This document shows, piece after piece, positions 1 to 64,000 of a stretch of 64,000 nt of DNA. This DNA comes from a virus, in the IMG/VR virus record IMGVR_UViG_3300048592_000564, positions 1-64,000 of that record; one strand, given 5' to 3'. The first letter of the stretch is position 1. Every line of letters begins with the position of its first letter. Made by a program: the position numbers and the translations under genes. The notes below the pieces were generated by a model, which was given only the letters and a program-made list of their open reading frames with translations, had not been told where the DNA came from and did not search any database.

Positions 1-10
1 CCAATCGGTC

Positions 11-469
11 GTGGCGCAGCTCTGCAGCGACGACGGCCACGAGGTGCCCAGCGAGGAACTCGCGACCGACACGAACCTGCTGGCGGCCCTCGAGGACGCC
101 AGCGGGGAGGTCGAGTCCGCCCTGTTGATTGGCAAGCGATACTCGGTCGAGGACCTCGAGGACCTGACCGGGAACTCGCTCGCGAAACTGAAACGAATCA
201 CGTGCACGATCGCGATGGCGAACCTGTTGGAACGTCGGCCGGTCGTGCATGTCCAGGAGGCCGAGAAGCTCCTGGAGCGCGCGGAAAAGTACCTTGAGCA
301 ACTCCGCACCGGGCAGCGGATTTTCAACCTGGAAGATCAGGTCGATACGCAACTCCCGACCGTCGATGGCCCGACGTCCGTGGACTGCGCGAGGATCAAT
401 CTCTTGCCCGACCGAATGACACGATATTTCCCCACCCAGGTCCAGCGACTGCCGACCACCCGGGGCTAA
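11..469 (+). CDS. Mu gp36-like (DUF1320) head-tail adaptor, probably 5'-truncated by the window edge
   Basis: ALEDASGEVESAL..RY..LKRITCTIAMANL pattern typical of DUF1320; sits before the tail genes. Confidence 0.65.
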   Translation: MAQLCSDDGHEVPSEELATDTNLLAALEDASGEVESALLIGKRYSVEDLEDLTGNSLAKLKRITCTIAMANLLERRPVVHVQEAEKLLERAEKYLEQLRTGQRIFNLEDQVDTQLPTVDGPTSVDCARINLLPDRMTRYFPTQVQRLPTTRG

Positions 470-514
470 TACGATCACGCGACCGACAGGCGGCGCCAAG
501 AAGGATAACCGACC

Positions 515-1027
515 ATGACGATTGGATTTTTCAGCACCGGTCCCTGCAGCGTGTTCTTTGACGCGGTCGAGCTGGGGTTTTGTGAAAACGGGGCCGAGAT
601 CACGGTCCAGCCGTTCTTCGAGGACCTCCACGCCGATTCCTGGGGTGGGCTCGCGGGCCCGTTTGCGGACCGGCAGCTGCTCGGCGCTATCGCGCAGGTC
701 AACTGCCTCTTGACCAAGTTCGACAACGCGGCGTGCGAAAAGTTGACCAGCTTTGTCGAACAGGGCGCCGGGGTCGCGGGCACCATCGGGGCCACGAAGC
801 TCGGGGAATTCATGTACCAGGATTCCCAGTTCGCGGTCCTGGAACTCAAGACCACGCTCGCGAGCTCGACCAAGAAGTTCGACTACGCGCACGTGGCCGG
901 CAGTGTCGGGTTTAACGTCGGGATGCGACACCGCCGCTGGCAGGTCCAGTTCCTGTGCCGCATGGACAGCCCCTGCACGCGAGTCCTGTACGAGACCGGC
1001 ACCGACACGAGCTGCTTCGACGACTAA
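515..1027 (+). CDS. major tail tube protein
   Basis: 170 aa; GPCSVFF..LGFCENGAEI..D.WGG pattern; directly precedes the frameshifted chaperone and long tail gene. Confidence 0.6.
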   Translation: MTIGFFSTGPCSVFFDAVELGFCENGAEITVQPFFEDLHADSWGGLAGPFADRQLLGAIAQVNCLLTKFDNAACEKLTSFVEQGAGVAGTIGATKLGEFMYQDSQFAVLELKTTLASSTKKFDYAHVAGSVGFNVGMRHRRWQVQFLCRMDSPCTRVLYETGTDTSCFDD

Positions 1028-1054
1028 CGATCCTGACCCAAGGGACAAGCCCGA

Positions 1055-1510
1055 ATGTTTCACTGGATTCGCAACCTCCTGTCCCGTCGTGCCTCGCGGC
1101 GGGACATTTTTACTTATCACGACGGCCACCAGGCCCGGTCAATCGACCCCTGGGCGGCCCTGCTCGACCTCTGGACCGACCCCGAGCACGACATCAACCT
1201 CGTGCTCGCGGGCTCGGCCCGCGGAGAACCGGAGGCCCAGCGACAACTCGAGGCGATGGTCCGTCGGGTGTTCGCGATTCCCGAGTTCGACCCCGCGACC
1301 CAGCGGGGCCTCACGATCCTGGAACTCCACGAACTCCACGCGCGATTCTCGCGCTACATCCGGGATCTTAAAAAAAAACTCGCCACACCGCCGACGCGGT
1401 CGCGACCTACGGGCTCGGAATCCTTGGAGACCCCGGGCGACTCGACCACGCGACAAGAACCGGACTCCTGCTCCACAGCCGGCGCGTCGAACTCCGACGC
1501 GCCAACATGA
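1055..1510 (+). CDS. tail assembly chaperone, short (gpG-like) product
   Basis: Located between tail tube and tape-measure position; contains an A9 slippery run at 1370-1378. Confidence 0.7.
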   Translation: MFHWIRNLLSRRASRRDIFTYHDGHQARSIDPWAALLDLWTDPEHDINLVLAGSARGEPEAQRQLEAMVRRVFAIPEFDPATQRGLTILELHELHARFSRYIRDLKKKLATPPTRSRPTGSESLETPGDSTTRQEPDSCSTAGASNSDAPT

Positions 1511-1668
1511 TCGTGCGGGCGATCCGGCGATCGGCCTCCGGGGAGATTCCCGACCCCGAGTGGTACGACGCCCTGTCGCTGACCCGCGAGGACGCGCGGT
1601 TCCAACGTGCCATCGATCAAAATAACCGCAAGCTCCAGGAACGAGCGGCCAGCATGGGGGTGGGGTGA
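1055..1668 (+). CDS. tail assembly chaperone, long (gpGT-like) product via -1 frameshift, about 204 aa
   Basis: -1 frame is open from 1372 to TGA at 1666-1668 (TRHTADAVATYGLG...EWYDALSL...MGVG); stop overlaps the next ATG as TGATG. Confidence 0.7.
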
Positions 1669-4600
1669 TGGCAGACGAAAGCAGCGCTGATGCCGTCCAG
1701 GATGCCGCGGGATCGATTCGCGAGAACTTGCCCGAGCGATACATCGGCGACGTCGTGGCAGACCTCAATCGGCGCATCAATGCCGAGCAGGCCGCCGCCA
1801 ATGAAGACCTGACGAGCGAGCGCACCCAATCGCTCAGTCAAGCCCAGTCGCTCCTTGTTCCCTACGTGACGACCGGCCAAATCACCGATGAGGCGCTCGC
1901 GGAGGCGCACCAGATCGTCGCCCGCGAGCCCCCGCCGCCCATTACGCGAGTGAAGCCGGAACCCGAGAAACCCGATCTTTCGCGGACCAGCACCGCCGAG
2001 GCCCCAGCGGACCAGCAAGCCGGGGATAAGCCCGCCCAAGCGGCCACCCAAGAGCAACCAGACGTCCCCCAGGACAAACCCGAGGCCGCGACCCAAACTC
2101 CGCCCGACGACTTGCAGTCGAAAGCCAAGCAGGAAGCTGATCCCCTCGAGTCTCCCGAGATCCCGCCACTGGCCGAGCAAGCGGACATAGAGGCCATCGG
2201 GCCCCCCGCCGTAAAGGCCGACAAGCTCGCGCCGCAAGAGCCCGAGCGTCCCGATGTCACGCCACAGGAGGCGCGGCCGCCCTCGCCCGCCACCGCTCCC
2301 CCTGCGCCCGCCCCACCGCCTCAGTCTGTCGCTCGTGCGATCGCGACCGCGCCCGCGGGGTTGTTGGCCGAAACCGCCAACGGCACGCAATTACGCATTC
2401 AGTCGATGCCGGTCGGCCGGGTGACGCCCGACCAGCAAGAGGTCGTGCTGCACGATGGCAGCACCGCGCCCCTGAGCTCGATCGCGAAACTACGCGACAA
2501 AAGCGGGCAACTACTGTGGAGCCGACCACAGGCTCCAGTCGCGGAACCGCCCGACCGCGATGCGCAGCCGACGTCTGCGGTCCCGGTTGCGACCGACCGC
2601 AGCACCGCCAAGCCTCCCGACAGCGAGGTGCCGCCAGTCGCGACACAAACGCGGTCCCCAGTCACCGCAGCCTCGCCGGCAGTTCCGGTTGCTCACGAGT
2701 CCGGGACCGCGAGACCTGCCGACAGTCAGGCGACACCAGAAACCCGCGTTGAACCCTCGCCCGCCACCTACGAGACCCCAGAGGCACCCGCGGCCCCACG
2801 ACGCCCGGAGCCGCCTAGCGGACCCGCCGTAGAATTTTCGCCAACCAGCACGACCAAGCCGTCGGCCAGTGAGTCAGTATCCCCGGCGGTTCCGGTCCCG
2901 ACATCCCGCGAGGCTGCCAAGCCCACCACTCCACCCGCGAGTACCGGCATACCAGAAACGGCCCCGCCCCCCCGCTGGATCGATTACTTCCGCGACAATC
3001 GCCAGCAGGAAATCGGCGTCGTGCGTTCCGCGATCGCGGCCACGAGCGAATACGCGACCGCAAGGCTTAATCGAGCCCCCGCTCCACAGCCTTCGTCTCC
3101 CGATCCGTCCCCTGCGACGGCCTCCACGGCGCCCCCGCGTTCATTGCCAGCCACCCCAACCCACTACGAACGCTTGGGAGTACCCTCGACAGCGACCAAG
3201 GACGAGATCCTGATTGCCTACGAGGAAAAACGGAAGGACGCCAAGTCTCTTGAAGAACGAGAACCACTCGCGCAGGCAGCGCGAGCGCTACTAAAACCCG
3301 AAACTCGTCAAGCATACGATCAGCAGCTTGCCGATCAGCAAAGGCAATCGCCGCCAGCAGTCCCCGTCGCCCCCGCCGCTAGGCCCGCCCACGCAGGCAA
3401 GCCGCAGCAGTCAGTTGCCCAGATTCAGTCCACCCCGCCGCCACCAGCGGTCCCAGTCACGCCCGGCACCGGCACCCAGAAACCCGCCGAGACCACCGTC
3501 CAGGGAGCACCCGACGACGCCGCTACGCCCGCGTCGCCACATACCAGCACACCATCACCCCCGACCACCGCCGCCCCTGGAGCCAGCGGATTTGGCACGC
3601 CGCCCACCAGGCCCCCGACCACCGCCTCGCCGGCCGCTCCCTCGCCCGAGCCCGATCCATCGCGTGGCCTATTCTCCAAAATCGCCAGCGCGATCACGGG
3701 CGCGATCCAGAGCGTCGTACCTGGACGCCAAAACGCCGCCGATCAAGTCCAAGCCGCCGACCGCGCGGCCCAGCAGGCCGGCGGCACCACCGCGCCCCAG
3801 CACCCATTGGTCCAAGCCGCCGGCAAGAAGCTCGCGGCCGACCAGGACCTGGCCCGCCAGAACCAGGAGCAGTTCACCGCCGCGCAGACCAGCGACGAAG
3901 GACTGCCGCCCACGCTCCAGAGCCCCGAGGCCTACTATGCGGCCGCGAAGCTCGGTTACCGCCCCGGGGACCGCCGGGCCACGAGCGCGGCAGGCCGCCG
4001 CGACCGCAGCGACGATCCGGGGCTGCAATGGCGAGACCTCGGGGACGTGGACCAGGAATCACGCCACGAAGCGGCTTCCCGGCTACAAGACACCCGCGAA
4101 CTGGTACGGGAGAACGCCGAAATCCCGCCCGAGAAAGAAGCCTTGGCCCAGGCCCTCCGCCGCAACGAGAACCTGACGGCCGCCGACGCCTACGTGATCC
4201 AGCAGCGACAGGCCCACGGGACCGACCCCGAGGCAGCGCAGAAACGCAAGGCCAGTTTCGCGGAACGGTTTGTCGGCATCAAGGACGACGACGAGGACGG
4301 GCTCCGGACCGCCAAAATGGTCGGGGCCGTGGAGTACGGCGAACACGCGATCCGGCAATACTCTGCCGCCGCGGCCCAGGGCGCTGCGCCGTTCGTCGGC
4401 GAAGCCCCGGCCGCGATCGCGGGCTCGGCCGGACAGGCCGCCGCGGGACTCGCGGGCGGGGCGGGCACGATGGTCGCCGGTGCCGCGACCGGCAATCCCC
4501 TGCTGGTCGCCAAAGGAATGGCGGACCTCGGGGCCGAGGTCGTGAAGCTACCCGGGATGTTGGTCGATTGGAGCGATGCCCTGATCGCCTCCGCGGACAA

Positions 4601-5702
4601 CATCAAGCAGTTCTCCAGCGTGCTCGCCAACGCGTTCGCGGTCGCGGAACTCCGGACGATGCGGCGGGACTTCGAGTCTGCTCAACGCACCGGGGACGCG
4701 AGCGCAAACTTGATCGATGCCCGGCAGGACCTGGCCGACACCCTCCAGCCCGTCAAGGACCAAGTTACCAACACACTCTCGAAGGACATCGCAAACGGGC
4801 TCCTGGACCTTAATGACATCGTGTCGATCCTGCGGGACCTTGCCCAGTGGGCTGGAGTGATGACGTCCGACGAGGAACTCAAGGCCGAACTGGAACGCAA
4901 GGGTACACCCTTCCAGGAGACGATCCGCGGCATCGAGGCCGGGGGATTCGCGGCCCAGGACAAAGAGGGCAAATGGGTCCAGACGGATCTTCAAGGTGGA
5001 TTCAGCGGCGCCGGGATGGGCAATGCCCCCAGCGCAGGACACCGACCCGGGACCGGCGTGGCGGGCGGGGCCGGAGTGTCGGGCTCGCGACCGTGGCAAC
5101 GCGACCCTGGGGCCGTGGACCCCAATGCCCCACAGGGCGGAGCCGCAAAACCCAGCGGTCCCAATCGGGGCGGCATTGCGGACCTGGAAAAAAGCCGCAA
5201 GGAGATGCGAGACCGCCTTGAGGCACAGCTAGACCGTGAATACTCCCTCCTAGCAGGCCGTGGCGCGACAGGCCCGGCCGCGACACAAGACGAGCTCGAC
5301 GAGCAGCGCGCCAAAGCGGCCAAGCAAATTGCCGACTTTGACGCCAACACCGGCCGAATGGTGCAACGCCAAGTCGATAACGCGCGCGCCGCCGGCCAAG
5401 GCCAAGCACCCGGCCGCGCACCCCAGCGTGCCCCGAACGCCCCACAGCTTCCTGGCGACGCCCCCGACAGCCCGTTCCCAGGCATGCCCGGCCCAATGCG
5501 GGACCGTCGCGGCCAGAAAATCCCCAAGGTCCACGCCCAACCGGAAGAACCCGCGCGCGGCTACAGCGGCATGGCTGGCGCGTTACTTGGTGCAAGCTCT
5601 GGCGGAACTGCCTCGGCGGCCTACCTGCTGTGGAAACTCGCCAGGGGCGAGATCCAGACCGACACCGCACCCCCGGCTCAAGAAGCAAAGAACCTCCCAT
5701 GA
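1668..5702 (+). CDS. tape-measure-position protein with long Pro/Ala-rich N-terminal half, J-domain-like insert and Ala/Gly-rich helical C-terminal part
   Basis: Longest ORF, follows the G/GT chaperone; low-complexity composition; THYERLGV..EI..AY..R..YD segment at 3159-3329. Confidence 0.6.
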   Translation: MADESSADAVQDAAGSIRENLPERYIGDVVADLNRRINAEQAAANEDLTSERTQSLSQAQSLLVPYVTTGQITDEALAEAHQIVAREPPPPITRVKPEPEKPDLSRTSTAEAPADQQAGDKPAQAATQEQPDVPQDKPEAATQTPPDDLQSKAKQEADPLESPEIPPLAEQADIEAIGPPAVKADKLAPQEPERPDVTPQEARPPSPATAPPAPAPPPQSVARAIATAPAGLLAETANGTQLRIQSMPVGRVTPDQQEVVLHDGSTAPLSSIAKLRDKSGQLLWSRPQAPVAEPPDRDAQPTSAVPVATDRSTAKPPDSEVPPVATQTRSPVTAASPAVPVAHESGTARPADSQATPETRVEPSPATYETPEAPAAPRRPEPPSGPAVEFSPTSTTKPSASESVSPAVPVPTSREAAKPTTPPASTGIPETAPPPRWIDYFRDNRQQEIGVVRSAIAATSEYATARLNRAPAPQPSSPDPSPATASTAPPRSLPATPTHYERLGVPSTATKDEILIAYEEKRKDAKSLEEREPLAQAARALLKPETRQAYDQQLADQQRQSPPAVPVAPAARPAHAGKPQQSVAQIQSTPPPPAVPVTPGTGTQKPAETTVQGAPDDAATPASPHTSTPSPPTTAAPGASGFGTPPTRPPTTASPAAPSPEPDPSRGLFSKIASAITGAIQSVVPGRQNAADQVQAADRAAQQAGGTTAPQHPLVQAAGKKLAADQDLARQNQEQFTAAQTSDEGLPPTLQSPEAYYAAAKLGYRPGDRRATSAAGRRDRSDDPGLQWRDLGDVDQESRHEAASRLQDTRELVRENAEIPPEKEALAQALRRNENLTAADAYVIQQRQAHGTDPEAAQKRKASFAERFVGIKDDDEDGLRTAKMVGAVEYGEHAIRQYSAAAAQGAAPFVGEAPAAIAGSAGQAAAGLAGGAGTMVAGAATGNPLLVAKGMADLGAEVVKLPGMLVDWSDALIASADNIKQFSSVLANAFAVAELRTMRRDFESAQRTGDASANLIDARQDLADTLQPVKDQVTNTLSKDIANGLLDLNDIVSILRDLAQWAGVMTSDEELKAELERKGTPFQETIRGIEAGGFAAQDKEGKWVQTDLQGGFSGAGMGNAPSAGHRPGTGVAGGAGVSGSRPWQRDPGAVDPNAPQGGAAKPSGPNRGGIADLEKSRKEMRDRLEAQLDREYSLLAGRGATGPAATQDELDEQRAKAAKQIADFDANTGRMVQRQVDNARAAGQGQAPGRAPQRAPNAPQLPGDAPDSPFPGMPGPMRDRRGQKIPKVHAQPEEPARGYSGMAGALLGASSGGTASAAYLLWKLARGEIQTDTAPPAQEAKNLP

Positions 5703-7612
5703 CCTGCCCAGGAACGACCGTTGAATATAACGACATCACGATCCACGACGTCCTGACGGACGACGTGACCCAGGAGGTCGTCTATGACAAGACCGGGGTC
5801 GACCCGATCGGGATCCGGGTTACGGTCTCGGTCACGGGCTACGTCCACCTCGCGGCCCAGGAGATCCACGGGATCAAAAAGACCGGCGACCTCGCGACCG
5901 GCATGCAGGAAGTGCAGGCCGCGCTCCTGACGCCCCGGCGCACGTTCCACATGAAACTGGGCGACCAGACGTGGCTCAGCTGCTGGCCCTACGCGGTCGA
6001 GCGTTGCAGCAATGCGGCCTCGGCGTTTGGGGGCGGGGCAAGCTCCTATCCCGACAAGTGGGACATGGAGAACGGCCCGCACCCGAGCTTGAAAGTGGTG
6101 GGGATCATCGGCCAGCACTCAATGAAGATCAAGTTCTCGGTCCAGTACACGCACTCGATCTGCGACCTGCCGGGCGCCGCGACGCTGTTCAAGGGCCTGA
6201 TGCACCTCCGGTTCTGGATCGTGGACGACATCGATTGCAGCAACTGGATGGTAACGAGAACCTACCAGGGGCGGCTCCGGACCTATGGGGCACTCCCGGT
6301 CGCCGATGGGCTCCTGGCCCACCCGGGCATGCTGGCCCGCGCGTTCGCGATCCCGCCGCTCCAGTGGGGCTTCCAGCGAAAGCGGATCTCGATCAACCAA
6401 GACCCCAATGGCCTGGAGGCCGAGTTCCAGGTCGTCGATCAAGAGGTCTGGGCCGTCGCCCCGGCACCCGCGACCGAGTGGCAGGGCCACTTTGAGGTCA
6501 CGGTCCCCTACGGGGGCGTGACGTGCGAGAGCGAATGCCGCGTCACCGTCAAGGGCGGCAAGATGACGCCGAAATGGCACCTGCTCCGACTCGCGATGCA
6601 GATCCTGGACGCGAAGCTGCGGCTCAGCGTGGTCCCGATCAACTACATCCCGATGGTGCTCAGTTTTTCGGAGCCGCTGGAATCCAACGAGGTCACGGGC
6701 TATGCCAAAGTGAAACACCTGGGCGAGACCAACACCTCCGCGCCCCTGGGCCTGAACGTCTTCGCCGCCAATGCGGCCACATGGTTCAAGCCCTTCCCGG
6801 CCGTCGGGCCTGGCTCCTTGAATTTGTCCGGCCTCGCGCCAGGCACCCACGCGCCCTACCAGTTCGAACACGGGTTCCAGGGATCCAGCCCGGACGGCAA
6901 CATGACGGTCACGTTCGCGCCCAATAGTCTCGTGGGCCTGCTGCTGCCCGCCCTCCAGACCCCCTGCTGCCCGGTCTGGCTCGTGAACAACATCCAGGGC
7001 TACGCGCCCTCGCCGGGCTACGGGGGTGGGGTTGACGAGACCCAGGAGGGCACCGACTACCGGATCGCCCAGTCGCCGGTCCCGCCCGCCGATCTCGCGA
7101 ACCCCTACTCGACATCCCATCAGCAGTGGTGGTACTGGAACACCAAACTGACCAGCAGGTACACGACCCACCTGGGCCTGGGGGCATTCCCGCGAGCCCA
7201 GGAGGACACCGACAAAAACACGCTCTCGCTAGTCCGCATGCACGCGCCCTGCCAGTTCCGGCAAGTCCGGATCGAATTCGTGCGCGCGAACTCGTGGCCG
7301 GAACTCCCGAAACCTAAGGAGCAGTGGACCGACAATAACCAGATCGTCCACACGTTGCTCGATTGGAAGATGGCCCCGAACGCGAGCTCGACGGCCGCCG
7401 ACGGGAAAGGCGACGTGCGGTCGGTCGCGATGGTGCTCAACTACGCGATGAGCCGACCGGTCGATTGGAACGCGGGCGAGAACTTCCCGGTCGGGCGACT
7501 GCCGAACCGGCCCGCGAACTCCTCGGCCGACCACGCCTGGCAGGAACTGGACGCGGGGCTCACGCCCGCGATTTTCGTTGAACCTTGGAACATCATCGGG
7601 GTCACGCCATGA
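5699..7612 (+). CDS. putative tail or baseplate structural protein
   Basis: ATGA overlap with preceding stop; 637 aa, beta-rich appearance; position after tape measure. Confidence 0.5.
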   Translation: MTCPGTTVEYNDITIHDVLTDDVTQEVVYDKTGVDPIGIRVTVSVTGYVHLAAQEIHGIKKTGDLATGMQEVQAALLTPRRTFHMKLGDQTWLSCWPYAVERCSNAASAFGGGASSYPDKWDMENGPHPSLKVVGIIGQHSMKIKFSVQYTHSICDLPGAATLFKGLMHLRFWIVDDIDCSNWMVTRTYQGRLRTYGALPVADGLLAHPGMLARAFAIPPLQWGFQRKRISINQDPNGLEAEFQVVDQEVWAVAPAPATEWQGHFEVTVPYGGVTCESECRVTVKGGKMTPKWHLLRLAMQILDAKLRLSVVPINYIPMVLSFSEPLESNEVTGYAKVKHLGETNTSAPLGLNVFAANAATWFKPFPAVGPGSLNLSGLAPGTHAPYQFEHGFQGSSPDGNMTVTFAPNSLVGLLLPALQTPCCPVWLVNNIQGYAPSPGYGGGVDETQEGTDYRIAQSPVPPADLANPYSTSHQQWWYWNTKLTSRYTTHLGLGAFPRAQEDTDKNTLSLVRMHAPCQFRQVRIEFVRANSWPELPKPKEQWTDNNQIVHTLLDWKMAPNASSTAADGKGDVRSVAMVLNYAMSRPVDWNAGENFPVGRLPNRPANSSADHAWQELDAGLTPAIFVEPWNIIGVTP

Positions 7613-9258
7613 TTAATCACGATACGTTGTTTGCCCGCCTGGGCCACTGGTGCAAGGTCGCGCAAGACTTGGACGACACGGCCGCGGCCTCGCTGGTCAC
7701 GAACGTCCGGGCCGCCGAGGAGGACCTGGAGGCCGAACAGCACGACTTCCAGCAGGACGTCCTGGGCCTGCTGGAGCAATCGCTCGACCAGCAGCTCTCG
7801 ACCCTGGGGACCATGATCCAAGTGCTGGCCGCCACCCCGGCCCAGAACCTGATCATCCAGACCGTCCACCTCGACACGCCACTGGTCAGCCAGAGCCTCG
7901 ACGCCGCGCTCGCGGTCCTGCTGGACCAGATGGAGGACGAGAGCGAGACTCTCGATGCCTCGACGCCGGCCGCGACGCTCGACTACGGGGAGAACTCCAG
8001 CAGCTCAGGCACGGGCGACAACCACGGGAACGGGGTACTGGTGACCTGCACGAAGCGCGGCGACGGCCAGGTCAATCAATTCATCCTCGGGGAAACGATC
8101 CGCTGTGAGATCACGGGCACGAGCACCAACGGGACCGCGACCTGGACGCTCACCGGGGAACCGTCCAAGACGTTGCTCCATCCCGATTGGCCGGCGGGGT
8201 CGGGGATCTCGCGGGCGCTGACCAGCTACGTGGCGGCCAGCGGCCTCGTCCCCAGTGGCGACTTCGAGGATGACGACGACAACGCCGACCTGTTGCCCGA
8301 CGGCTGGATTCTCTCGGTCGGGACCCTCGACACCCACGTGCGGCTGACCGACGTGGAGGTCCAGACCGTGACCATCAACGGGACGCCCACAGGGGGCCGC
8401 TACACGCTGACGTTCCACGACCGCTGGGGCGAACTTCACACCACCACGGCCCTGCCCTACAACGCCTCCGGGTCGGAGGTCCAGAGTGCGCTCCGTAAGC
8501 TCCCCGGCCTCTCGGCCATTACCGTGACCTCGACCGGCACGGGCGCGAACCTGACCCATACCGTCACGTTCCTGAACGTCCCGAACCCGAGCCAGCTGAC
8601 CAGTACCTCGGCGCTCACAGGCGGCAGCCCGACGATCACGCACGCGACCGCCCAGGCCGGAAGCACTTACGTGGCGCGTGGCGCCCGATGCCTGGAGATC
8701 GACGGGGACGGCTCGAACCTGACCACGCTCCAGATTCCTGTGACCCTCACGGCCCAGACGTGCTATTGTGTCAACCTCTGGGCCGCGGTGGACGTTGTGC
8801 CGGCCGCGGGCGTGCTGGTGGTCGACCTCGTGGACGGAATCGGCGGAACCGTGGTGGCCGACGACGAGGGGACGAACAATACTTTCTCGATCGACCTCAC
8901 GGGACTGACGGCCACCCACTCGGCCCACAACGGATGTTTCCATACTCCGCTCGTGATGCCGAGCCAGGTGTACTTGAGAATCCGCCTCACGACCGCGCTG
9001 TCGAGCGGCTCGAGTGCGTTCCTGGACGAACTGTGCCTCGTGGCCATGCAGGAACTCTACGCCGGGGGCCTGTTCGCCGCAGCGTTCAGTGGCCCGAATG
9101 ACTTTCAGAAAGAGGACTACGCGGAAATCGTGGTGACGAATGACCGAGAGGGCAGCCTGCAAGAATGGCTACACCGGTTTTTTAACCTCGGGGGCAAGCG
9201 GTTCCTGTTCCCGGTTGAAACCGCCCCCGCGACACAACCCGACAGCCTGATCGCATAG
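7609..9258 (+). CDS. putative virion or tail protein
   Basis: ATGA coupling; EVQTVTINGTPTGG.YTLTF...YNASGSEVQSAL..L motif common in phage structural proteins; Thr/Gly-rich. Confidence 0.55.
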   Translation: MINHDTLFARLGHWCKVAQDLDDTAAASLVTNVRAAEEDLEAEQHDFQQDVLGLLEQSLDQQLSTLGTMIQVLAATPAQNLIIQTVHLDTPLVSQSLDAALAVLLDQMEDESETLDASTPAATLDYGENSSSSGTGDNHGNGVLVTCTKRGDGQVNQFILGETIRCEITGTSTNGTATWTLTGEPSKTLLHPDWPAGSGISRALTSYVAASGLVPSGDFEDDDDNADLLPDGWILSVGTLDTHVRLTDVEVQTVTINGTPTGGRYTLTFHDRWGELHTTTALPYNASGSEVQSALRKLPGLSAITVTSTGTGANLTHTVTFLNVPNPSQLTSTSALTGGSPTITHATAQAGSTYVARGARCLEIDGDGSNLTTLQIPVTLTAQTCYCVNLWAAVDVVPAAGVLVVDLVDGIGGTVVADDEGTNNTFSIDLTGLTATHSAHNGCFHTPLVMPSQVYLRIRLTTALSSGSSAFLDELCLVAMQELYAGGLFAAAFSGPNDFQKEDYAEIVVTNDREGSLQEWLHRFFNLGGKRFLFPVETAPATQPDSLIA

Positions 9259-9265
9259 GATCAAC

Positions 9266-10963
9266 ATGGCCGACGCGGTATTCAGCTATAACGAGATCCC
9301 GCTCCTGTTCGACCAGGACCGCCAGGCCCAGCGCTTCCTCGATCGGTTCCTTCCCTTCCAGGACCTCGTGGTCCCGCCCGACAACCCCGCGCACCACGAC
9401 TGGCAGGGCAACACCTACGGGCAGGGCCGCGCGGGCTTGCCCCGGCCCAACTACCCGCCGCCACCACAGCCGCGGATCAATACCCTCTACTGGCCGACCG
9501 GCGCGGTCCGGTGGGCCAGGGGATGGTTTCTGTGTGACCAAGCGGGCGTGGACGCGTTGACCGACTTCAACGACCCGGATTCCTGCTGGGTGGACGGTTA
9601 CGCGGTCCCGAAGACGCTCAAGGTCTCGACTCCGAGCACCAAGGACCCGGATCCACCCGATCCCTACGTGCTCGAATGCGAGATGTACCTGCTCAGGCCG
9701 CTACGGGTCACCGCGACCGACGACGAGGCGTTCGGGGACCTCTGGTTGCTCCCGTTGGTTGATGCCCGCTACTGGTGGCAGTTCCAGCGATGCGGGGACC
9801 TGACCGCAAGCCTGGCCGATTGGGCCACGCTTGTCACGGCCCTCGGGACCCGGATCGGCAAGACCATTACCTGCTATGCGGTCAACTCCGCCTACATGGT
9901 CCCCGACCGGATCGAACTCGCGCGTAGCGAGGACAATGTCGCGGTCGTGCTGGACGCGGTCGCGCACTCGATCGGGCGCCGGGTCGTGGTCGGCTACGAC
10001 GGGGCGGTCAAGATCGTGAACTACGTGCCAGAACAAACCCAGCTAACCACCAACCGCACGACCGTTCGCGATGCCGATCACCGCTACATGGCGATCCAGG
10101 GCGGAACCCCCGACGACGAAACCCCGCCGCCCGCCTACCCGTGGCCCGACGAGGTCCGGATTGCATTCCAGAAAATCGAGGACCCGGCGGACAGTGGATC
10201 GGCAAAGTTCTGGACCTCCGCGATCCCGGCCGACACGATCGCGACCGCGATCGCGGCCGAGGACCTCGTGACCGTTGAGGACTCAACTAAGACCGTGCAT
10301 TGCTGCGCTTGGGCGATGTTTCAGTGCGGCGGCGCGACCGAATACCCGGCCAACAAAACCAACCTTGACAACCTGGTTGAGCAATACGCAACCGACTACT
10401 ACGGTTGGCTGTTGTACCAGTACGATCACAGCTGGCCCGGCGTCCAGGAATGGGAACCGACCGGCTACGACGACCACGTTTTGTTTGAACTCGGGACGGA
10501 ATACGTGGACTCCATCGAGGCGATCGCGAATTACCTCGACACCGCGATCCCGGACGTGATGGTGCGGGAGAACCTGCAGCGCCGCTACCAGACCCGCGTG
10601 CAATCGATGCCACTGAACTTTGGCGTCACATCGCTGCTTTGCCAGTACGACAGCGCCATTCCGGGCGTGGCCGACGGCCTCATGGTCAAGACGCCCGTCG
10701 CAGGCATCAGCGCTCGCGCGTGCGATGAAATCTCTTCGGCGTGCTGCTTGGTCTACACCGAGGAACCCAACGGCGACGGGACCGCGACCATGATGCCCGT
10801 ATACTGCGACGACGATTCCACGCACTGGCAAATCCGGGTTTACAATATCGCGAACGCGGCCGTGGAAGGCAACGCCAGGGTGTTGACTGACCTTCTCAAG
10901 AGCGGGCTTCGCGTCGTCACGGTCGAGAGCTGCGAGGCCGACGACTGCAGCAGTAGTAGTTGA
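9266..10963 (+). CDS. putative tail protein
   Basis: 565 aa, acidic, AGGA RBS, lies within the tail module. Confidence 0.45.
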   Translation: MADAVFSYNEIPLLFDQDRQAQRFLDRFLPFQDLVVPPDNPAHHDWQGNTYGQGRAGLPRPNYPPPPQPRINTLYWPTGAVRWARGWFLCDQAGVDALTDFNDPDSCWVDGYAVPKTLKVSTPSTKDPDPPDPYVLECEMYLLRPLRVTATDDEAFGDLWLLPLVDARYWWQFQRCGDLTASLADWATLVTALGTRIGKTITCYAVNSAYMVPDRIELARSEDNVAVVLDAVAHSIGRRVVVGYDGAVKIVNYVPEQTQLTTNRTTVRDADHRYMAIQGGTPDDETPPPAYPWPDEVRIAFQKIEDPADSGSAKFWTSAIPADTIATAIAAEDLVTVEDSTKTVHCCAWAMFQCGGATEYPANKTNLDNLVEQYATDYYGWLLYQYDHSWPGVQEWEPTGYDDHVLFELGTEYVDSIEAIANYLDTAIPDVMVRENLQRRYQTRVQSMPLNFGVTSLLCQYDSAIPGVADGLMVKTPVAGISARACDEISSACCLVYTEEPNGDGTATMMPVYCDDDSTHWQIRVYNIANAAVEGNARVLTDLLKSGLRVVTVESCEADDCSSSS

Positions 10964-10971
10964 GGTACGAG

Positions 10972-12606
10972 ATGCCATTCAAAAAGGGCAATCCGGGCTG
11001 CCCATGCTGCTCGTGTCTTTTGTTTCAGGAGCACTTCACCAGTGCGACCTGGACATCCAGCTACGAGACCGCCGACACATGGACCCAGGCGGGCACCACA
11101 CTGTCGGTCACGTCCGCCGACGCCTCCTTGCTTTCAAAAGCGTCTCACGCCAACGGAATGTGGGTCTTCAAGCTATCGAGCGACATGCCCGCCTTTGACG
11201 AAACCGACCCCGCGACCTACGACTACGGAACGGTCGACATGCGGGTCAAGGTCAAGGACGCCGACAACTTCATTTTCCTGCGCGTCACCTACTCGCGCAT
11301 CTATGAGTGGACGACCCCGCACCCGAACGTCATGGCCACACACTGGCGTGTTGAATGGACCTTGCAACTCTTTGAGCGCATCGCTGGTACCGATACCGCG
11401 ATTTCGGATGCCATCGAGTATTCCATCAACCCAACCGAAGGAACGGAATCACAGCAAATCGCCTCTCTGCCGTACTCTCAATGGTTTTTCATTTGTGTCA
11501 GTCCATTCGAGGCCGACGGGTACTACACTGACACGACCGACACCGACAAGCTCGAAGTCCGGGCCGGGACCCTAACGTTTAGCACTACGCCAGAGGCCGA
11601 CGAAATCCCGCAGCCAAAGTACACACAAGATGTGCTCTATGGACTCTATGGCGAAACCAGTTCTTCGTCAGTGTTTGGAAACAAGCACGGACTGCGCGTT
11701 GACGCCAGCGGGATCGAGACCGGCGTTGACGTAATCCGCGTGTACGAGTACGACAACGACTGTCGCTGGTGCGAATGCACCGCGTGCGAAAAAGGCACCA
11801 GTCCAAACGTGCTGGACGTGACGTTCTCCGGCATGGCGACGCGGGTTGTTGGCAGCGGAAACTGCACGGAGTTCAACGCCTACACGGTGCGACTGACCCG
11901 AGACGATAACCCCATTCATCCCAGCGACGACTTTACAGAAACCGTCGGGGGCGGAATCCCGTGTGCGATGCGGGGCTACCCCTGGGCCGCGTACCCGTGG
12001 GATGAGTCAGGGCACCAGGACGGCGTGTGTTGCTACCACGGGATCATCTACCCCGCGATCGTCAACGGAACCTACACGCGGGTCTCGCTTTGTCTTTACC
12101 GAGACGGGGACGACAACGTGACGGCCCAGCTGGTCGTCTATGGCTACTGGGGATTTACGTTGATCAACGGCATTGAGTGCTACCCGGTATGGAGCCGGGC
12201 GACGGTCTCACTGGGCGTCGCGCCAATCGATTGTTGGAACGTCCTCGACTACCTGATAATGCAGCCGTTTGAATGCACCAACACGCCCACGGCGATCCAG
12301 CAGGCGGACTGCACTTGCCCGTTCGCCGACATCGTGGAACAAAACGAGGTATCGTCGAACACCACGACCTCATTCGTGTGCTGGCGATTTTCATCCAACG
12401 TACCAAATAACGACTGGACCACGCTCGCCAGCGGTGGACTGCTGGTCGTAGGCAGCGACACCTTTACCGTCCAGGCAATTGTCCAAACGGCACCCGACTG
12501 GGTGCGGGTTGATGTCGCGGAAGCGATCGTGGGCGACCGAACCGGCGAGGACATGACCTACACAATCACGAGCGCGGTACAGGCCCAGGTGGTGGTGGTG
12601 GAATGA
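10972..12606 (+). CDS. Cys-rich putative tail tip or receptor-binding protein
   Basis: MPFKKGNPGCPCC N-terminus, GAGG RBS, several Cys clusters, end of tail module. Confidence 0.45.
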   Translation: MPFKKGNPGCPCCSCLLFQEHFTSATWTSSYETADTWTQAGTTLSVTSADASLLSKASHANGMWVFKLSSDMPAFDETDPATYDYGTVDMRVKVKDADNFIFLRVTYSRIYEWTTPHPNVMATHWRVEWTLQLFERIAGTDTAISDAIEYSINPTEGTESQQIASLPYSQWFFICVSPFEADGYYTDTTDTDKLEVRAGTLTFSTTPEADEIPQPKYTQDVLYGLYGETSSSSVFGNKHGLRVDASGIETGVDVIRVYEYDNDCRWCECTACEKGTSPNVLDVTFSGMATRVVGSGNCTEFNAYTVRLTRDDNPIHPSDDFTETVGGGIPCAMRGYPWAAYPWDESGHQDGVCCYHGIIYPAIVNGTYTRVSLCLYRDGDDNVTAQLVVYGYWGFTLINGIECYPVWSRATVSLGVAPIDCWNVLDYLIMQPFECTNTPTAIQQADCTCPFADIVEQNEVSSNTTTSFVCWRFSSNVPNNDWTTLASGGLLVVGSDTFTVQAIVQTAPDWVRVDVAEAIVGDRTGEDMTYTITSAVQAQVVVVE

Positions 12607-13955
12607 CGACCTGTAAGTTTGAAGAAACGCAAATCGACGACCGGTGGCAGTATCGCTGTGTCAACGAGGGATGCTCGATTGTTTTGCGGTACGCGGTGCG
12701 AAAAACTGGGCTGAAAATTAAGTGCATCGGCACCGCTAGTTCGCCCCATTGGTTGACATGCCGGCACCGCAGCCGACAGGCAATTGTTACGGTCAGTGGG
12801 CGAGTGGCAGGCTGCGGCTGCCCTGGCTCAAGCGTCGAGGTTTACCGCTGCCACCACCCAGACATCAATGAACCCGTCATCAAGTATGGCCACCCGCCGT
12901 GTATCGACACGCTCAGGAAGCAGGTACCGGGGGCAACCGGCCGGACGTGCCACAAATGCTTGATCCCTGCAGGTCTCGCGAATCCGCAAGCCGACATCCT
13001 GCACGTCACGCCAAAGCCAGATTGGCAACACGTCACGACCCGCGGACTGTTCGCGCTTCGACAAGCGGGCTTGACAGCGACCTGTGAGGAAATCGTCAAG
13101 CCAACACCTGGGCAGCTCGACCAACACATAGCCGCTCGCCGGCCGCGTATCGTGTTCGTCCATGCGTTTTCGGTTGCGGCTTCTGAGGTTATTCGACTGA
13201 CTGAAAAGTGGTCCCGCGTTCGGTTTGTGGTGGTCAGTCATTCAATGGAAAACCACGTTTTGACGTGGCCGCAATACTTTGGTGAAATGCGGCTGATTCT
13301 CGATGCGTCGAGGCGGCTTGGCAATCTGCAGTTCGCCGGCTCAGAAGATTGCGGCCATTGGCTCGAGCTCGGCTACGACGTGCTTCGGTGGCACTGGCCG
13401 TGCGCACTTGCTGACGACTACTCAGACCCGCCGACAATCGACCCGCCGACGGTGCTGATCGCTTCGCGGGCCGATATCGTGAAGGCCCTGCCGGCTCAGA
13501 TTCTCGCCGCTGCGATCCTCCAGAGGCGACTTGGTGTGCGAGTGCTGTATTGCGTGAACGGGGAGGTCGGAACCAGAAGCAAAGGCCTGGATGACTTGAC
13601 GGCGACTGCAGGGCTTGAATGCGAGCGACTCGGGTGGGTTGGCTACGACAACTTCCTTGATCGCCTACACAAAGAAGTGTCTATTGTCCTGCAGCCATCA
13701 ATGAGCGAAACATTCAATTACATCAGCTGGGAAGCTGGCTCTGTTGGCAGGCCGTGGGTGGGCTCGCAAGCAATCAAGCACACCCCACCTGCATGGCAAG
13801 TCGACCCCAACGACGCCACGCAGATCGCACGTGTGGCGGAAACGATTTTGGAAAACTACCAAAACTCCAGTCAGAAGGCAAGGCAAATTGCCGTGGAGGT
13901 AGCGTCACGAAATAATGCCGCCTATGCCGAGGCGGTCGGTCGATGGATTGGGTAG
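12603..13955 (+). CDS. Cys-rich N-terminal domain fused to a GT-B (GT4-like) glycosyltransferase
   Basis: C-terminal VLQPSMSETFNYISWEAGSVGRPWVGS matches the GT4 E-x7-E motif; N-terminal C-x-H-R...CGC...YRC-x-HP...CxxC. Confidence 0.6.
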   Translation: MTTCKFEETQIDDRWQYRCVNEGCSIVLRYAVRKTGLKIKCIGTASSPHWLTCRHRSRQAIVTVSGRVAGCGCPGSSVEVYRCHHPDINEPVIKYGHPPCIDTLRKQVPGATGRTCHKCLIPAGLANPQADILHVTPKPDWQHVTTRGLFALRQAGLTATCEEIVKPTPGQLDQHIAARRPRIVFVHAFSVAASEVIRLTEKWSRVRFVVVSHSMENHVLTWPQYFGEMRLILDASRRLGNLQFAGSEDCGHWLELGYDVLRWHWPCALADDYSDPPTIDPPTVLIASRADIVKALPAQILAAAILQRRLGVRVLYCVNGEVGTRSKGLDDLTATAGLECERLGWVGYDNFLDRLHKEVSIVLQPSMSETFNYISWEAGSVGRPWVGSQAIKHTPPAWQVDPNDATQIARVAETILENYQNSSQKARQIAVEVASRNNAAYAEAVGRWIG

Positions 13956-14168
13956 CTACAGTCGTTGCATTTGTGATTCAATTACCGGCTTTAGGTTTCG
14001 ACGTTCGTCGGCGGTCAATTGATCGGACCCGCACAGCGACACAAGAGACTCCAACGACTCCCGTCGCACATCCGCGCCGTTACGGTATGCCTCCGCGCGG
14101 CGAACCGCCCACGCGCCAATGACCAGCAAAACCCCAAGCACCCCAAAAGAAATCAAGGCGTCCATCAC
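13956..14168 (-). CDS. small membrane protein
   Basis: N-terminal hydrophobic helix; immediately follows the pilin-like gene. Confidence 0.5.
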   Translation of the reverse strand: MMDALISFGVLGVLLVIGAWAVRRAEAYRNGADVRRESLESLVSLCGSDQLTADERRNLKPVIESQMQRL

Positions 14169-15166
14169 TACTCCTCCATCTTGATTGTTTTTTCATACAC
14201 GGCCACCACACGATCGATCACGGCGATTTGTGTTTCCGAAGGACCAAGCGGCCACGCGGGTCCCTGGGTCGAGATAAACCGAGTGTCGACCGCCGACACG
14301 TCCCCGTAGATGTCCGGTGTCCCGGCAGGCAGAACGTCACCAATTGAGACCACGAGGTGCCACCGAAACCAGTACATCCCCGACGACGCGCCGGTCACCA
14401 GGACCCAGGATCGCTCCCGAACATCCAGGTCACCCGAGGTCCGGCCGGCACGAACCGCCAACTTCCAGGTCCGGCCACGATTCGACCGATCGGCCGGTAG
14501 CGGCAGGGCCGGGTTCTCTTCATCGATTCGCTCAACGGCCAGCAGCCGCTCCGCCCCCGGGTCCGCGACGTCCCGGCGATGACACACCACGACGTGCATG
14601 ATCGCGTTTTCGCCCCGATAGTTCGCCCCCTGGAAGGTCGCAAACCAGGAGAACGCCCCCTCGCTGGCCCGCGACTCGAAGCCGGCCGGCACCTGCTGGG
14701 GCGCCAACGTGCGGTCGCCGGGGAGCGAAAACACGAGGTCGTCGTTTGCCCGGAAGATTGAGTCGGCCAGCATTTGACCTGCAGGCACCATCGCGCCACC
14801 AGGAAACGACCGGACGCTCACGCGGTGCATCCTCGCCCCCGGAATCGTCGCGGGATCGAAGGCCGGGAACCAGTTGTGCGGCGAGGCCGTGCCGTTGGAT
14901 GCCACGTAGAGTGGATCCAAGCAGTACGCATGCCCGCCGATCGGCACCGTGGACCATGTCCCGCGAGGCCCAGCGGCCCGGTTGAAGCCGCGCACCGCTA
15001 CCTCCCGGATTGCGTTACGCCCCAGGCGGTCCGCCCCATCCAGCGCGGCCCCGTTCGCGGCCTGCCGGCCCGCCACCACCAGGGTCGCGAGCACACCAAG
15101 GATCCCAACGGCCGCAATCGCGATCCCAAACAGCACCTCCACCAGAGTTACACCAGAGCGTTTCAT
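14168..15166 (-). CDS. type IV prepilin-like (PilV-like) protein
   Basis: MKRSG|VTLVEVLFGIAIAAVGILGVL: class III signal with G(-1), E(+5) and hydrophobic helix; GGAGG RBS. Confidence 0.8.
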   Translation of the reverse strand: MKRSGVTLVEVLFGIAIAAVGILGVLATLVVAGRQAANGAALDGADRLGRNAIREVAVRGFNRAAGPRGTWSTVPIGGHAYCLDPLYVASNGTASPHNWFPAFDPATIPGARMHRVSVRSFPGGAMVPAGQMLADSIFRANDDLVFSLPGDRTLAPQQVPAGFESRASEGAFSWFATFQGANYRGENAIMHVVVCHRRDVADPGAERLLAVERIDEENPALPLPADRSNRGRTWKLAVRAGRTSGDLDVRERSWVLVTGASSGMYWFRWHLVVSIGDVLPAGTPDIYGDVSAVDTRFISTQGPAWPLGPSETQIAVIDRVVAVYEKTIKMEE

Positions 15167-15274
15167 CGTCCACCTCCCTTTCTACCGCTATTGTGGCCCT
15201 GTCCCGCCAGTCAAGCAACACCGGATCAGGATTTTCCCGCTAGAATCCTGCCGAGCAGCGGGTAAACTCCCGCG

Positions 15275-15715
15275 ATGGACGTGAATTGCCCCCACCGCTC
15301 CCCGAATCCCCTCGGCCTCGTGTACTGTGGCTGCGGGGGCACGAGAACCGCCTACCGGTGCGACCATCCCGCGATCGCCGGCCCCGTGACGCGCCATGCC
15401 GCGCACCCGAGGAAGCGGGAGATCCGGGCCCCGGACGGCACCGTGGTGGCACGGCTCCAGCGGTTCAAGATTCCCGCCTGCGCGGCTTGCCCGCACCGCC
15501 CCGCCGAGGAACCCGGCCCGGACCCTAGCGAGCCCGCAGCAGCCCAGGACTGCCTGCGGGCCACGATCTGCGGGGGATGCCCGACCCTGGACCGCCAGGG
15601 CCAACCGTTTGAATGCCCGGGCCCCGAGGGTGCGTCGTGTCCGCTCGACCTCTGGCCCGTGATCACAAGAAGCCGACGCGGCGCCAAGCGGCGGGGATGT
15701 GGCGGCTGTAAATAG
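15275..15715 (+). CDS. Cys-rich hypothetical protein, paralogous to the N-terminus of 12603-13955
   Basis: CPHRS...CGCGG...YRCDHP...CAAC, then C..CP...CP...CPL..W and a GCGGC C-terminus. Confidence 0.55.
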   Translation: MDVNCPHRSPNPLGLVYCGCGGTRTAYRCDHPAIAGPVTRHAAHPRKREIRAPDGTVVARLQRFKIPACAACPHRPAEEPGPDPSEPAAAQDCLRATICGGCPTLDRQGQPFECPGPEGASCPLDLWPVITRSRRGAKRRGCGGCK

Positions 15716-15753
15716 AAAACCCCCGCCCGCTGGAACGCCCAGCGGGTCGGGGG
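15716..15753 (-). terminator. intrinsic terminator of the leftward tRNA-like operon
   Basis: CCCCCG.CCCGCTGG/CCAGCGGG.CGGGGG stem followed by TTTT on the minus strand. Confidence 0.6.
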
Positions 15754-15786
15754 AGAAGAAGTCCCCGGCCTGAATCAACCGGGGAG

Positions 15787-15866
15787 TGAAACCGTCAGGG
15801 CTCGAACCTGAATATGCCAGCCGCGTTAGCGTGTCTGGTGCGTTTGTCCACTTTCGCCACGGTCCC
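15787..15866 (-). ncRNA. tRNA-like element 3 with extended, irregular anticodon arm
   Basis: GGGACCG/CGGTTTC-A acceptor; GCG/CGC D stem with GG; TCAGG-TTCGAGC-CCTGA T arm; 22-nt anticodon arm CCAGACACGCTAACGCGGCTGG; no encoded CCA. Confidence 0.7.
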
Positions 15867-15872
15867 ATTAAT

Positions 15873-16094
15873 TCATGCTGCCTCTTGGCTTTTTGCGTCG
15901 AATTCAATCTGTTCGCGCCCGTTGCGATCAACGAAATATGCGCCCGACCACGGCAGCACTCGCGGAGGATTCTGTGGGCCAGCGGTGGTGGGCTTAACGC
16001 ACACATGACCGCACTGAATGCCTTTTGCGGTTGGTTTTGCGTTAACCTTGCCGCATCTGGGGCACATTTCGTCGCATCGCTTCTTAATGGCCAC
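15873..16094 (-). CDS. small Cys-containing hypothetical protein between tRNA-like elements
   Basis: GAGG RBS 5 nt before GTG; CPRC...CGHVC. Confidence 0.45.
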   Translation of the reverse strand: MAIKKRCDEMCPRCGKVNAKPTAKGIQCGHVCVKPTTAGPQNPPRVLPWSGAYFVDRNGREQIEFDAKSQEAA

Positions 16095-16135
16095 GATTGC
16101 CTCACTTGCATCGACTGTTCAGCGCCGTTTTTTAT

Positions 16136-16210
16136 CGGGACCGGCGGGATTCGAACCCGCGACCTCCCAGCGTCTATTGCCAGGTGGGCTGACCACTGCC
16201 CCACGGTCCC
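16136..16210 (-). tRNA. atypical tRNA, element 2: 6-bp anticodon stem, loop AATAGAC (nominal anticodon UAG), short variable loop
   Basis: GGGACCG-TG-GGGC-AGTGGTCA-GCCC-A-CCTGGC-AATAGAC-GCTGGG-AGGTC-GCGGG-TTCGAAT-CCCGC-CGGTCCC-G; lacks U33 and encoded CCA. Confidence 0.8.
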
Positions 16211-16212
16211 AG

Positions 16213-16279
16213 TGGAACAAGAGGAAGTTGAATCCTCGCGCCCGTGACAAAGCGTCACGGGCGCCCGCCCGGTTGTCCC
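16213..16279 (-). ncRNA. tRNA-like element 1, D-armless, resembling the tmRNA tRNA-like domain
   Basis: GGGACAA/TTGTTCC-A acceptor (G3:U70, A73); 8-nt linker; 11-bp stem GCGCCCGTGAC/GTCACGGGCGC; GAGGA-TTCAACT-TCCTC T arm; 2 nt from element 2. Confidence 0.6.
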
Positions 16280-16285
16280 GTCGCA

Positions 16286-16606
16286 CTAGCGACCGATCCG
16301 AAGTTCCTCGACACGACCAACGCACGCCTGCATCGGCGGCGGACAGTCGGTGGCCGGGTAATTCGTCTGCCCGCAGCACTCGGGCTCCAGCGGCATCGGG
16401 CCGTTCATGGTGTGCTTGATGTTGAAGCACTTGCCCTTGAGCGACTCCTGCTCGGTCTTGTCCGGGTCCATCAGGTACGCCTCCAGGTCGCGACAAAGCG
16501 CCCCGACCGCGGCCGCGCGGCAGTCGCCCCCGTAGACCAATCGCTGGCATCCCACATGGGCCACAAACCCGTTCGCGACAACCTCGATTTCCAATCTGCG
16601 ATACAT
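16286..16606 (-). CDS. hypothetical protein
   Basis: AGGAGG RBS; LEIEVVANGFVAHVGCQ phage-like N-terminus. Confidence 0.55.
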   Translation of the reverse strand: MYRRLEIEVVANGFVAHVGCQRLVYGGDCRAAAVGALCRDLEAYLMDPDKTEQESLKGKCFNIKHTMNGPMPLEPECCGQTNYPATDCPPPMQACVGRVEELRIGR

Positions 16607-16639
16607 CGTTGCCTCCTTGAAATGAACTACTGAAACCCC

Positions 16640-17260
16640 TCACGAAAGCATATCCAGCGACACCTTGGCGGCAACCTGAATTTCCAGGCCACGCCGCAGC
16701 ATTTCATAGAAACACCGGGCGGTTGCGACCATGTCGGCGTCGGCCCTGTGGGCGCCCTGGAGCGACTCACCAAACAGGTGCCAGTAGAGTTCCTGCAGCT
16801 TGGGCCACTTGTACCCGTACCGGCCATGTATTTTGCACAAGTCCGTCCCGAGCTTCATGGTGCAAACTGACGGCCACCCCATCCACTGGCTCGCGACCGT
16901 CGGGAGCCCGACGCGGACCAACTCGGCCCCGATAATCGGCCGGTCGAAGTCCACGTTATGGCCCACCAGGAGCCCGCAGTCCGCCGCGTCGTCAAACAAC
17001 TCCATCAAGACCTCGTCCAACGGCCGGCCTTCCGCCACGGCCTGCGCGGTCGTGATCCCGTGGATGTCCGATGCCTCCTGGGGGATCTCGAACCCATCGG
17101 GCCGCACGATCCGGCACTGGACGTCCCCGGGGTCGACCTCATCGTCGCCCACCAGCCACGCGACCTGGACCAATCGCGGCCAGTTCGCCCCATCGGTCAC
17201 CGGGGCCGTGTAGCTGCGCGGCTTGCCGGTTGTCTCGCAGTCGAAAAAGCAGTATTTCAT
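16640..17260 (-). CDS. DEDDh 3'-5' exonuclease (DnaQ-like)
   Basis: FFDCETTG, IHGIT, GHNVDFD and AHRADAD motifs. Confidence 0.9.
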   Translation of the reverse strand: MKYCFFDCETTGKPRSYTAPVTDGANWPRLVQVAWLVGDDEVDPGDVQCRIVRPDGFEIPQEASDIHGITTAQAVAEGRPLDEVLMELFDDAADCGLLVGHNVDFDRPIIGAELVRVGLPTVASQWMGWPSVCTMKLGTDLCKIHGRYGYKWPKLQELYWHLFGESLQGAHRADADMVATARCFYEMLRRGLEIQVAAKVSLDMLS

Positions 17261-18195
17261 TTCGGGAACTCCTGTACTCTGAGATCGCCTGGCCACTGTT
17301 CGGGATCACCCGACACCCGTCCGCCGATCGGCATTTGCTTATGAAAACAGCTGACGCCGAAGTACCGGCATTGTTTCACGAGCGCCCGCGCGGCCGACTC
17401 GTAACCGTCCGCAAACCGCCCGGCCTTGTGCCCCGGCAGCTGCTCGCAGCCCACGATCGCCCAGTCGATCCCCGGATCGTCCCGGTCCCGCTCCACCAAC
17501 GCGGAATCGCTGTGGCACCGCGGACAGACCCACCGGGTACCGTTCTCGTCGACATCCTCGTCGGACTGCCTCGGGTCAGGCACCAGATCATCCTCCCGGC
17601 CCGCGAAATCGCAATGGTTCTCGCACGCGACTTCCCAGAAGTTGCCCCGCAGATCGTAGGGAGTGTCAACCTGTCCGCCGCCCAGGAAGCAGAGATCCAG
17701 CGGCCCCAGGAGCGGCTCGGCGGAAATAAACCGCACGCGGGCAGGCACGGACAGTAACACGGGCACGCGCTCGTCCGCGAAACACTGGCTCTCGGCCGTG
17801 ACGCCCAGCCAAACATTCTCGTAGCCGTCGCCCCAGTCCGCGGGCAAGCAATCCAGCATCCGCTGGTGCCGTTTGGTTAGAACCTGGAACACCAAATTCG
17901 GGCAATCGCGAACGACCCTCCAGGCATCGGCACGCCACGAATCCGCAGCGCCGTGGAACCAGTCCGACCACGAGCAGGTGAACACGAGATCCCGCCTGCC
18001 CGCCGCCTCGGCGTCCCGCTGCCATTTGCGCGGCTGGCCCCATGTTTTCGTCCGAACAACCTGCTCGGGATCGAGACCGTACCGTCGCTGCTCGGCAAAC
18101 ATATAGCACGCCGCGCAGCCAGGCGAGACTCGCGCGCAGCCTCGCCACGGGTTCCATGTTCTCTTGGTCCAAGAAATCCCCGTTGTAGCACCCAT
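17257..18195 (-). CDS. DUF5131 (phage Gp37/Gp68) three-Cys motif protein
   Basis: ISWTKRTWNPWRGCARVSPGCAACY, SWSDWF, LTKR, NVWLGV, FISAEPLLG, FHKQ. Confidence 0.9.
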   Translation of the reverse strand: MGATTGISWTKRTWNPWRGCARVSPGCAACYMFAEQRRYGLDPEQVVRTKTWGQPRKWQRDAEAAGRRDLVFTCSWSDWFHGAADSWRADAWRVVRDCPNLVFQVLTKRHQRMLDCLPADWGDGYENVWLGVTAESQCFADERVPVLLSVPARVRFISAEPLLGPLDLCFLGGGQVDTPYDLRGNFWEVACENHCDFAGREDDLVPDPRQSDEDVDENGTRWVCPRCHSDSALVERDRDDPGIDWAIVGCEQLPGHKAGRFADGYESAARALVKQCRYFGVSCFHKQMPIGGRVSGDPEQWPGDLRVQEFPK

Positions 18196-18386
18196 CACTT
18201 CGGCTCCCGTAAATTCCCCGCCGGCACGATCCAGACCGTACCGTCGATCTCGACCCCGTGATTCCGTGGCCGCCCCCTGGAGGACACGACCACACGCCCG
18301 ACCTTGCCATGCAGGGGCATGAACGCCCGCCACTTGGCCGCGTACCAGACCTGGACCACCTGATTGAGTTTCGGGCACGAAATCAT
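18195..18386 (-). CDS. hypothetical protein
   Basis: 63 aa, TGATG coupling to the DUF5131 gene. Confidence 0.5.
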   Translation of the reverse strand: MISCPKLNQVVQVWYAAKWRAFMPLHGKVGRVVVSSRGRPRNHGVEIDGTVWIVPAGNLREPK

Positions 18387-18410
18387 TTTTTGTGTTGGTT
18401 TCCACGGAGA

Positions 18411-18439
18411 TGGTAGCTACACTGCCCACGCAGGACAAC
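18411..18439 (-). promoter_or_regulatory. sigma70-like promoter of the leftward operon
   Basis: TTGTCC-17 nt-TACCAT on the minus strand. Confidence 0.5.
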
Positions 18440-18460
18440 ATTTTCTTTCGGAGGATTCCC

Positions 18461-18670
18461 ATGAGAACCGATTTGAAAGACTACATCCCGCGCCCCGCGA
18501 CCTGGATTGCGCCCGATGGCCCGGCGGACCACCGGGTAATCCGGGTCCGGGTCAGCCCCGCCCAACGCCAGACCTTCGACGACGCGGCCGCGCGGGCCGG
18601 CAAGACCCTTTCGGGCTGGCTGCGTGATCTCGCGATCGAGGCGGCCCAGCACCAAGAGGCTGTGGCGTGA
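18461..18670 (+). CDS. ribbon-helix-helix-like DNA-binding protein
   Basis: IRVRVSPAQRQTFDDAAARAGKTLSGWLR; GGAGG RBS. Confidence 0.65.
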   Translation: MRTDLKDYIPRPATWIAPDGPADHRVIRVRVSPAQRQTFDDAAARAGKTLSGWLRDLAIEAAQHQEAVA

Positions 18671-18901
18671 TCCAAATTCTCTTACTCCTTGTCGCCCTCC
18701 GGCCGCACCCGCGGCGACAGGCCGCCGACCGTCGGCCACGGTCCCGAGACCCCGGCTATGATTCGCCGCACCAGGCCGAACCGGCGCGAATGATCGGTCG
18801 CTACCCGGCGGGATACGCTTAGCTCTGCCCCGTGGCGGTCGCGTGCCGGGCGATTGACCACGGGCCGGCGATCCCGAGGAGGGACGTCGACAACAAAATG
18901 C

Positions 18902-18930
18902 GCGGCCCCGGCGACCCCGGGGCCGTTTTT
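18902..18930 (+). terminator. intrinsic terminator
   Basis: GCGGCCCCGG/CCGGGGCCGT stem followed by a T tract. Confidence 0.6.
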
Positions 18931-19094
18931 CGTTCTTGAAACCACGCCAGATCCTGCTACCATTTCGCAACCCCCAGGAACCCCAAGATGAAACTGACCA
19001 AGAAAACCGCCAAGCGGATTCACAGCATCAAGGCCGCGCGACAGGCCCGGAGAGCCAAGCTGCCCCCGATCCTGCCCAGGGCCCGACGACGCCC

Positions 19095-19640
19095 ATGTCC
19101 GCCGACGGAACCGAACTCGACCTGCTGAGTCAAATCCAGGACCGCTTGCGCGAAAAAGTACCGTTTACGGTCCCGCAGTGCTTCCTGTGCGACATGCCGG
19201 TCCCGGAAATCTTCCCGCCCAGTGACCCGATTTGCACCATCAGCGTCGGGGCGTCGAACTTCGACCCCGAGTTGTTCGATGGCGGCGGCTTCAACCAGTT
19301 GACCCAGCACACGCCCATCTACGTGACGGTCCTGGTCCGCAGCACCCTCGACCACCCGCCCGCGATCGAGACCGCGTTGCTCGATCCCAACCGCGGCCTC
19401 CTGATGCGATACAAGCCCAGGATCTTGCGTGCCCTCTTGGCCGAGTGCGATTCCGCCCAGCACGACCAAGGCCCCACGATCCCGTGGTCACCCGAGTACG
19501 AGGGAGAGCCAATCCTCCGCGACTGGATCAAGCCCGTGAGCTGTTCCCAGCCGACCTACATGCAGACAAGTGACCGCGGGGGCGCGCGATTCCTTGGCAT
19601 TACCCTGACGTTCCGCTGCTCGTTTGACTGGCGGCTTTGA
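19095..19640 (+). CDS. hypothetical protein, possibly tail-completion-like
   Basis: 181 aa; N-terminal 'LLSQIQDRL' helix and C-terminal 'GITLTFRCSF' strand recall tail terminators. Confidence 0.4.
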   Translation: MSADGTELDLLSQIQDRLREKVPFTVPQCFLCDMPVPEIFPPSDPICTISVGASNFDPELFDGGGFNQLTQHTPIYVTVLVRSTLDHPPAIETALLDPNRGLLMRYKPRILRALLAECDSAQHDQGPTIPWSPEYEGEPILRDWIKPVSCSQPTYMQTSDRGGARFLGITLTFRCSFDWRL

Positions 19641-19667
19641 TGCCGAGAATTCTGAAAAGATTCCTGC

Positions 19668-19696
19668 TTGAAATCCGATCACTACCTCGCTAACGT
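19668..19696 (+). promoter_or_regulatory. sigma70-like promoter at the start of the long rightward region
   Basis: TTGAAA-17 nt-TAACGT. Confidence 0.45.
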
Positions 19697-19736
19697 GCCT
19701 CGTGCTAATTCTGACACGACCCACAGGGAGGTGGCG

Positions 19737-20036
19737 ATGCTCGAAACCCCGGATGTCCGCTATCGGGTCAACGACAGCGAGGGCAACTATTCCGCCGAGG
19801 CCGTGAAAGAGATCGCGTTGCTGCACGGCTGGCCCGACGGCAAAAACGCGCTCTTCGGCAAGTCGATGCCCAGCGGGGGCATGATCCAGAAGCTCAACGG
19901 CATGACGCTCTCGGCCGGAATCGCGTGGCTCGGCCCGATCGCGGACGAGCAGGTCGAGATCATGGCCAGCCTGGAGGTCGCGAGCGCGATCCGGTATCTG
20001 GTCAAGCACCGTGGCCACAAGATCGCGAGGGCATGA
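19737..20036 (+). CDS. hypothetical protein
   Basis: GGAGG RBS, coupled to the next gene. Confidence 0.5.
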   Translation: MLETPDVRYRVNDSEGNYSAEAVKEIALLHGWPDGKNALFGKSMPSGGMIQKLNGMTLSAGIAWLGPIADEQVEIMASLEVASAIRYLVKHRGHKIARA

Positions 20037-20395
20037 TGACTAAGCGACTCTACGTGGCCGGAGCCTACTCTGGCCCGGACGTGATCTCGGTGATGGGCAA
20101 CATGCGACGCGGCCTGCAGCTTTCCGCCGAGGCGATGCGGCTTGGATTCGCGGTCTATAGCCCGTGGTGCGATTGCCTGCTGCACTTCCAGCAAGAGATC
20201 CCGCTCGAGACCTGCTACAGGGTCTCGCTCCCGTGGCTGGAGGTCAGCGATGCCGTGCTGCTGGTCGAGCAGGGAGCCGGGCAATCCCGCGGCACCCAGG
20301 CCGAACTGTCCCGAGCACGTGAGCTCGGGATTCCGATTTTCACCAATACCGGGGACTTGTGCGAATGGGCGCACGGGACCGGGATTTACGACTAG
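20033..20395 (+). CDS. nucleoside 2-deoxyribosyltransferase-like (DUF4406/DUF1937) protein
   Basis: LYVAGAYSG...YSPW...WLEVSDAVLL...SRGTQAE...ARELGIPIF. Confidence 0.75.
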   Translation: MMTKRLYVAGAYSGPDVISVMGNMRRGLQLSAEAMRLGFAVYSPWCDCLLHFQQEIPLETCYRVSLPWLEVSDAVLLVEQGAGQSRGTQAELSRARELGIPIFTNTGDLCEWAHGTGIYD

Positions 20396-20404
20396 GAGAC
20401 GGAC

Positions 20405-20923
20405 TTGACACCCGACCAGCTACTTGACCTTCACCGCGTGCTCTGCGGCAGAGCGCAGACGATCATGGTTTCCAAGAACCGAGACTACCGGGGCGCGGGC
20501 GACGATCCGTTCGCGAACTTCCGCGGTTCCGAGTTTCTGGGCGTTGACCCGATCCTTGGAATCCTGATGCGTTGCATGGACAAGTTCCAGCGGATTCGCA
20601 GTTTTGCGAACACTGGCACCCTGGCGGTCAAGAGCGAGTCATTCGAGGACGCGGTCGTGGACGTGATCAACTACATGGTGCTCGCGGCCGGGATGGCGCA
20701 GGAGCGGACTAGGCCCAACGAGACAGCCAACATGGCCTACGAGATGGGCGTCCAGATCGGAATTCCTGGATTGTTTGACATCCAGGAAGAGGCGAGGAAG
20801 ATTCGCGACGAAATCGCCGACGACGTCCCGATCGCCGCCCCCGATGAACCGCTCGACGCCAACATCGCGTACCTGAAATCCCTCCCGGAGTCCCAGATCC
20901 CCGAGGAACCCCCGGCCACGTAA
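20405..20923 (+). CDS. DUF1599/Nmad1-like (MazG-related) nucleotide-modification-associated protein
   Basis: KNRDY...DPFANF...RCMDKFQRI...ESFEDAVVDVINY. Confidence 0.7.
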   Translation: MTPDQLLDLHRVLCGRAQTIMVSKNRDYRGAGDDPFANFRGSEFLGVDPILGILMRCMDKFQRIRSFANTGTLAVKSESFEDAVVDVINYMVLAAGMAQERTRPNETANMAYEMGVQIGIPGLFDIQEEARKIRDEIADDVPIAAPDEPLDANIAYLKSLPESQIPEEPPAT

Positions 20924-20932
20924 GGACGCACT

Positions 20933-21229
20933 GTGCCGAAACGAACCCACCAACACGTCACCCCGGCCCCAAGCCCCAGCGAACGCGAGATCGGCGCCGA
21001 GGTCCGGGTAACATGGCTTGATCATGCCTGCGTGGCCGAGTGGCACGACTCAGCGGAACGCGAATATGCCCTCCGGACGTTCCACACCTACGGGACCGTG
21101 ATCGAATCCCACGACGACCGACTCGTGGTCGCCAGCACGATCGGGGACGGGTGCGTGGGCGACGTGAACATTATCGGGCGAGCGATGATTACGGAAATTC
21201 ACATCCTTGGCGACGGAGCAGCCACATGA
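20933..21229 (+). CDS. phage hypothetical protein
   Basis: VRVTWLDHA...TYGTVI...LVVAST pattern recurrent in phages. Confidence 0.55.
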   Translation: MPKRTHQHVTPAPSPSEREIGAEVRVTWLDHACVAEWHDSAEREYALRTFHTYGTVIESHDDRLVVASTIGDGCVGDVNIIGRAMITEIHILGDGAAT

Positions 21230-21507
21230 CCTCACTCCTGGAACGTGTCACCACCACGCCAGCCCGCGCCCTTGGGGCACCCGACTGGTTCAAGGCCATG
21301 AGCGCCGCCGACCAGCAGGACATCCGAGACCTCTTGGCCGTTCGGCTGCGCGACGACGGGACTGTCCGGCACTCGTTTCAGCAGCTGGCCGAGATCGTGA
21401 TTGAGCACTACGGGCTAGCGGTCAAACCCAACAGCGTCCGGATGCGATTGGCCGAAATCACCCGCGAGATTCAGCAATGCCCAAGAAAAGCCTCCAAGAA
21501 AAAGTAG
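21226..21507 (+). CDS. hypothetical protein
   Basis: GGAG RBS, ATGA coupling. Confidence 0.45.
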   Translation: MTSLLERVTTTPARALGAPDWFKAMSAADQQDIRDLLAVRLRDDGTVRHSFQQLAEIVIEHYGLAVKPNSVRMRLAEITREIQQCPRKASKKK

Positions 21508-22463
21508 CCTCGACCCCGACGGCCGGTCAACGCGAGGTCCAGGGCCTGAAGGAGCAATTGCGCGAGGCCCACCGGCTGATCGAGCAGCAGGCCGAGCGGA
21601 TCGAGCGAATGGGTCGACCGGGCGTCAAGATCCCAGCCGGGAAAGCGCCCCGGCGACACAAAGGGTCCTATCTCCGGGTCGTGGTCCCCGATACCCACGG
21701 GAGCCAGTGTGACCCGCGGGCCGTCGCGGCATTCTTGGCCGACCTGGAGCACCTCCAGCCCCGCGAGATCGTACTCTTGGGCGACCACCTGGACTGCGGC
21801 GGGTTCTTGGCCGAGCATCACACGTGGGGCTACGTGGCCGAGACCGACTACACGTTCGAGGACGACATCCGAGCCGCAAACGACTTCCTGGATCGAATCC
21901 AGGCCACGAAGTCCAATCCCACGATCCACTACTGTGAGGGCAACCACGAACGACGAATTGTTGCGTTTGGGATCACGCAGTCGCTGAAAATGCGGAGCGA
22001 CCGCAAGTTTATTCTGCAAAAGTGGATCGAGATGTTTGCCCCCATGAGCGTGCTCAACATCGAGAAGCGAGGAATTCATTACTACCAACAGGGCGAGTTC
22101 TACAGCGAGAACGCGATCCCGGCCACGATCACGCTCGGGCAGGAGATGCTGACCCACGGGAGTTTCTGTGGTCGCCATTCCGCCAAGCAGCACGTCCAGG
22201 AGTTCGCCGCCAATGTGACGTTCGGACACACGCACCGCGCGCAGTCCTACATCACCAGGACCGCAACCGGCAAGACGATCGTGGGCCAGAGCCACGGGTG
22301 CCTGTCCAGGCTCCAGCCGCTCTGGCAGCACACGAGCCCGACCGGCTGGTCACACGGCTACGGGATCCGGCTGGTTCATCCCAGCGGGGAATTCCTGCCC
22401 TTCCATGTCCCGATCGTCGACGGACGATCACTACTCGTTGATCTCGCGGACCGGCTGAGGTAG
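21477..22463 (+). CDS. calcineurin-like metallophosphoesterase
   Basis: PDTH, LGDHLD, EGNHE, THG and GHTHR motifs. Confidence 0.9.
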   Translation: MPKKSLQEKVASTPTAGQREVQGLKEQLREAHRLIEQQAERIERMGRPGVKIPAGKAPRRHKGSYLRVVVPDTHGSQCDPRAVAAFLADLEHLQPREIVLLGDHLDCGGFLAEHHTWGYVAETDYTFEDDIRAANDFLDRIQATKSNPTIHYCEGNHERRIVAFGITQSLKMRSDRKFILQKWIEMFAPMSVLNIEKRGIHYYQQGEFYSENAIPATITLGQEMLTHGSFCGRHSAKQHVQEFAANVTFGHTHRAQSYITRTATGKTIVGQSHGCLSRLQPLWQHTSPTGWSHGYGIRLVHPSGEFLPFHVPIVDGRSLLVDLADRLR

Positions 22464-22788
22464 GAGTTTTAACCTAGCATTGTCGAATGTGCGTAAACAG
22501 TGTGATATGTAGCCATAGGGAACATGTTTTAGTAACCCGGCAGATCGCGGTATTGCAAATGATTCTCTCCCACAAGATCCAGCTCGATCCGACAATGAAA
22601 CAGCGGGGCTATTTTGCCCGCGCAGCCGGCACGTCGCATGTCGTGCCCGACAAGGGACCGGAGATCAGGACGCCGTTGACTTGGCAGGAGTGGGACGCGC
22701 TCAAGCGTGCCGTCCGGGCCATGCGGGCACATGAAAAACAGGTTGACGATCAAGCCTGAGCGACAATGCTTTGCCAAGGAGTAACGCA

Positions 22789-23400
22789 ATGAAACACGCA
22801 TGGACGCTTGCCTGCCTGCTATTCGCCACGACGGCCTGCGCGGACTGGCCCCAGGTCGTGAGCGCGACGGCCCGAATCACCACCCCGGGCACCGGCACCG
22901 CGGTCGTGTACCGGGTGGACGATGATTCGATTTGGCTCTTGACCGCCGGCCACTGCACGGCCCACACGGATACCGTCCAGGTCGAGTTCTTTCGTGACGG
23001 CCGCCCGCTGCCGCTCGTGCGCGGCCAGGTCGTGCTGGCCATCAATGAGTCACGGGAGCGGGACGTCGGGATCGTGAAAGTCGCCGCGAAGGACCTCGGT
23101 CACTACCGCCCGCCCGCAATTCCCCTCGGGGACCCTGAGCGGGATCCCGCACTGGGCCAGCAGGTCGTGAGTTGCGGCTGCTCGGACGGCGCGTGGCCGA
23201 CGCTGTTCCTGGGCCACGTCGATGAAATCGAAAGCCCCCGGATGTTCAACGTCACCCCGTCGGTGCGCCCGGGCCGCAGTGGCTCCGGGGTATTCGACCA
23301 CACGGGAGAAAGAATCCTGGGCATCCTGACCCGCGAGAGCGGCGGGACCGTGGGATTGCGACAGATCAAGGCCCTGGCGGGCCGCTGGACCTGGAGGTGA
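22789..23400 (+). CDS. secreted trypsin-like serine protease
   Basis: Signal peptide; LTAGHC (His), DVGIV (Asp), PGRSGSG (Ser). Confidence 0.85.
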   Translation: MKHAWTLACLLFATTACADWPQVVSATARITTPGTGTAVVYRVDDDSIWLLTAGHCTAHTDTVQVEFFRDGRPLPLVRGQVVLAINESRERDVGIVKVAAKDLGHYRPPAIPLGDPERDPALGQQVVSCGCSDGAWPTLFLGHVDEIESPRMFNVTPSVRPGRSGSGVFDHTGERILGILTRESGGTVGLRQIKALAGRWTWR

Positions 23401-23401
23401 C

Positions 23402-23830
23402 ATGATCGCGAAATCGAAACACGCCCGAGCGCTCGCGATTGAGTATCGCGATGCACGCAGGCTGGTGGCATCAATGCGACAGACCAATCGCGAACTCGCG
23501 GCCAAACAGCGAGAACTCGCGATTGCCAAGCGGGACCTTGAATCCGCAAGGACAACAATCCGCGATGCCCTGCCGGTCTATGTCCGCGCCCAGGAAATGG
23601 AACGCCACCACTTCGGTCAGCAGTTCGTGCTGTCGGTCGCGTTCAACCCCCATTGCATCTGGCGGGCAAGTTTTGACGTAAACCTTCATCGCCACGGTGG
23701 CGACGTGTACGAACTCGACAGCCATGCCCGCTGGGTCGCCCAAGATGCCGCCGAGAAAATCCACCACACCATCATGGACGAGATCCGCAAGCAAACCGGA
23801 ATCCCTGGAGGACCCTATGGCCGCTTCTGA
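23402..23830 (+). CDS. hypothetical coiled-coil protein
   Basis: GGAGG RBS, in-operon spacing. Confidence 0.5.
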   Translation: MIAKSKHARALAIEYRDARRLVASMRQTNRELAAKQRELAIAKRDLESARTTIRDALPVYVRAQEMERHHFGQQFVLSVAFNPHCIWRASFDVNLHRHGGDVYELDSHARWVAQDAAEKIHHTIMDEIRKQTGIPGGPYGRF

Positions 23831-24170
23831 CCTCTGGCTCTACCGAGCCGACACCGACCTCCTGCGACCCGTCCGGGTCCACTGCCCCGACGGCCGCTAC
23901 CCGGCCCACGACGCCGACGGCAAGATCGTGTACGAGAACACGCACTTTGATTCCGAGCGAGATGCCTGGGAATGCTTGTTCCGCAACGCCCAGGCCGGGG
24001 TGAGCCTCGCGGGCGGGCGCGTCAAAGAAGCCCGCCAGCGGGTCCTGGAGGCCAACCAGTACGCGGCCGACATGGCGGTCGAGTTCGAGACCGTGCGGGA
24101 CGGATGCAGGGACTTCGCACGGGCACAGGAGAGCATGGACATCCCCACGGAGGAATTGTGCGATGAGTGA
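23817..24170 (+). CDS. hypothetical protein
   Basis: GGAGG RBS, overlaps both neighbours. Confidence 0.5.
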   Translation: MAASDLWLYRADTDLLRPVRVHCPDGRYPAHDADGKIVYENTHFDSERDAWECLFRNAQAGVSLAGGRVKEARQRVLEANQYAADMAVEFETVRDGCRDFARAQESMDIPTEELCDE

Positions 24171-25626
24171 GCGTCGAGTGGTCCAGGCCGGATTCAGTGG
24201 TGCGGTCGGGGGTGCGGGAACGGAAGCGTTCGAGACCGCCCGATTCTTCATTTCCCGAGGGCTAGAGGTCCACATGGTGCCGACCTGGGAATCGCCCGAC
24301 CCGGTGCGCCGCCAAGAGGTCGAGCAGCTGGGCGTCACGGTCCACTGCATCAAGCCCGCGGGGGTCGGGGACCTGTTACGCGAACTCGGGGGCCCGCCGG
24401 TGGTCTCGTTTTGCAACCCCGGCTTTCTGACGCACTACCGCCGCTTCAAGGAGCACAGCCCGACCGTCTGGGTGAACTGCATGACCTCGATCTCAGGCGA
24501 GGAACGGGCCGCGTGGAAGAAAAACGGGCTCCCGGCCGCGTTCGTGTTCCAGAGCGAATTCCAGCGGCGGCTCCTGGAGCTACGGCTCCAGCGTCACCAG
24601 TACCGCCAGGAGCTCGGGCACCTGATCCGCGGGGCGTTCTGCTTCGACACCTGGGACTTCGACCCGCTGGCCCGCGTCGAGGGCGAGCCGTTCGTGGTCG
24701 GACGCGCGGCCCGGCCCGACCCGTCGAAGTGGTCGAGCAATACCCTGGAGGCACTCGACCCCGTGCCGAACGTCCGGGCGCTATTCCTCGGCGCCGACGA
24801 GCGGGTCCGCCGACAACTCGGGCGGCGACGCTGGGCCGACATGCTCGCGCCGGGAGCCGTGCAGGCAAAGTCCTACTACAAGCGGCTCCACGCGATGATC
24901 TGCTATAACAGCACCGCCAAGGAGAACTGGCCCCGGGTCGGGTTGGAAGCGATGGCGACCGGGGTCCCGCTCGTGGTCGACGGCCACTGGGGCTGGACCG
25001 AGATGGTGCGCCACGGCGAAACCGGGTTCTTGGCCCAGCGGACATCCGAATTCACCGAGTACCTCCGCATCCTGGAGGCCGACGAGGCCCTGCGGCACCG
25101 GATCGCCCAGCAGGCCCGGCACTCCCTGGAGACGGAACTCGCGAACCCAGACGCGATCTGGGGCGGCTGGTGCGGGATCTGGCGCGCCATCGGGGCCGAG
25201 CACTTGTGCGACGTCACGGGACCGTCGCCGCTTGCCCCCTCGATCGAGAACGTGCGGGACCTGCTGGCCGCCCAGCGATCCGACGACGAGGCGCTCATGG
25301 GCAACGCCCGTGCGATCCTGGGCGTCACGGAACCGCCCGGCCAGCAGTTTATCGCCAGCAAGAACATCGAACTGGGCCATCCGGTCTGCTGGCAAGACGG
25401 GATGATTTTAGGATATCCGGTGGTCACCGACCGCTCGATGGAACCGCTCAACCCTGGCGATTTCATGCTAGCCCGACCCGGCCAGCCAAGTGCATTCCGA
25501 TTCGACGCCAAGGAACTGCAGCCCAAGGACTCCCACGAGGCGACGGAGGACACACGGGAACAACTTTCCTGGACACCCGAGACCCCCGACCTACAATCCC
25601 GGCAAACCCCCGAGGAGGAATCATGA
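24163..25626 (+). CDS. GT4 glycosyltransferase with C-terminal extension
   Basis: GGAGTE N-terminus; KENWPRVGLEAMATGVPLVV...EMVRHGETGFL. Confidence 0.85.
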   Translation: MSERRVVQAGFSGAVGGAGTEAFETARFFISRGLEVHMVPTWESPDPVRRQEVEQLGVTVHCIKPAGVGDLLRELGGPPVVSFCNPGFLTHYRRFKEHSPTVWVNCMTSISGEERAAWKKNGLPAAFVFQSEFQRRLLELRLQRHQYRQELGHLIRGAFCFDTWDFDPLARVEGEPFVVGRAARPDPSKWSSNTLEALDPVPNVRALFLGADERVRRQLGRRRWADMLAPGAVQAKSYYKRLHAMICYNSTAKENWPRVGLEAMATGVPLVVDGHWGWTEMVRHGETGFLAQRTSEFTEYLRILEADEALRHRIAQQARHSLETELANPDAIWGGWCGIWRAIGAEHLCDVTGPSPLAPSIENVRDLLAAQRSDDEALMGNARAILGVTEPPGQQFIASKNIELGHPVCWQDGMILGYPVVTDRSMEPLNPGDFMLARPGQPSAFRFDAKELQPKDSHEATEDTREQLSWTPETPDLQSRQTPEEES

Positions 25627-26105
25627 CAGGCCAGATCCCCATTGTGCAACTCAACGTCGAGTCCATGCGACACACGATGCAGCAGGCATTCAGCCAGCAC
25701 CTGCTCGACATGGACAAGATGTTCCAGCACGCGATCGAGCAAGCGTGCCGGCCTGAAAACGTCCAGGCGGTCCTCCAGGATGCGGCCGAGCGGTTTCTCC
25801 GCGAGGCGGTTGACCAAGATGTCCGGGGCTTCTTCGCCCACGGGCCGGGCCGCGAGGAGGTGCGCCAGATGGTTGCCCGCGCGCTGACGCGCCACCAGGG
25901 GCCCACGGCCGAACAACTCCGTTATCTCGTCAAGTGCTTCGCCGACGACCAGGAGGTCGCGGAGGCGCTCGACCGATTCGACGCCTACGAGCGTGGCGAA
26001 GCGGATCCCGAGCACCGGCCCGACATGGGACCTGAACTCGACCCCTGCGCGACCCCGACGGACCACGGGGCCGCCTATCTGGCAACCAAACAGGAGACCC
26101 GATGA
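25623..26105 (+). CDS. hypothetical protein
   Basis: GAGGAGG RBS, ATGA coupling. Confidence 0.5.
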   Translation: MTGQIPIVQLNVESMRHTMQQAFSQHLLDMDKMFQHAIEQACRPENVQAVLQDAAERFLREAVDQDVRGFFAHGPGREEVRQMVARALTRHQGPTAEQLRYLVKCFADDQEVAEALDRFDAYERGEADPEHRPDMGPELDPCATPTDHGAAYLATKQETR

Positions 26106-26758
26106 ACACTTTCGACGCCCGAGCGATGCACCAAACGATCGGCCACGACCACGGGATCGTGATCGAGGCCGGAAGCAATGAATTCGACGACACCGCCGGG
26201 TTCGTGGCCGAGATGCCGCTCGCCACGTTTCACTGCTTCGAGTGCGACCCCAGGGCGATCGCGAAGGCGAAAGCGAAGAACCTCCCCGCGAACGTCCACC
26301 TCTACGAGGTCGCGCTCTCGGACCAGGTCGGGACCCACGAGTTCCACCAGAGCGACGGCCAGCCGGACGGCGACTACTGGCGGGGCTACGGGAACCACTG
26401 GGACAAGAGCGGAAGTTTGCTCCCGAACGACCGCCACACCAAATACACGAACTGGATGTCGTTCCTGCCCCCGATCGTGGTCCCGACCACGACCCTGGAC
26501 CACTGGGCGACCGAGTACCTCGCGCCCGACGCGGTCGTGGACCTGATTTGGGCTGACCTCCAGGGCTCGGAAGCCATGATGCTCCGCGGCGGCCAGCAGT
26601 TGATCAAGCGGCTCCGCTACCTGATCGCCGAATGCGACCCGCGGCCGTTATACAAAGGCATGGCCCGCCTCCAGGACCTCGACGCCCTGCTGCCGGGCTT
26701 TACCCGCGTGGCCGAGTACCGGGGATTCAATCACCTTTGGCGGAACGACGCACTATGA
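26102..26758 (+). CDS. FkbM-family methyltransferase
   Basis: IEAGS, CFECDP, SGSLL, TTTLD, DLIWADLQGSE. Confidence 0.85.
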   Translation: MNTFDARAMHQTIGHDHGIVIEAGSNEFDDTAGFVAEMPLATFHCFECDPRAIAKAKAKNLPANVHLYEVALSDQVGTHEFHQSDGQPDGDYWRGYGNHWDKSGSLLPNDRHTKYTNWMSFLPPIVVPTTTLDHWATEYLAPDAVVDLIWADLQGSEAMMLRGGQQLIKRLRYLIAECDPRPLYKGMARLQDLDALLPGFTRVAEYRGFNHLWRNDAL

Positions 26759-27600
26759 CGGCCATCCGGGTCAACCTGATCGGACAACTGGGAAACCAAT
26801 TGTGCATCCATGTCTTCGCCAAGGTACTGGCAGTCAGGACCGGCCTTTGCTACCGCGCGCCGCGTTGCTTCCTGGACAAGCAGGGCCGCCCGCTCCAGTG
26901 GACCGGCGACCCGCTGTTCACCATGACACCCTCGCCAGGCCGATCGGCCGGCGACCGGCGGCCCGTCAATCTCCGCTGCGGCCACTGGGTGGACGTGCCC
27001 GCACTCGAACACGCGACCCGGATCACGCTGAGTTGCGGCTACTACCAGCGTTACGAGTATTTTCGCCCCTACGTGGACCAGATCAGGAACGAGTGGCTGA
27101 AGCTCCAGCGGCCGTTCCTGGAAACCGACCCCGCGGCGGTGTACTGCCACGTTCGAAGACGTGATTACGTCCCGACCGCCCAGCGGCCCGTCACGCAACA
27201 GCAACAGCCGCTCGCCGCCACGCTGGACGAGTACGCGGCCTGCCTGCGGCACTTCCCGGACGCCCGACGACTCGTGGTCTGCACCGACGATCCCCGGGAC
27301 CCGTGGCTCTACGAACTAAACCGCCTGGGGATCCCGGTGACGATCAATGGCGGGACGTGGGACCACGACCTACTGACGCTCATGAGCGCCGAGAACCTGT
27401 TGATCTGCCAATCGACCTACAGCTGGTGGGCAGGCTTCCTGGGACGCGCCCAGCGGATCGTCTGCCCGGTGTTTCCAGGGACGCACTGGCGGCTTGGACT
27501 GGATGGCGGACTCACGGGACCGCCCCGCAATGGCGACTACCCGTCGCTCTGTGTTGATGATGACCCCCGGTGGATTTGGGAACAAGGAGAGCAAGGATGA
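26755..27600 (+). CDS. GT11 alpha-1,2-fucosyltransferase-like protein
   Basis: GQLGNQL, GYYQ, HVRRRDYV, STYSWWAGFL. Confidence 0.85.
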   Translation: MTAIRVNLIGQLGNQLCIHVFAKVLAVRTGLCYRAPRCFLDKQGRPLQWTGDPLFTMTPSPGRSAGDRRPVNLRCGHWVDVPALEHATRITLSCGYYQRYEYFRPYVDQIRNEWLKLQRPFLETDPAAVYCHVRRRDYVPTAQRPVTQQQQPLAATLDEYAACLRHFPDARRLVVCTDDPRDPWLYELNRLGIPVTINGGTWDHDLLTLMSAENLLICQSTYSWWAGFLGRAQRIVCPVFPGTHWRLGLDGGLTGPPRNGDYPSLCVDDDPRWIWEQGEQG

Positions 27601-28907
27601 TCGTAACGGTCGTGGGTACGGGAAAACTTGGTTCGTCGATGGCGGCCCTATTCGCCGCCGCGGGCCATACCGTCTATTGCGTGGACCGCAACCAGGAGTT
27701 CCTGGACGCGATCCGGGACCGGCGAGCACCCGTGCAAGAGCCGGGGCTCCAGGAGTTGATCGACCAGCATGGCGACCGGATGTTGCCAGTGGGGGTCGAC
27801 CAGTGCCACGAGGCGGTGAGGCGAAGCGAATTCGTGTTTATCATTGTCCCGACGCCCTCGACCGCGCGGGGCGACTTCTCGAACGAGTTTATCCTGGACG
27901 CCCTGGAGCCGATCAAGCAGGCGATCGTGGACGGCGCGCGGCCCCATATCGTGGTGACTTGTACCACCAGCCCCGGGGCATGCGAGAACGTCCTGATCCC
28001 GTCCCTGCAGGAGACCGGATGTTGCCCCGGGGTGGACTTCGGTTTCAGTTACAACCCGGAGTTTATTGCGCTCGGGAGCGTGATTCGGGACATGCGAAAC
28101 CCGGACTTTATCCTGATTGGCTCAGTGTTGGTGCGCTGGGCCGACCACCTCAGGCAGTTTTACGAAGAACTTCACCGAGACCTCGGTGACCCGCAGCCGA
28201 CTGTCGCGAAGATGAGCCTCGTGAACGCCGAGATCACGAAACTGGCGGTCAATTGCTTTTGCACGATGAAGATCAGTTACGCGAACCAACTCGCGCGGCT
28301 CTGCGAGGCCATCCCGGGCGCCGACGCCAAAACGGTCACCGACGCCCTGGGGCTCGACGCGCGAATCGGCCGAAAGTACCTCGCCCCTGCGTCGATTTTC
28401 GGCGGCCCATGCTTCCCCCGTGACGGCCGCGCGTTCGAGCACGCCTGCCGAGCGACATCCACCACCGGATCGCCACTCGTCGAAGCCACGCAAGACATCA
28501 ATCAGATGGTCGTCAATCACTTCGTGGACCTGATTGACCGCGGAACACCAGACCGGCTCGCGATCTTGGGCCTGAGCTACAAGCCCGATACCCCGATGAC
28601 CGACGAATCGCTCGCGACCCAGCTCATTCCCAGCTATGCGGGCCACTTGACGGAGAACATTCGGCTTCACGACCCAATGGCCAAGATTCACGCCGCGCAC
28701 TGCCGGCAATTCGAGAGTGCCCAGGAGGCCGTCCAGGACGCCGACGTGGTCGTGATCGCGACCGCGTGGCCCGAGTACCGAGAACTCAAGCCCGAGTGGT
28801 TCAAGCGGTCCTGTCTGATCCTGGACCTCTGGAACGTGCTCGACCCCGAGGCGTTTCGCAACCACAACCGTTATGTGCCCGGACGAGGACCCGCATGCAA
28901 CGCTTGA
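27597..28907 (+). CDS. ugd: UDP-glucose/GDP-mannose 6-dehydrogenase
   Basis: VGTGKLG, IVPTPS, NPEFIALG, KLAVN, FGGPCFPRD, LGLSYKPDT. Confidence 0.9.
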   Translation: MIVTVVGTGKLGSSMAALFAAAGHTVYCVDRNQEFLDAIRDRRAPVQEPGLQELIDQHGDRMLPVGVDQCHEAVRRSEFVFIIVPTPSTARGDFSNEFILDALEPIKQAIVDGARPHIVVTCTTSPGACENVLIPSLQETGCCPGVDFGFSYNPEFIALGSVIRDMRNPDFILIGSVLVRWADHLRQFYEELHRDLGDPQPTVAKMSLVNAEITKLAVNCFCTMKISYANQLARLCEAIPGADAKTVTDALGLDARIGRKYLAPASIFGGPCFPRDGRAFEHACRATSTTGSPLVEATQDINQMVVNHFVDLIDRGTPDRLAILGLSYKPDTPMTDESLATQLIPSYAGHLTENIRLHDPMAKIHAAHCRQFESAQEAVQDADVVVIATAWPEYRELKPEWFKRSCLILDLWNVLDPEAFRNHNRYVPGRGPACNA

Positions 28908-29890
28908 TCACGATGTCGACCTTGGGCCAGATCGCCCAAGCGGGTAATCACTTGGCCCAGTACGCGTTTCTCCGCTGGTACGCGCACCTCCACGGCGCCG
29001 AGTACCAGTGTCCACGCTGGGTCGGCCAGTATCTCTTTGGCTTCCAGGACCCGCCCGTGACCGTGAAGCTGCCCCAGGTCGAGGAACGGGTCGGCCCCGC
29101 GCCGCCCGGCCGGATCGGGATTCCGATTCCGCCCGTGGGCGACGAGTGGATCGGCCACGACTGGAAAGGCTACGGGCAATTCGACACCGCGTGGTACCAG
29201 CCCGGCCGAGAATTCATCCAGGGTCTCTACCGCGAACCCGCCGAGCCCCAGCGGTCCCGCGTGCTGCCGTTGGTCGACAAACTTCGCCAGCGAGGCAAGA
29301 CCCTGATCGGGCTACACCTTCGAAGGGGCGACAGCGGCCGGGTAATCTACCCATTTACGCCGATCGAGTGGTGCCTCCGCTGGCTCCACGACAACTGGCA
29401 ACGCTTCGACGACCCCGTGCTCTATTGCTCGACCGAGCAGGCCAGTCTCGCGAGTTGGTTCTGTCACTACAACCCCGTGGTGGCCGAGGACCTTGGGATC
29501 ACGTTCAAGGCGGAACCCTATCCCGGCTACCACTACCCGTTCCCGATCGAGCCCCGGAAGGCCCGGCAACTCGACTTCTTCCCCGATTGGGCGATCCTTC
29601 AGAGGTGCGATGTCCTGCTGGCCAGCGATTCAAGTTTCAGCATGACGGCCGCCTGGACCAGCACTACACTGCGGGAGTGCTGGAGGATGAAACTCAGCCT
29701 CCGGGACTTCGAGCGCACTGATCCGTGGGACATGCACTTTTGCAACCGCGAGCACCTGGACGACTACCCCGGCATCCCCGGGACGGCGATTGATTCCAAC
29801 CCCGGATTCGGCTGGGAAGGATTCCGACCCAAGCACAAGGCCGTGCCCGAGGACCCCACGACGTTCCAACCTTACTTGAGGCCCCGATGA
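28895..29890 (+). CDS. second GT11-like fucosyltransferase
   Basis: AGNHLAQYAF, GYGQ, GLHLRRGD, SSFSMTAAW. Confidence 0.75.
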   Translation: MQRLITMSTLGQIAQAGNHLAQYAFLRWYAHLHGAEYQCPRWVGQYLFGFQDPPVTVKLPQVEERVGPAPPGRIGIPIPPVGDEWIGHDWKGYGQFDTAWYQPGREFIQGLYREPAEPQRSRVLPLVDKLRQRGKTLIGLHLRRGDSGRVIYPFTPIEWCLRWLHDNWQRFDDPVLYCSTEQASLASWFCHYNPVVAEDLGITFKAEPYPGYHYPFPIEPRKARQLDFFPDWAILQRCDVLLASDSSFSMTAAWTSTTLRECWRMKLSLRDFERTDPWDMHFCNREHLDDYPGIPGTAIDSNPGFGWEGFRPKHKAVPEDPTTFQPYLRPR

Positions 29891-30063
29891 GCGAAGCACA
29901 GCGAATTTATCTCACGATCTACATGGGAGCAATCAGTGGATGGCTGGCCAATAAGTGGGCCAACCAAGGCGACCAAACAGCCGAGATGGCGCACAAAATC
30001 GCGGACGAGGTCGCAAAGCGCGGCACCATCGCGGTCGTGGACATCGCAAAGGACGACGAATGA
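29887..30063 (+). CDS. small hypothetical protein (58 aa)
   Basis: ATGA overlaps at both ends; MSEAQRIYLTIY...; below the ORF-track cutoff. Confidence 0.45.
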   Translation: MSEAQRIYLTIYMGAISGWLANKWANQGDQTAEMAHKIADEVAKRGTIAVVDIAKDDE

Positions 30064-30764
30064 TCACCGTCCTGATGGCCGCCAAGACCTCCGCCGAGTA
30101 TATGCCCAACGCGATCGGGTCCCTGTTGGGCCAGACCTTCCAGGACTGGCACCTCGTGATCGGGGTCAACGGCATCCCGGACCAACCGGCCGTCGCCAAT
30201 CAAGCGTGGAGCACCGGCGAGCGCAGCATCCCGAACGACGTCTACGAGATGGCGTGGCTCTACACGCGGCCGTTTTACTCGCGCGTGACCCTCATGAACA
30301 TGCCGGACGCGCGCAATAAAGGCGAGGCCCTGAATCGCATGATGGAGCACGCCCAGGGCGAGTACGTCGCGATCCTGGACGTCGACGACCTCTGGCACCC
30401 GAGGAAACTGGAACTCCAACTCGAAACCGCCCGCCAGACCGGCGCGGACGTGATCGGGACCAGGGGGATGTATTTCGGGGCCGCGCGCGGCTCAATCGGG
30501 GTTCCGGCAGGGCCGGTGACGCTCGACTACCTGCGGCGGCAGAACGGGATCTTGAATTCGTCCGCGCTGATCCGCCGCGAATTCGCCTGCTGGGAACCGA
30601 TGGACGAACCCCTGGAGGATTACGAGCTTTGGCTCCGGCTCGCCAGCACGGGCCACCGGCTCCACAACGACTCCGACTACCTGACCTTCATCCGCTGCCA
30701 CGCGGCCCAGTGGTCCCACGGAAATTGGCACATCGAAGAATTGAGGAAACGCTATGGCGGCTAA
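30060..30764 (+). CDS. GT2 glycosyltransferase
   Basis: ITVLM..SLLGQTFQDW, EYVAILDVDDLW..KLE.Q, EDYELWLR. Confidence 0.9.
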   Translation: MITVLMAAKTSAEYMPNAIGSLLGQTFQDWHLVIGVNGIPDQPAVANQAWSTGERSIPNDVYEMAWLYTRPFYSRVTLMNMPDARNKGEALNRMMEHAQGEYVAILDVDDLWHPRKLELQLETARQTGADVIGTRGMYFGAARGSIGVPAGPVTLDYLRRQNGILNSSALIRREFACWEPMDEPLEDYELWLRLASTGHRLHNDSDYLTFIRCHAAQWSHGNWHIEELRKRYGG

Positions 30765-32253
30765 CAAACGAGTTGCGCTCTGCTGTTTTGCGACCGGACG
30801 CTACAAGGAATTCCTTCCCGATCTGGCCCGCACCGCGAGGGAGCACTTCGACCCCGGGGACACGCTCGACCTCGTGGGCTTCGTGGACAACGATCAAACG
30901 CCCGCCGGATTCGACCGCGTGTTCCAGATCCCGCACCTCCGCTGGCCCTACGGGACCCTCTACCGCTACCGCTGGCTGGCCGAGCGCGAGAAGGAACTCT
31001 CACAGTACGACTACCTGTTTATGTGCGATGTCGACATGCGGTTCGTCGGCCCGGTCGGGCCCGAGATCCTGGGCGGGCTCGTGGGGGTCCTGCATGCCGG
31101 GCACCTGAAGAAAAACCCCCAGGCGCTGCCCTACTGCCGCCACAAGGGTTCGACCGCGAGGGTGCGGCCCGGACTGGGCACCCGCTACTACGCGGGCGGG
31201 TTCCAGGGCGGGGCCGCGCGCCAGTACCTCAAGGCCTGCCGGCACATCGCGGACAACATCACGCAGGACGAGCGACACCACTACATCGCGGACTGGCACG
31301 ACGAGTCCCACTGGAACGCCTATCTGGTCAGCCGCCCGCCCGCGGTCTCGCTTTCGCCGCAATACTGCTGGGGTGAACCGGACGGCTGCCCACCAGGCAC
31401 CAAGATTCTCGCGCTCGCGAAGGACCACGCGGCGTTCCGGAGTGACGGGGCCGACCCGGCGTCCATCGCGCCCGTCACGGCACCGCCCGAACCCCCGGCC
31501 CCCGTGCCCGCCACGGCGCCCCAGAGCCGCCAGGACGTGAAGGAACTGGTCCGGGCGGTCCAACGGTCCAACCTGCGGCCCGACGCACAGGCAAGCCTCC
31601 AGGGCCTGCTGGGTCAGCTCGACCGGGTACTCGACCGCGCGGCCCCGCGGGTCATGCACGCCGGCCCGCAGGGAGATCTTGCGGCGGTCCTGCGCGAACT
31701 CCTGCCACGCGACCCCGTGGTCTACGTGGACGTCGGGGCCTCGGAGCCGGTCGATTGCTCCAACACCCACCCGTTCTATCTCGCGGGCGGGCACGGGCTC
31801 TTGATCGAACCCCGGCCCAGCTGCTGGTACGCGATCCTGCTCCAACGGCCGCGCGATCGCCTCTACCCGAAGGCGGTCGCGGCCCAGGAGGGCTGGGCCG
31901 ACATGAAGCTCTGCGATGCCTGCTCGTCGCTCGACCAGACCTGGACGAACGAAAAACGGGGCGAACTGCTGGTCCAGACCGAGCCCCTGGGTACCATTCT
32001 GCATCGCTTCCCCGAGATCCGAGACGCCTGCCAGTTGGTCTCGATCGACACCGAGGGGACCGAGGAAGCGGTCATCGGGTCCGTGGACTGGACCACATTC
32101 CGCCCCCAGGTCGCGGTCGTCGAGCATGCGTCATTCCAGCGACCCGAGGAATCCGAGCACCGCGCGGACGCGATCCTGGGGCTCATGCGTGAAAGAGGCT
32201 ACCGGGTCGTCCACCGGGACGCCATCAACCTAGTGTTCAAGAGGATACCATGA
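30754..32253 (+). CDS. GT6 (ABO-like) glycosyltransferase fused to an FkbM methyltransferase
   Basis: FATGRY, YDYLFMCDVDM, YYAGGFQGG, WHDESHWN; Pro-rich linker; YVDVGA...SNT...IEP...SIDTEG.E. Confidence 0.9.
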   Translation: MAANKRVALCCFATGRYKEFLPDLARTAREHFDPGDTLDLVGFVDNDQTPAGFDRVFQIPHLRWPYGTLYRYRWLAEREKELSQYDYLFMCDVDMRFVGPVGPEILGGLVGVLHAGHLKKNPQALPYCRHKGSTARVRPGLGTRYYAGGFQGGAARQYLKACRHIADNITQDERHHYIADWHDESHWNAYLVSRPPAVSLSPQYCWGEPDGCPPGTKILALAKDHAAFRSDGADPASIAPVTAPPEPPAPVPATAPQSRQDVKELVRAVQRSNLRPDAQASLQGLLGQLDRVLDRAAPRVMHAGPQGDLAAVLRELLPRDPVVYVDVGASEPVDCSNTHPFYLAGGHGLLIEPRPSCWYAILLQRPRDRLYPKAVAAQEGWADMKLCDACSSLDQTWTNEKRGELLVQTEPLGTILHRFPEIRDACQLVSIDTEGTEEAVIGSVDWTTFRPQVAVVEHASFQRPEESEHRADAILGLMRERGYRVVHRDAINLVFKRIP

Positions 32254-32810
32254 TTCTGGAAAGCAATCTCCCCCGCTGGCTCGTCCGCGCCTTGTCGGTG
32301 CGGTTTGGCATCCGGCAATTCGTCGAAACCGGGACCCTGGAGGGCCACACGGCCGCACTGGTGGCCGAGGTCATCCCCGTGGTCCACACGATCGAGATCA
32401 GCCGCTCGATGTACGACCGGGCTACGAGTGAATGCCGCAAGAACCCTCGGATCACCCGGCACCTCGGGAGTTCGGTGGACGTCATTCCTCAGCTTCTACC
32501 CAGCCTTGCCGGCCCGACGCTCTGGTACCTGGACGGGCACTGGTCCGGCATGGGGCCGAAACTCGGGATCGAGTGCCCGGTCCTGCAGGAACTGGCGCTC
32601 ATCCAGGACAGGCCGCAGGACGTGATCGTGATCGACGACGCCCGGCTGTTCGACGCCCCGCCCTCGCCCCCGCATGATCCCGCCCAGTGGCCCAGCACTG
32701 CCGAGGTCGTGGCCGCCGCAAGGGCGCCGGGACGACACGTCGCCCGATTCCTCGACAGCATCGTGGCCAGCCCCACGCCGCTCTTTGCCGCCTTCCAGGA
32801 GACCCATTGA
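32250..32810 (+). CDS. SAM-dependent methyltransferase-like protein
   Basis: FVETGT..G, TIE, G.S, LDGHWSG, IVIDDARLF. Confidence 0.75.
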   Translation: MILESNLPRWLVRALSVRFGIRQFVETGTLEGHTAALVAEVIPVVHTIEISRSMYDRATSECRKNPRITRHLGSSVDVIPQLLPSLAGPTLWYLDGHWSGMGPKLGIECPVLQELALIQDRPQDVIVIDDARLFDAPPSPPHDPAQWPSTAEVVAAARAPGRHVARFLDSIVASPTPLFAAFQETH

Positions 32811-33547
32811 TGCGTATCCAGGCATTTCTTCCCACATTAGGACGCCCGCACCTGATCGAAGAGGCAATCACGATGTTCTGCCTCCAGAGTTATCAGGACC
32901 GCGAGCTCTTGATCTACGACACCGCGAACCAGATGCCCGAGCAACAGGGCGACCGCTGGCGGATCGTCCACCAGGGCGAGCATCCGTGGTCGATGGGCAC
33001 GACCTGCAACGTCGGGATCAGGATGTCGGACGCCGAACTGGTGTGTCGCTGGGACGATGATGATATGTACGCCCCTTGGCACCTTGAAGCCATCGTGGAA
33101 GCCCTGCAGACGAAGCCCTGGGCCTGCCCGTACAGCGTCTGGGACGCGCAATTCAACCTGGACCGCCCACTGCTCTGCCGGCCCTACCGGAAGACCACTG
33201 AGGATCTCGCCTACGCGGGCACCTGGGCATTCACCCGCGCGGCCTTCGAAGAAATCGGGGGCTACCGCGAAGATTGCTTCCGCGAAGAGGAATGCGAGTT
33301 CCGCACGAGGCTCCACAACCGCTACGGGCCGCCGGCGGATTCCACGGCCGGCCGATTTCCAGCGACCAGCTACGTGTACGCGTGCAACCAGGACCGGGTT
33401 CCCCACTACGGCCAGATGACCGACGACCAGCGACGCGCCCACCAGCGGAAGGCGTGGCCCCGGTGCGACAAGATCGAACCGAAATGGCCCCGCCGCTACA
33501 TGCTCGGGCTGGCGAATGACGGCAAAATCCATCCCCGGAAGTTCTGA
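32810..33547 (+). CDS. GT2 glycosyltransferase
   Basis: PTLGR...Q.Y...ELLIYD, CRWDDDD.Y, IGGY..EE. Confidence 0.8.
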   Translation: MRIQAFLPTLGRPHLIEEAITMFCLQSYQDRELLIYDTANQMPEQQGDRWRIVHQGEHPWSMGTTCNVGIRMSDAELVCRWDDDDMYAPWHLEAIVEALQTKPWACPYSVWDAQFNLDRPLLCRPYRKTTEDLAYAGTWAFTRAAFEEIGGYREDCFREEECEFRTRLHNRYGPPADSTAGRFPATSYVYACNQDRVPHYGQMTDDQRRAHQRKAWPRCDKIEPKWPRRYMLGLANDGKIHPRKF

Positions 33548-33548
33548 G

Positions 33549-34175
33549 ATGCCAATCCCTAATCAGGTCCGGAACGATAACAGCGACGGATTGCGAGAAT
33601 CCGACGTGACACTCGTGGTCTTCGCCCCGCCCCGCAGCGGCAGCACCTGGGTGGGACAAATCTGCGGTGACGTGCTGGGCCACGGGGTCGTGAACACCCA
33701 CACGTGGCTGGACCTTCCTGGCGTGCCGGTCCTGGCCGTGATCCGGGACCCACGGGATTGCGTGATCTCCCACTGGCGATTCCGCTGGCCCCAGGAGGTC
33801 GAGCAGTACGGCACGATTCCCCGCGAGCGGGCCGTGAACCTCGCGGCGTTCTACGGCCAGGAGTTCCTGATCCTGGAACGGTGGAACCAAACCAACGAGC
33901 CCGTGGTGCTCCACTACGAAAAGCTCCGGCGCTGGCCCACGCTGGTGTTCGACGCCCTGGAGTCAATGCTTGGCCTGCCCACAAAGAAACGCGACCGACG
34001 CCGCATCCTGGCCGCCCGGTCGCTCCGGTCCAATCGCCGCGCCCTGGAGCCAGGCCACGTCCACGAGGGCCGGGTCGGGACTTGGAAGCAATTCGTCAAC
34101 CAGGACTCGGCCCGGTTGCTCACTTGGTTGCTGGGGCCGATCTGCCGGCACTACGGATACAAGGAGGCGAGATGA
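33549..34175 (+). CDS. sulfotransferase
   Basis: PRSGSTW (5'-PSB loop), RDPRDCVIS (3'-PB motif), YEKL, GRVGTWK. Confidence 0.85.
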   Translation: MPIPNQVRNDNSDGLRESDVTLVVFAPPRSGSTWVGQICGDVLGHGVVNTHTWLDLPGVPVLAVIRDPRDCVISHWRFRWPQEVEQYGTIPRERAVNLAAFYGQEFLILERWNQTNEPVVLHYEKLRRWPTLVFDALESMLGLPTKKRDRRRILAARSLRSNRRALEPGHVHEGRVGTWKQFVNQDSARLLTWLLGPICRHYGYKEAR

Positions 34176-34840
34176 TTCCCAAGCAGGTTCCACTACGCGT
34201 TGACCTGGGGGGTGGGTGGCTTGACTGCGCAAGATTCTCCCGCCCCGGCGCCTACGTGGTGAACCTCGCGATCCAGCCGCTGGTCTCGCTGGACCACTGG
34301 CCCTACCGCCGTGGCAGCGGCCTCGGGGGATCGGCGGCCCACGCGATTTTGAATGGCCTGGACCCGTTCGCGTCCGAGGGCGCGCTCGGGGTCGGGTGGC
34401 AGGACCCGGCGGTGATCCTCGAAACTGGCCTTTGCGTTTGGCGCTCCGGCCCGGCGCCGGTCCTGGAACTGAAGCGCAACCCCGATTTTCTCGCCGGCCA
34501 CTTGGGCCTGCTCTGGACCGGCCAGGACCACCACACACCCAGCAACGTGGACCGGGAGCGTGATTACAACGTGATCGAGGACGCGGGCCACGAAGCAGCC
34601 GCGGGAGCGGCGCAGCGATGGTATCCAGGAATCCTGAAGGCCATTCGCTGGAGCTACCAGGCTCAGAAACGCGAAGGCATGGACACCCTGCCGGGCATCC
34701 AGGAAGCCCTGGCGTGGAAGTATTGCGGGGGCGGCTGGGGCGGCTACGCGCTATACTGCTTCGCCACCAGGGAGCACCGGGACGCCAGTGGCCTGATCCC
34801 GATTGAACCGTACCTCCGACCCGCAGGTGAGCCGACATGA
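34172..34840 (+). CDS. compact GHMP sugar kinase-like protein
   Basis: PLRVDLGGGWLD, GSGLGGS, GWQD, KYCGGGWGG. Confidence 0.8.
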   Translation: MIPKQVPLRVDLGGGWLDCARFSRPGAYVVNLAIQPLVSLDHWPYRRGSGLGGSAAHAILNGLDPFASEGALGVGWQDPAVILETGLCVWRSGPAPVLELKRNPDFLAGHLGLLWTGQDHHTPSNVDRERDYNVIEDAGHEAAAGAAQRWYPGILKAIRWSYQAQKREGMDTLPGIQEALAWKYCGGGWGGYALYCFATREHRDASGLIPIEPYLRPAGEPT

Positions 34841-35094
34841 CCACGCCCAAGATCGACAGCCTGGAGGCAATGGAACGATTTATGGACGCCGTCCAGAAGG
34901 ACTATCGGCTATTCGCCCATCCGGACACGATCCAGCAAATGAGCGACATGCCCGCCACCCGCGACTTTGCGTCCAGGTTTGAAGCGAATCGCCACCTCGA
35001 GCCCGGCGACCTGATCGCGATCGATCCCGCGGTCTGGACGTTTACTAAGCCGCCACTTACCATCGCGCCAGGAGCCACCAATGGGCGTGTTTGA
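34837..35094 (+). CDS. hypothetical protein
   Basis: ATGA coupling. Confidence 0.45.
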   Translation: MTTPKIDSLEAMERFMDAVQKDYRLFAHPDTIQQMSDMPATRDFASRFEANRHLEPGDLIAIDPAVWTFTKPPLTIAPGATNGRV

Positions 35095-35443
35095 TTACGT
35101 GACCTGCCGCTACGAGCTCCCGCCTGAGTTCCCCCGGGACCTTGAATGGCAAAGCAAGAGCACCCCGGCCCAGTACCTGGACCACTACGAGATCCGCGAG
35201 GATGGGTCACTGTGGCACGAAACCTATGTCCATCGGGTCGAGACTCAATCAGATGGCTATTTCAACGTGCAGATGTATCGCGACAACCCGGAGTGGAAAC
35301 GCGAGGACTTCACTGGCGAGCTGGAGATCCACAGTAGCGACGACCGGCACTGGTACACGGTCCAGTTCTGGTTCCGCGACGGCGTCGTGAAGGATTTTGT
35401 GGCCAACGCCACCCCGTTACACAAAAAGGAGTGTGTCACATGA
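35081..35443 (+). CDS. phage hypothetical protein
   Basis: MGVFDYV.C...WQSK...Y.I..DG.L...FTGE...F.DG, a recurrent phage pattern. Confidence 0.6.
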   Translation: MGVFDYVTCRYELPPEFPRDLEWQSKSTPAQYLDHYEIREDGSLWHETYVHRVETQSDGYFNVQMYRDNPEWKREDFTGELEIHSSDDRHWYTVQFWFRDGVVKDFVANATPLHKKECVT

Positions 35444-36399
35444 AGGTACTGGTCACCGGAGCCGCAGGCTATATCGGGAGTGCCGTTTGCTGGAAACTCC
35501 TGGAACACGGCCACGAGGTCGTGGCGCTCGACAACCTCAAGTACGGGACCGCCGACTCCGTGCCGCCCGGCGTGCCGCTGATCCGCCGCGACCTCGCGAG
35601 CCCCCAGGATCAACTCGCGATCGTGTACGCGCTAGAGAGCAACCAGATCGAGGCCGTGGCCCACCTCGCGGCCGAGAGCCTGATTCCCCTTTCGTTCGAG
35701 CAGCCCGAGCTATTCTGGCGGGTCAATGTCACCGGTGGGTTGATGTTGCTCGACGCCATGCGGCGCGCGGGCGTGCGGCGAATCCTCTACAGTTCCACGA
35801 GCTCCGTCTATGCCGAGCACCAGCCGATGCCGCTCACGGAGCAGAGCCCGATCGGGCCCAGCAGTTGCTACGGTGCGTCGAAATATGCGTTCGAGGATGC
35901 CCTGCGGTGGATGCGTAATTTGTCGTGGGTGGCGTTCCGGTACTTCAATGTCTGCGGCGCGACCGAGCACGTAACGGAAAAGCCGTACCATAGAAGCCGT
36001 TTAGTTCCAGTGGCCCTGGACGTCGCCTATGGCCGAGTCCCAGGGCCAATGCCGCTCAATGGAATCGACTACCAGGAAACGCGGGACCACACATGCTTGC
36101 GTGATTACATTCACGTCGACGATATCGCTCAGGCTCACGTCGCGGCCCTGGAGCACCCCGGTGCCACGGGTGTGTTCAATCTCGGGATTGGACGAGGATA
36201 CACCAATCGAGAAGTCATCGAGGCCGTTCGCCGAGTAGCAGGCAAGCCAGTTCCAGTCGTCGAAAAGCCGCGCCGCCCAGGAGACCCAGCCATGCTGGTT
36301 GCTGACGCTTCAAAGGCAGGCCGTGAACTGGACTGGGGCCCGGCCTACACCACCATTGAGCAAATGATTGAAACGTGCTGCAAATACGAACAGTTGTGA
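35440..36399 (+). CDS. galE: UDP-glucose 4-epimerase
   Basis: VTGAAGYIGS, HLAA, SSTSSVY, YGASK, RYFNVCG, RDYIHV.D, RRPGDP. Confidence 0.9.
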   Translation: MKVLVTGAAGYIGSAVCWKLLEHGHEVVALDNLKYGTADSVPPGVPLIRRDLASPQDQLAIVYALESNQIEAVAHLAAESLIPLSFEQPELFWRVNVTGGLMLLDAMRRAGVRRILYSSTSSVYAEHQPMPLTEQSPIGPSSCYGASKYAFEDALRWMRNLSWVAFRYFNVCGATEHVTEKPYHRSRLVPVALDVAYGRVPGPMPLNGIDYQETRDHTCLRDYIHVDDIAQAHVAALEHPGATGVFNLGIGRGYTNREVIEAVRRVAGKPVPVVEKPRRPGDPAMLVADASKAGRELDWGPAYTTIEQMIETCCKYEQL

Positions 36400-36408
36400 T
36401 TTTGTCCA

Positions 36409-36511
36409 TTGAACTCGTGCTTTCAAAACGCTAAAATGCGAACGGCCCGAGCGTCGTTACCGCCCGAGCCGTTCTAACCACTTCAACCTGCAAGGAGGTT
36501 TCATCGTGGCT
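36409..36511 (+). promoter_or_regulatory. HNH leader, copy 1 (promoter and two hairpins)
   Basis: TTGAAC-17-TAAAAT-GCGAACGGC..GCCGTTC-TAACCAC..AACCT/AGGTT..GTGGCT. Confidence 0.75.
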
Positions 36512-37459
36512 CAAACATATTCTAGCGATCCGAGGCGTCCAGCGAAAGGCCAAATTGGTGACAGGTTTGGTCACTGGAAACTCATTGGCTTTGAAAGATG
36601 CGTCAAGCGAAACAAGCTCATGTATTTGTGCAAATGTGACTGCGGAACCGTTCGGGCACTGCAACCCGGCGCGCTGTTTGGATGTACCAGTACGTCGTGC
36701 GGGTGCCATAGAACCGCGATTCCGCCAGCACCTCCGCTGCCCACTGTCGATTCCGTAGAGTTCAGGACGCTCGAGCAATATCCTGGATATGCGTTTGGAA
36801 GCGACGGGTCGGTTTGGGGTTGCAGGGCAAGAGTGGTGGGGCGTGAACGCGGAAGGTGGACCAAGATAAATGGAGCCAAGGACAAAAACGGGTATCTTCG
36901 CGTGACAATCACGACGAGGTCCAGTTCCAAGACTCTCAAAATTCATGCCCTCATCCTTGAGGCGTTTACCGGCCCAAGGCCGCAGGGTTGTGTAAGCCGC
37001 CACCTGGACGGAAACCAAGCAAATAACGCAATAGCCAATTTGGCGTGGGGAACTCCCGCAGAAAACCAACGGGACTCTATATTGCATCGCACGCACGCAG
37101 GGCTGCGAAACAGCGGACGCGACAACCCAAATGCCAAGTTGTCGTTTAGTGACGTGGCTGAGATCATGCGACTAAAGCACGAGATGCCTTGTCGGGACAT
37201 CGCGAAACGATTTGACGTAACCGAAGGTGCCATCAAGTCCATATTCTCAGGCCGAACATGGTCGCACCTCACTGGAGCTGACGAAGAGTCCCAGACAATG
37301 AACCAACATGTGCGCGAATGGATTTCCTCGATCATGCAGTCTCCGCTTGGCATTGATTCAATCGCCTCCGCCCTGGATGAACTTGGGTATCGCTTAGCCG
37401 AAAAATGCACAGGCCGACATTTCGACGAACCAAATCAAACCGCCCAGGCATGCTTATGA
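36506..37459 (+). CDS. HNH homing endonuclease (one CDCG domain, NUMOD4-like, HNH, HTH)
   Basis: CKCDCG..SCGC; YPGY..DG; HALILEAF.GPRP..RHLDGN..NN...NLAWGT..EN; NPNAKL. Confidence 0.9.
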   Translation: MAQTYSSDPRRPAKGQIGDRFGHWKLIGFERCVKRNKLMYLCKCDCGTVRALQPGALFGCTSTSCGCHRTAIPPAPPLPTVDSVEFRTLEQYPGYAFGSDGSVWGCRARVVGRERGRWTKINGAKDKNGYLRVTITTRSSSKTLKIHALILEAFTGPRPQGCVSRHLDGNQANNAIANLAWGTPAENQRDSILHRTHAGLRNSGRDNPNAKLSFSDVAEIMRLKHEMPCRDIAKRFDVTEGAIKSIFSGRTWSHLTGADEESQTMNQHVREWISSIMQSPLGIDSIASALDELGYRLAEKCTGRHFDEPNQTAQACL

Positions 37460-37580
37460 CCGATGGCCCCATGACCTTCAAGTGGACGCCACCAAAGTCC
37501 CCGCTACACTTCCCTGGAGCAAATGATTGAGTCCTGCTGGAAGTGGGAGCCGAAGTCTCAATAACCGAAGGAAAGTATCT

Positions 37581-37958
37581 ATGTTGAATCGACGCACCCT
37601 ACTAGGCGGCCTTGCTGCCATTGCTTCTGGAGTTTGGTGTCAAGCAAAAACACTCGCCGCCCAGCGACACGATGGCGATGGTTCGACCATCTCTCCAGGC
37701 CAGCCCACCTGCCGAACTGCCTGGGTGTCCAGTGGACGCAAGCTGGATTTCGAGCGGTTTCATCGCGAATTTTCTATGGCGAGCTATCAGGGCCACAGGG
37801 TCGTGAACGCAATCAGCGTCTCCGATCGCAAGGGACGGACCGAATGGTATATCTGCCTGTCCGACGACACGGCCGAGAATCCCTACGATGAGATGCCGGC
37901 CAGGTTTGCGGGCCTCTTGTGCGAGGAAGCCAAGCGTCGACAGGAGCCCGCCGCATGA
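37581..37958 (+). CDS. hypothetical protein with Tat-like signal
   Basis: MLNRRTLLGGLAAIA. Confidence 0.5.
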   Translation: MLNRRTLLGGLAAIASGVWCQAKTLAAQRHDGDGSTISPGQPTCRTAWVSSGRKLDFERFHREFSMASYQGHRVVNAISVSDRKGRTEWYICLSDDTAENPYDEMPARFAGLLCEEAKRRQEPAA

Positions 37959-38134
37959 AAGCGTTTTGGTGGTGGTTTTGGACAATCAGTTCATTTCTGT
38001 ACGCGATATTCTGGCTTCACGCTGCCGCGACTCGCAATACCGACCACATGATGTCCTGTTTTGCAGCAGTGATCGCCTGCGGCGCGATGACCCGAACCTA
38101 CGAGGAGAAGCCATGCACGCCTACCGCCCCGTGA
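37955..38134 (+). CDS. small membrane protein
   Basis: AGGAG RBS; two hydrophobic segments. Confidence 0.45.
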   Translation: MKAFWWWFWTISSFLYAIFWLHAAATRNTDHMMSCFAAVIACGAMTRTYEEKPCTPTAP

Positions 38135-38493
38135 TTGACCGCTGCTGGATTGAACGCGAGAACGGCCACCAGCGCGACTACATCGACGCCATCGTGGCCC
38201 GCTACAACCAGCTGACGCTCGACCCCGACCGCAAAGAGCGAATGGCCGCCCAGCAGTGCGTGGTCTGCTGGAAGACCAGCCGGATTGGCGGCGCGGCCTG
38301 CACCCAGAGGCAGTGTGGACTTTGCGACACCACGCTCCACAGCGGTAGCACTAACATTGACGTATTGTGCCCTGAGTGCGCGCGACGTGCCAAACTGTGC
38401 CGGCACTGCGGGGCCGACTTGGAGCTGAAGAACCGACGCACCCGAGACATGCCGGAGCGAACGCCCGATATCAAGGAGGACGAGGAGTGCTAG
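38113..38493 (+). CDS. Cys-rich putative zinc-binding protein
   Basis: Four CxxC pairs; GAGGAG RBS. Confidence 0.55.
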   Translation: MHAYRPVIDRCWIERENGHQRDYIDAIVARYNQLTLDPDRKERMAAQQCVVCWKTSRIGGAACTQRQCGLCDTTLHSGSTNIDVLCPECARRAKLCRHCGADLELKNRRTRDMPERTPDIKEDEEC

Positions 38494-38879
38494 TTTGCCG
38501 AATCGAAATCTGGCCCCACGGATCATACGCCCGTCGGCGCACCCTCGGGACGCTCGTGATCGCGAACGACGGGACGGGCACCCAGGAGATCGGGCACTAC
38601 GACTGCGCGGTCGCGCACGCGGGACCGTATGCGGGAAAACCGGGGGCATGGCGAGGCGGTCGAGTGATCGGACACCTGCGGAAGCTCTCGCCCTATCACC
38701 TTGTGCGTGAAGCCCTGGCGGCGTGCCTGGAGGGGCGGCGTAGCAAGCGGGCCGACGGTCTGATCCAGCAGGTTCGCGACGCCGAGAGCGCCAAGCCGAT
38801 GATTGCGTTCGACAGCGCGGAAGAAATGCGAAAATTCACCGAGGGGTTCGCATACCGGCCCCAGGAGCAAGGATTATGA
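38487..38879 (+). CDS. phage hypothetical protein
   Basis: MLV..IEIWP.G...LG...IANDGTG pattern. Confidence 0.55.
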   Translation: MLVCRIEIWPHGSYARRRTLGTLVIANDGTGTQEIGHYDCAVAHAGPYAGKPGAWRGGRVIGHLRKLSPYHLVREALAACLEGRRSKRADGLIQQVRDAESAKPMIAFDSAEEMRKFTEGFAYRPQEQGL

Positions 38880-39061
38880 AGCTCGTCATCCAAGAACAAA
38901 AAACCAACGGCGTGGTGGCGAAATCCAGCACGACCACAACCTACCAGCCGGACGACGAACTTCGAGAGGTTGTCCATTATCTCGTGCGATGTCTCCAGAG
39001 CCTCACCCTGACGGCCGAACGTATCGTCAAGGTGATCGAACGCGAAACCAAGGGCGATTAG
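38876..39061 (+). CDS. hypothetical protein
   Basis: AGGA RBS, ATGA coupling. Confidence 0.45.
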   Translation: MKLVIQEQKTNGVVAKSSTTTTYQPDDELREVVHYLVRCLQSLTLTAERIVKVIERETKGD

Positions 39062-39137
39062 TCAAGGACGACCCAAAGGCCCAGGGATGGGCCACTTTTT
39101 GGAAATTTTGCATGTGGATCTGTCCACTGAAAGTCTG

Positions 39138-39214
39138 TACAATGCGAACGGCCGCTGGGGTGTCGCCCAACGGCCGTTCTGACCACCATCAACTTCAAGG
39201 AGTATCAGATGGCT
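39138..39214 (+). promoter_or_regulatory. HNH leader, copy 2
   Basis: TACAAT-GCGAACGGCCG..CGGCCGTTC-TGACCACCATC..ACTTC/GGAGT..GATGGCT. Confidence 0.75.
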
Positions 39215-40174
39215 AGCACCAATCCTAGCACGCGCAGCCCAAGATTCAAGGATGAAACAGGAAAACGATACGGGCGATGGCTTGTTGTGTCTCACGTCGG
39301 TGGCGAATATTGCCAGTGCAAATGCGACTGCGGAACCGTTAAAGACGTGCTTCTTGCGGCGATACGCAAGGGCCAGTCAAAGAGCTGTGGATGCGCCCGC
39401 TATGACAACCTTCCAGATTTGACAGGCGCAGTCGTCGGCAAATGGACGGTTCTGGCGATGTGCGAAAAGTCCTCACCGAATGACGCACGCCGTTGGCTAT
39501 GTAAATGCGTGTGCGGCACAGAGAAGTCGGTGCGCGACGAATCACTGCGAAACGGAGAATCTACATCTTGTCGATGCGAACAAAAGAATGCTCATCCGAG
39601 GCTGTCCACAACCGACCAGTGCCCAATATTTCCAGTCAGCGAATCGGCAATAATCAAGCATTGCCCAGGGTATCTCGGCTATGCCGTCAGCGATCACGGG
39701 GATTTGTTCAGCTGTAGAAATAGAAACGGTTTCGCTGGGGCAGCAAAGCAATGGAGGCAATTGACGCGTCTCGGGTCCGACAAGGACGGCTATCGACGGA
39801 CAGTGTTTACGATTGACGGCAAACCGCATTACGTTAGACGCTGTGTTTTAGTGTTAGAGGCATTTATTGGGCCACGTCCAGAAGGAATGATGGTGAGACA
39901 CCTTGACGGGCATAACACCAATGATCGCTTGGACAATCTGGCCTGGGGTACTGCATCAGAAAACCAGCAAGATGCTGTCAGGCACGGAACGCAATCAGGA
40001 CTAAAGGTGCGCGGTGAATCCACGCCTAACCATAAGATCACCGAGGCCGATGTTATCGAAATACGACGCTTGGCAGGAACCATGCCCCAGAGGGCAATTG
40101 GCGAACTAGTCGGATTAACCCAAACCACGGTTGGTCAAATAATCAGGAGACAGGCATGGAAGCATGTCGCGTAA
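39209..40174 (+). CDS. HNH homing endonuclease (two CDCG-type domains, NUMOD4-like, HNH, HTH)
   Basis: CKCDCG..SCGC and CKCVCG..SCRC; LEAFIGPRPEG..RHLDG..NLAWGT..EN. Confidence 0.9.
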   Translation: MASTNPSTRSPRFKDETGKRYGRWLVVSHVGGEYCQCKCDCGTVKDVLLAAIRKGQSKSCGCARYDNLPDLTGAVVGKWTVLAMCEKSSPNDARRWLCKCVCGTEKSVRDESLRNGESTSCRCEQKNAHPRLSTTDQCPIFPVSESAIIKHCPGYLGYAVSDHGDLFSCRNRNGFAGAAKQWRQLTRLGSDKDGYRRTVFTIDGKPHYVRRCVLVLEAFIGPRPEGMMVRHLDGHNTNDRLDNLAWGTASENQQDAVRHGTQSGLKVRGESTPNHKITEADVIEIRRLAGTMPQRAIGELVGLTQTTVGQIIRRQAWKHVA

Positions 40175-41073
40175 TCAAATCCCAGGCACCCTGTAGGATT
40201 TCCATCTGCGGCGGTTCGAGCGACCTGTCCTACCACTGGAGGCGACATCGTGGCTTTTTGGTCACGGCCGCGATCGATAAATACGTGACCGTCACGGTGC
40301 AGCCGGGAAATCGAATTGACACATCGCCCCAGCACCCATACGCGACCGCAGCAGGCTGGAGTTCACGCGATCTGGTCACCATCGAAAGTGACCTGCTTCC
40401 TGGAAGTGGGCTGGGCGGAAGTTCGTGTCTTATGACTGCACTCCTGCGCGCCCGCCATTCTGACCTTCCGGTTCACGAGCTTGCGATGGCGGCCTACCAC
40501 GCCGAAAGGTTTGGTCAAATCGCAGCCCCAATTGGGTACCAGGACGGCTTCGCGGCAGCGTTCGGCGGTTGCATTGCCCTGGAGATCGACCACGCGGGCC
40601 GGGTCGCAACATGGCCCGTCGCGCTCCCCGCCGACTTCGAGCGCCGCCTTGTCCTGATGAACACTGGGGTTCAGCGCCCAGCCGCCGACGTGCTAAGGAA
40701 GCAAGAGGCGGCGACCAGCACGTCACTGGTAAGCCGGGAAGCGATGGAGTCGATAGCCAATCTTGGCCACGAAATCTACGCCGATATTCGCGACAACCAA
40801 GGCCAGAATTTCGGCCCCATGCTTGATCGTCACTGGAAATACAAACGAGCAGTTGCTAGTGTGATGTCAAATCCAGCGATCGACGCATGGTACGACCTCG
40901 CCCTGGATCACGGTGCCACCGGAGGAAAACTGATTGGCGCAGGGAGCTCCGGCTTCTTTTTGTTTGTCGTCCCGCCCGACCGTCGCTACCATTTTGTCGA
41001 CACCATGACGGCCGCGGGCCTGACGGAGCTTCCGTTCCAGTTTACCGACCAGGGGGCGAGGATTATCAAATGA
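40156..41073 (+). CDS. hddA: D-glycero-alpha-D-manno-heptose-7-phosphate kinase-like GHMP kinase
   Basis: APCRISICGGSSD, GSGLGGSS, GYQD..AAAFGG, W..KR..SN..ID..Y, GGKLIGAG. Confidence 0.8.
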   Translation: MEACRVIKSQAPCRISICGGSSDLSYHWRRHRGFLVTAAIDKYVTVTVQPGNRIDTSPQHPYATAAGWSSRDLVTIESDLLPGSGLGGSSCLMTALLRARHSDLPVHELAMAAYHAERFGQIAAPIGYQDGFAAAFGGCIALEIDHAGRVATWPVALPADFERRLVLMNTGVQRPAADVLRKQEAATSTSLVSREAMESIANLGHEIYADIRDNQGQNFGPMLDRHWKYKRAVASVMSNPAIDAWYDLALDHGATGGKLIGAGSSGFFLFVVPPDRRYHFVDTMTAAGLTELPFQFTDQGARIIK

Positions 41074-41276
41074 ACGACCTCATCGAAGCGCTGACGATCC
41101 TCCTGAAATACGGGAATCCCCGAAATCCGACGCACTGCGAGCACGACCAGCTCACGATCGCGGAAATCGACCCGAACGACGTCTCGCCAGAGGACCGGGC
41201 CAGGCTCTACGAACTCGGGTTTTTAGTGTCCGAGGCCGACGAGTGCTTTATGTCATTTCGATACGGGAGTGCGTGA
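41070..41276 (+). CDS. phage hypothetical protein
   Basis: MNDLIEAL.I..KY...PTHCEHD...SFRYGSA. Confidence 0.6.
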   Translation: MNDLIEALTILLKYGNPRNPTHCEHDQLTIAEIDPNDVSPEDRARLYELGFLVSEADECFMSFRYGSA

Positions 41277-41442
41277 TGACACCCGAGCAAGCCATTGAAC
41301 TGATCGAGAGAACCCTTGTGGAGCAGAAGCTAGCTCTACAGGCGTGGCACGACGCTTGGCTAATGCAGGGCGAGGGCCGCGTGCTCGCGATGGTGGAGGC
41401 CCACCGGAAGACCTGCCGGGCACTGGGGATGGAGGAGAACAC

Positions 41443-41664
41443 GTGAGCGCCGAATTTTTCGCCGTCCAGGAACAAGATCGCTCACGGCTAGACCGCGCGA
41501 CCAAGACTACCTACGTGAACCTGGACGCGATCCTGTACGTCGACGACTACGGGGTTCGAGGCGAGCCCATGCGGGTGTCGTGCGTCGGAAAGGAAACCTA
41601 CTGGCTTGTAAACGACGACGCCGAACGGCTCGTCGCAAAGCTGAAGGAACGGTGCAAGTCATGA
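41443..41664 (+). CDS. hypothetical protein
   Basis: GGAG RBS, GTGA coupling. Confidence 0.45.
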   Translation: MSAEFFAVQEQDRSRLDRATKTTYVNLDAILYVDDYGVRGEPMRVSCVGKETYWLVNDDAERLVAKLKERCKS

Positions 41665-42257
41665 GCCCAACTACCAACCTCCTGGACTGCTGCGTGCGGT
41701 CCATCCAAGGGCTCGACCACGAGCAGATCGACGACGCAGCCAGAATACTCTCCCGCGTTAGACGCGAACGCGGTCGGCTATTTCTCGCCGGCTCAGGCGG
41801 CGGGGCCGCGCACGCCTCGCACGCCTGCTGCGATTTCAGAAAACTTTGCGGCATCGAGGCATACTGTGTCTCGGACAACGCCGCCGAATTGACGGCCCGC
41901 GTCAACGACGACGGCTGGGAATCCAGTTATGCGAACTGGCTTCGGGTGCCCCGGCTTGATCGCAACGACGCCCTACTGATCGTGAGCGTCGGAGGAGGAT
42001 CCACGCACCCACCGGTATCCACGAACCTCGTGACCGCAATGGAGTTCGCTCGATCGCTCGGGGCCGCTACCCTGGCCGTGGTTGGCCGTGATGGAGGACA
42101 CGCGGGCCGGGTGGCCGATGTCGCGGTCCTGATCCCGTGCGATCGGCCGGAATTCGTGACGCCGGTCACGGAGGCGGTCCAGAGCGTAGTGCTCCACGCC
42201 CTCGCGGTCCATCCCCTGTTGGCAATCCTGAAGGCGAAATGGGAGGGACTTGTATGA
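41661..42257 (+). CDS. gmhA: phosphoheptose isomerase (SIS domain)
   Basis: GSGGGAAHASH..DF, LTARVND.G, SVGG..S.NL, GRDGG, E..Q..LH. Confidence 0.85.
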   Translation: MSPTTNLLDCCVRSIQGLDHEQIDDAARILSRVRRERGRLFLAGSGGGAAHASHACCDFRKLCGIEAYCVSDNAAELTARVNDDGWESSYANWLRVPRLDRNDALLIVSVGGGSTHPPVSTNLVTAMEFARSLGAATLAVVGRDGGHAGRVADVAVLIPCDRPEFVTPVTEAVQSVVLHALAVHPLLAILKAKWEGLV

Positions 42258-42421
42258 ACGCGAGGACGTTGCGGTTTGCGATGAGCTTCATTACCGGATC
42301 ACTGACAGGAGTTGCCATTGCGGAACTCAATCGCGGCCATCTCGCGACCGCAATTGGATTGACGCTTGCCGTTGCTGTGTCGGTGTTTTTCCGCTGCCTA
42401 ACGATCGAGCATTCGCCATGA
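42254..42421 (+). CDS. small membrane protein
   Basis: GGAGG RBS; two hydrophobic helices. Confidence 0.45.
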   Translation: MNARTLRFAMSFITGSLTGVAIAELNRGHLATAIGLTLAVAVSVFFRCLTIEHSP

Positions 42422-42744
42422 ACCCCTACGAACAATGCTTCCATGACCTCGGGATCGAGTCCCCCACGATTGAAGACCGCCGGGCCCTGCGCCGTCTGGT
42501 CGCCACCGTGGCGCCCGACGTCCGGACGGTCGAGCGAGCCCGCCTCGAGGCGTCCACGCAGCGTCGACGGTGCCGCGAGGACGACGCCAGGGTCGACGTG
42601 TTGCGAGACGCCATCGAGGCCGTGCTGGCGCTACCGCGTGTCCCGGGCACGATTGAACGCAGGCTCCAGGCCGCGATGGACGCGACCGCCTACGACGGCC
42701 GGACCGTGCAAGAGATCGTCCGCGCCGCCGGGGAGGTGACGTGA
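42418..42744 (+). CDS. hypothetical protein
   Basis: ATGA coupling. Confidence 0.45.
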   Translation: MNPYEQCFHDLGIESPTIEDRRALRRLVATVAPDVRTVERARLEASTQRRRCREDDARVDVLRDAIEAVLALPRVPGTIERRLQAAMDATAYDGRTVQEIVRAAGEVT

Positions 42745-42836
42745 CGAGCAGATTTTTGTTGTTTTGTCGCCATGACGTGGCTACCATCCTGCAGGAACGC
42801 TACGCATCTACGCGGTTGGGATTGAAAGCAAGTCAC

Positions 42837-43748
42837 ATGGGACCCAAGAGAATTAAGCCGCATACCAAAATAGTTGATGTTCGCCGCGAACCAGACAAAA
42901 TCCTTCCCGTGTCGTGGATCAGCCTTGCTGAATCAACCGCCCATGAACTTGCGTATCGCTTTGGCATGTCCTACGAGCACGTTATCTCGATTTCAAATGC
43001 AATCAAAGACGGAATGGCTCACGTGTATCCGTCTCTAAATGGAATATCCAGAATCGACGCAGGCAAACAGCACACGTGGTTTGCCCGAATCCATCGCGGC
43101 GCAGTGTCCGGCAGTCACACCGCAGCCAAGTCGTTCGCCGACAGCCGATGCGGTGGGCGAGAAAAGGCCCTTCAGGCAGCAAGGCAGTGGCGAGACGACA
43201 CGCTGGCTACGATAGTAATCGCAACACCAAAGGAACACGCCTGTGTAAAAACGACCAATCGGCAGCGGCGCGAAACTATGGAGAAGCAATTGCAGGTGCA
43301 TGGCAAGTGCTACATGCGAACCGGAACCGGCTTACTGGCAAGCAAGCGAGCCGCGATTGAGTTTGGCCAGCACGGCAAGACCTGTGCGGCGATTCGCGAT
43401 GGTGCTCAGGACGGCTTCTACCTTGGCGGCAACCGGCCGCGTTACGCCGTCGCCGGCTTCATGAATGAAATCACGCCCAGGATTGAAAAGCAGATCCGAC
43501 GAGAAATCAGGAGACGAGCCAGGCACTGGATGTCCAGCGAGGACATTGAACTGGCGGCGAGCAACGCTATGATGTCCTGGGCGTCAATCGACCTGTCTAG
43601 CGTATCGGAAGACTATATTGAACGACTGGCAGGAAGCGTGGTCAGGACCGCCGACCGAAGACGCTCGGCAGAACGAAAAAAACAGGGGGTATCGCTTGAT
43701 CTTAATGGCGAGATCGAAACCCTAGAGCGACAAAGAGAACGATGGTAG
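42837..43748 (+). CDS. AP2-domain-containing protein
   Basis: GISRID...WFARI...KSF.D...GG.EKAL..A..WRD; own promoter TTGTTT-17-TACCAT at 42759-42787; lower GC. Confidence 0.65.
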   Translation: MGPKRIKPHTKIVDVRREPDKILPVSWISLAESTAHELAYRFGMSYEHVISISNAIKDGMAHVYPSLNGISRIDAGKQHTWFARIHRGAVSGSHTAAKSFADSRCGGREKALQAARQWRDDTLATIVIATPKEHACVKTTNRQRRETMEKQLQVHGKCYMRTGTGLLASKRAAIEFGQHGKTCAAIRDGAQDGFYLGGNRPRYAVAGFMNEITPRIEKQIRREIRRRARHWMSSEDIELAASNAMMSWASIDLSSVSEDYIERLAGSVVRTADRRRSAERKKQGVSLDLNGEIETLERQRERW

Positions 43749-44193
43749 CAACGGGCCATTTGCCGCGCATTCTTGTTGAGTGCTCGGTGTCCTCTTCAGC
43801 TTTCTGGCTGACCGCGGGGGGACGGCATATATGGAAGCGTCACCGCCATCTGGCCCATTGCTACCTCGACAGCAAATTAAGACAACGCCCCGGTTCACCC
43901 AGTCGCCGAGGTGGACCTTCCATTTGAATCCGACCCAACCGGCGGCTTGGGTGCAACCGATGGTTCGCCATGACGTTCGCGTGCTATTGGGATCGCCTCC
44001 GGGCCGCAACACCCGGCCTGAGCAACGACGAGACCTCGATGCGGATCAGCGTCTTGAACTTCCGGCTCGCGATCAGCCGAGCCTACGCGGCCGGACGTGA
44101 CGAGGCCCGGCAGCACATCGAGCGAACCGCCGACGAACTCACGGGCGACCAGGGCATCATGGACGTGTTCAAGGGGATTTTCGGGGACAAGCG

Positions 44194-44565
44194 ATGACAA
44201 GATTTGAAAAGTTACTCGCGTACCTGCTCAAGTACCATTTTACCTACGACGAACTGGAAAAAATCGTCGACCTCAAACTGGAATGCGAGCACTATAGCGA
44301 CATCGAGAGAGTCGTGTTTCCTGAATTGTCCCCAGCGGTCAATAAGCTATTGGCCCGGATGGGATGGGACGAAAAGCCGTACATTGAACGACTTCTTGAT
44401 GAGCAAAGGCTCTATATGCAGGCGATCCATCAAGACGAACTGGCAGAACGGCAGGCCCTTATCGAACGCATGCACACGCAATGCCATTCGGTTCGCAACC
44501 TTGCTAGCATGCGCGACGCCGCCCAAAGGTTTTTGCGTGACACCGAGGACTGTAAGGTCTCATGA
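44194..44565 (+). CDS. hypothetical protein
   Basis: ATGA coupling on both sides. Confidence 0.45.
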   Translation: MTRFEKLLAYLLKYHFTYDELEKIVDLKLECEHYSDIERVVFPELSPAVNKLLARMGWDEKPYIERLLDEQRLYMQAIHQDELAERQALIERMHTQCHSVRNLASMRDAAQRFLRDTEDCKVS

Positions 44566-45059
44566 ATCAGGCATGCTTTTTCGATCTCGACGGAACTTTG
44601 GTCCGCGCTTTCCCCGAGGGCGACACCACCCGTGGACCACGGACCCGCGATGAGGTTGAAATCCTGCCGGGCACCAAAGAGTCGCTCGACCGACTATTCG
44701 ACGCAGGCTACGCGTTGCTTGTGGTCACGAACCAGCCGGGACTTGCCCGCGGCGACCTCGACCCATTGGAACACGCGGGCGTTCGGCTGATGATCCGCGT
44801 GGAACTGCCGGTTCGCAAAATCTATACTTGCCCGCACGACGGCGACTGGTGCGCATGCAGGAAGCCGCGGCCGGGGCTCATCATCGGAGCCGCGGTCGAA
44901 TACGAACTCGACCTCGCCCGCTGCTGGATGATCGGCGACCGGGAGTCGGACCGTGAGGCCGCGATCCGGGCCGGGATCCCGCAGGCCCAGACGATCAAGC
45001 TCGAAACCAACCAAGGCATCAAGGAGGCGGTGGACGCAATCCTTGCCTTTGCAAAATGA
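44562..45059 (+). CDS. gmhB: D,D-heptose 1,7-bisphosphate phosphatase (HAD-IIIA)
   Basis: FDLDGTL, VTNQPG, CPH...C.CRKP.PG, MIGDR.SD. Confidence 0.85.
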   Translation: MNQACFFDLDGTLVRAFPEGDTTRGPRTRDEVEILPGTKESLDRLFDAGYALLVVTNQPGLARGDLDPLEHAGVRLMIRVELPVRKIYTCPHDGDWCACRKPRPGLIIGAAVEYELDLARCWMIGDRESDREAAIRAGIPQAQTIKLETNQGIKEAVDAILAFAK

Positions 45060-45071
45060 CCGTTTTTATAC

Positions 45072-45171
45072 TTGAACGACCGTACAGTAATCGGTAACAT
45101 GCGAACGGCCCGGACGTTGGAGCGCCCGAGCCGTTCTAACCACCATCAGCTGTAGGGAGCGTCAAGTGGCT
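45072..45171 (+). promoter_or_regulatory. HNH leader, copy 3
   Basis: TTGAAC-17-TAACAT-GCGAACGGC..GCCGTTC-TAACCAC..GCT/AGC..GTGGCT. Confidence 0.75.
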
Positions 45172-45756
45172 TCGATAAATTGTATCATGGACTGCCCGCC
45201 GTTGCCAGTTGTAGAAGGTGTTGAAATTCGGCACTGCGAAGGATATCCAGGGTACGCCATTGGCAGCGATGGCTCCCCGTGGTCGTGCCGGCCGTGCGTC
45301 CGAACTGGGCTCAAAATAGCATGGAGGCGACTTACGCCATGCCCAGACAAACAAGGCTACCTGCACATCAGTTGCCAGGTGAACGGGCGGCTGATTCGCC
45401 CCAAAATAGGCCACCTTGTAGCCAACGCATTCATCGGGCCAAATCCAGGAAAGCTGGATTTGTGTCACGGGGACGGCAATAAGCAGAACAACCGCGTCGA
45501 AAACCTGCGGTGGGGGACTCGCAGCGAGAACACGCAGGACGCATTACGGCACGGCACGTTTCACATTGTTGGGCATCCAGGGGAACGTAACGCAAACTCC
45601 AAAATTACCGCATCGCAGGTCAAGGAAATTCGCAGCACCCCAGGGAAAAGCCACGTCGAATGGGCGCGCGAACTTGGCGTTACCCCAACGGCAATTTATT
45701 CAATTCGCGCAGGAAGGACATGGAAGAATGAACCAAGCCCTCGACATAACGATTGA
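45166..45756 (+). CDS. HNH homing endonuclease (NUMOD4-like, HNH, HTH)
   Basis: YPGY..SDG; HLVANAFIGP..CHGDGNK.NN..NLRWGT.SEN; GE.N.NSKI. Confidence 0.9.
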   Translation: MASINCIMDCPPLPVVEGVEIRHCEGYPGYAIGSDGSPWSCRPCVRTGLKIAWRRLTPCPDKQGYLHISCQVNGRLIRPKIGHLVANAFIGPNPGKLDLCHGDGNKQNNRVENLRWGTRSENTQDALRHGTFHIVGHPGERNANSKITASQVKEIRSTPGKSHVEWARELGVTPTAIYSIRAGRTWKNEPSPRHND

Positions 45757-46459
45757 CGTGTTTTGCGACTCCGCCGACCTCACGATCATGCACGGAATCG
45801 TGGAGCAGTACCCCTATGTGCGAGGCTGGACCACCAACCCTTCGATCTGCCGACGCTGTGGGGTCGTGGACTACAAGGGCTTTATCGTGGACGCGCTCAC
45901 GAAGCTGCCACCGCTCCCCTTGTCCGTCGAGGTTGTGGCCGACGAGCCACGCGAGATTGATAAGCAGGCCCGCTACCTGGAACGCTTGGCTCGCTTGCAC
46001 GGTCGGCGAGATACGCTGTATGTCAAGGTCCCAGCCGTGAACTCGCGCGGCATTTCGCTCGCGCCATTGATGCGAGAACTTGCCCAGGATGGCGTGCAGA
46101 TCAACGCCACGGCGGTGCTGTCCTACGAGAGCGCCGAACTGGTTACCGACGCCCTGTCGGGCGGTCCCGCCTCTTGGGTCTCGGTCTTTGTCGGGAGACT
46201 GGCCGACCGAGGCACTGAACCACTGGACGAAATGCCGCGATATGTGAAGCGGATCAACGAAGCGACCCGCACAATCTGGGCCAGTCCCCGAGAACCGCTA
46301 AACGTGCTTCAAGCGCAACGCCTCGGCTTCGACGCTATCACGGTGTTTCACGACTTCATCAAAAAGCTCCACCTGTTCGGCAAGGACTTGCGTGAGTTTG
46401 AGATTGAGACGAGCCGTATGTTCTTGCAGGATTCCATTTCGGCGGGGTACCAGATATGA
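45728..46459 (+). CDS. talC: transaldolase (TalC/FSA type)
   Basis: FCDSAD, GWTTNPS, SVEV, YVKVP (Schiff-base Lys), INATAV, SVFVGR..D, WASPRE. Confidence 0.9.
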   Translation: MNQALDITIDVFCDSADLTIMHGIVEQYPYVRGWTTNPSICRRCGVVDYKGFIVDALTKLPPLPLSVEVVADEPREIDKQARYLERLARLHGRRDTLYVKVPAVNSRGISLAPLMRELAQDGVQINATAVLSYESAELVTDALSGGPASWVSVFVGRLADRGTEPLDEMPRYVKRINEATRTIWASPREPLNVLQAQRLGFDAITVFHDFIKKLHLFGKDLREFEIETSRMFLQDSISAGYQI

Positions 46460-46676
46460 CAAACCGCCCCCTTCAATACGGCCGATGGAACATCCGATGC
46501 CGACTGACCGTTGACTGCCTGCGCCGAACCTACGACCGCGACCCCGGCTGGAGACTACTCAGCATCGGGATATTCCGGCTCGCGCCCATGATCCCCGTTG
46601 GCGATGATCCCCGTTACCACGTCGAGCGGGGCTTCTGGTGGGAAATCGACATCTGGCTCCCGTGGAGGATTCGCTC

Positions 46677-46964
46677 GTGAAAATCGCCCTCGACTTCGAC
46701 GACACCCTGACGGCCGACCCGAGGCTCTGGGCCGTGTTCGTAAATGCCGCCCGCAGCCGCGGCCACGAGGTCTGGCTCGTGACCGCCCGACGGGACACCG
46801 AGGAGAACCGCCAGATCATCGAGGCATGGCTCGACCACTGGGGCCACAATCTCCCGGTCCTGTTTACCAATCTCGGCAGCAAACTCGCGGCCGTGGAGCG
46901 GCAGGGCATCAAGATCGACATCTGGATCGATGACGACCCCGCGAGCCTTGTAAACGGACGCTGA
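46677..46964 (+). CDS. small HAD-like phosphatase
   Basis: IALDFDDT, VTAR, K, IDIWIDD. Confidence 0.7.
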   Translation: MKIALDFDDTLTADPRLWAVFVNAARSRGHEVWLVTARRDTEENRQIIEAWLDHWGHNLPVLFTNLGSKLAAVERQGIKIDIWIDDDPASLVNGR

Positions 46965-46965
46965 A

Positions 46966-47538
46966 ATGAAACTTGGCCTGCACGCATCAGCTTTCGACCC
47001 GATCCACCCAGGCTATCTGTACGCGTGGCATCAGGCCCTGGACGCCGGGGCGTGCGACGGCATCGTGGCCGCGATCCATGCAGACCCAAGTACCGAAAGG
47101 TCAGAGAAACGCCGCCCGGCCATGACGGTCAAGGAACGAATCGCGATCCTGGAGCAATTCCGCGTCGTCCAGACGGTCTGCGTCTACGTCGACGAACGGC
47201 AGTTGTACGAGATGATCAGGAGCACCCGTCCCGCGTGCCTGATCATAGGCGAAGACCACGAGTTCGACCGCGTGACCGGCGCCGACCTCGCGCCAGTGTT
47301 TTGGGCCAAACGCAATCCCGAGTGGTCCGGTACCCAGATCGCGAGACGCATTGCCGCCAGTTTGCCCGACGTGGCCGCGAGCCTACGATTCACCGAAGGA
47401 CTCGACCCCGAGGTCATGGCCCGCTATCCTGCCCAGGACCTCCTGAGCATCCACGCGATCTTCAAGTCCATCGGGGACGCGTTCGACCGCCACCTGGCCG
47501 ACCGCGCGGCCCGTGGATGCGAGCCCGGCCAGATGTAA
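46966..47538 (+). CDS. cytidylyltransferase-family nucleotidyltransferase (TagD/RfaE-II-like)
   Basis: AFDPIHPGY (HxGH-like), K.RP.M...ER..IL, G.D, WS.T.I. Confidence 0.75.
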   Translation: MKLGLHASAFDPIHPGYLYAWHQALDAGACDGIVAAIHADPSTERSEKRRPAMTVKERIAILEQFRVVQTVCVYVDERQLYEMIRSTRPACLIIGEDHEFDRVTGADLAPVFWAKRNPEWSGTQIARRIAASLPDVAASLRFTEGLDPEVMARYPAQDLLSIHAIFKSIGDAFDRHLADRAARGCEPGQM

Positions 47539-47765
47539 CGAAAGGACCGCGATGCCAACCGACCTTAAACTTGTGCAACGGCGTACTAACGCCATGCTGT
47601 GGTGTGTCCGATGCGGATACCTCGGCGGCGTATCCGTGACACTCAAGGGCGGGGCATGGATTCCCGCGGCGATCTGGCGATTCCTGGAACGAATCAGGAC
47701 GGCGTTTAGTGACCAGTTTCGCGACGACATGATCTGGTGCCTAGAATCCTTTGAAAGGACCGCCG

Positions 47766-48056
47766 ATGCCAAGCCGCCGAGCCAAAGCGTACCGGGCCAA
47801 GGAAATCCGCCGTCTGATCCAGGAGTTCAAGGCCCAGGGGTGCCGGGTGTGCGGTGAGCAGGATCCGTGCTGCCTGACGGCCCATCATCTCGACCCGGCA
47901 AAGAAGAGGTTTAGCGTCTCACCCGCGGCCCTGATTCGTTCGAGAATTGGACTGCAGGCCATCCGGGCGGAACTCGCGGGATGCACGCCCCTCTGTGCAA
48001 ATTGCCACCAAAAGCACAATCACGCCAAACTGGAGATTCCATGCACGCAATCTTGA
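47766..48056 (+). CDS. small HNH-like nuclease
   Basis: CRVCG...HHLDP..K...C..LCANCH. Confidence 0.7.
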   Translation: MPSRRAKAYRAKEIRRLIQEFKAQGCRVCGEQDPCCLTAHHLDPAKKRFSVSPAALIRSRIGLQAIRAELAGCTPLCANCHQKHNHAKLEIPCTQS

Positions 48057-48385
48057 CCGTTCCGTTCAGCCAGTCCCGCGGTCGAGTGGTCGACCAAGTG
48101 ATCTATTCCAAATACGCCGAGGCCGCGATCGTGCGGTGGCAGGACGGGGCCTATTCGTTCATCGGCTACAAGCCCGGATACGAGGCAGGCGACGGCGAGC
48201 TTCGGGACGAAGAATGGGACGACCGACAGTTCTCGGAACAGGAGATTATGGCGGCCGGGATCGCGACCCAACAGGACCTTGACCAGCGGAAAGCCGAAAT
48301 TGCGGCGCGGTTTGAAAGCAACCAACGAACCGCAAGGCTGCTTCAGTTTCAGCGGCTCAAGCAAGAGTTCGAACCGGGGGAATAG
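48041..48385 (+). CDS. hypothetical protein
   Basis: GGAG RBS. Confidence 0.45.
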   Translation: MHAILTVPFSQSRGRVVDQVIYSKYAEAAIVRWQDGAYSFIGYKPGYEAGDGELRDEEWDDRQFSEQEIMAAGIATQQDLDQRKAEIAARFESNQRTARLLQFQRLKQEFEPGE

Positions 48386-48387
48386 CC

Positions 48388-49044
48388 ATGTCGATCCTGA
48401 TCGGCCTCTTGACCTGCCATGCCCACCGGGAGCGGGACCTGCTCGTCGAGCAGACCTGGAAGCCCGTCGCGGAATCCTTGGGCATGCGGGTCGTGTTCCT
48501 GATCGGGGACGGCCCCAAGGTACCGCCGACGTGGCTCGACGGGGACTATCTGCGGATCCCGTGCCCGGACGACTACCCACATTTGCCGCAGCGATCGGCT
48601 GGATTCTTCCGTTGGGCGCTCACGCAGCCCGACTGGGATGTGCTTGTCAAAGGAGACAACGATTCCCTGATCATTCCCGAGCGACTCGCGGCCGTCTCGA
48701 TGGAGGACGTGGACTACCGTGGCGCCGAGTGGAAACCGGGGGTCAATTATGCGAGCGGCGGGGCAGGCTACATGCTTTCCCGCCACGCCACCCAGATCGC
48801 GGCCGAGAGACTGAAGGAGCGGGCGGGCGCCGAAGACCTCCTAACTGGAAAGCACTTGCGACGGGCCGGGATCAAGTTCACGATCGACCAACGCTTCGAC
48901 CCGTGGGGCCGCGACCCGCCGACACCCGAGAACGACAAGATCACGACCCACAAGCTCGACCGGGAGCGGTGGCTGGCGTGCTGGGGGCAGTTTCAGCGGT
49001 CGAGTCCGCAGACCCGACAGAATGTGGACGAGCACCCAGAGTAA
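48388..49044 (+). CDS. GT31-like (galactosyltransferase/fringe) glycosyltransferase
   Basis: DDY..LP, KGDNDS (DxD), DYRG, YASGGAGYMLSR, AED...G. Confidence 0.75.
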   Translation: MSILIGLLTCHAHRERDLLVEQTWKPVAESLGMRVVFLIGDGPKVPPTWLDGDYLRIPCPDDYPHLPQRSAGFFRWALTQPDWDVLVKGDNDSLIIPERLAAVSMEDVDYRGAEWKPGVNYASGGAGYMLSRHATQIAAERLKERAGAEDLLTGKHLRRAGIKFTIDQRFDPWGRDPPTPENDKITTHKLDRERWLACWGQFQRSSPQTRQNVDEHPE

Positions 49045-49238
49045 TCCTTGGCCGTGACCTGTTCGGACGCCGGGTGCTCACAGAACCGCTGGATTGCGTC
49101 GATGTGAGCCGCTACCCGGCTCAGTTCGGACCGGACAAACAGCTGCGCCAGTCGAGCTTCGGCGATACACCGCTTGACGCCAGTCTGATCTACTGGGACC
49201 TTAAGCGATCCGACTATCGAATATCGTTTTTCGTCCAT
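48993..49238 (-). CDS. hypothetical protein
   Basis: GAGGTG RBS; converges on the GT31 gene. Confidence 0.4.
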   Translation of the reverse strand: MDEKRYSIVGSLKVPVDQTGVKRCIAEARLAQLFVRSELSRVAAHIDAIQRFCEHPASEQVTAKDYSGCSSTFCRVCGLDR

Positions 49239-49544
49239 ATTGCACCTCACAGCATCCAGTCCGGCAACCGTCCCTCGGCACGTTCCGCCACGGGCTCGGG
49301 GGCCGCCCGCAACCTGACATTTACGACCCGGTATCGCCAGCACCGGTTATCTGAGTCGTACCAGGACTCGATCCTGTCACCGGGTGACCCAGCGTCCATA
49401 TAAAGATTCGACAAATGAAGCTCGCCCCCGTTGGCCCGAATCGCCGCAACAAGGATGCGGAAAAACTCGTCACGCTCGCGGCGGAGAGACCACTGCTCTT
49501 GGCGATTGGCTTCCGCGAACTGGACCGCCAGTTTGTTCAACGCA

Positions 49545-49808
49545 TCAGCCACGGACGTGCTCCCATTGATCGTATTCCCAAGTGGTCCAGGTCCTGACGC
49601 ACAGCCAGTGAAACGCCCCGCAGTAGTGGCCGATGAACGGTCGCCAGTTCCAGTCCGTGACGTTGATCGCCAGCTTGAACGAGATCCCGACGATCCGCTG
49701 TCCGTTGTATCTACCACGAGGCCATCGGATCTGCGGTATTCCCGCAAACCACCACCAAACCGCAATGGCCAACATCACCGCCACGGACACGCCAAGCCAA
49801 AACATCAC
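49545..49808 (-). CDS. small membrane-anchored hypothetical protein
   Basis: GGAGG RBS, N-terminal transmembrane segment. Confidence 0.45.
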   Translation of the reverse strand: MMFWLGVSVAVMLAIAVWWWFAGIPQIRWPRGRYNGQRIVGISFKLAINVTDWNWRPFIGHYCGAFHWLCVRTWTTWEYDQWEHVRG

Positions 49809-50200
49809 GCACCTCCCTGCCCGTGAAACTCCTCAACCCTGACCACCGCTTGAGACCGAGCGTGCGGGCAATCAGGATACCACCAGCAGACCCCATCGAC
49901 GCGGCAAAGATACCACGACCGGCCGCTGGCCTCTCGATACCACGGAATCCAGCCAAGCAAGTAATCCATGAAGCTCATCGGAGTTGACCAGAAATCACTT
50001 GTGATCGGAAGTACATCGCGGCCCGCCCGTGCAGCCGACGAATCCAGCGCCGCAGCACAGGTTACGCTCCAGCTTCGACAACCGGCGTTCCAGGTCTCGT
50101 CGCGCCGCCCATTCCACGCGAGCGCGCATCCAGGCACAGAACCACACGATTCCCAGCGACAGGAAGGCCCCAAGGGCAAATTGCAGATCCATATTGCACC

Positions 50201-50425
50201 TCATACCGGCGGCGGATTCTTTCGGTACCAGCGGACAATGTCGGCATGCCGGGGCGGCTTCTGGCCCGCATACGTTCCACCCGATGGATCGTCTGGAGAA
50301 TCTTTGTCCGGCAGCCACGTTTCAATGTCCATCCAGCGACCGTTAATCCTCACGCGTGTGTGCTTGACCCGTCGGTTTCCAAACAGCGTTTCGTCGATGA
50401 TCGCATTCAGTTCGTCGTCGCTCAT
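50201..50425 (-). CDS. hypothetical protein
   Basis: GAGGTG RBS after the ssb stop. Confidence 0.45.
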   Translation of the reverse strand: MSDDELNAIIDETLFGNRRVKHTRVRINGRWMDIETWLPDKDSPDDPSGGTYAGQKPPRHADIVRWYRKNPPPV

Positions 50426-50433
50426 GGTTCACC

Positions 50434-50901
50434 TCAAAATGGGAGATCTGGTTCTAACTCACCCACCGGCGCCGCCCGCGGCGGTTCATCGTACTGGGCC
50501 GGCGGAGCACTCGGGGCCGCGCCGCCCTGCCGGTAGCCCTCTTCGGCCGGCGGCGGGCCGCTGTCCCGCTTGCTGCCCACGAACACCAGCTTGTCACCCG
50601 TGACCCGGAGCTTCGACCGCTTCTCGTTCGTGTTCCGGTCGTTCCAGGTGTCGAGTTTCAACCGCCCCTCGACCAGGATCTGCTGGCCCTTCGTGACATG
50701 CTCGCCGCACACCTCGGCGGTCTTTCCCCAGAACGTGATATCGACGAACACAGCCTCATCGACCCACTCGCCGGCCGCGTTCTTTCGTTTCTCGTTGACC
50801 GCGAGCCCGAGTTCCACGACCGCCATCCCGCCCTGTGTATATTTCAGTTCGACCTCGCGAGTCACATTACCGACCAGCACGACCCTGTTATAACTTGCCA
50901 T
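50434..50901 (-). CDS. ssb: single-stranded DNA-binding protein
   Basis: NRVVLVGN.TR..ELKYT, WGK.AE, KG..ILVEGRL, C-terminal DLPF. Confidence 0.95.
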   Translation of the reverse strand: MASYNRVVLVGNVTREVELKYTQGGMAVVELGLAVNEKRKNAAGEWVDEAVFVDITFWGKTAEVCGEHVTKGQQILVEGRLKLDTWNDRNTNEKRSKLRVTGDKLVFVGSKRDSGPPPAEEGYRQGGAAPSAPPAQYDEPPRAAPVGELEPDLPF

Positions 50902-51380
50902 CCCGCACCTCCTCAGAAAATCCTCACCACCCGCCCCAGCGCCACCCTGGGCTGGGCGTCAATCCAATCCTGCCACAACTCCGGGTCAGCCGCCCTCATC
51001 TTCTGGAGCGCGAGACGTTCGAGGTACTGGACCTGTTGCCTCGCATCCGTGGGCAGCACCCCACGGGCATGCAGCACCCGGGCCGCTTCGTCTTGGCTCA
51101 TCAGGCACCCGTGAAATGGTTTGCGTCCTTGCGTCATCAGTTTGGCCCGACCCACCAGCCGTCGGCCGGTTGCTCGATGGTTGTTCGACAAACCCCGCTC
51201 CGCAGCACCTCGAACGCATACCAGGATAGCCGCAGGCCCCCGCCGTCGGCCACAAACTCCATGCCGTCCAGGTCGCTGTCTCGCGCGATCTCCATCTCGT
51301 CCCCGGCCCGGCTCTTGATCCAGGCCAGGAGCCATTCGAGGTCGTCGGGGTCCGAGAGCTGGCCCAACATGGTGCGGTCC

Positions 51381-51767
51381 TTAACGGCCTGTCGGCTTGG
51401 CAAGTTCAGTAATTTTTTCCAGGACCGTGACCCGTGGAGCAAAATGCGCTTTTCCGGACTCGTAAGCGCAAACCACGCTTATGATCACAAAAACAAAGGC
51501 CCCAAGGCCACCGCAGACATACCCAATGAACCACGGAGCATCATCGTTCTTTTGTTGGCCTATCCAGCACCTGCGGGCCACGACGCCACACGCTATCGCG
51601 AGCACCAGCCACACGATGGCAGCGGCTAAATTCGACCAGACTTGCCACGCCAGCCACTCCTGGGCGACCAGCGGGGCCTGTTCGGCCACGAACCCGCCCG
51701 CCTGCCGGACCGCCCCATCGAGCGAACCGAGATATTCCAACAACCGATCCTGTAGTTCCTTGTTCAC
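51381..51767 (-). CDS. membrane protein
   Basis: EQAPLVAQE, two transmembrane segments, APRV; GGAGG RBS. Confidence 0.55.
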   Translation of the reverse strand: MNKELQDRLLEYLGSLDGAVRQAGGFVAEQAPLVAQEWLAWQVWSNLAAAIVWLVLAIACGVVARRCWIGQQKNDDAPWFIGYVCGGLGAFVFVIISVVCAYESGKAHFAPRVTVLEKITELAKPTGR

Positions 51768-52165
51768 GATCAACCCTCCTCGTACTCGCGACACAACACC
51801 ACGGCGGCATCCCGAAGCTCTTTCGATCGTGCCTCGTGAAACGCCACGCAGCCGCCAAAGTCCCCAATCGCATCCGCCATCGTGGCCTGCGCAGAATGAT
51901 AGTCCGCCAACGCGACCAAAACCTGTGGCAGCATCGGCAATATCGCGATTTCTTCCGGCCTGAACACTACGCCCGCCATCGGATCAACCCTCCACTCGCT
52001 GATCGGAAAACATGGCTCTCGATGCCTGGACCAGGATCGCGATCATGCAGCACAGCACAGCCCGCGCCCCATCGCTCGAATGGCCGCCGTTCATCAGCTG
52101 ATGAAAGCCGATCGCGATTGCAAGTACCGTTGCCAAATCGTGACACCGCAAGATTGCCCACATGA

Positions 52166-53752
52166 TCAATTCTCCGCCCCAACAGGATAAACGACCCCCG
52201 CCCCGACGTCACCCCCGAACACCTCGGCCCGCAGGTCCCCGTCGCCGATCTGGCCGGTCCAGAGCCAGATCTTGTGAGCCCGGCACATGGCCGCGATCTC
52301 CTGCCGGGCACTGTCAAGCTGACCCTGCCATGCCTCCTGGGAGAACGGGACGAACGAGCTCGGGGGCAGCTTTTCCGCGTACCAGCGGAAGACCGTCTGG
52401 TATCGCTCGCCCTCGCTGAGATCGTCGAACAACTCTAGGTGCCCGTCGAGCCCCCGGTCGGATTCCACGTAGAGCCGACCGTCCCGCCACGTCAAGCCCG
52501 CGAACCCGGCGGCCCGCAGGGCTTCCTCAAGCACCATGTCGGTGGACCGTGCGAGCGACCGCAGGGCCTTGCCCCGCGTTTCCGACGCGGTAGCGGCCTG
52601 TCTCGCGGCCTCGGCGTCCGCGTGGGTCTTTTGTCCTTCCCTGGCCCGCTGGCCCGCCAGGATCGCGGCGTGGGCCTGTTCTTTGGCGATCCGGGCTTGT
52701 TCGATCACTTCCAGCGACGGCCCGTCCACGACCCCGCCCTCCACGGTGGCGCGCAGTTCCGCGACCGCGAAGTGCTGGGCCTTGGCGGTTTTCATCCTGG
52801 CCGACGCGTCCGCGCTGGCCTGGGTCGCGGTATCGATGCCCCGGATTGCCTCCTCGCGTTTGCGGCGCAGTTCCGCGATCTGGAGGTCGATGGTCGCCAC
52901 CTCCTGCTGGCCGACCGAACGACGAGCTTCTGCGGCATCGATCTCGGCCTTAATGGCCGCGACATCGGGCAGCGATGCCTGGACGCCAGCCAGTTTCTTG
53001 CGAGCCGCCTCGACGGCCTCCGCTTGTTCGCGAGCCTGCTTGGCCTCGGCTTCCACGCGGGAGAATTGGTGCAACGCCACCTCATAGGCTCGCTGGAGCA
53101 TCTCGGGATCCTGGGGCACCGTGAGGTCCACGCCCGCGAGTTGCCCGGCCAGGGTCTCGGCCCGGCCGGTCTGGCGGACCGCCTCCTGCTCGGCCGCGAG
53201 CGCGAGTGCATGGACGCGCGCCCGCACGACCTCCGCGGACCCCACGGGGTTCCGGGGATCAATGCCCGCAAGGATTTCCTCGACGCGTTCCGGCACCACG
53301 TCGGCCAAGTGGCATCCCCACTGCTCGCCCGTGACCTCGACCTGCCCGACCCGGACAAGCATTCGAAGCCGCAGCGAGTCCCGTTCGGTTTTTCCCTTGA
53401 GCTTGGGCTCGACCAGCACCGAGGGATCGCACTCGGGGTCGACCATCTCCATCTCGAGTTCACCCGAGGCCGTGTTGCGACGCCCGATCCTGACCAGGAT
53501 GCCGGGCGCCCGGATGGTCCCGTGGTCGCAACCGTCGCGGGGCACGAGACTGGACCGCACCTCCGTGTTGTTCAGCGCCGCGACACACCGGACCGAAGTT
53601 GTTTTCCCAACCCCGTGACGCCCACGCCAGACCACCACCCCGCCCTGCTCGGGCAGTTCAGCCCGCGCGTAGGCGATCGCCTGCACGTTCTCGATCTCCA
53701 GGGCCGGCTTGCCGTTGCCCTGCTCAGGTTTCGTTTTCTTTGCCACCGCCAT
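52166..53752 (-). CDS. Rad50/SbcC-like coiled-coil ATPase
   Basis: Walker A GRHGVGKT, long coiled coil, LSEGER signature. Confidence 0.75.
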   Translation of the reverse strand: MAVAKKTKPEQGNGKPALEIENVQAIAYARAELPEQGGVVVWRGRHGVGKTTSVRCVAALNNTEVRSSLVPRDGCDHGTIRAPGILVRIGRRNTASGELEMEMVDPECDPSVLVEPKLKGKTERDSLRLRMLVRVGQVEVTGEQWGCHLADVVPERVEEILAGIDPRNPVGSAEVVRARVHALALAAEQEAVRQTGRAETLAGQLAGVDLTVPQDPEMLQRAYEVALHQFSRVEAEAKQAREQAEAVEAARKKLAGVQASLPDVAAIKAEIDAAEARRSVGQQEVATIDLQIAELRRKREEAIRGIDTATQASADASARMKTAKAQHFAVAELRATVEGGVVDGPSLEVIEQARIAKEQAHAAILAGQRAREGQKTHADAEAARQAATASETRGKALRSLARSTDMVLEEALRAAGFAGLTWRDGRLYVESDRGLDGHLELFDDLSEGERYQTVFRWYAEKLPPSSFVPFSQEAWQGQLDSARQEIAAMCRAHKIWLWTGQIGDGDLRAEVFGGDVGAGVVYPVGAEN

Positions 53753-53761
53753 GCTCCTTTG

Positions 53762-54505
53762 TTAAACCCTTCCCAATCCCGAAACCACTTCCCCGGCCCC
53801 CAGGCGACCGGCCAACTTCGTCAGCGCCGACCACTCGACCTGACGCGCCCGCTCTTTCGAGATCCCGTGCCGGCGCCCCGCCTCCGCGAGGGTCTCGCGT
53901 TCCCGCCCGGCCCGCGCGAGCACGATGTCGCGTTCCCGATCGTCCAGATGCGCAAGTGCCTGCTGGATGTCCAGTGGCCCCGCGGGATCCTGCCCGGCGT
54001 CCTCGTAATAGTAGCCCGCGAGTTCTTCCAAATCCCGTTCATCCCGCAGGACCGTCTGGCGAGCCCGACGAGCCCGCTCTTTCTGGATCGCGTGCCAGAA
54101 CTCCCGGCGAAGCGCGACCGTCAGGTATGTCGACAACGCGAACCCCCGGTGGGGATCGTATGAGTCCAAAGCGACCAAGAGTTTGAACGTGCCCAGTTCG
54201 ACCAAATCATCGACCGTCAAGGGGTCCCGGAGGCACTTTTGCGCGACCCAACAGACCAGGCTCATATTGCTCTCCCACAGCACATTCCGGACCCGCTCGT
54301 AAGCCCGCTGGGCCTCCCGCTGCAGTTCATCGTAGCGCCGCCACGACAACAGGTCCTGGGTCCGGCAGGCCGCAAGTTTCCAGAGCCGCAAGTACCGGAC
54401 CCGGCTTCGAAGGTGCGCCATCTCGCGTGCCAGTTCGGTCTGCCGCTCCCTGGGAAGCGGCTCCGGCCACGCCCTGAATCCCGCCCCGTCCCGTTTTCGC
54501 TTCAT
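53762..54505 (-). CDS. sigma-70 family RNA polymerase sigma factor
   Basis: N..LV..VA, DDLV..G...L..A.D.YDP.RGF.LSTY, LD.RER, ETL.E.G...GISKER.RQ.E..AL.KL. Confidence 0.9.
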   Translation of the reverse strand: MKRKRDGAGFRAWPEPLPRERQTELAREMAHLRSRVRYLRLWKLAACRTQDLLSWRRYDELQREAQRAYERVRNVLWESNMSLVCWVAQKCLRDPLTVDDLVELGTFKLLVALDSYDPHRGFALSTYLTVALRREFWHAIQKERARRARQTVLRDERDLEELAGYYYEDAGQDPAGPLDIQQALAHLDDRERDIVLARAGRERETLAEAGRRHGISKERARQVEWSALTKLAGRLGAGEVVSGLGRV

Positions 54506-54575
54506 GCGATCCTCCCCCGGGGTCAATCCCGGTCGTAAACAAGATGCCCGAACACCCACGAGACCAACAACCCAA

Positions 54576-54794
54576 TTAGCAATTTTGCGAACATCGCCGA
54601 TCCCCCAGCGCCCAGTCGAACCACCGTTGACGATCCAGCGGCCGGGGCGACGGCCTCGCGACTCGCTCGACCGGAGCCCGGATGCCAAGCCGCGCCGCAC
54701 ATTCCGGCCCATACCCGGCCTGGACGCTCGCGGGACGGGTCAGCACCCGACCGCAGCGTCCACACCGGATTTGGTTCGGTTTCGCCATCGTCAC
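54576..54794 (-). CDS. DUF6011-like small zinc-binding protein
   Basis: CGRCGRVLT...S...GYGPECA. Confidence 0.7.
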   Translation of the reverse strand: MTMAKPNQIRCGRCGRVLTRPASVQAGYGPECAARLGIRAPVERVARPSPRPLDRQRWFDWALGDRRCSQNC

Positions 54795-55780
54795 GCCGCC
54801 GCGTTCTTTCGTGCCGCCAGATCCTTGAGGTACTGATCGGCCTCAGCCGTGATGTCCTGCCCGGCATCGTGCGCCGCCTTGACCCACGCCGACACCGCTT
54901 TGGCGGGCTTTTTGTAGAGACCATCCAGCCACATTTTCCGATCCGCGTTGTCGGCCACGGGACCCGGAGTCCCGACGGGCGTCTGTTCGCCCAGCGCCGA
55001 GGTTGCGTCGGCCGCGATGTCGTCGCCGGGGTTCTCGGGCAACTTACGCTCGAACTCCGCATCTTCGGCCGGCCGTCCGTCGCCCTGCTGTGTTCCCGGT
55101 TCCACGATCGTGCCCTCGACGGTCGCCTCTTCGTCGTCCACGACATGCTGGCCCGACACCACCGCGTAGGCGGTCTGGTAAAGCCGCTTCTTCACCTTGC
55201 CGTAAATCGCGTCAAGCCCCATGCCCTTGTTGACCACGACCGTGATCGCGGCATCGCCGGTGCGGTCCAGGGTCTGGAGCTTGCCATCGAGCCGGTACAC
55301 CAGCTTGGTCTGGACCGTCGCGTAATTGCGTTCGCAAAGCACCTGATAGCGAGGCAACCCCATCGCGGGCGGCTGGACGTTCGTGACACCGGGAAATTCC
55401 TTGAAGCGGCGTTCCCAATACGCCTTGGTCATGTAGCACCGCCCGGACGCGATGTGGATCTCGCCGCCGACGATCCTGCCACCCTGGAGGACGCCTTGCA
55501 GCACCACGTCGCCCACGACCTTGTCGGGCCACTGGGCACCTTGTTCGCAGGAAATCCCGAGCGGGCTCCCGACCAGCTGCCGGATGTCGGGCATCACCTT
55601 TTCGATCAGGCCCCGGAGCTGATTCATCGCCCCCGCGGCCACCATCGCTTTCACGACGTCGTCGCCGCTCGCCTCCGCGAGCGCCATCTCGGACTGACAG
55701 GTTTTGACCACGCGGTTGAGTTCCAGGACCTGCTGGACGCTGGATTGCGGGATCAGGGTGTAGTTCTGGGGGTCGGCCAT
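54791..55780 (-). CDS. RecT/Redbeta-like single-strand annealing protein
   Basis: G..GGEIHIASGRCYMTK core, acidic C-terminus, neighbours SSB and ATPase. Confidence 0.55.
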   Translation of the reverse strand: MADPQNYTLIPQSSVQQVLELNRVVKTCQSEMALAEASGDDVVKAMVAAGAMNQLRGLIEKVMPDIRQLVGSPLGISCEQGAQWPDKVVGDVVLQGVLQGGRIVGGEIHIASGRCYMTKAYWERRFKEFPGVTNVQPPAMGLPRYQVLCERNYATVQTKLVYRLDGKLQTLDRTGDAAITVVVNKGMGLDAIYGKVKKRLYQTAYAVVSGQHVVDDEEATVEGTIVEPGTQQGDGRPAEDAEFERKLPENPGDDIAADATSALGEQTPVGTPGPVADNADRKMWLDGLYKKPAKAVSAWVKAAHDAGQDITAEADQYLKDLAARKNAAA

Positions 55781-55782
55781 TG

Positions 55783-56199
55783 TCACGTTCCTTCCACGAG
55801 AGAAAAAAGGGCTAGAATTTGTTTCAGTCGCACTTGGTCGTCGGCACGCCGCTTGGCGTTGTACTGTTTGAGTCGCCGTCGCAGCAGCACGCTGGACCGC
55901 CTGTCCACGCGTTGAACCGCTTGGTCGCACGGTACATGGAAAATCGTATTGCGCATTTCGCACAGCGTTTCCCAGTCGGCCAGCTGCCGCATGTCGCGAA
56001 GCTCGCGGTCGTCCACGGGCTCGGTGACCGGCACCACGGGAGTCGGAATTGCCGGCGGCGGGACGTTGCCTGGGGCCTGCTGGTCGGCCATCCAGTCCAA
56101 GAACCGGTCCTCGCACGCCATCCCGTAATTGATCCGGGCATGGAATTGCTCCGAGGCCGTAATCGGAAACTCCCCGCTATACCCGTGCGCGTGAAACAT
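55783..56199 (-). CDS. hypothetical protein
   Basis: GGAGG RBS. Confidence 0.45.
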   Translation of the reverse strand: MFHAHGYSGEFPITASEQFHARINYGMACEDRFLDWMADQQAPGNVPPPAIPTPVVPVTEPVDDRELRDMRQLADWETLCEMRNTIFHVPCDQAVQRVDRRSSVLLRRRLKQYNAKRRADDQVRLKQILALFSLVEGT

Positions 56200-56398
56200 C
56201 GTCCACCTCCGCGGGCTCGGCGTTGAGTGCCTCGTCGTAGCCCTCGCGGGCACGGCGCAGTTTATGCGCCAGTCCGTCGAGGGCCAGGAGCCGGTGCGGG
56301 GGCGATTGGGCCAGCACCAGCAGGACTTCGTCGACCGCGTCATACAAACTGTCGGCGGCTTTCAGAAGTGTGTCGTTGACCGTTACGGTAGTGGACAT
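56177..56398 (-). CDS. hypothetical protein
   Basis: GGAGG RBS, first gene after promoter. Confidence 0.5.
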   Translation of the reverse strand: MSTTVTVNDTLLKAADSLYDAVDEVLLVLAQSPPHRLLALDGLAHKLRRAREGYDEALNAEPAEVDDVSRARV

Positions 56399-56413
56399 CG
56401 CGACCTCCAGGCA

Positions 56414-56448
56414 ATAAAAAAAGGTTGCGTGCCAAATGGCCCGCAACC
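56414..56448 (-). terminator. intrinsic terminator or attenuator
   Basis: GGTTGCG.GCCA/TGGC.CGCAACC stem followed by T7 on the minus strand. Confidence 0.6.
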
Positions 56449-56480
56449 ACATTGTAGCCCTGTAGGTGGACAACGCAATA

Positions 56481-56708
56481 TCAAACAGAAACTTTTTCCG
56501 CAATTGGTTTGCGCGGCTTGCGATGCTCGCGACGATAGCGCTCGACCTCTGTCCTGGAGAACAGGTTGTAATTACCGAGCCGGTCGGAGGCGGCCAGCTG
56601 CCCGCGTTCCACGGCCTTTTTGATTGCCCAAGGGGTGCAACCAAGCTCCCTCGCCGCCCCCACGGCGGTAAAATACTCCACGTTGTCGATCGTTAGGCTG
56701 GTCGTCAT
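56481..56708 (-). CDS. excisionase/HTH_17-like DNA-binding regulator
   Basis: YFTAVGAARELG.T...I...V.RG.L.A...G....F.R.EVE. Confidence 0.8.
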   Translation of the reverse strand: MTTSLTIDNVEYFTAVGAARELGCTPWAIKKAVERGQLAASDRLGNYNLFSRTEVERYRREHRKPRKPIAEKVSV

Positions 56709-56714
56709 GCCAAC

Positions 56715-56743
56715 ATTGTAGCACCGACGACCCCACAGGACAA
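56715..56743 (-). promoter_or_regulatory. promoter giving a probably leaderless HTH mRNA
   Basis: TTGTCC-17-TACAAT, then 6 nt to ATG, no SD. Confidence 0.6.
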
Positions 56744-56831
56744 CACGCGAACCGCCGCGCGGATCACCAGGCCACTACGAAGCCGACGCATCAAAAACAA
56801 CCACACCAAAAAATAATTTTCGCTTTTGGGA

Positions 56832-56860
56832 TTGGCGTTGTCCGGTCACGCGGCTACAAT
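56832..56860 (+). promoter_or_regulatory. rightward early promoter
   Basis: TTGGCG-17-TACAAT with upstream A/T tracts. Confidence 0.6.
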
Positions 56861-57059
56861 CCCGTCAGCGCCGCCAATTGCGGCCAGGAATCCGAAGGAC
56901 CGGCAGGATGCCGGATCGCACGAGGCAGTCACCATTAACGAGCACCCCCGGTCCCGCAGGGGAGCCGGACAGGGCCAAGCGGCCGTGCGCACTGCGGCTG
57001 ACGGAGAGACGGGGATCGCGAGCAGGAAGCCGGCGGGCCCGGGGGTGCGGGAGGAAGCG

Positions 57060-57278
57060 ATGAGCGCCATCGAGGAACTGCAGCAAGCGGAACAAGAGGT
57101 CGCGGCTTGCCACCTTCACGGGCTCCGCGAGTACCTGGACATGGCCGACCTCCTGGAGCAGCAGGCCGACCGCGGAGGTGTTCAGGGGGTCTCGCCCCCG
57201 GGCCTACGTGCCGCCGCCGCGCGGGTCCGCGCCCAGGGCCAGCGCTACCTGGAGGCCCACCGATGTCCAGCGGCCTGA
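57060..57278 (+). CDS. hypothetical protein
   Basis: GGAGG RBS. Confidence 0.5.
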   Translation: MSAIEELQQAEQEVAACHLHGLREYLDMADLLEQQADRGGVQGVSPPGLRAAAARVRAQGQRYLEAHRCPAA

Positions 57279-57643
57279 TCGCGATTCTTTCTGTCGTGTT
57301 CGCGGCCGTGCTGGTGATCGGCACCGGTGCGGTGGCGATCTCGATCGAGTACCTCAAGATGCAAAGGATTCACCGTGAATATCGCAGCCGAAACCGCCGC
57401 AATTCGCGCCCAGTGGTCTAACGCGACCCGCCGTCGCCGAGCCGGAACCTCGATTCTGCGATGGCAGGTCCCTACGATCTCGACGGGCACGTTGCTCGAC
57501 GCCGCCAGGGAGCGGATCGAGGACGAGCAGCAAGAGTTTCAGATGCCCGAGGCCCAGCATGCGACACGCAGATGAAAGACCGCACGCAACGTGTGGATGC
57601 GGTGACGGCACCTGCAGGTTTTGCGAAGAAGATCGGATACAAG

Positions 57644-58414
57644 ATGCGACACTACCACGGGACCCCGATGGGCAGCAAGAGGAACGAAGTCGCGCGATTT
57701 GCAATCGGGCGCCACTTCCTAATCCCGTTCGGCCGCCACGAGGACCTGCCGGTCGTCGCTGAGGCGTCCAGGGGCTTCGTGTTCGACAACGGGGCCTTCA
57801 CGGCATGGCGGACCGGCAAGCCAATCACGGACTGGTCTGACTACTATGCGTGGTGCAAGGAATGGTGCAAGCACCCAGCCTTTGACTGGGCCCTGATCCC
57901 CGATGTGATTGACGGAACCGAGCAAGACAACGACGACCTGATTGCCGAGTGGGACAGGAAAATGTGGCATCCCGTGCGAGTCCAGGGGGTGCCGGTCTGG
58001 CATTTTCACGAGTCCCTGCCACGACTTCATCGACTGACGCGAGGCCGATGGCCTATCGTGGCCTTGGGATCATCCGGCGAGTGGCCGACACCTGGGACCG
58101 ATAAATGGTGGTCGCGAGCCCGAGACGCCATGCAGGCCGCGTGCGACCCCGACGGCCGGCCCCATTGCAAGCTCCACGGCCTCCGAATGCTCGACCCTGA
58201 TATTTTCACGCGACTGCCGCTCGCGAGCGCCGACAGCACGAACTGCGCCCAGAACGGGAACCTGCTGCCGCGATTTGGGGGCTACAAGCCACCGACGATT
58301 AGCCAGCGGTGGGAAGTGATCGCACAGCGGATTGAGGTCCACAACTCGGCCGCGCGATGGATGCCTCAGACGGATCGGCAATTTCGATTGACGTGCAACG
58401 AGGAGTTCCGATGA
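57644..58414 (+). CDS. tRNA-guanine transglycosylase-fold (DpdA-like) protein
   Basis: HYHGTP, FDNGAF, PDVI.G, PVWH..E, VALGS, HGLR, SADSTN. Confidence 0.6.
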   Translation: MRHYHGTPMGSKRNEVARFAIGRHFLIPFGRHEDLPVVAEASRGFVFDNGAFTAWRTGKPITDWSDYYAWCKEWCKHPAFDWALIPDVIDGTEQDNDDLIAEWDRKMWHPVRVQGVPVWHFHESLPRLHRLTRGRWPIVALGSSGEWPTPGTDKWWSRARDAMQAACDPDGRPHCKLHGLRMLDPDIFTRLPLASADSTNCAQNGNLLPRFGGYKPPTISQRWEVIAQRIEVHNSAARWMPQTDRQFRLTCNEEFR

Positions 58415-58806
58415 AGCCCCGTCAGCCAATTCGCCGCCAGAATCCAAAGCGAGCCCCAGCACGCCGCCGCGCCAACCGGATCGCGGCCATGATCCTGGAG
58501 GAACGCGGCCCGCGGTGCCAGGCGTGCCGCGAGATCCGACGGCTTGAGGCTCACGAGATCGCCCGAGGGTGCGACCGCGCGGGCGCCAGGGGTGCAAGAT
58601 TCGCCACCTTGGCGCTATGCGGCGAATGCCACCGCGCGATGGATCACGCGAGCGAATGGCCCCGGGAACGGCAGCTGGCCCTTCTGCTGGCCCGCTGCCC
58701 ACATGACTACGACCTCGAGGCTTTCAATCGAATCGCGTTGAAAATCTACCACCAGAGCGACGTAGACGTTTTCCTTTCTCAATTCCAGGAGCAACCCAAT
58801 GTCTAA
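58411..58806 (+). CDS. HNH-like zinc-binding protein
   Basis: CQAC...HEI.RG...LCGECH. Confidence 0.55.
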   Translation: MKPRQPIRRQNPKRAPARRRANRIAAMILEERGPRCQACREIRRLEAHEIARGCDRAGARGARFATLALCGECHRAMDHASEWPRERQLALLLARCPHDYDLEAFNRIALKIYHQSDVDVFLSQFQEQPNV

Positions 58807-59419
58807 TTTCTCCACCGCAGGACCGCTGGTCGACGAAGCCCAGGAGGTCGTCCAAGAGGTCATGGCAAAGCACCACCAGGGCCTCGCGGATTGCGGAACC
58901 ACGGTCGCGATCTTGATGTACTACCCGGAAGAGGACAGCGAGAAACCCGCCTTGACGGACCGGGGGCGCAAGATTCGGGCCAAGATCGACAACACGCCGC
59001 TCAAGTACCGCAAGCTGGGCGTGCCAGACCTGCAAATCTCGATTGACGCCGACTGGTGGGGAATGGCGACCCGGCCCCAGCAAGAGGCGCTGATCCACCA
59101 TGAATTATGCCACCGCGCCCCCAAGGTGGACGACAAAGGCGCGGTGAAGCGTGACGATGCCGACCGGCCCATGTTCGAGCGAATCCTGCACGACTTCGAC
59201 ATCGGGGTCTTCACCCGCGTGGTCCAGGACTACGGGGAAGCCTCGAGTGAAATCGAGATCATGCGGGAGTTTGACGAACACCGCCGCCAGCAGTGGCTGT
59301 TTTCCGAACTCGAACCCGAGGACGAAGACGAGCCCGAGGACGACGACGTCGCGACGCTCGCGATGGACCGGAAGCAGGCCGCCCAGATCAGCCGCAGGAT
59401 GGCAGGAGCAAGCCGATGA
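58799..59419 (+). CDS. putative phage metallopeptidase
   Basis: W......ALIHHELCH...HDF..G.F..V...YG. Confidence 0.75.
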   Translation: MSNFSTAGPLVDEAQEVVQEVMAKHHQGLADCGTTVAILMYYPEEDSEKPALTDRGRKIRAKIDNTPLKYRKLGVPDLQISIDADWWGMATRPQQEALIHHELCHRAPKVDDKGAVKRDDADRPMFERILHDFDIGVFTRVVQDYGEASSEIEIMREFDEHRRQQWLFSELEPEDEDEPEDDDVATLAMDRKQAAQISRRMAGASR

Positions 59420-60015
59420 AGACCATCGAATACGAACCGCTGGCCGGCAGCCATATCGATTACGCGATCCAGCACGCGGTCGGGTTTGCGAAACACCACC
59501 ACGCCCGCGTGCGAATGCGATTCAACGACGTCACGCTGGTCGCAACCCCCAAGACGTCCCGTGATTCCTTGCGGTGGACGTTCGACAAAACCCAGGGGGA
59601 ATCGGCCCAGCACTGGCGAACCACGCCCCGGGGTCTCGCGTCCGCGCGAAGGCGCAAACGAGAGCTTGCCGCCAACCAGCGGATCGTCGACGACCTGATC
59701 GGCGAGTTGCCGGCCTCGCTCGCGAGCGGCCTGGATGACACGGTCGCGTGGCTATCGAGATTCGCGCGGGTCGCGGACGACTGCGGACTCCGCTACTCCA
59801 AGCCCGAGATCGCGCAGGCCCTCCGGGCCGCGGGCTACACGAACAACCAGCACGTCGGCCGACCCCAAGAGGACTTCGACAGCAGTCTTGTGACCGGCCA
59901 ATGGATCGTCGGGCAGGCGATCAACTGCCTGGAACACGGCATGCCCCCGCATCCGATCACGCGGAAGTTTGCGGCCAAGTACCAGGAGCGAAAGCGATTG
60001 GAGAGCAAGCAATGA
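59416..60015 (+). CDS. hypothetical protein
   Basis: AGGAG RBS, ATGA coupling. Confidence 0.55.
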   Translation: MKTIEYEPLAGSHIDYAIQHAVGFAKHHHARVRMRFNDVTLVATPKTSRDSLRWTFDKTQGESAQHWRTTPRGLASARRRKRELAANQRIVDDLIGELPASLASGLDDTVAWLSRFARVADDCGLRYSKPEIAQALRAAGYTNNQHVGRPQEDFDSSLVTGQWIVGQAINCLEHGMPPHPITRKFAAKYQERKRLESKQ

Positions 60016-60590
60016 CCTGCACAAAATCCGAATTTGACCAACGGACCACCGAGCACCAGCTCGAGATCCTGCGCGACGATGGACTTTACCGCCACCTCCG
60101 ATGCCGCAAGCCCTACACGGGAATCGATGGCTTCGACCTCGTGACGTGGCCGGGATTTCTGTGCTATTGCGGCGACATGGGCGAGTACGTGTTTCAGCGC
60201 AGCGACGACATGCTGGGATTCTTCCGGCGTGGCCTCGACCTGGAGCCGCCACTTGAATACTGGGCCGAAAAATGCGTGGCCCAAGACCGCGACGGCATCA
60301 AGGAATACTGCTCCGACCGAGCCCGGCAGGTCATCACCGAATGGCTCGACGACCGCGATGCCACACCGGCGCTCCGCGAGGAAGTCGAAGACGAGATCCT
60401 GTGCCTGCTGGACGACGGCGAGGACGTGGTGCGCGGCGCCGTGGAGGCGTTCCAGCACCAGGGCTGGCGGTTCGACGACTTCTACGAGGCAGACCTGACG
60501 GTCTACACCTACCGGTTTCGATTCTGCTGCTACGCGCTCGCGTGGGCGGTGCAGCGGTACGACGAATACCGTGCGGGAGATCTGCGATGA
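60012..60590 (+). CDS. phage hypothetical protein
   Basis: DDGLYRHLR...FDLVTWPG.L...GDMG.YVF.R..DM..FFR...YWAEK. Confidence 0.65.
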   Translation: MTCTKSEFDQRTTEHQLEILRDDGLYRHLRCRKPYTGIDGFDLVTWPGFLCYCGDMGEYVFQRSDDMLGFFRRGLDLEPPLEYWAEKCVAQDRDGIKEYCSDRARQVITEWLDDRDATPALREEVEDEILCLLDDGEDVVRGAVEAFQHQGWRFDDFYEADLTVYTYRFRFCCYALAWAVQRYDEYRAGDLR

Positions 60591-61267
60591 CACGCGAAAT
60601 CCCACTGCTATGCACCGACGAGGTCGTGCGGGCCTACCTGGCGGGCCGCAAGACCCAAACCCGCCGACCGATCAAGTGGGCCACGAACCCATGCGGTGAA
60701 CCAGCCGACCATCTGTGCCAGATCGGCACCACGGGCCGCTGGATCGCGTGGTGGGGACCGGCCGACCAGGAGGCGTGCCAGCAGCTGACTGACCGGGTCT
60801 ACCGACCAGAGGTCGGGCTACCAGGATTGTGCCAGCCCGGCGACCGCGTCTGGATCCGGGAGACATGGTGGCAGCGCCCCAGCGACGGCGTGATCATATA
60901 CGCGGCCGATGGGGCGATGGGGTTCGACGAAACCTCGATGGCACACAGGATGGGCATCGGGAACATCGCCAACGAGAAAGTTCCCGATGCCGAACTGCGG
61001 CGATGCGAATTCGTAAAGCGGCCGTCCATCCACATGCCCCGCTGGGCCGCCCGGATCGTGCTCCCCGTGGTGAGCGTCCGGGCCGAGCGGGTACGGGACA
61101 TCACCCCCGAGGACTGCCGGGCCGAGGGCAGTCACTACCCCGTCGACCAAGACGACGAGGGCGGGTTTTTCAACTTATGGAATTCCCTCTACGGCGACCG
61201 GCACCCCGTCGAGACCACGTGGTGCTGGGTGATCGAGACCAAACCCTTCAAAGGAGCAAGCCAGTGA
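60587..61267 (+). CDS. ASCH/PUA-like phage protein
   Basis: VRA.L.GRKTQTRR, PGDR.W.RE, PSIHMPRWAARI.L. Confidence 0.7.
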   Translation: MTREIPLLCTDEVVRAYLAGRKTQTRRPIKWATNPCGEPADHLCQIGTTGRWIAWWGPADQEACQQLTDRVYRPEVGLPGLCQPGDRVWIRETWWQRPSDGVIIYAADGAMGFDETSMAHRMGIGNIANEKVPDAELRRCEFVKRPSIHMPRWAARIVLPVVSVRAERVRDITPEDCRAEGSHYPVDQDDEGGFFNLWNSLYGDRHPVETTWCWVIETKPFKGASQ

Positions 61268-61599
61268 AGATCGAGAAACCGGGATTTTACCGAACACGAA
61301 ACAATCAGCGGGTCGAGGTCGTGGCCGTCCGGGGAGGCTTCGCGGTCGGATTTTGCCAACTATGCGCCCGCACGTGGCTCGACGATGGACGACACTGGAA
61401 CTACGCCAGTGGCGCCGAGGGAAGCAACCGGAACCTCGACATCCTGGCGGAGTGGCGGGACCCCATCCAGCAGACCGTCACGTTCGCGCTCGTCGAGCGA
61501 CAGTGCTTTCCCGAGGTCGTGTTGGAAAGAAACATCGGAGTATCCAAGGTCCTGGCAACCAGGACCATCACCATCACCGAAGGGGAGGGCATGCAGTGA
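61264..61599 (+). CDS. hypothetical protein, tandem paralog A
   Basis: VKIEKPGFYRT...DI.AEWRDP...TITITEGEGM. Confidence 0.6.
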   Translation: MKIEKPGFYRTRNNQRVEVVAVRGGFAVGFCQLCARTWLDDGRHWNYASGAEGSNRNLDILAEWRDPIQQTVTFALVERQCFPEVVLERNIGVSKVLATRTITITEGEGMQ

Positions 61600-61955
61600 A
61601 GATCGAAAAACCAGGATTCTACCGAACAGCCGGCGGGCACAAGGCCCAGGTGATCGATATCCAGGGTAATTTTGCCGTCGGGTGGGTGCCAAGGAGGGGG
61701 CTTTTGAACCCGCACCACTGGCGAACAAATGGCAGCGTTTGGAATGGTGACTGCGACACTGACATCGTGTCCGAGTGGCGAGACCCGGTGTCCCATTCGA
61801 TCACACTGGAGCTTTGCCTCAATACCGCCGACCAGCCCTTCATCCGCACAGCAGGAAACTACGGCCAAGACCTCAAGGTCCTGGCCCGCAAGACCATCAC
61901 GATCACCGAAGGTGAGGGGATGTCCACCGCTGGAGAAAAATCACCGGATTTGTAG
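61596..61955 (+). CDS. hypothetical protein, tandem paralog B
   Basis: VKIEKPGFYRT...DI.SEWRDP...TITITEGEGM. Confidence 0.6.
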   Translation: MKIEKPGFYRTAGGHKAQVIDIQGNFAVGWVPRRGLLNPHHWRTNGSVWNGDCDTDIVSEWRDPVSHSITLELCLNTADQPFIRTAGNYGQDLKVLARKTITITEGEGMSTAGEKSPDL

Positions 61956-61989
61956 TTGAAACCCGCCGCGAACCTGCGAATATCCCGAA

Positions 61990-62143
61990 CGCCTGGAACG
62001 GCCTTGCCAGCCCCCAGGTCCACGCCCGAGACTGAGATCCCATGTCGAACCACGCCGAACACGACCCACGACCCCCAAGGACCCGCTTGTCGGGACGGCC
62101 TCTCAGTCGGCCGGGCAAACCCTTGGGGGTCGTGGGTCTTTTT
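61990..62143 (+). promoter_or_regulatory. structured leader or attenuator with 18-bp terminator stem
   Basis: 62063-62080 pairs perfectly with 62121-62138, followed by T5; internal loop TCTCAGTC is complementary to GACTGAGA at 62030-62037. Confidence 0.65.
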
Positions 62144-62161
62144 CTGCGCAAGGAGTGACGC

Positions 62162-62557
62162 ATGTCTTACGCTGATTACGGCGACAAGCTGAGAGACCCA
62201 AGATGGCAGAAATTTCGACTTGAAGTATTCACGCGAGACAATTTTACCTGCCAAAAGTGCCAATCAACAGCCAAGACGCTGCACGCTCACCACAAATATT
62301 ACCAGTACGGCCTGGAGCCCTGGGAATACGACATCGCCACCGTCGTGACGGTCTGTGAGGATTGCCACTATTCCGCAAACGATTTGCGGCATGACCTTCA
62401 AATGCAGGTCGCAAAACTGAACCTCAAGGCCCAACTTGCCCTGTTGGTGGCAGTCGCTGACCTTTGCGACCACGCACCCAGCGACTTGGCGGTGTCCTTC
62501 ATTGAACAAATGGCCACGGAAGCACGAAAGGCCGGAAATGAAGCGCGGAACCATTGA
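62162..62557 (+). CDS. HNH-like endonuclease
   Basis: L.DPRWQK.RLEV..RDNF.CQ.C...L..HH.YY...WEY...C..CH. Confidence 0.75.
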   Translation: MSYADYGDKLRDPRWQKFRLEVFTRDNFTCQKCQSTAKTLHAHHKYYQYGLEPWEYDIATVVTVCEDCHYSANDLRHDLQMQVAKLNLKAQLALLVAVADLCDHAPSDLAVSFIEQMATEARKAGNEARNH

Positions 62558-63503
62558 ACACCCGAAGATGAAACGGCTCGCTCGCAAGCTCCGATGCCAC
62601 CACCTGATGGCCGTTGGGATCATGGAGGCGATCTGGCACTGGACCGCCAAGTATGCGCCGGCAGGCGATATCGGGAAGCACTCCGACGACGATATCGCGG
62701 ACGGGATCGGGTACGACGACGATCCCGCGACGCTGATCGACGCCCTGGCGTACAGCGGGTGGCTTGACCGAGATCAGCGATACCGACTGGTCGTTCATGA
62801 CTGGGATCAACACGCCGACGACGCGGTCAAAAAGGCCGCAGATCGGAACAAGATTCAACTCATCTCCGACGTGGTCCCTCCGCTGTCGCGACTTGTCGCG
62901 AATTGTCGCGACACAGTTTCCCAGTCGGCCGGACAAAAAAAAACGTGGCCTTCGGAGCAAGAAAACACCACCTTTGAGGATAGCGGCGAAGAGTGGCCGC
63001 AGGAGGCCGATCACGGGGCCGAAACCGCCCTCGATGCCCCGTTTTCTCAGGAAAAACCGCATGTCGAGACAAGTCCAGACACCGTCGAGACAAGTCCCGA
63101 CAAAAACTGCCTGCCAGAGCCTAGCCTAGCCAAGCCAGAGCCTTCTTTTTGCGGAGAGACGAAAGCCGTCGAGACAAGTCCAGAGGACGCAGGAACCGAG
63201 TTCACGTTCACAGTCACTGGAACACCGGACACCCCGAACTGGACGATGCCCAGGTCGCTGTACGACACGCTTGCGAAATGCTACCCGGCGATCGAACTGG
63301 AGGACGAACTGCGCAAAGCGGTTGCGTGGTGCGTGACCAACAGCAAAGAACGCAAGACCGCGCGAGGGATGCCAAGGTTTTTGAACGCGTGGCTGGCCCG
63401 CGCCCAAAACCGCCGACGCGATCCGATTCAGCCTGTAACTCGCCACGTGCCGCCAGCGGCCCGCGTGGCCACCAAGGAAGACGCAAGGAACTGGACCCCA
63501 TGA
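62538..63503 (+). CDS. phage replication initiator
   Basis: HPK..RLAR.L...VG..E..W.W...Y...G winged-helix-like N-terminus, HDW, internal repeats, C-terminal RFLN.WL.R. Confidence 0.7.
   Translation: MKRGTIEHPKMKRLARKLRCHHLMAVGIMEAIWHWTAKYAPAGDIGKHSDDDIADGIGYDDDPATLIDALAYSGWLDRDQRYRLVVHDWDQHADDAVKKAADRNKIQLISDVVPPLSRLVANCRDTVSQSAGQKKTWPSEQENTTFEDSGEEWPQEADHGAETALDAPFSQEKPHVETSPDTVETSPDKNCLPEPSLAKPEPSFCGETKAVETSPEDAGTEFTFTVTGTPDTPNWTMPRSLYDTLAKCYPAIELEDELRKAVAWCVTNSKERKTARGMPRFLNAWLARAQNRRRDPIQPVTRHVPPAARVATKEDARNWTP
62884..63181. repeat. iteron-like repeats, putative replication origin
   Basis: TGTCGCGA x3 (62884, 62894, 62904); GTCGAGACAAGTCC x3 (63063, 63084, 63168) in opposite orientation; A-run between. 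Confidence 0.7.
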
Positions 63504-64000
63504 AACTCGACCCCACGGGCGTACTGCGAGAAGACGACGGCCGGATTCCGCAATGCCCAAAATGCGGCAAGCGGTTTGAACCGACCTTTGAGATCGGACC
63601 GTTCGGTCCCCACTGGGCCAAATGCACGTGCCTAAACTGCCGGGCCGTTTGGTTTCCAAAAAAGCCCGGCAAAGAAACCAAGCACCGCGAGTCCCGCCAC
63701 CAGGATCTGGTCCGCCGGTTCAGCCGAGGCTTTTGCGAACTCTGCGGCATCCTGGCCGAACGAGTCCCTGCCTGCGAATCCCTAGAGGCCCACCACGTCG
63801 ACGAGTACGCCCGCGGGGGCGAAGCCGACCGGACGAATCTTTGGATCGTCTGCACCCGCTGCCACAAGCTCATTCACCACCAGCGAACCTACATCGCCCA
63901 CCTGATTCCCCAAGGAGTCCGAAATGTTGATCGCCAAGAATGTCCCGTCGTCCATGAAAGCCAAACCCCAGTGGGTCTGCTGGAAAACCGTCATGCGGGA
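63500..64000 (+). CDS. zinc-ribbon plus HNH endonuclease, stop beyond the window
   Basis: Manual translation: CPKC..CLNC..CELC..EAHHV..GG..NL..VCTRCH. Confidence 0.65.
   Translation, partial: MKLDPTGVLREDDGRIPQCPKCGKRFEPTFEIGPFGPHWAKCTCLNCRAVWFPKKPGKETKHRESRHQDLVRRFSRGFCELCGILAERVPACESLEAHHVDEYARGGEADRTNLWIVCTRCHKLIHHQRTYIAHLIPQGVRNVDRQECPVVHESQTPVGLLENRHAG
63924..64000 (+). CDS. N-terminus of a probable primase-polymerase (partial)
   Basis: AGGAG RBS; NVP..MK..PQWVCW motif. Confidence 0.5.
   Translation, partial: MLIAKNVPSSMKAKPQWVCWKTVMR

Follow-up and report, generated by a model that had tools for sequence, protein, structure and literature searches.

Candidate RepX-type antisense RNA genes at the translation starts of three HNH endonuclease genes in a viral contig

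A conserved unit of ~115 bp lies directly upstream of 3/3 HNH endonuclease genes of a 72-kb viral contig and is absent elsewhere in it; the window analysed here is the 64,000-nucleotide stretch from its first position. Profile comparison shows homology between this unit and the RepX locus of IncQ plasmids, and the unit appears to be a distant relative of the antisense RNA that sets their copy number; its repetition is accompanied by covarying helices, a strand asymmetry and a -10-like hexamer on the minus strand. With a probability of roughly two in three, each site is a compact and portable cassette in which a RepX-type cis-antisense RNA, transcribed from the minus strand, is joined to a translation start and would serve to restrain HNH expression; three nuclease genes of one phage are thereby predicted to have what appears to be a dedicated antisense repressor.

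Three copies of the unit in the contig

Of the 616 ORFs in the record that reach 50 aa, only these three encode HNH paralogues; the second and third are 37% and 41% identical to the first, and phmmer E values among the three range from 1e-34 to 1e-49. A sequence-only reading had described a recurrent architecture of promoter, hairpins and start codon at three places, and all of its elements are located in copies 1-3 (Table 1), with one correction: the position given there as the start of copy 2, 39138, belongs to the -10 and not to the -35, for which a -35-like TGGATC is found upstream. The joint pattern GCGAACGGC-N10-30-GCCGTTCTRACCAC occurs three times forward, and not once in reverse or in a backwards-read control, over the whole 72,344-base record. 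GCCGTTCTRACCAC has three exact matches, and five with at most two mismatches vs 1.08 expected, a count reached by 1/100 shuffles; GCGAACGGC alone, at up to one mismatch, is not above chance (54 matches vs 45.6 expected). Conservation of the unit extends beyond the start codon, which had escaped the earlier notice: AT..TA is invariant downstream of it in 3/3 copies (36519-36524, 39222-39227 and 45179-45184). Among the three plus-strand promoter-like sites only that of copy 1 is listed by a sigma-70 scan, those of copies 2 and 3 being unlisted; between 32 and 50 kb the scan shows no excess of promoter-like sites (7 vs 4.9 in shuffles, sd 2.4). In copy 1 the plus-strand -10 and the tail of the RNA predicted on the minus strand are reverse complements of each other.

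It is conceivable that the upstream similarity is a functionless leftover of gene duplication, inherited by the HNH paralogues along with their coding sequence, and the relatedness of the three proteins would suit this. It is nevertheless considered very improbable, as the regulatory stretch is 68-77% identical among the copies vs 45-53% for the coding remainder and 45-52% for unrelated flanks (equal scoring), the helices are maintained by compensatory changes, and the same ~115-bp unit precedes unrelated genes in other genomes.

Table 1. Positions in the window of the three units, the genes downstream and the predicted minus-strand RNAs
Feature	Position	Strand	Details
Empty site	32808..32810	+	Gene C adjoins the stop codon of gene B (32250-32810); relative contig L227 has the unit and an endonuclease VII-like gene here
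Copy 1, promoter-like site	36409..36437	+	TTGAAC 36409-36414, 17 bases, TAAAAT 36432-36437; sigma-70 scan, 9/12 matches
Copy 1, after the -10		+	GCGAACGGC from 36438; GCCGTTCTAACCAC 36468-36481; GGAGG; GTGGCT from 36506
Copy 1, predicted antisense RNA	36428..36512	-	~85 nt; fold -41.2 kcal/mol, z -4.33, 0/200 shuffles; model R2 75.8 bits
Copy 1, RNA parts		-	SL-A 36511-36476; linker A 36475 within GGUUAGA; SL-B 36474-36440; tail GCAUUUUAGCGU
Copy 1, -10-like hexamer	36519..36524	-	TAGAAT, 10 bases before start-codon complement
Copy 1, weak -35	36541-36546	-	TTCGCT
HNH gene 1	36506..37459	+	317 aa, GTG start; HNH_3 E 9.3e-11; phrog_59
Copy 2, terminator-like hairpin	39078-39093		Upstream of plus-strand promoter-like site; listed by scan
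Copy 2, promoter-like site	39115..39143	+	TGGATC 39115-39120, 17 bases, TACAAT 39138-39143
Copy 2, after the -10		+	GCGAACGGC from 39144; GCCGTTCTGACCAC 39173-39186; ATGGCT from 39209
Copy 2, predicted antisense RNA	39134..39215	-	~82 nt; fold -37.1 kcal/mol, z -4.29, 0/200 shuffles; R2 68.5 bits
Copy 2, RNA parts		-	SL-A 39213-39182; linker CA 39181-39180 within GGUCAGA; SL-B 39179-39146; tail GCAUUGUACAGA
Copy 2, promoter-like site	39222..39249	-	TTGAAT 39249-39244, 16 bases, TAGGAT 39227-39222
HNH gene 2	39209..40174	+	321 aa; 3' end overlaps start of GHMP-kinase gene (40156); HNH_3 E 2e-10
Copy 3, promoter-like site	45072..45100	+	TTGAAC 45072-45077, 17 bases, TAACAT 45095-45100; 8/12 matches, own count
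Copy 3, after the -10		+	GCGAACGGC from 45101; GCCGTTCTAACCAC 45130-45143; GTGGCT from 45166
Copy 3, predicted antisense RNA	45091..45172	-	~82 nt; fold -38.5 kcal/mol, z -4.09, 0/200 shuffles; R2 69.7 bits
Copy 3, RNA parts		-	SL-A 45171-45138; linker A 45137 within GGUUAGA; SL-B 45136-45103; tail GCAUGUUACCGA
Copy 3, promoter-like site	45179..45208	-	CTGGCA, 18 bases, TACAAT, TG before -10; sigma-70 scan, 9/12
HNH gene 3	45166..45756	+	196 aa, GTG start; abuts transaldolase gene; HNH_3 E 3e-11

The strand on which the structure is selected

Strand preference was scored at 24 pairs in 36 copies drawn from window, viral and metagenome sequences. Read on the plus strand, the helix cells that are not Watson-Crick comprise 154 A.C or C.A, 7 G.U and 30 other, where composition alone favours A.C over G.U, A and C being abundant on the plus strand (C 889, G 818, A 729, U 424); from 154 vs 7, the structure is therefore held to be selected on the minus strand. 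With one sequence per 75%-identity cluster, 70 A.C or C.A stand against 6 G.U, and A.C exceeds G.U in 19/19 clusters; when partners are slid by 1-3 columns as a control, mismatches are mostly of the 'other' kind (361-491) and the ratios run from 1.3 to 13. RNAalifold on the 36 copies gives -35.16 kcal/mol, 23 pairs and two unbroken helices for the minus strand, and -17.48 kcal/mol with 17 pairs for the plus strand. Paired cells amount to 97.0% on the minus strand, with a covariation of 0.419 (0/500 shuffles as good; slid maximum 0.090), the plus-strand values being 83.7% and 0.284 (0/500 shuffles as good); the columns of seven SL-B pairs and of ACCAC are uninformative here because they were imposed by the pattern with which the seed copies were retrieved. 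The conserved object is best read, from these alignments, as a gene for an antisense RNA that covers the ribosome site and start codon rather than as a self-acting leader; the complementary plus-strand structure is necessarily present and may act as well.

A plus-strand leader acting by itself, as first proposed, is considered unlikely. Hairpin 2 would hide the HNH Shine-Dalgarno sequence and start codon, hairpin 1 would stabilise or insulate the 5' end, and transcripts from the leader's own promoter would fold differently from those reading through. Both claimed plus-strand hairpins are recovered in all copies, at -27.7, -31.8 and -29.2 kcal/mol (z -2.3, -3.1 and -1.6 for copies 1-3), and the inner pairs of hairpin 2 differ between copies as described; in this hairpin GGAG lies in the loop or the 3' arm, CCA(C) pairs with the (G/A)UGG of the start, and the predicted energy is only -5.7 to -9.1 kcal/mol. 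Plus-strand covariation is significant too, and ribosome-site hairpins control T4-type endonuclease genes (PMC2988022). The wobble-type cells favour the minus strand, however, and the plus-strand consensus energy is half of the minus-strand value; over the stretches of the predicted RNAs the plus strand folds at -29.3 (z -2.68), -31.7 (z -3.25) and -29.2 kcal/mol (z -1.20), the last equalled by 25/200 shuffles. Folding from various 5' ends yields neither a consistent switch nor a consistent opening of the ribosome site, and a self-acting leader leaves unexplained a -10-like hexamer that lies in coding sequence and is conserved across unrelated proteins.

That hexamer, whose second base is A and whose sixth is T, stands 9-11 bases before the start-codon complement on the minus strand in 37/37 copies vs 19% of random places, and TG directly precedes it in 13/37; the minus-strand -35 is no better than chance in the same 37 copies (mean 2.65 vs 2.38 of 6). 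The predicted RNAs of the window span GGAG and the start codon, and SL-A of copy 1 presents the anti-Shine-Dalgarno CUCC in its loop and the start-codon complement in its stem. The 3' tails are short, and in most copies U-rich; those of copies 2 (AUUGUAC) and 3 (AUGUUAC) are poor U-tracts.

G.T pairs are tolerated in DNA hairpins too, and the A.C/G.U asymmetry would fit bottom-strand DNA equally. The inverted repeats could thus form a hairpin in bottom-strand ssDNA, or be a recombination or nuclease recognition site that marks the insertion of mobile genes; the unit is located at inserted-gene junctions, and recombinase genes adjoin it in some contigs. Such a DNA-level element is judged improbable: it accounts neither for the -10-like hexamer at its fixed distance, nor for the tail, mostly U-rich, that follows SL-B, nor for the anti-Shine-Dalgarno in the SL-A loop; direct repeats or target duplications were not seen at the borders, and the homologous RepX locus yields an RNA detected on Northern blots (PMC8136791).

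Relatives of the unit and the proposed cassette

The candidate antisense RNA gene belongs to a ready-made, testable family of 36 distinct copies, along with diverged ones, described by two covariance models. The unit is found in 12/121 genomes sampled from one bacterial family and stands elsewhere upstream of other nucleases, recombinases, small prophage ORFs and IncQ repA. In the distantly related contig L227 it is 96% identical to copy 3 over 45 nt, with flanking proteins just 34-39% identical, and it precedes an endonuclease VII-like gene, of a nuclease family other than HNH. Unit and endonuclease VII-like gene are inserted in L227 exactly between two genes that abut in the window, where the site is empty. 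The notion of a portable RNA motif defining a mobile HNH family is retained in part: the unit is conserved, structured, portable (as in L227) and tied to three HNH genes, but its helices are selected on the opposite strand. Occurrence independent of HNH genes, which had been named as evidence to the contrary, is seen at small prophage ORFs, recombinases and IncQ repA; all three window copies are at HNH genes.

Model R2, built from the 36 copies only, with no plasmid sequence included, matches pRSF1010_SL1344 at 2806-2907 of the plus strand with 36.4 bits (E 6e-11) across the whole model (positions 1-102); this match is antisense to the start of repA (2827, minus strand), and the next one scores 7.3 bits. 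Rfam RF00043 has a gathering score of 55 bits and scores the true RepX locus at 98.5 bits; 3/26 related loci match it at E <=1 and none reaches 55 bits, the full-length sub-threshold matches being L199 (49.1 bits), L215 (35.4) and L207 (32.7). Against the window copies RF00043 gives nothing at E <=10, and a separate search gives 13.1 bits over part of copy 1. Membership in an already described Rfam family, also named beforehand as evidence to the contrary, is approached by relatives below threshold and not by the window copies. The strand recognised by the RF00043 model is that of the target and not that of RepX; this orientation may explain why related phage antisense RNAs have been missed in annotation.

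The cassette would consist of two transcription units that overlap. The sigma-70-like promoter would drive the HNH mRNA from the plus strand; on the minus strand a -10-dominated promoter in HNH codons 5-7 is predicted to give an ~80-85-nt RNA that starts just inside the gene and proceeds back across the start codon and then the Shine-Dalgarno sequence. This RNA would fold into two hairpins, SL-A, whose loop carries the anti-Shine-Dalgarno, and SL-B, separated by 1-2 unpaired bases within a conserved GGUYAGA, and its short tail would overlap the plus-strand -10. As in RepX/repA and FinP/traJ, to which the cassette is likened, the RNA would pair with the start region of the HNH mRNA, to which it is complementary throughout; contact would probably begin between loops, and ribosome binding would be blocked; convergent transcription may contribute interference. 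Nuclease synthesis would be kept low or limited by dosage, and the variable loops would prevent cross-talk among the three cassettes.

More tentatively, RepX-type cassettes are hypothesized to be an expression module exchanged horizontally across the mobilome, beyond plasmid copy control, and placed in plasmids, prophages and lytic phages on genes whose products do harm when overproduced (replication initiators, homing nucleases, recombinases); in phages the module would sense gene dosage, its variable loops would act as incompatibility-like determinants, and recombination in its stems would spread endonuclease genes. If this doubtful reading is true, nuclease would be made in the first minutes after genome entry and shut off as template number and antisense RNA rise, loop specificity would allow several cassettes per genome, and recombination in the conserved stems would be one route by which free-standing endonuclease genes swap and spread.

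Comparison with known systems

Free-standing homing endonuclease genes are restrained by promoters and mRNA hairpins. T4-type control (I-TevI, segB, mobE) employs a ribosome-site hairpin with a late promoter inside it (PMC2988022); the window resembles it in that nuclease genes would be kept quiet when translation initiates and that a promoter adjoins the structure. The T4 rule, in which a proximal promoter inside the inhibitory hairpin gives transcripts that lack the 5' arm, does not hold in the window: the plus-strand promoter lies upstream of hairpin 1, which holds no ribosome site, the selected structure belongs to the opposite strand, and late-promoter logic is not apparent.

Promoter-early stem-loops (PeSLs) of T4-type phages are likewise small conserved cassettes of sigma-70-like promoter and stem-loop; they are reported to travel with variable genes, and their stem-loops are described as transcription terminators (PMC2839356). 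Membership in the PeSLs is rejected, as the window stem-loop is downstream of the promoter, has no plus-strand T-run and occurs in only three copies, all at HNH genes; the window hairpins overlap the translation start and are read as antisense RNA. The SAS/ESAS repeats of Cluster K mycobacteriophages are also conserved at translation starts, with an upstream inverted repeat and variable spacer (PMC3203893), but the 13-base SAS falls within a few bases of the start codon in Cluster K. In the window SAS has 2 matches with 2 mismatches vs 1.84 expected, none at the three sites. The 13-base SAS is present letter-for-letter in the top of hairpin 1 of L122.

CfrI of the lytic cyanophage S-PM2 is cited as an antisense RNA overlapping the gene of a homing endonuclease, and the literature searches brought up no other antisense RNA at a free-standing gene of this kind; the likeness is one of description, cfrI being placed in the psbA region as a 3' antisense RNA (PMC5931967). 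FinP/traJ of F-like plasmids has the same plan, an antisense RNA of two hairpins that covers the ribosome site in the mRNA of a mobile element; its sequence match to the window is not significant (traJ_5 model, 13.9 bits, E 4.5 on copy 1), and a FinO/ProQ domain (PF04352) was not found in the 72 kb of the record, which is rated 56% complete.

The closest counterpart is RepX of R1162/RSF1010 (RF00043, 'R1162-like plasmid antisense RNA'). In the literature found, RepX-like RNA is described for IncQ-1 plasmids only. According to PMC8136791, RepX is 75 nt long, lies antisense to repA-repC at the ribosome site and start codon, and has two stem-loops, a GUUA linker and no three consecutive U; in fold and length it is FinP-like. 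This conflicts with a table in a review that credits IncQ/RSF1010 with no antisense system (PMC12361487). RepX and the predicted RNA of the phage unit are alike in being antisense to the target's ribosome site and start codon, in their two stem-loops, short linker and short 3' tail without a long U run, and, at the locus, in a target-strand start that reads ATGGCT and in CTAACCAC, which separates the hairpins; GUUA spans the end of SL-A and the linker in window copies 1 and 3, and GUCA does so in copy 2. They differ in that the phage unit targets HNH_3 endonuclease genes rather than the IncQ repA-repC replication operon, is present in three copies in one genome, falls far under the RF00043 cut-off in the window, and has a sigma-70-like promoter immediately before it, the place being taken in pRSF1010 by the repressor gene urfF, whose end is 29 bases from repA. 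Homology to a plasmid copy-control RNA links phage and plasmid regulation through a shared movable part.

The repeated unit in the phage record

The viral record comprises 72,344 bases with a G+C content of 63% and is rated 56% complete. Three of its genes are preceded by one common unit, which opens with a short T-run, a -35-like hexamer, 17 bases and TAnnAT, followed by GCGAACGGC; the second half consists of a variable self-pairing stretch, GCCGTTCTRACCAC, a small second hairpin carrying GGAG, and RTGGCT. In the whole record this joint pattern occurs three times in the forward direction, never in reverse and never in a backwards-read control, which confirms the recurring architecture described in the sequence-only reading. 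All three downstream genes encode HNH_3 endonucleases; the second and third are paralogues of the first (37% and 41% identity, respectively), no further HNH genes are present among the 616 ORFs of the record, and the unit is found there at these three genes only. Under the same scoring, identity among the copies is 68-77% in the regulatory stretch, 45-53% in the rest of the coding sequence and 45-52% in unrelated flanks.

The HNH genes are packed tightly against their neighbours in a sugar-nucleotide gene cluster; all three are inserted inside a run of sugar-nucleotide and glycosylation genes extending over 12603-46459. Megablast of the 36-46 kb region of the window against phage isolates gave no match, and blastn with two of the copies returned nothing for one and, for the other, only a 28-base match (E 0.03) to a Streptomyces phage HNH gene, which was taken as chance. 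For the three insertions in the window, empty-site alleles were sought through the HAD neighbour, which yielded one distant relative only (34% identity).

Unit copies and annotated genes in the window
Feature	Position	Strand
Unit, copy 1 (start)	36409	plus
Unit, copy 2 (start)	39115	plus
Unit, copy 3 (start)	45072	plus
Glycosyltransferase	12603-13955	
tRNA-Leu gene (anticodon tag)	16135-16211	minus
Glycosyltransferase	24163-25626	
UDP-glucose dehydrogenase	27570-28907	
Glycosyltransferase, GT6 domain fused to FkbM methyltransferase domain	30754-32253	
Epimerase	35431-36399	
GHMP kinase	40156-41073	
HAD phosphatase	44562-45059	
Transaldolase	45566-46459	

Strand of the conserved structure

Exact-pattern scans identified the unit in 2 IMG/VR proviral contigs, in 46 metagenome stretches and in 17 stretches of bacterial genomes, 13 of which were accepted as real; ten of the 13 are from Comamonadaceae-type genera, and the remaining three, all MAGs, carry the labels Planctomycetota, Chloroflexi and Beijerinckiaceae. 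A looser pattern, GCGAACGGC-N10-30-GCCGTTCT, produced at least 118 stretches in viral contigs; none of those listed had the RACCAC tail by eye, and they were attributed to chance. Alignment A4 holds 36 distinct sequences, including the three from the window, after removal of chance matches, start-less copies and exact duplicates. Metagenome loci L211, L229, L230 and L249 and genome loci L253 and L262-L264 were left out for an unpaired interior or a match inside a gene; L218, L245, L233 and L246, in which the RTGGCT start was not found, were left out of the seed alignments.

On the plus strand, which is the HNH coding strand, both hairpins hold in A4, with 83.7% of cells paired and changes on both sides in 12 pairs; covariation is 0.284 compared to 0.064 in shuffles (reached in 0 of 500) and at most 0.073 with slid partners. 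Seven hairpin-1 pairs and the CCA/UGG pairs are invariant by construction of the search pattern, and are therefore uninformative. Pairing is kept despite very different lower stems in the distant copies L199, L124 and L203; the same is true of a second L212 copy 150 bases downstream and of seven further Variovorax copies from one genome.

The sequence-only reading had placed this structure in a plus-strand leader. The non-Watson-Crick cells of the plus-strand helices in A4 comprise 154 A.C or C.A, 7 G.U and 30 others; nearly all of these apparent mismatches thus become G.U wobble pairs on the minus strand. With one sequence per 75%-identity cluster the count is 70 A.C to 6 G.U, and each of the 19 clusters has more A.C than G.U. 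A and C are abundant on the plus strand, a bias that by itself favours A.C, and slid controls give ratios from 1.3 to 13; in those controls the other mismatches dominate (361-491), versus only 30 in the real pairs. RNAalifold predicts two continuous helices (10 and 13 pairs) for the minus strand (-35.16 kcal/mol) versus 17 interrupted pairs for the plus strand (-17.48 kcal/mol), and minus-strand counting gives 97.0% of cells paired and a covariation of 0.419, a value reached by 0 of 500 shuffles. Individually, copies 1, 2 and 3 fold to -41.2, -37.1 and -38.5 kcal/mol on the minus strand (z -4.3, -4.3 and -4.1) and to -29.3, -31.7 and -29.2 kcal/mol on the plus strand (z -2.7, -3.3 and -1.2); for each copy, none of 200 shuffles folded as well as the minus strand. 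The conserved structure is best assigned to the minus strand rather than to the leader of the sequence-only reading.

A T4-like switch, in which read-through and internal transcripts fold differently as originally proposed, was also rejected; calculated from five 5' ends, the probabilities that the ribosome site and the start codon are unpaired displayed no consistent opening pattern. CsrA-type GGA loops, a tRNA-like minihelix, a boxA-like element, integron attC and RNase III readings were likewise set aside, as their features, judged from sequence, appear to be missing from some copies or unfit in spacing.

Just past the start codon, beyond the limits of the unit as first drawn, lies a conserved AT..TA box that reads TAGAAT, TAGGAT and TACAAT on the minus strand of the window copies. 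A minus-strand hexamer whose second base is A and whose sixth is T is present in all 37 copies examined (random places, 19%), positioned 9-11 bases before the start-codon complement; its mean match to TATAAT is 4.08 of 6, TG precedes it in 13 of the 37, and no -35 above chance was detected in these copies. The proteins whose coding regions hold this conserved -10-like box are unrelated. Transcription starting about 7 bases beyond the hexamer would set the 5' end 0-3 bases before the helix of SL-A, the hairpin of the predicted minus-strand RNA whose loop carries the complement of the Shine-Dalgarno sequence. The tail after the other hairpin, SL-B, is GC followed by a U-rich stretch; the prophage group has a good one (GCUUUUGUG), window copies 2 and 3 a poor one. 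Its plus-strand complement is an A-rich run and, in the window, also the TAnnAT box; part of the conserved "promoter" may therefore be kept for the 3' end of the predicted antisense RNA.

Associated genes and portability

Among 80 loci of HNH relatives, the unit was found in one by R1 and in five by the more sensitive R2 (E up to 0.1), both being covariance models made from unit copies; two of the five, L151 and L153, are identical rows in which the unit match is on the strand opposite to the HNH match and about 1.9 kb away. Elsewhere, model matches for 32 downstream ORFs of at least 60 aa comprise four HNH_3, one HNH, one HNH_5, three endonuclease VII-like proteins and one integrase, most others being without a family. 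In one group of copies the unit is followed by short ORFs and then by serine or tyrosine recombinase genes; tblastn found no nuclease-gene remnants behind the short ORFs of other copies. The Comamonadaceae group has one copy per provirus, with a small conserved gene upstream and small, loosely related proteins downstream. The proposed tie to HNH genes thus holds within this record, and elsewhere the motif also occurs independently of them.

Of 121 genomes sampled from one bacterial family, 12 have a match, a patchy spread that suits mobile elements. Portability is evident in L227, a contig distantly related to the window phage, with proteins 34-39% identical to those of window 32250-34175. Its unit, in which 45 bases match copy 3 at 96% identity and 81 bases match copy 1 at 80%, stands before an endonuclease VII-like gene inserted between homologues of two window genes; the window counterparts of these flanking genes abut at 32808-32810. 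As the unit accompanies a different nuclease at a site that is empty in the window, it moves with, or between, different nuclease genes; the portable motif of the sequence-only reading is retained in this wider form.

Several arrangements differ from those in the window. In L238 (352-800) the sole ORF led by a unit nearly identical to copies 1 and 3 is of 37 aa, and terminator-like hairpins come next, just upstream of a phage capsid gene; this may represent a cassette whose nuclease gene was lost, or a small gene in its own right. Tandem units are found in L212 (10482-10710), L216, L240 and L242, one copy preceding a 42-aa ORF; the second unit of the L212 type is diverged (35.7 bits), with another lower stem, and precedes a very short ORF, and a tyrosine recombinase gene follows these tandems. 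The Variovorax chromosome G005 (the genome of L261; loci L272 and L276-L282) carries 8 copies across 4 Mb, seven being a sub-type whose lower stem is shorter by one pair; each sub-type copy precedes an 82-108-aa protein of one family, the tested members of which match neither Pfam nor PHROG.

Proposed function and relation to known systems

The element is real and well supported. If it acts as RepX and FinP do, the minus-strand RNA would bind by complementarity to the start region of the HNH mRNA, blocking initiation; with facing promoters about 80 bases apart, transcriptional interference could also contribute. As the hairpin tops differ among the three copies, each RNA would be specific for its own gene. 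The RNA is thus presumed to be made and to act as a repressor, and is hypothesized to limit a harmful nuclease or to tie nuclease synthesis to gene dosage. No FinO/ProQ domain was found in the 72-kb record, itself rated 56% complete.

Rfam searches of the window sites gave no hit, both at gathering scores and with E relaxed to 10; RF00043 ("R1162-like plasmid antisense RNA") scores at most 13.1 bits against the window, over part of copy 1, the cut-off being 55 bits. An already described family is nonetheless approached among the relatives, as three of 26 loci tested gave full-length, sub-threshold RF00043 matches (L199, 49.1 bits; L215, 35.4 bits; L207, 32.7 bits); blastn found no plasmid match to the L199 copy. 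R2, made from the minus strand of 36 copies with plasmid sequence not included, matches pRSF1010_SL1344 over the whole model at 2806-2907 on the plus strand (36.4 bits, E 6e-11; next match 7.3 bits), antisense to the repA start at 2827, and establishes homology to the RepX locus. PMC8136791 describes RepX as a FinO-bound 75-nt antisense RNA of two stem-loops, a GUUA linker and a short tail that represses plasmid copy number; this description fits the R2 match and the window copies, whose linker regions read GGUUAGA, GGUCAGA and GGUUAGA.

RF00043 itself matches pRSF1010 (L290, NC_017719) at 2820-2894 on the repA strand with 98.5 bits; its consensus contains GGAG and AUGGCU, and the bulges of the model are G.U pairs on the other strand. 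The strand and the consensus indicate, as far as these searches show, that the Rfam model represents the target strand, the complement of RepX as described in PMC8136791. The table in section 4 of a 2025 review lists IncQ RSF1010/R1162 with "No iteron or antisense system" (PMC12361487), at odds with the RepX work in PMC8136791 and with the same review's later passage on iterons in IncQ plasmids.

A literature search of article texts found no paper tying R1162-type RNA, RF00043 or RepX to phage nuclease or HNH genes; the sole antisense RNA it surfaced at a phage homing endonuclease gene was CfrI, as cited in PMC5931967. T4-type control of homing endonuclease genes (PMC2988022) has its aim in common with the window unit but not its anatomy, and PeSLs (PMC2839356) are likewise mobile regulatory cassettes in concept but differ in structure. 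SAS/ESAS (PMC3203893) is a possible parallel, ESAS sites having an inverted repeat with a variable spacer before the start codon, as in the unit. The hairpin-1 top in L122 (10565-10683, locus minus strand) and its duplicate L208 is exactly the 13-base "start-associated sequence" of Cluster K mycobacteriophages, and many prophage-group copies are one base off it. The element is a known antisense RNA family, that of RepX, in a new variant and setting rather than a new class.
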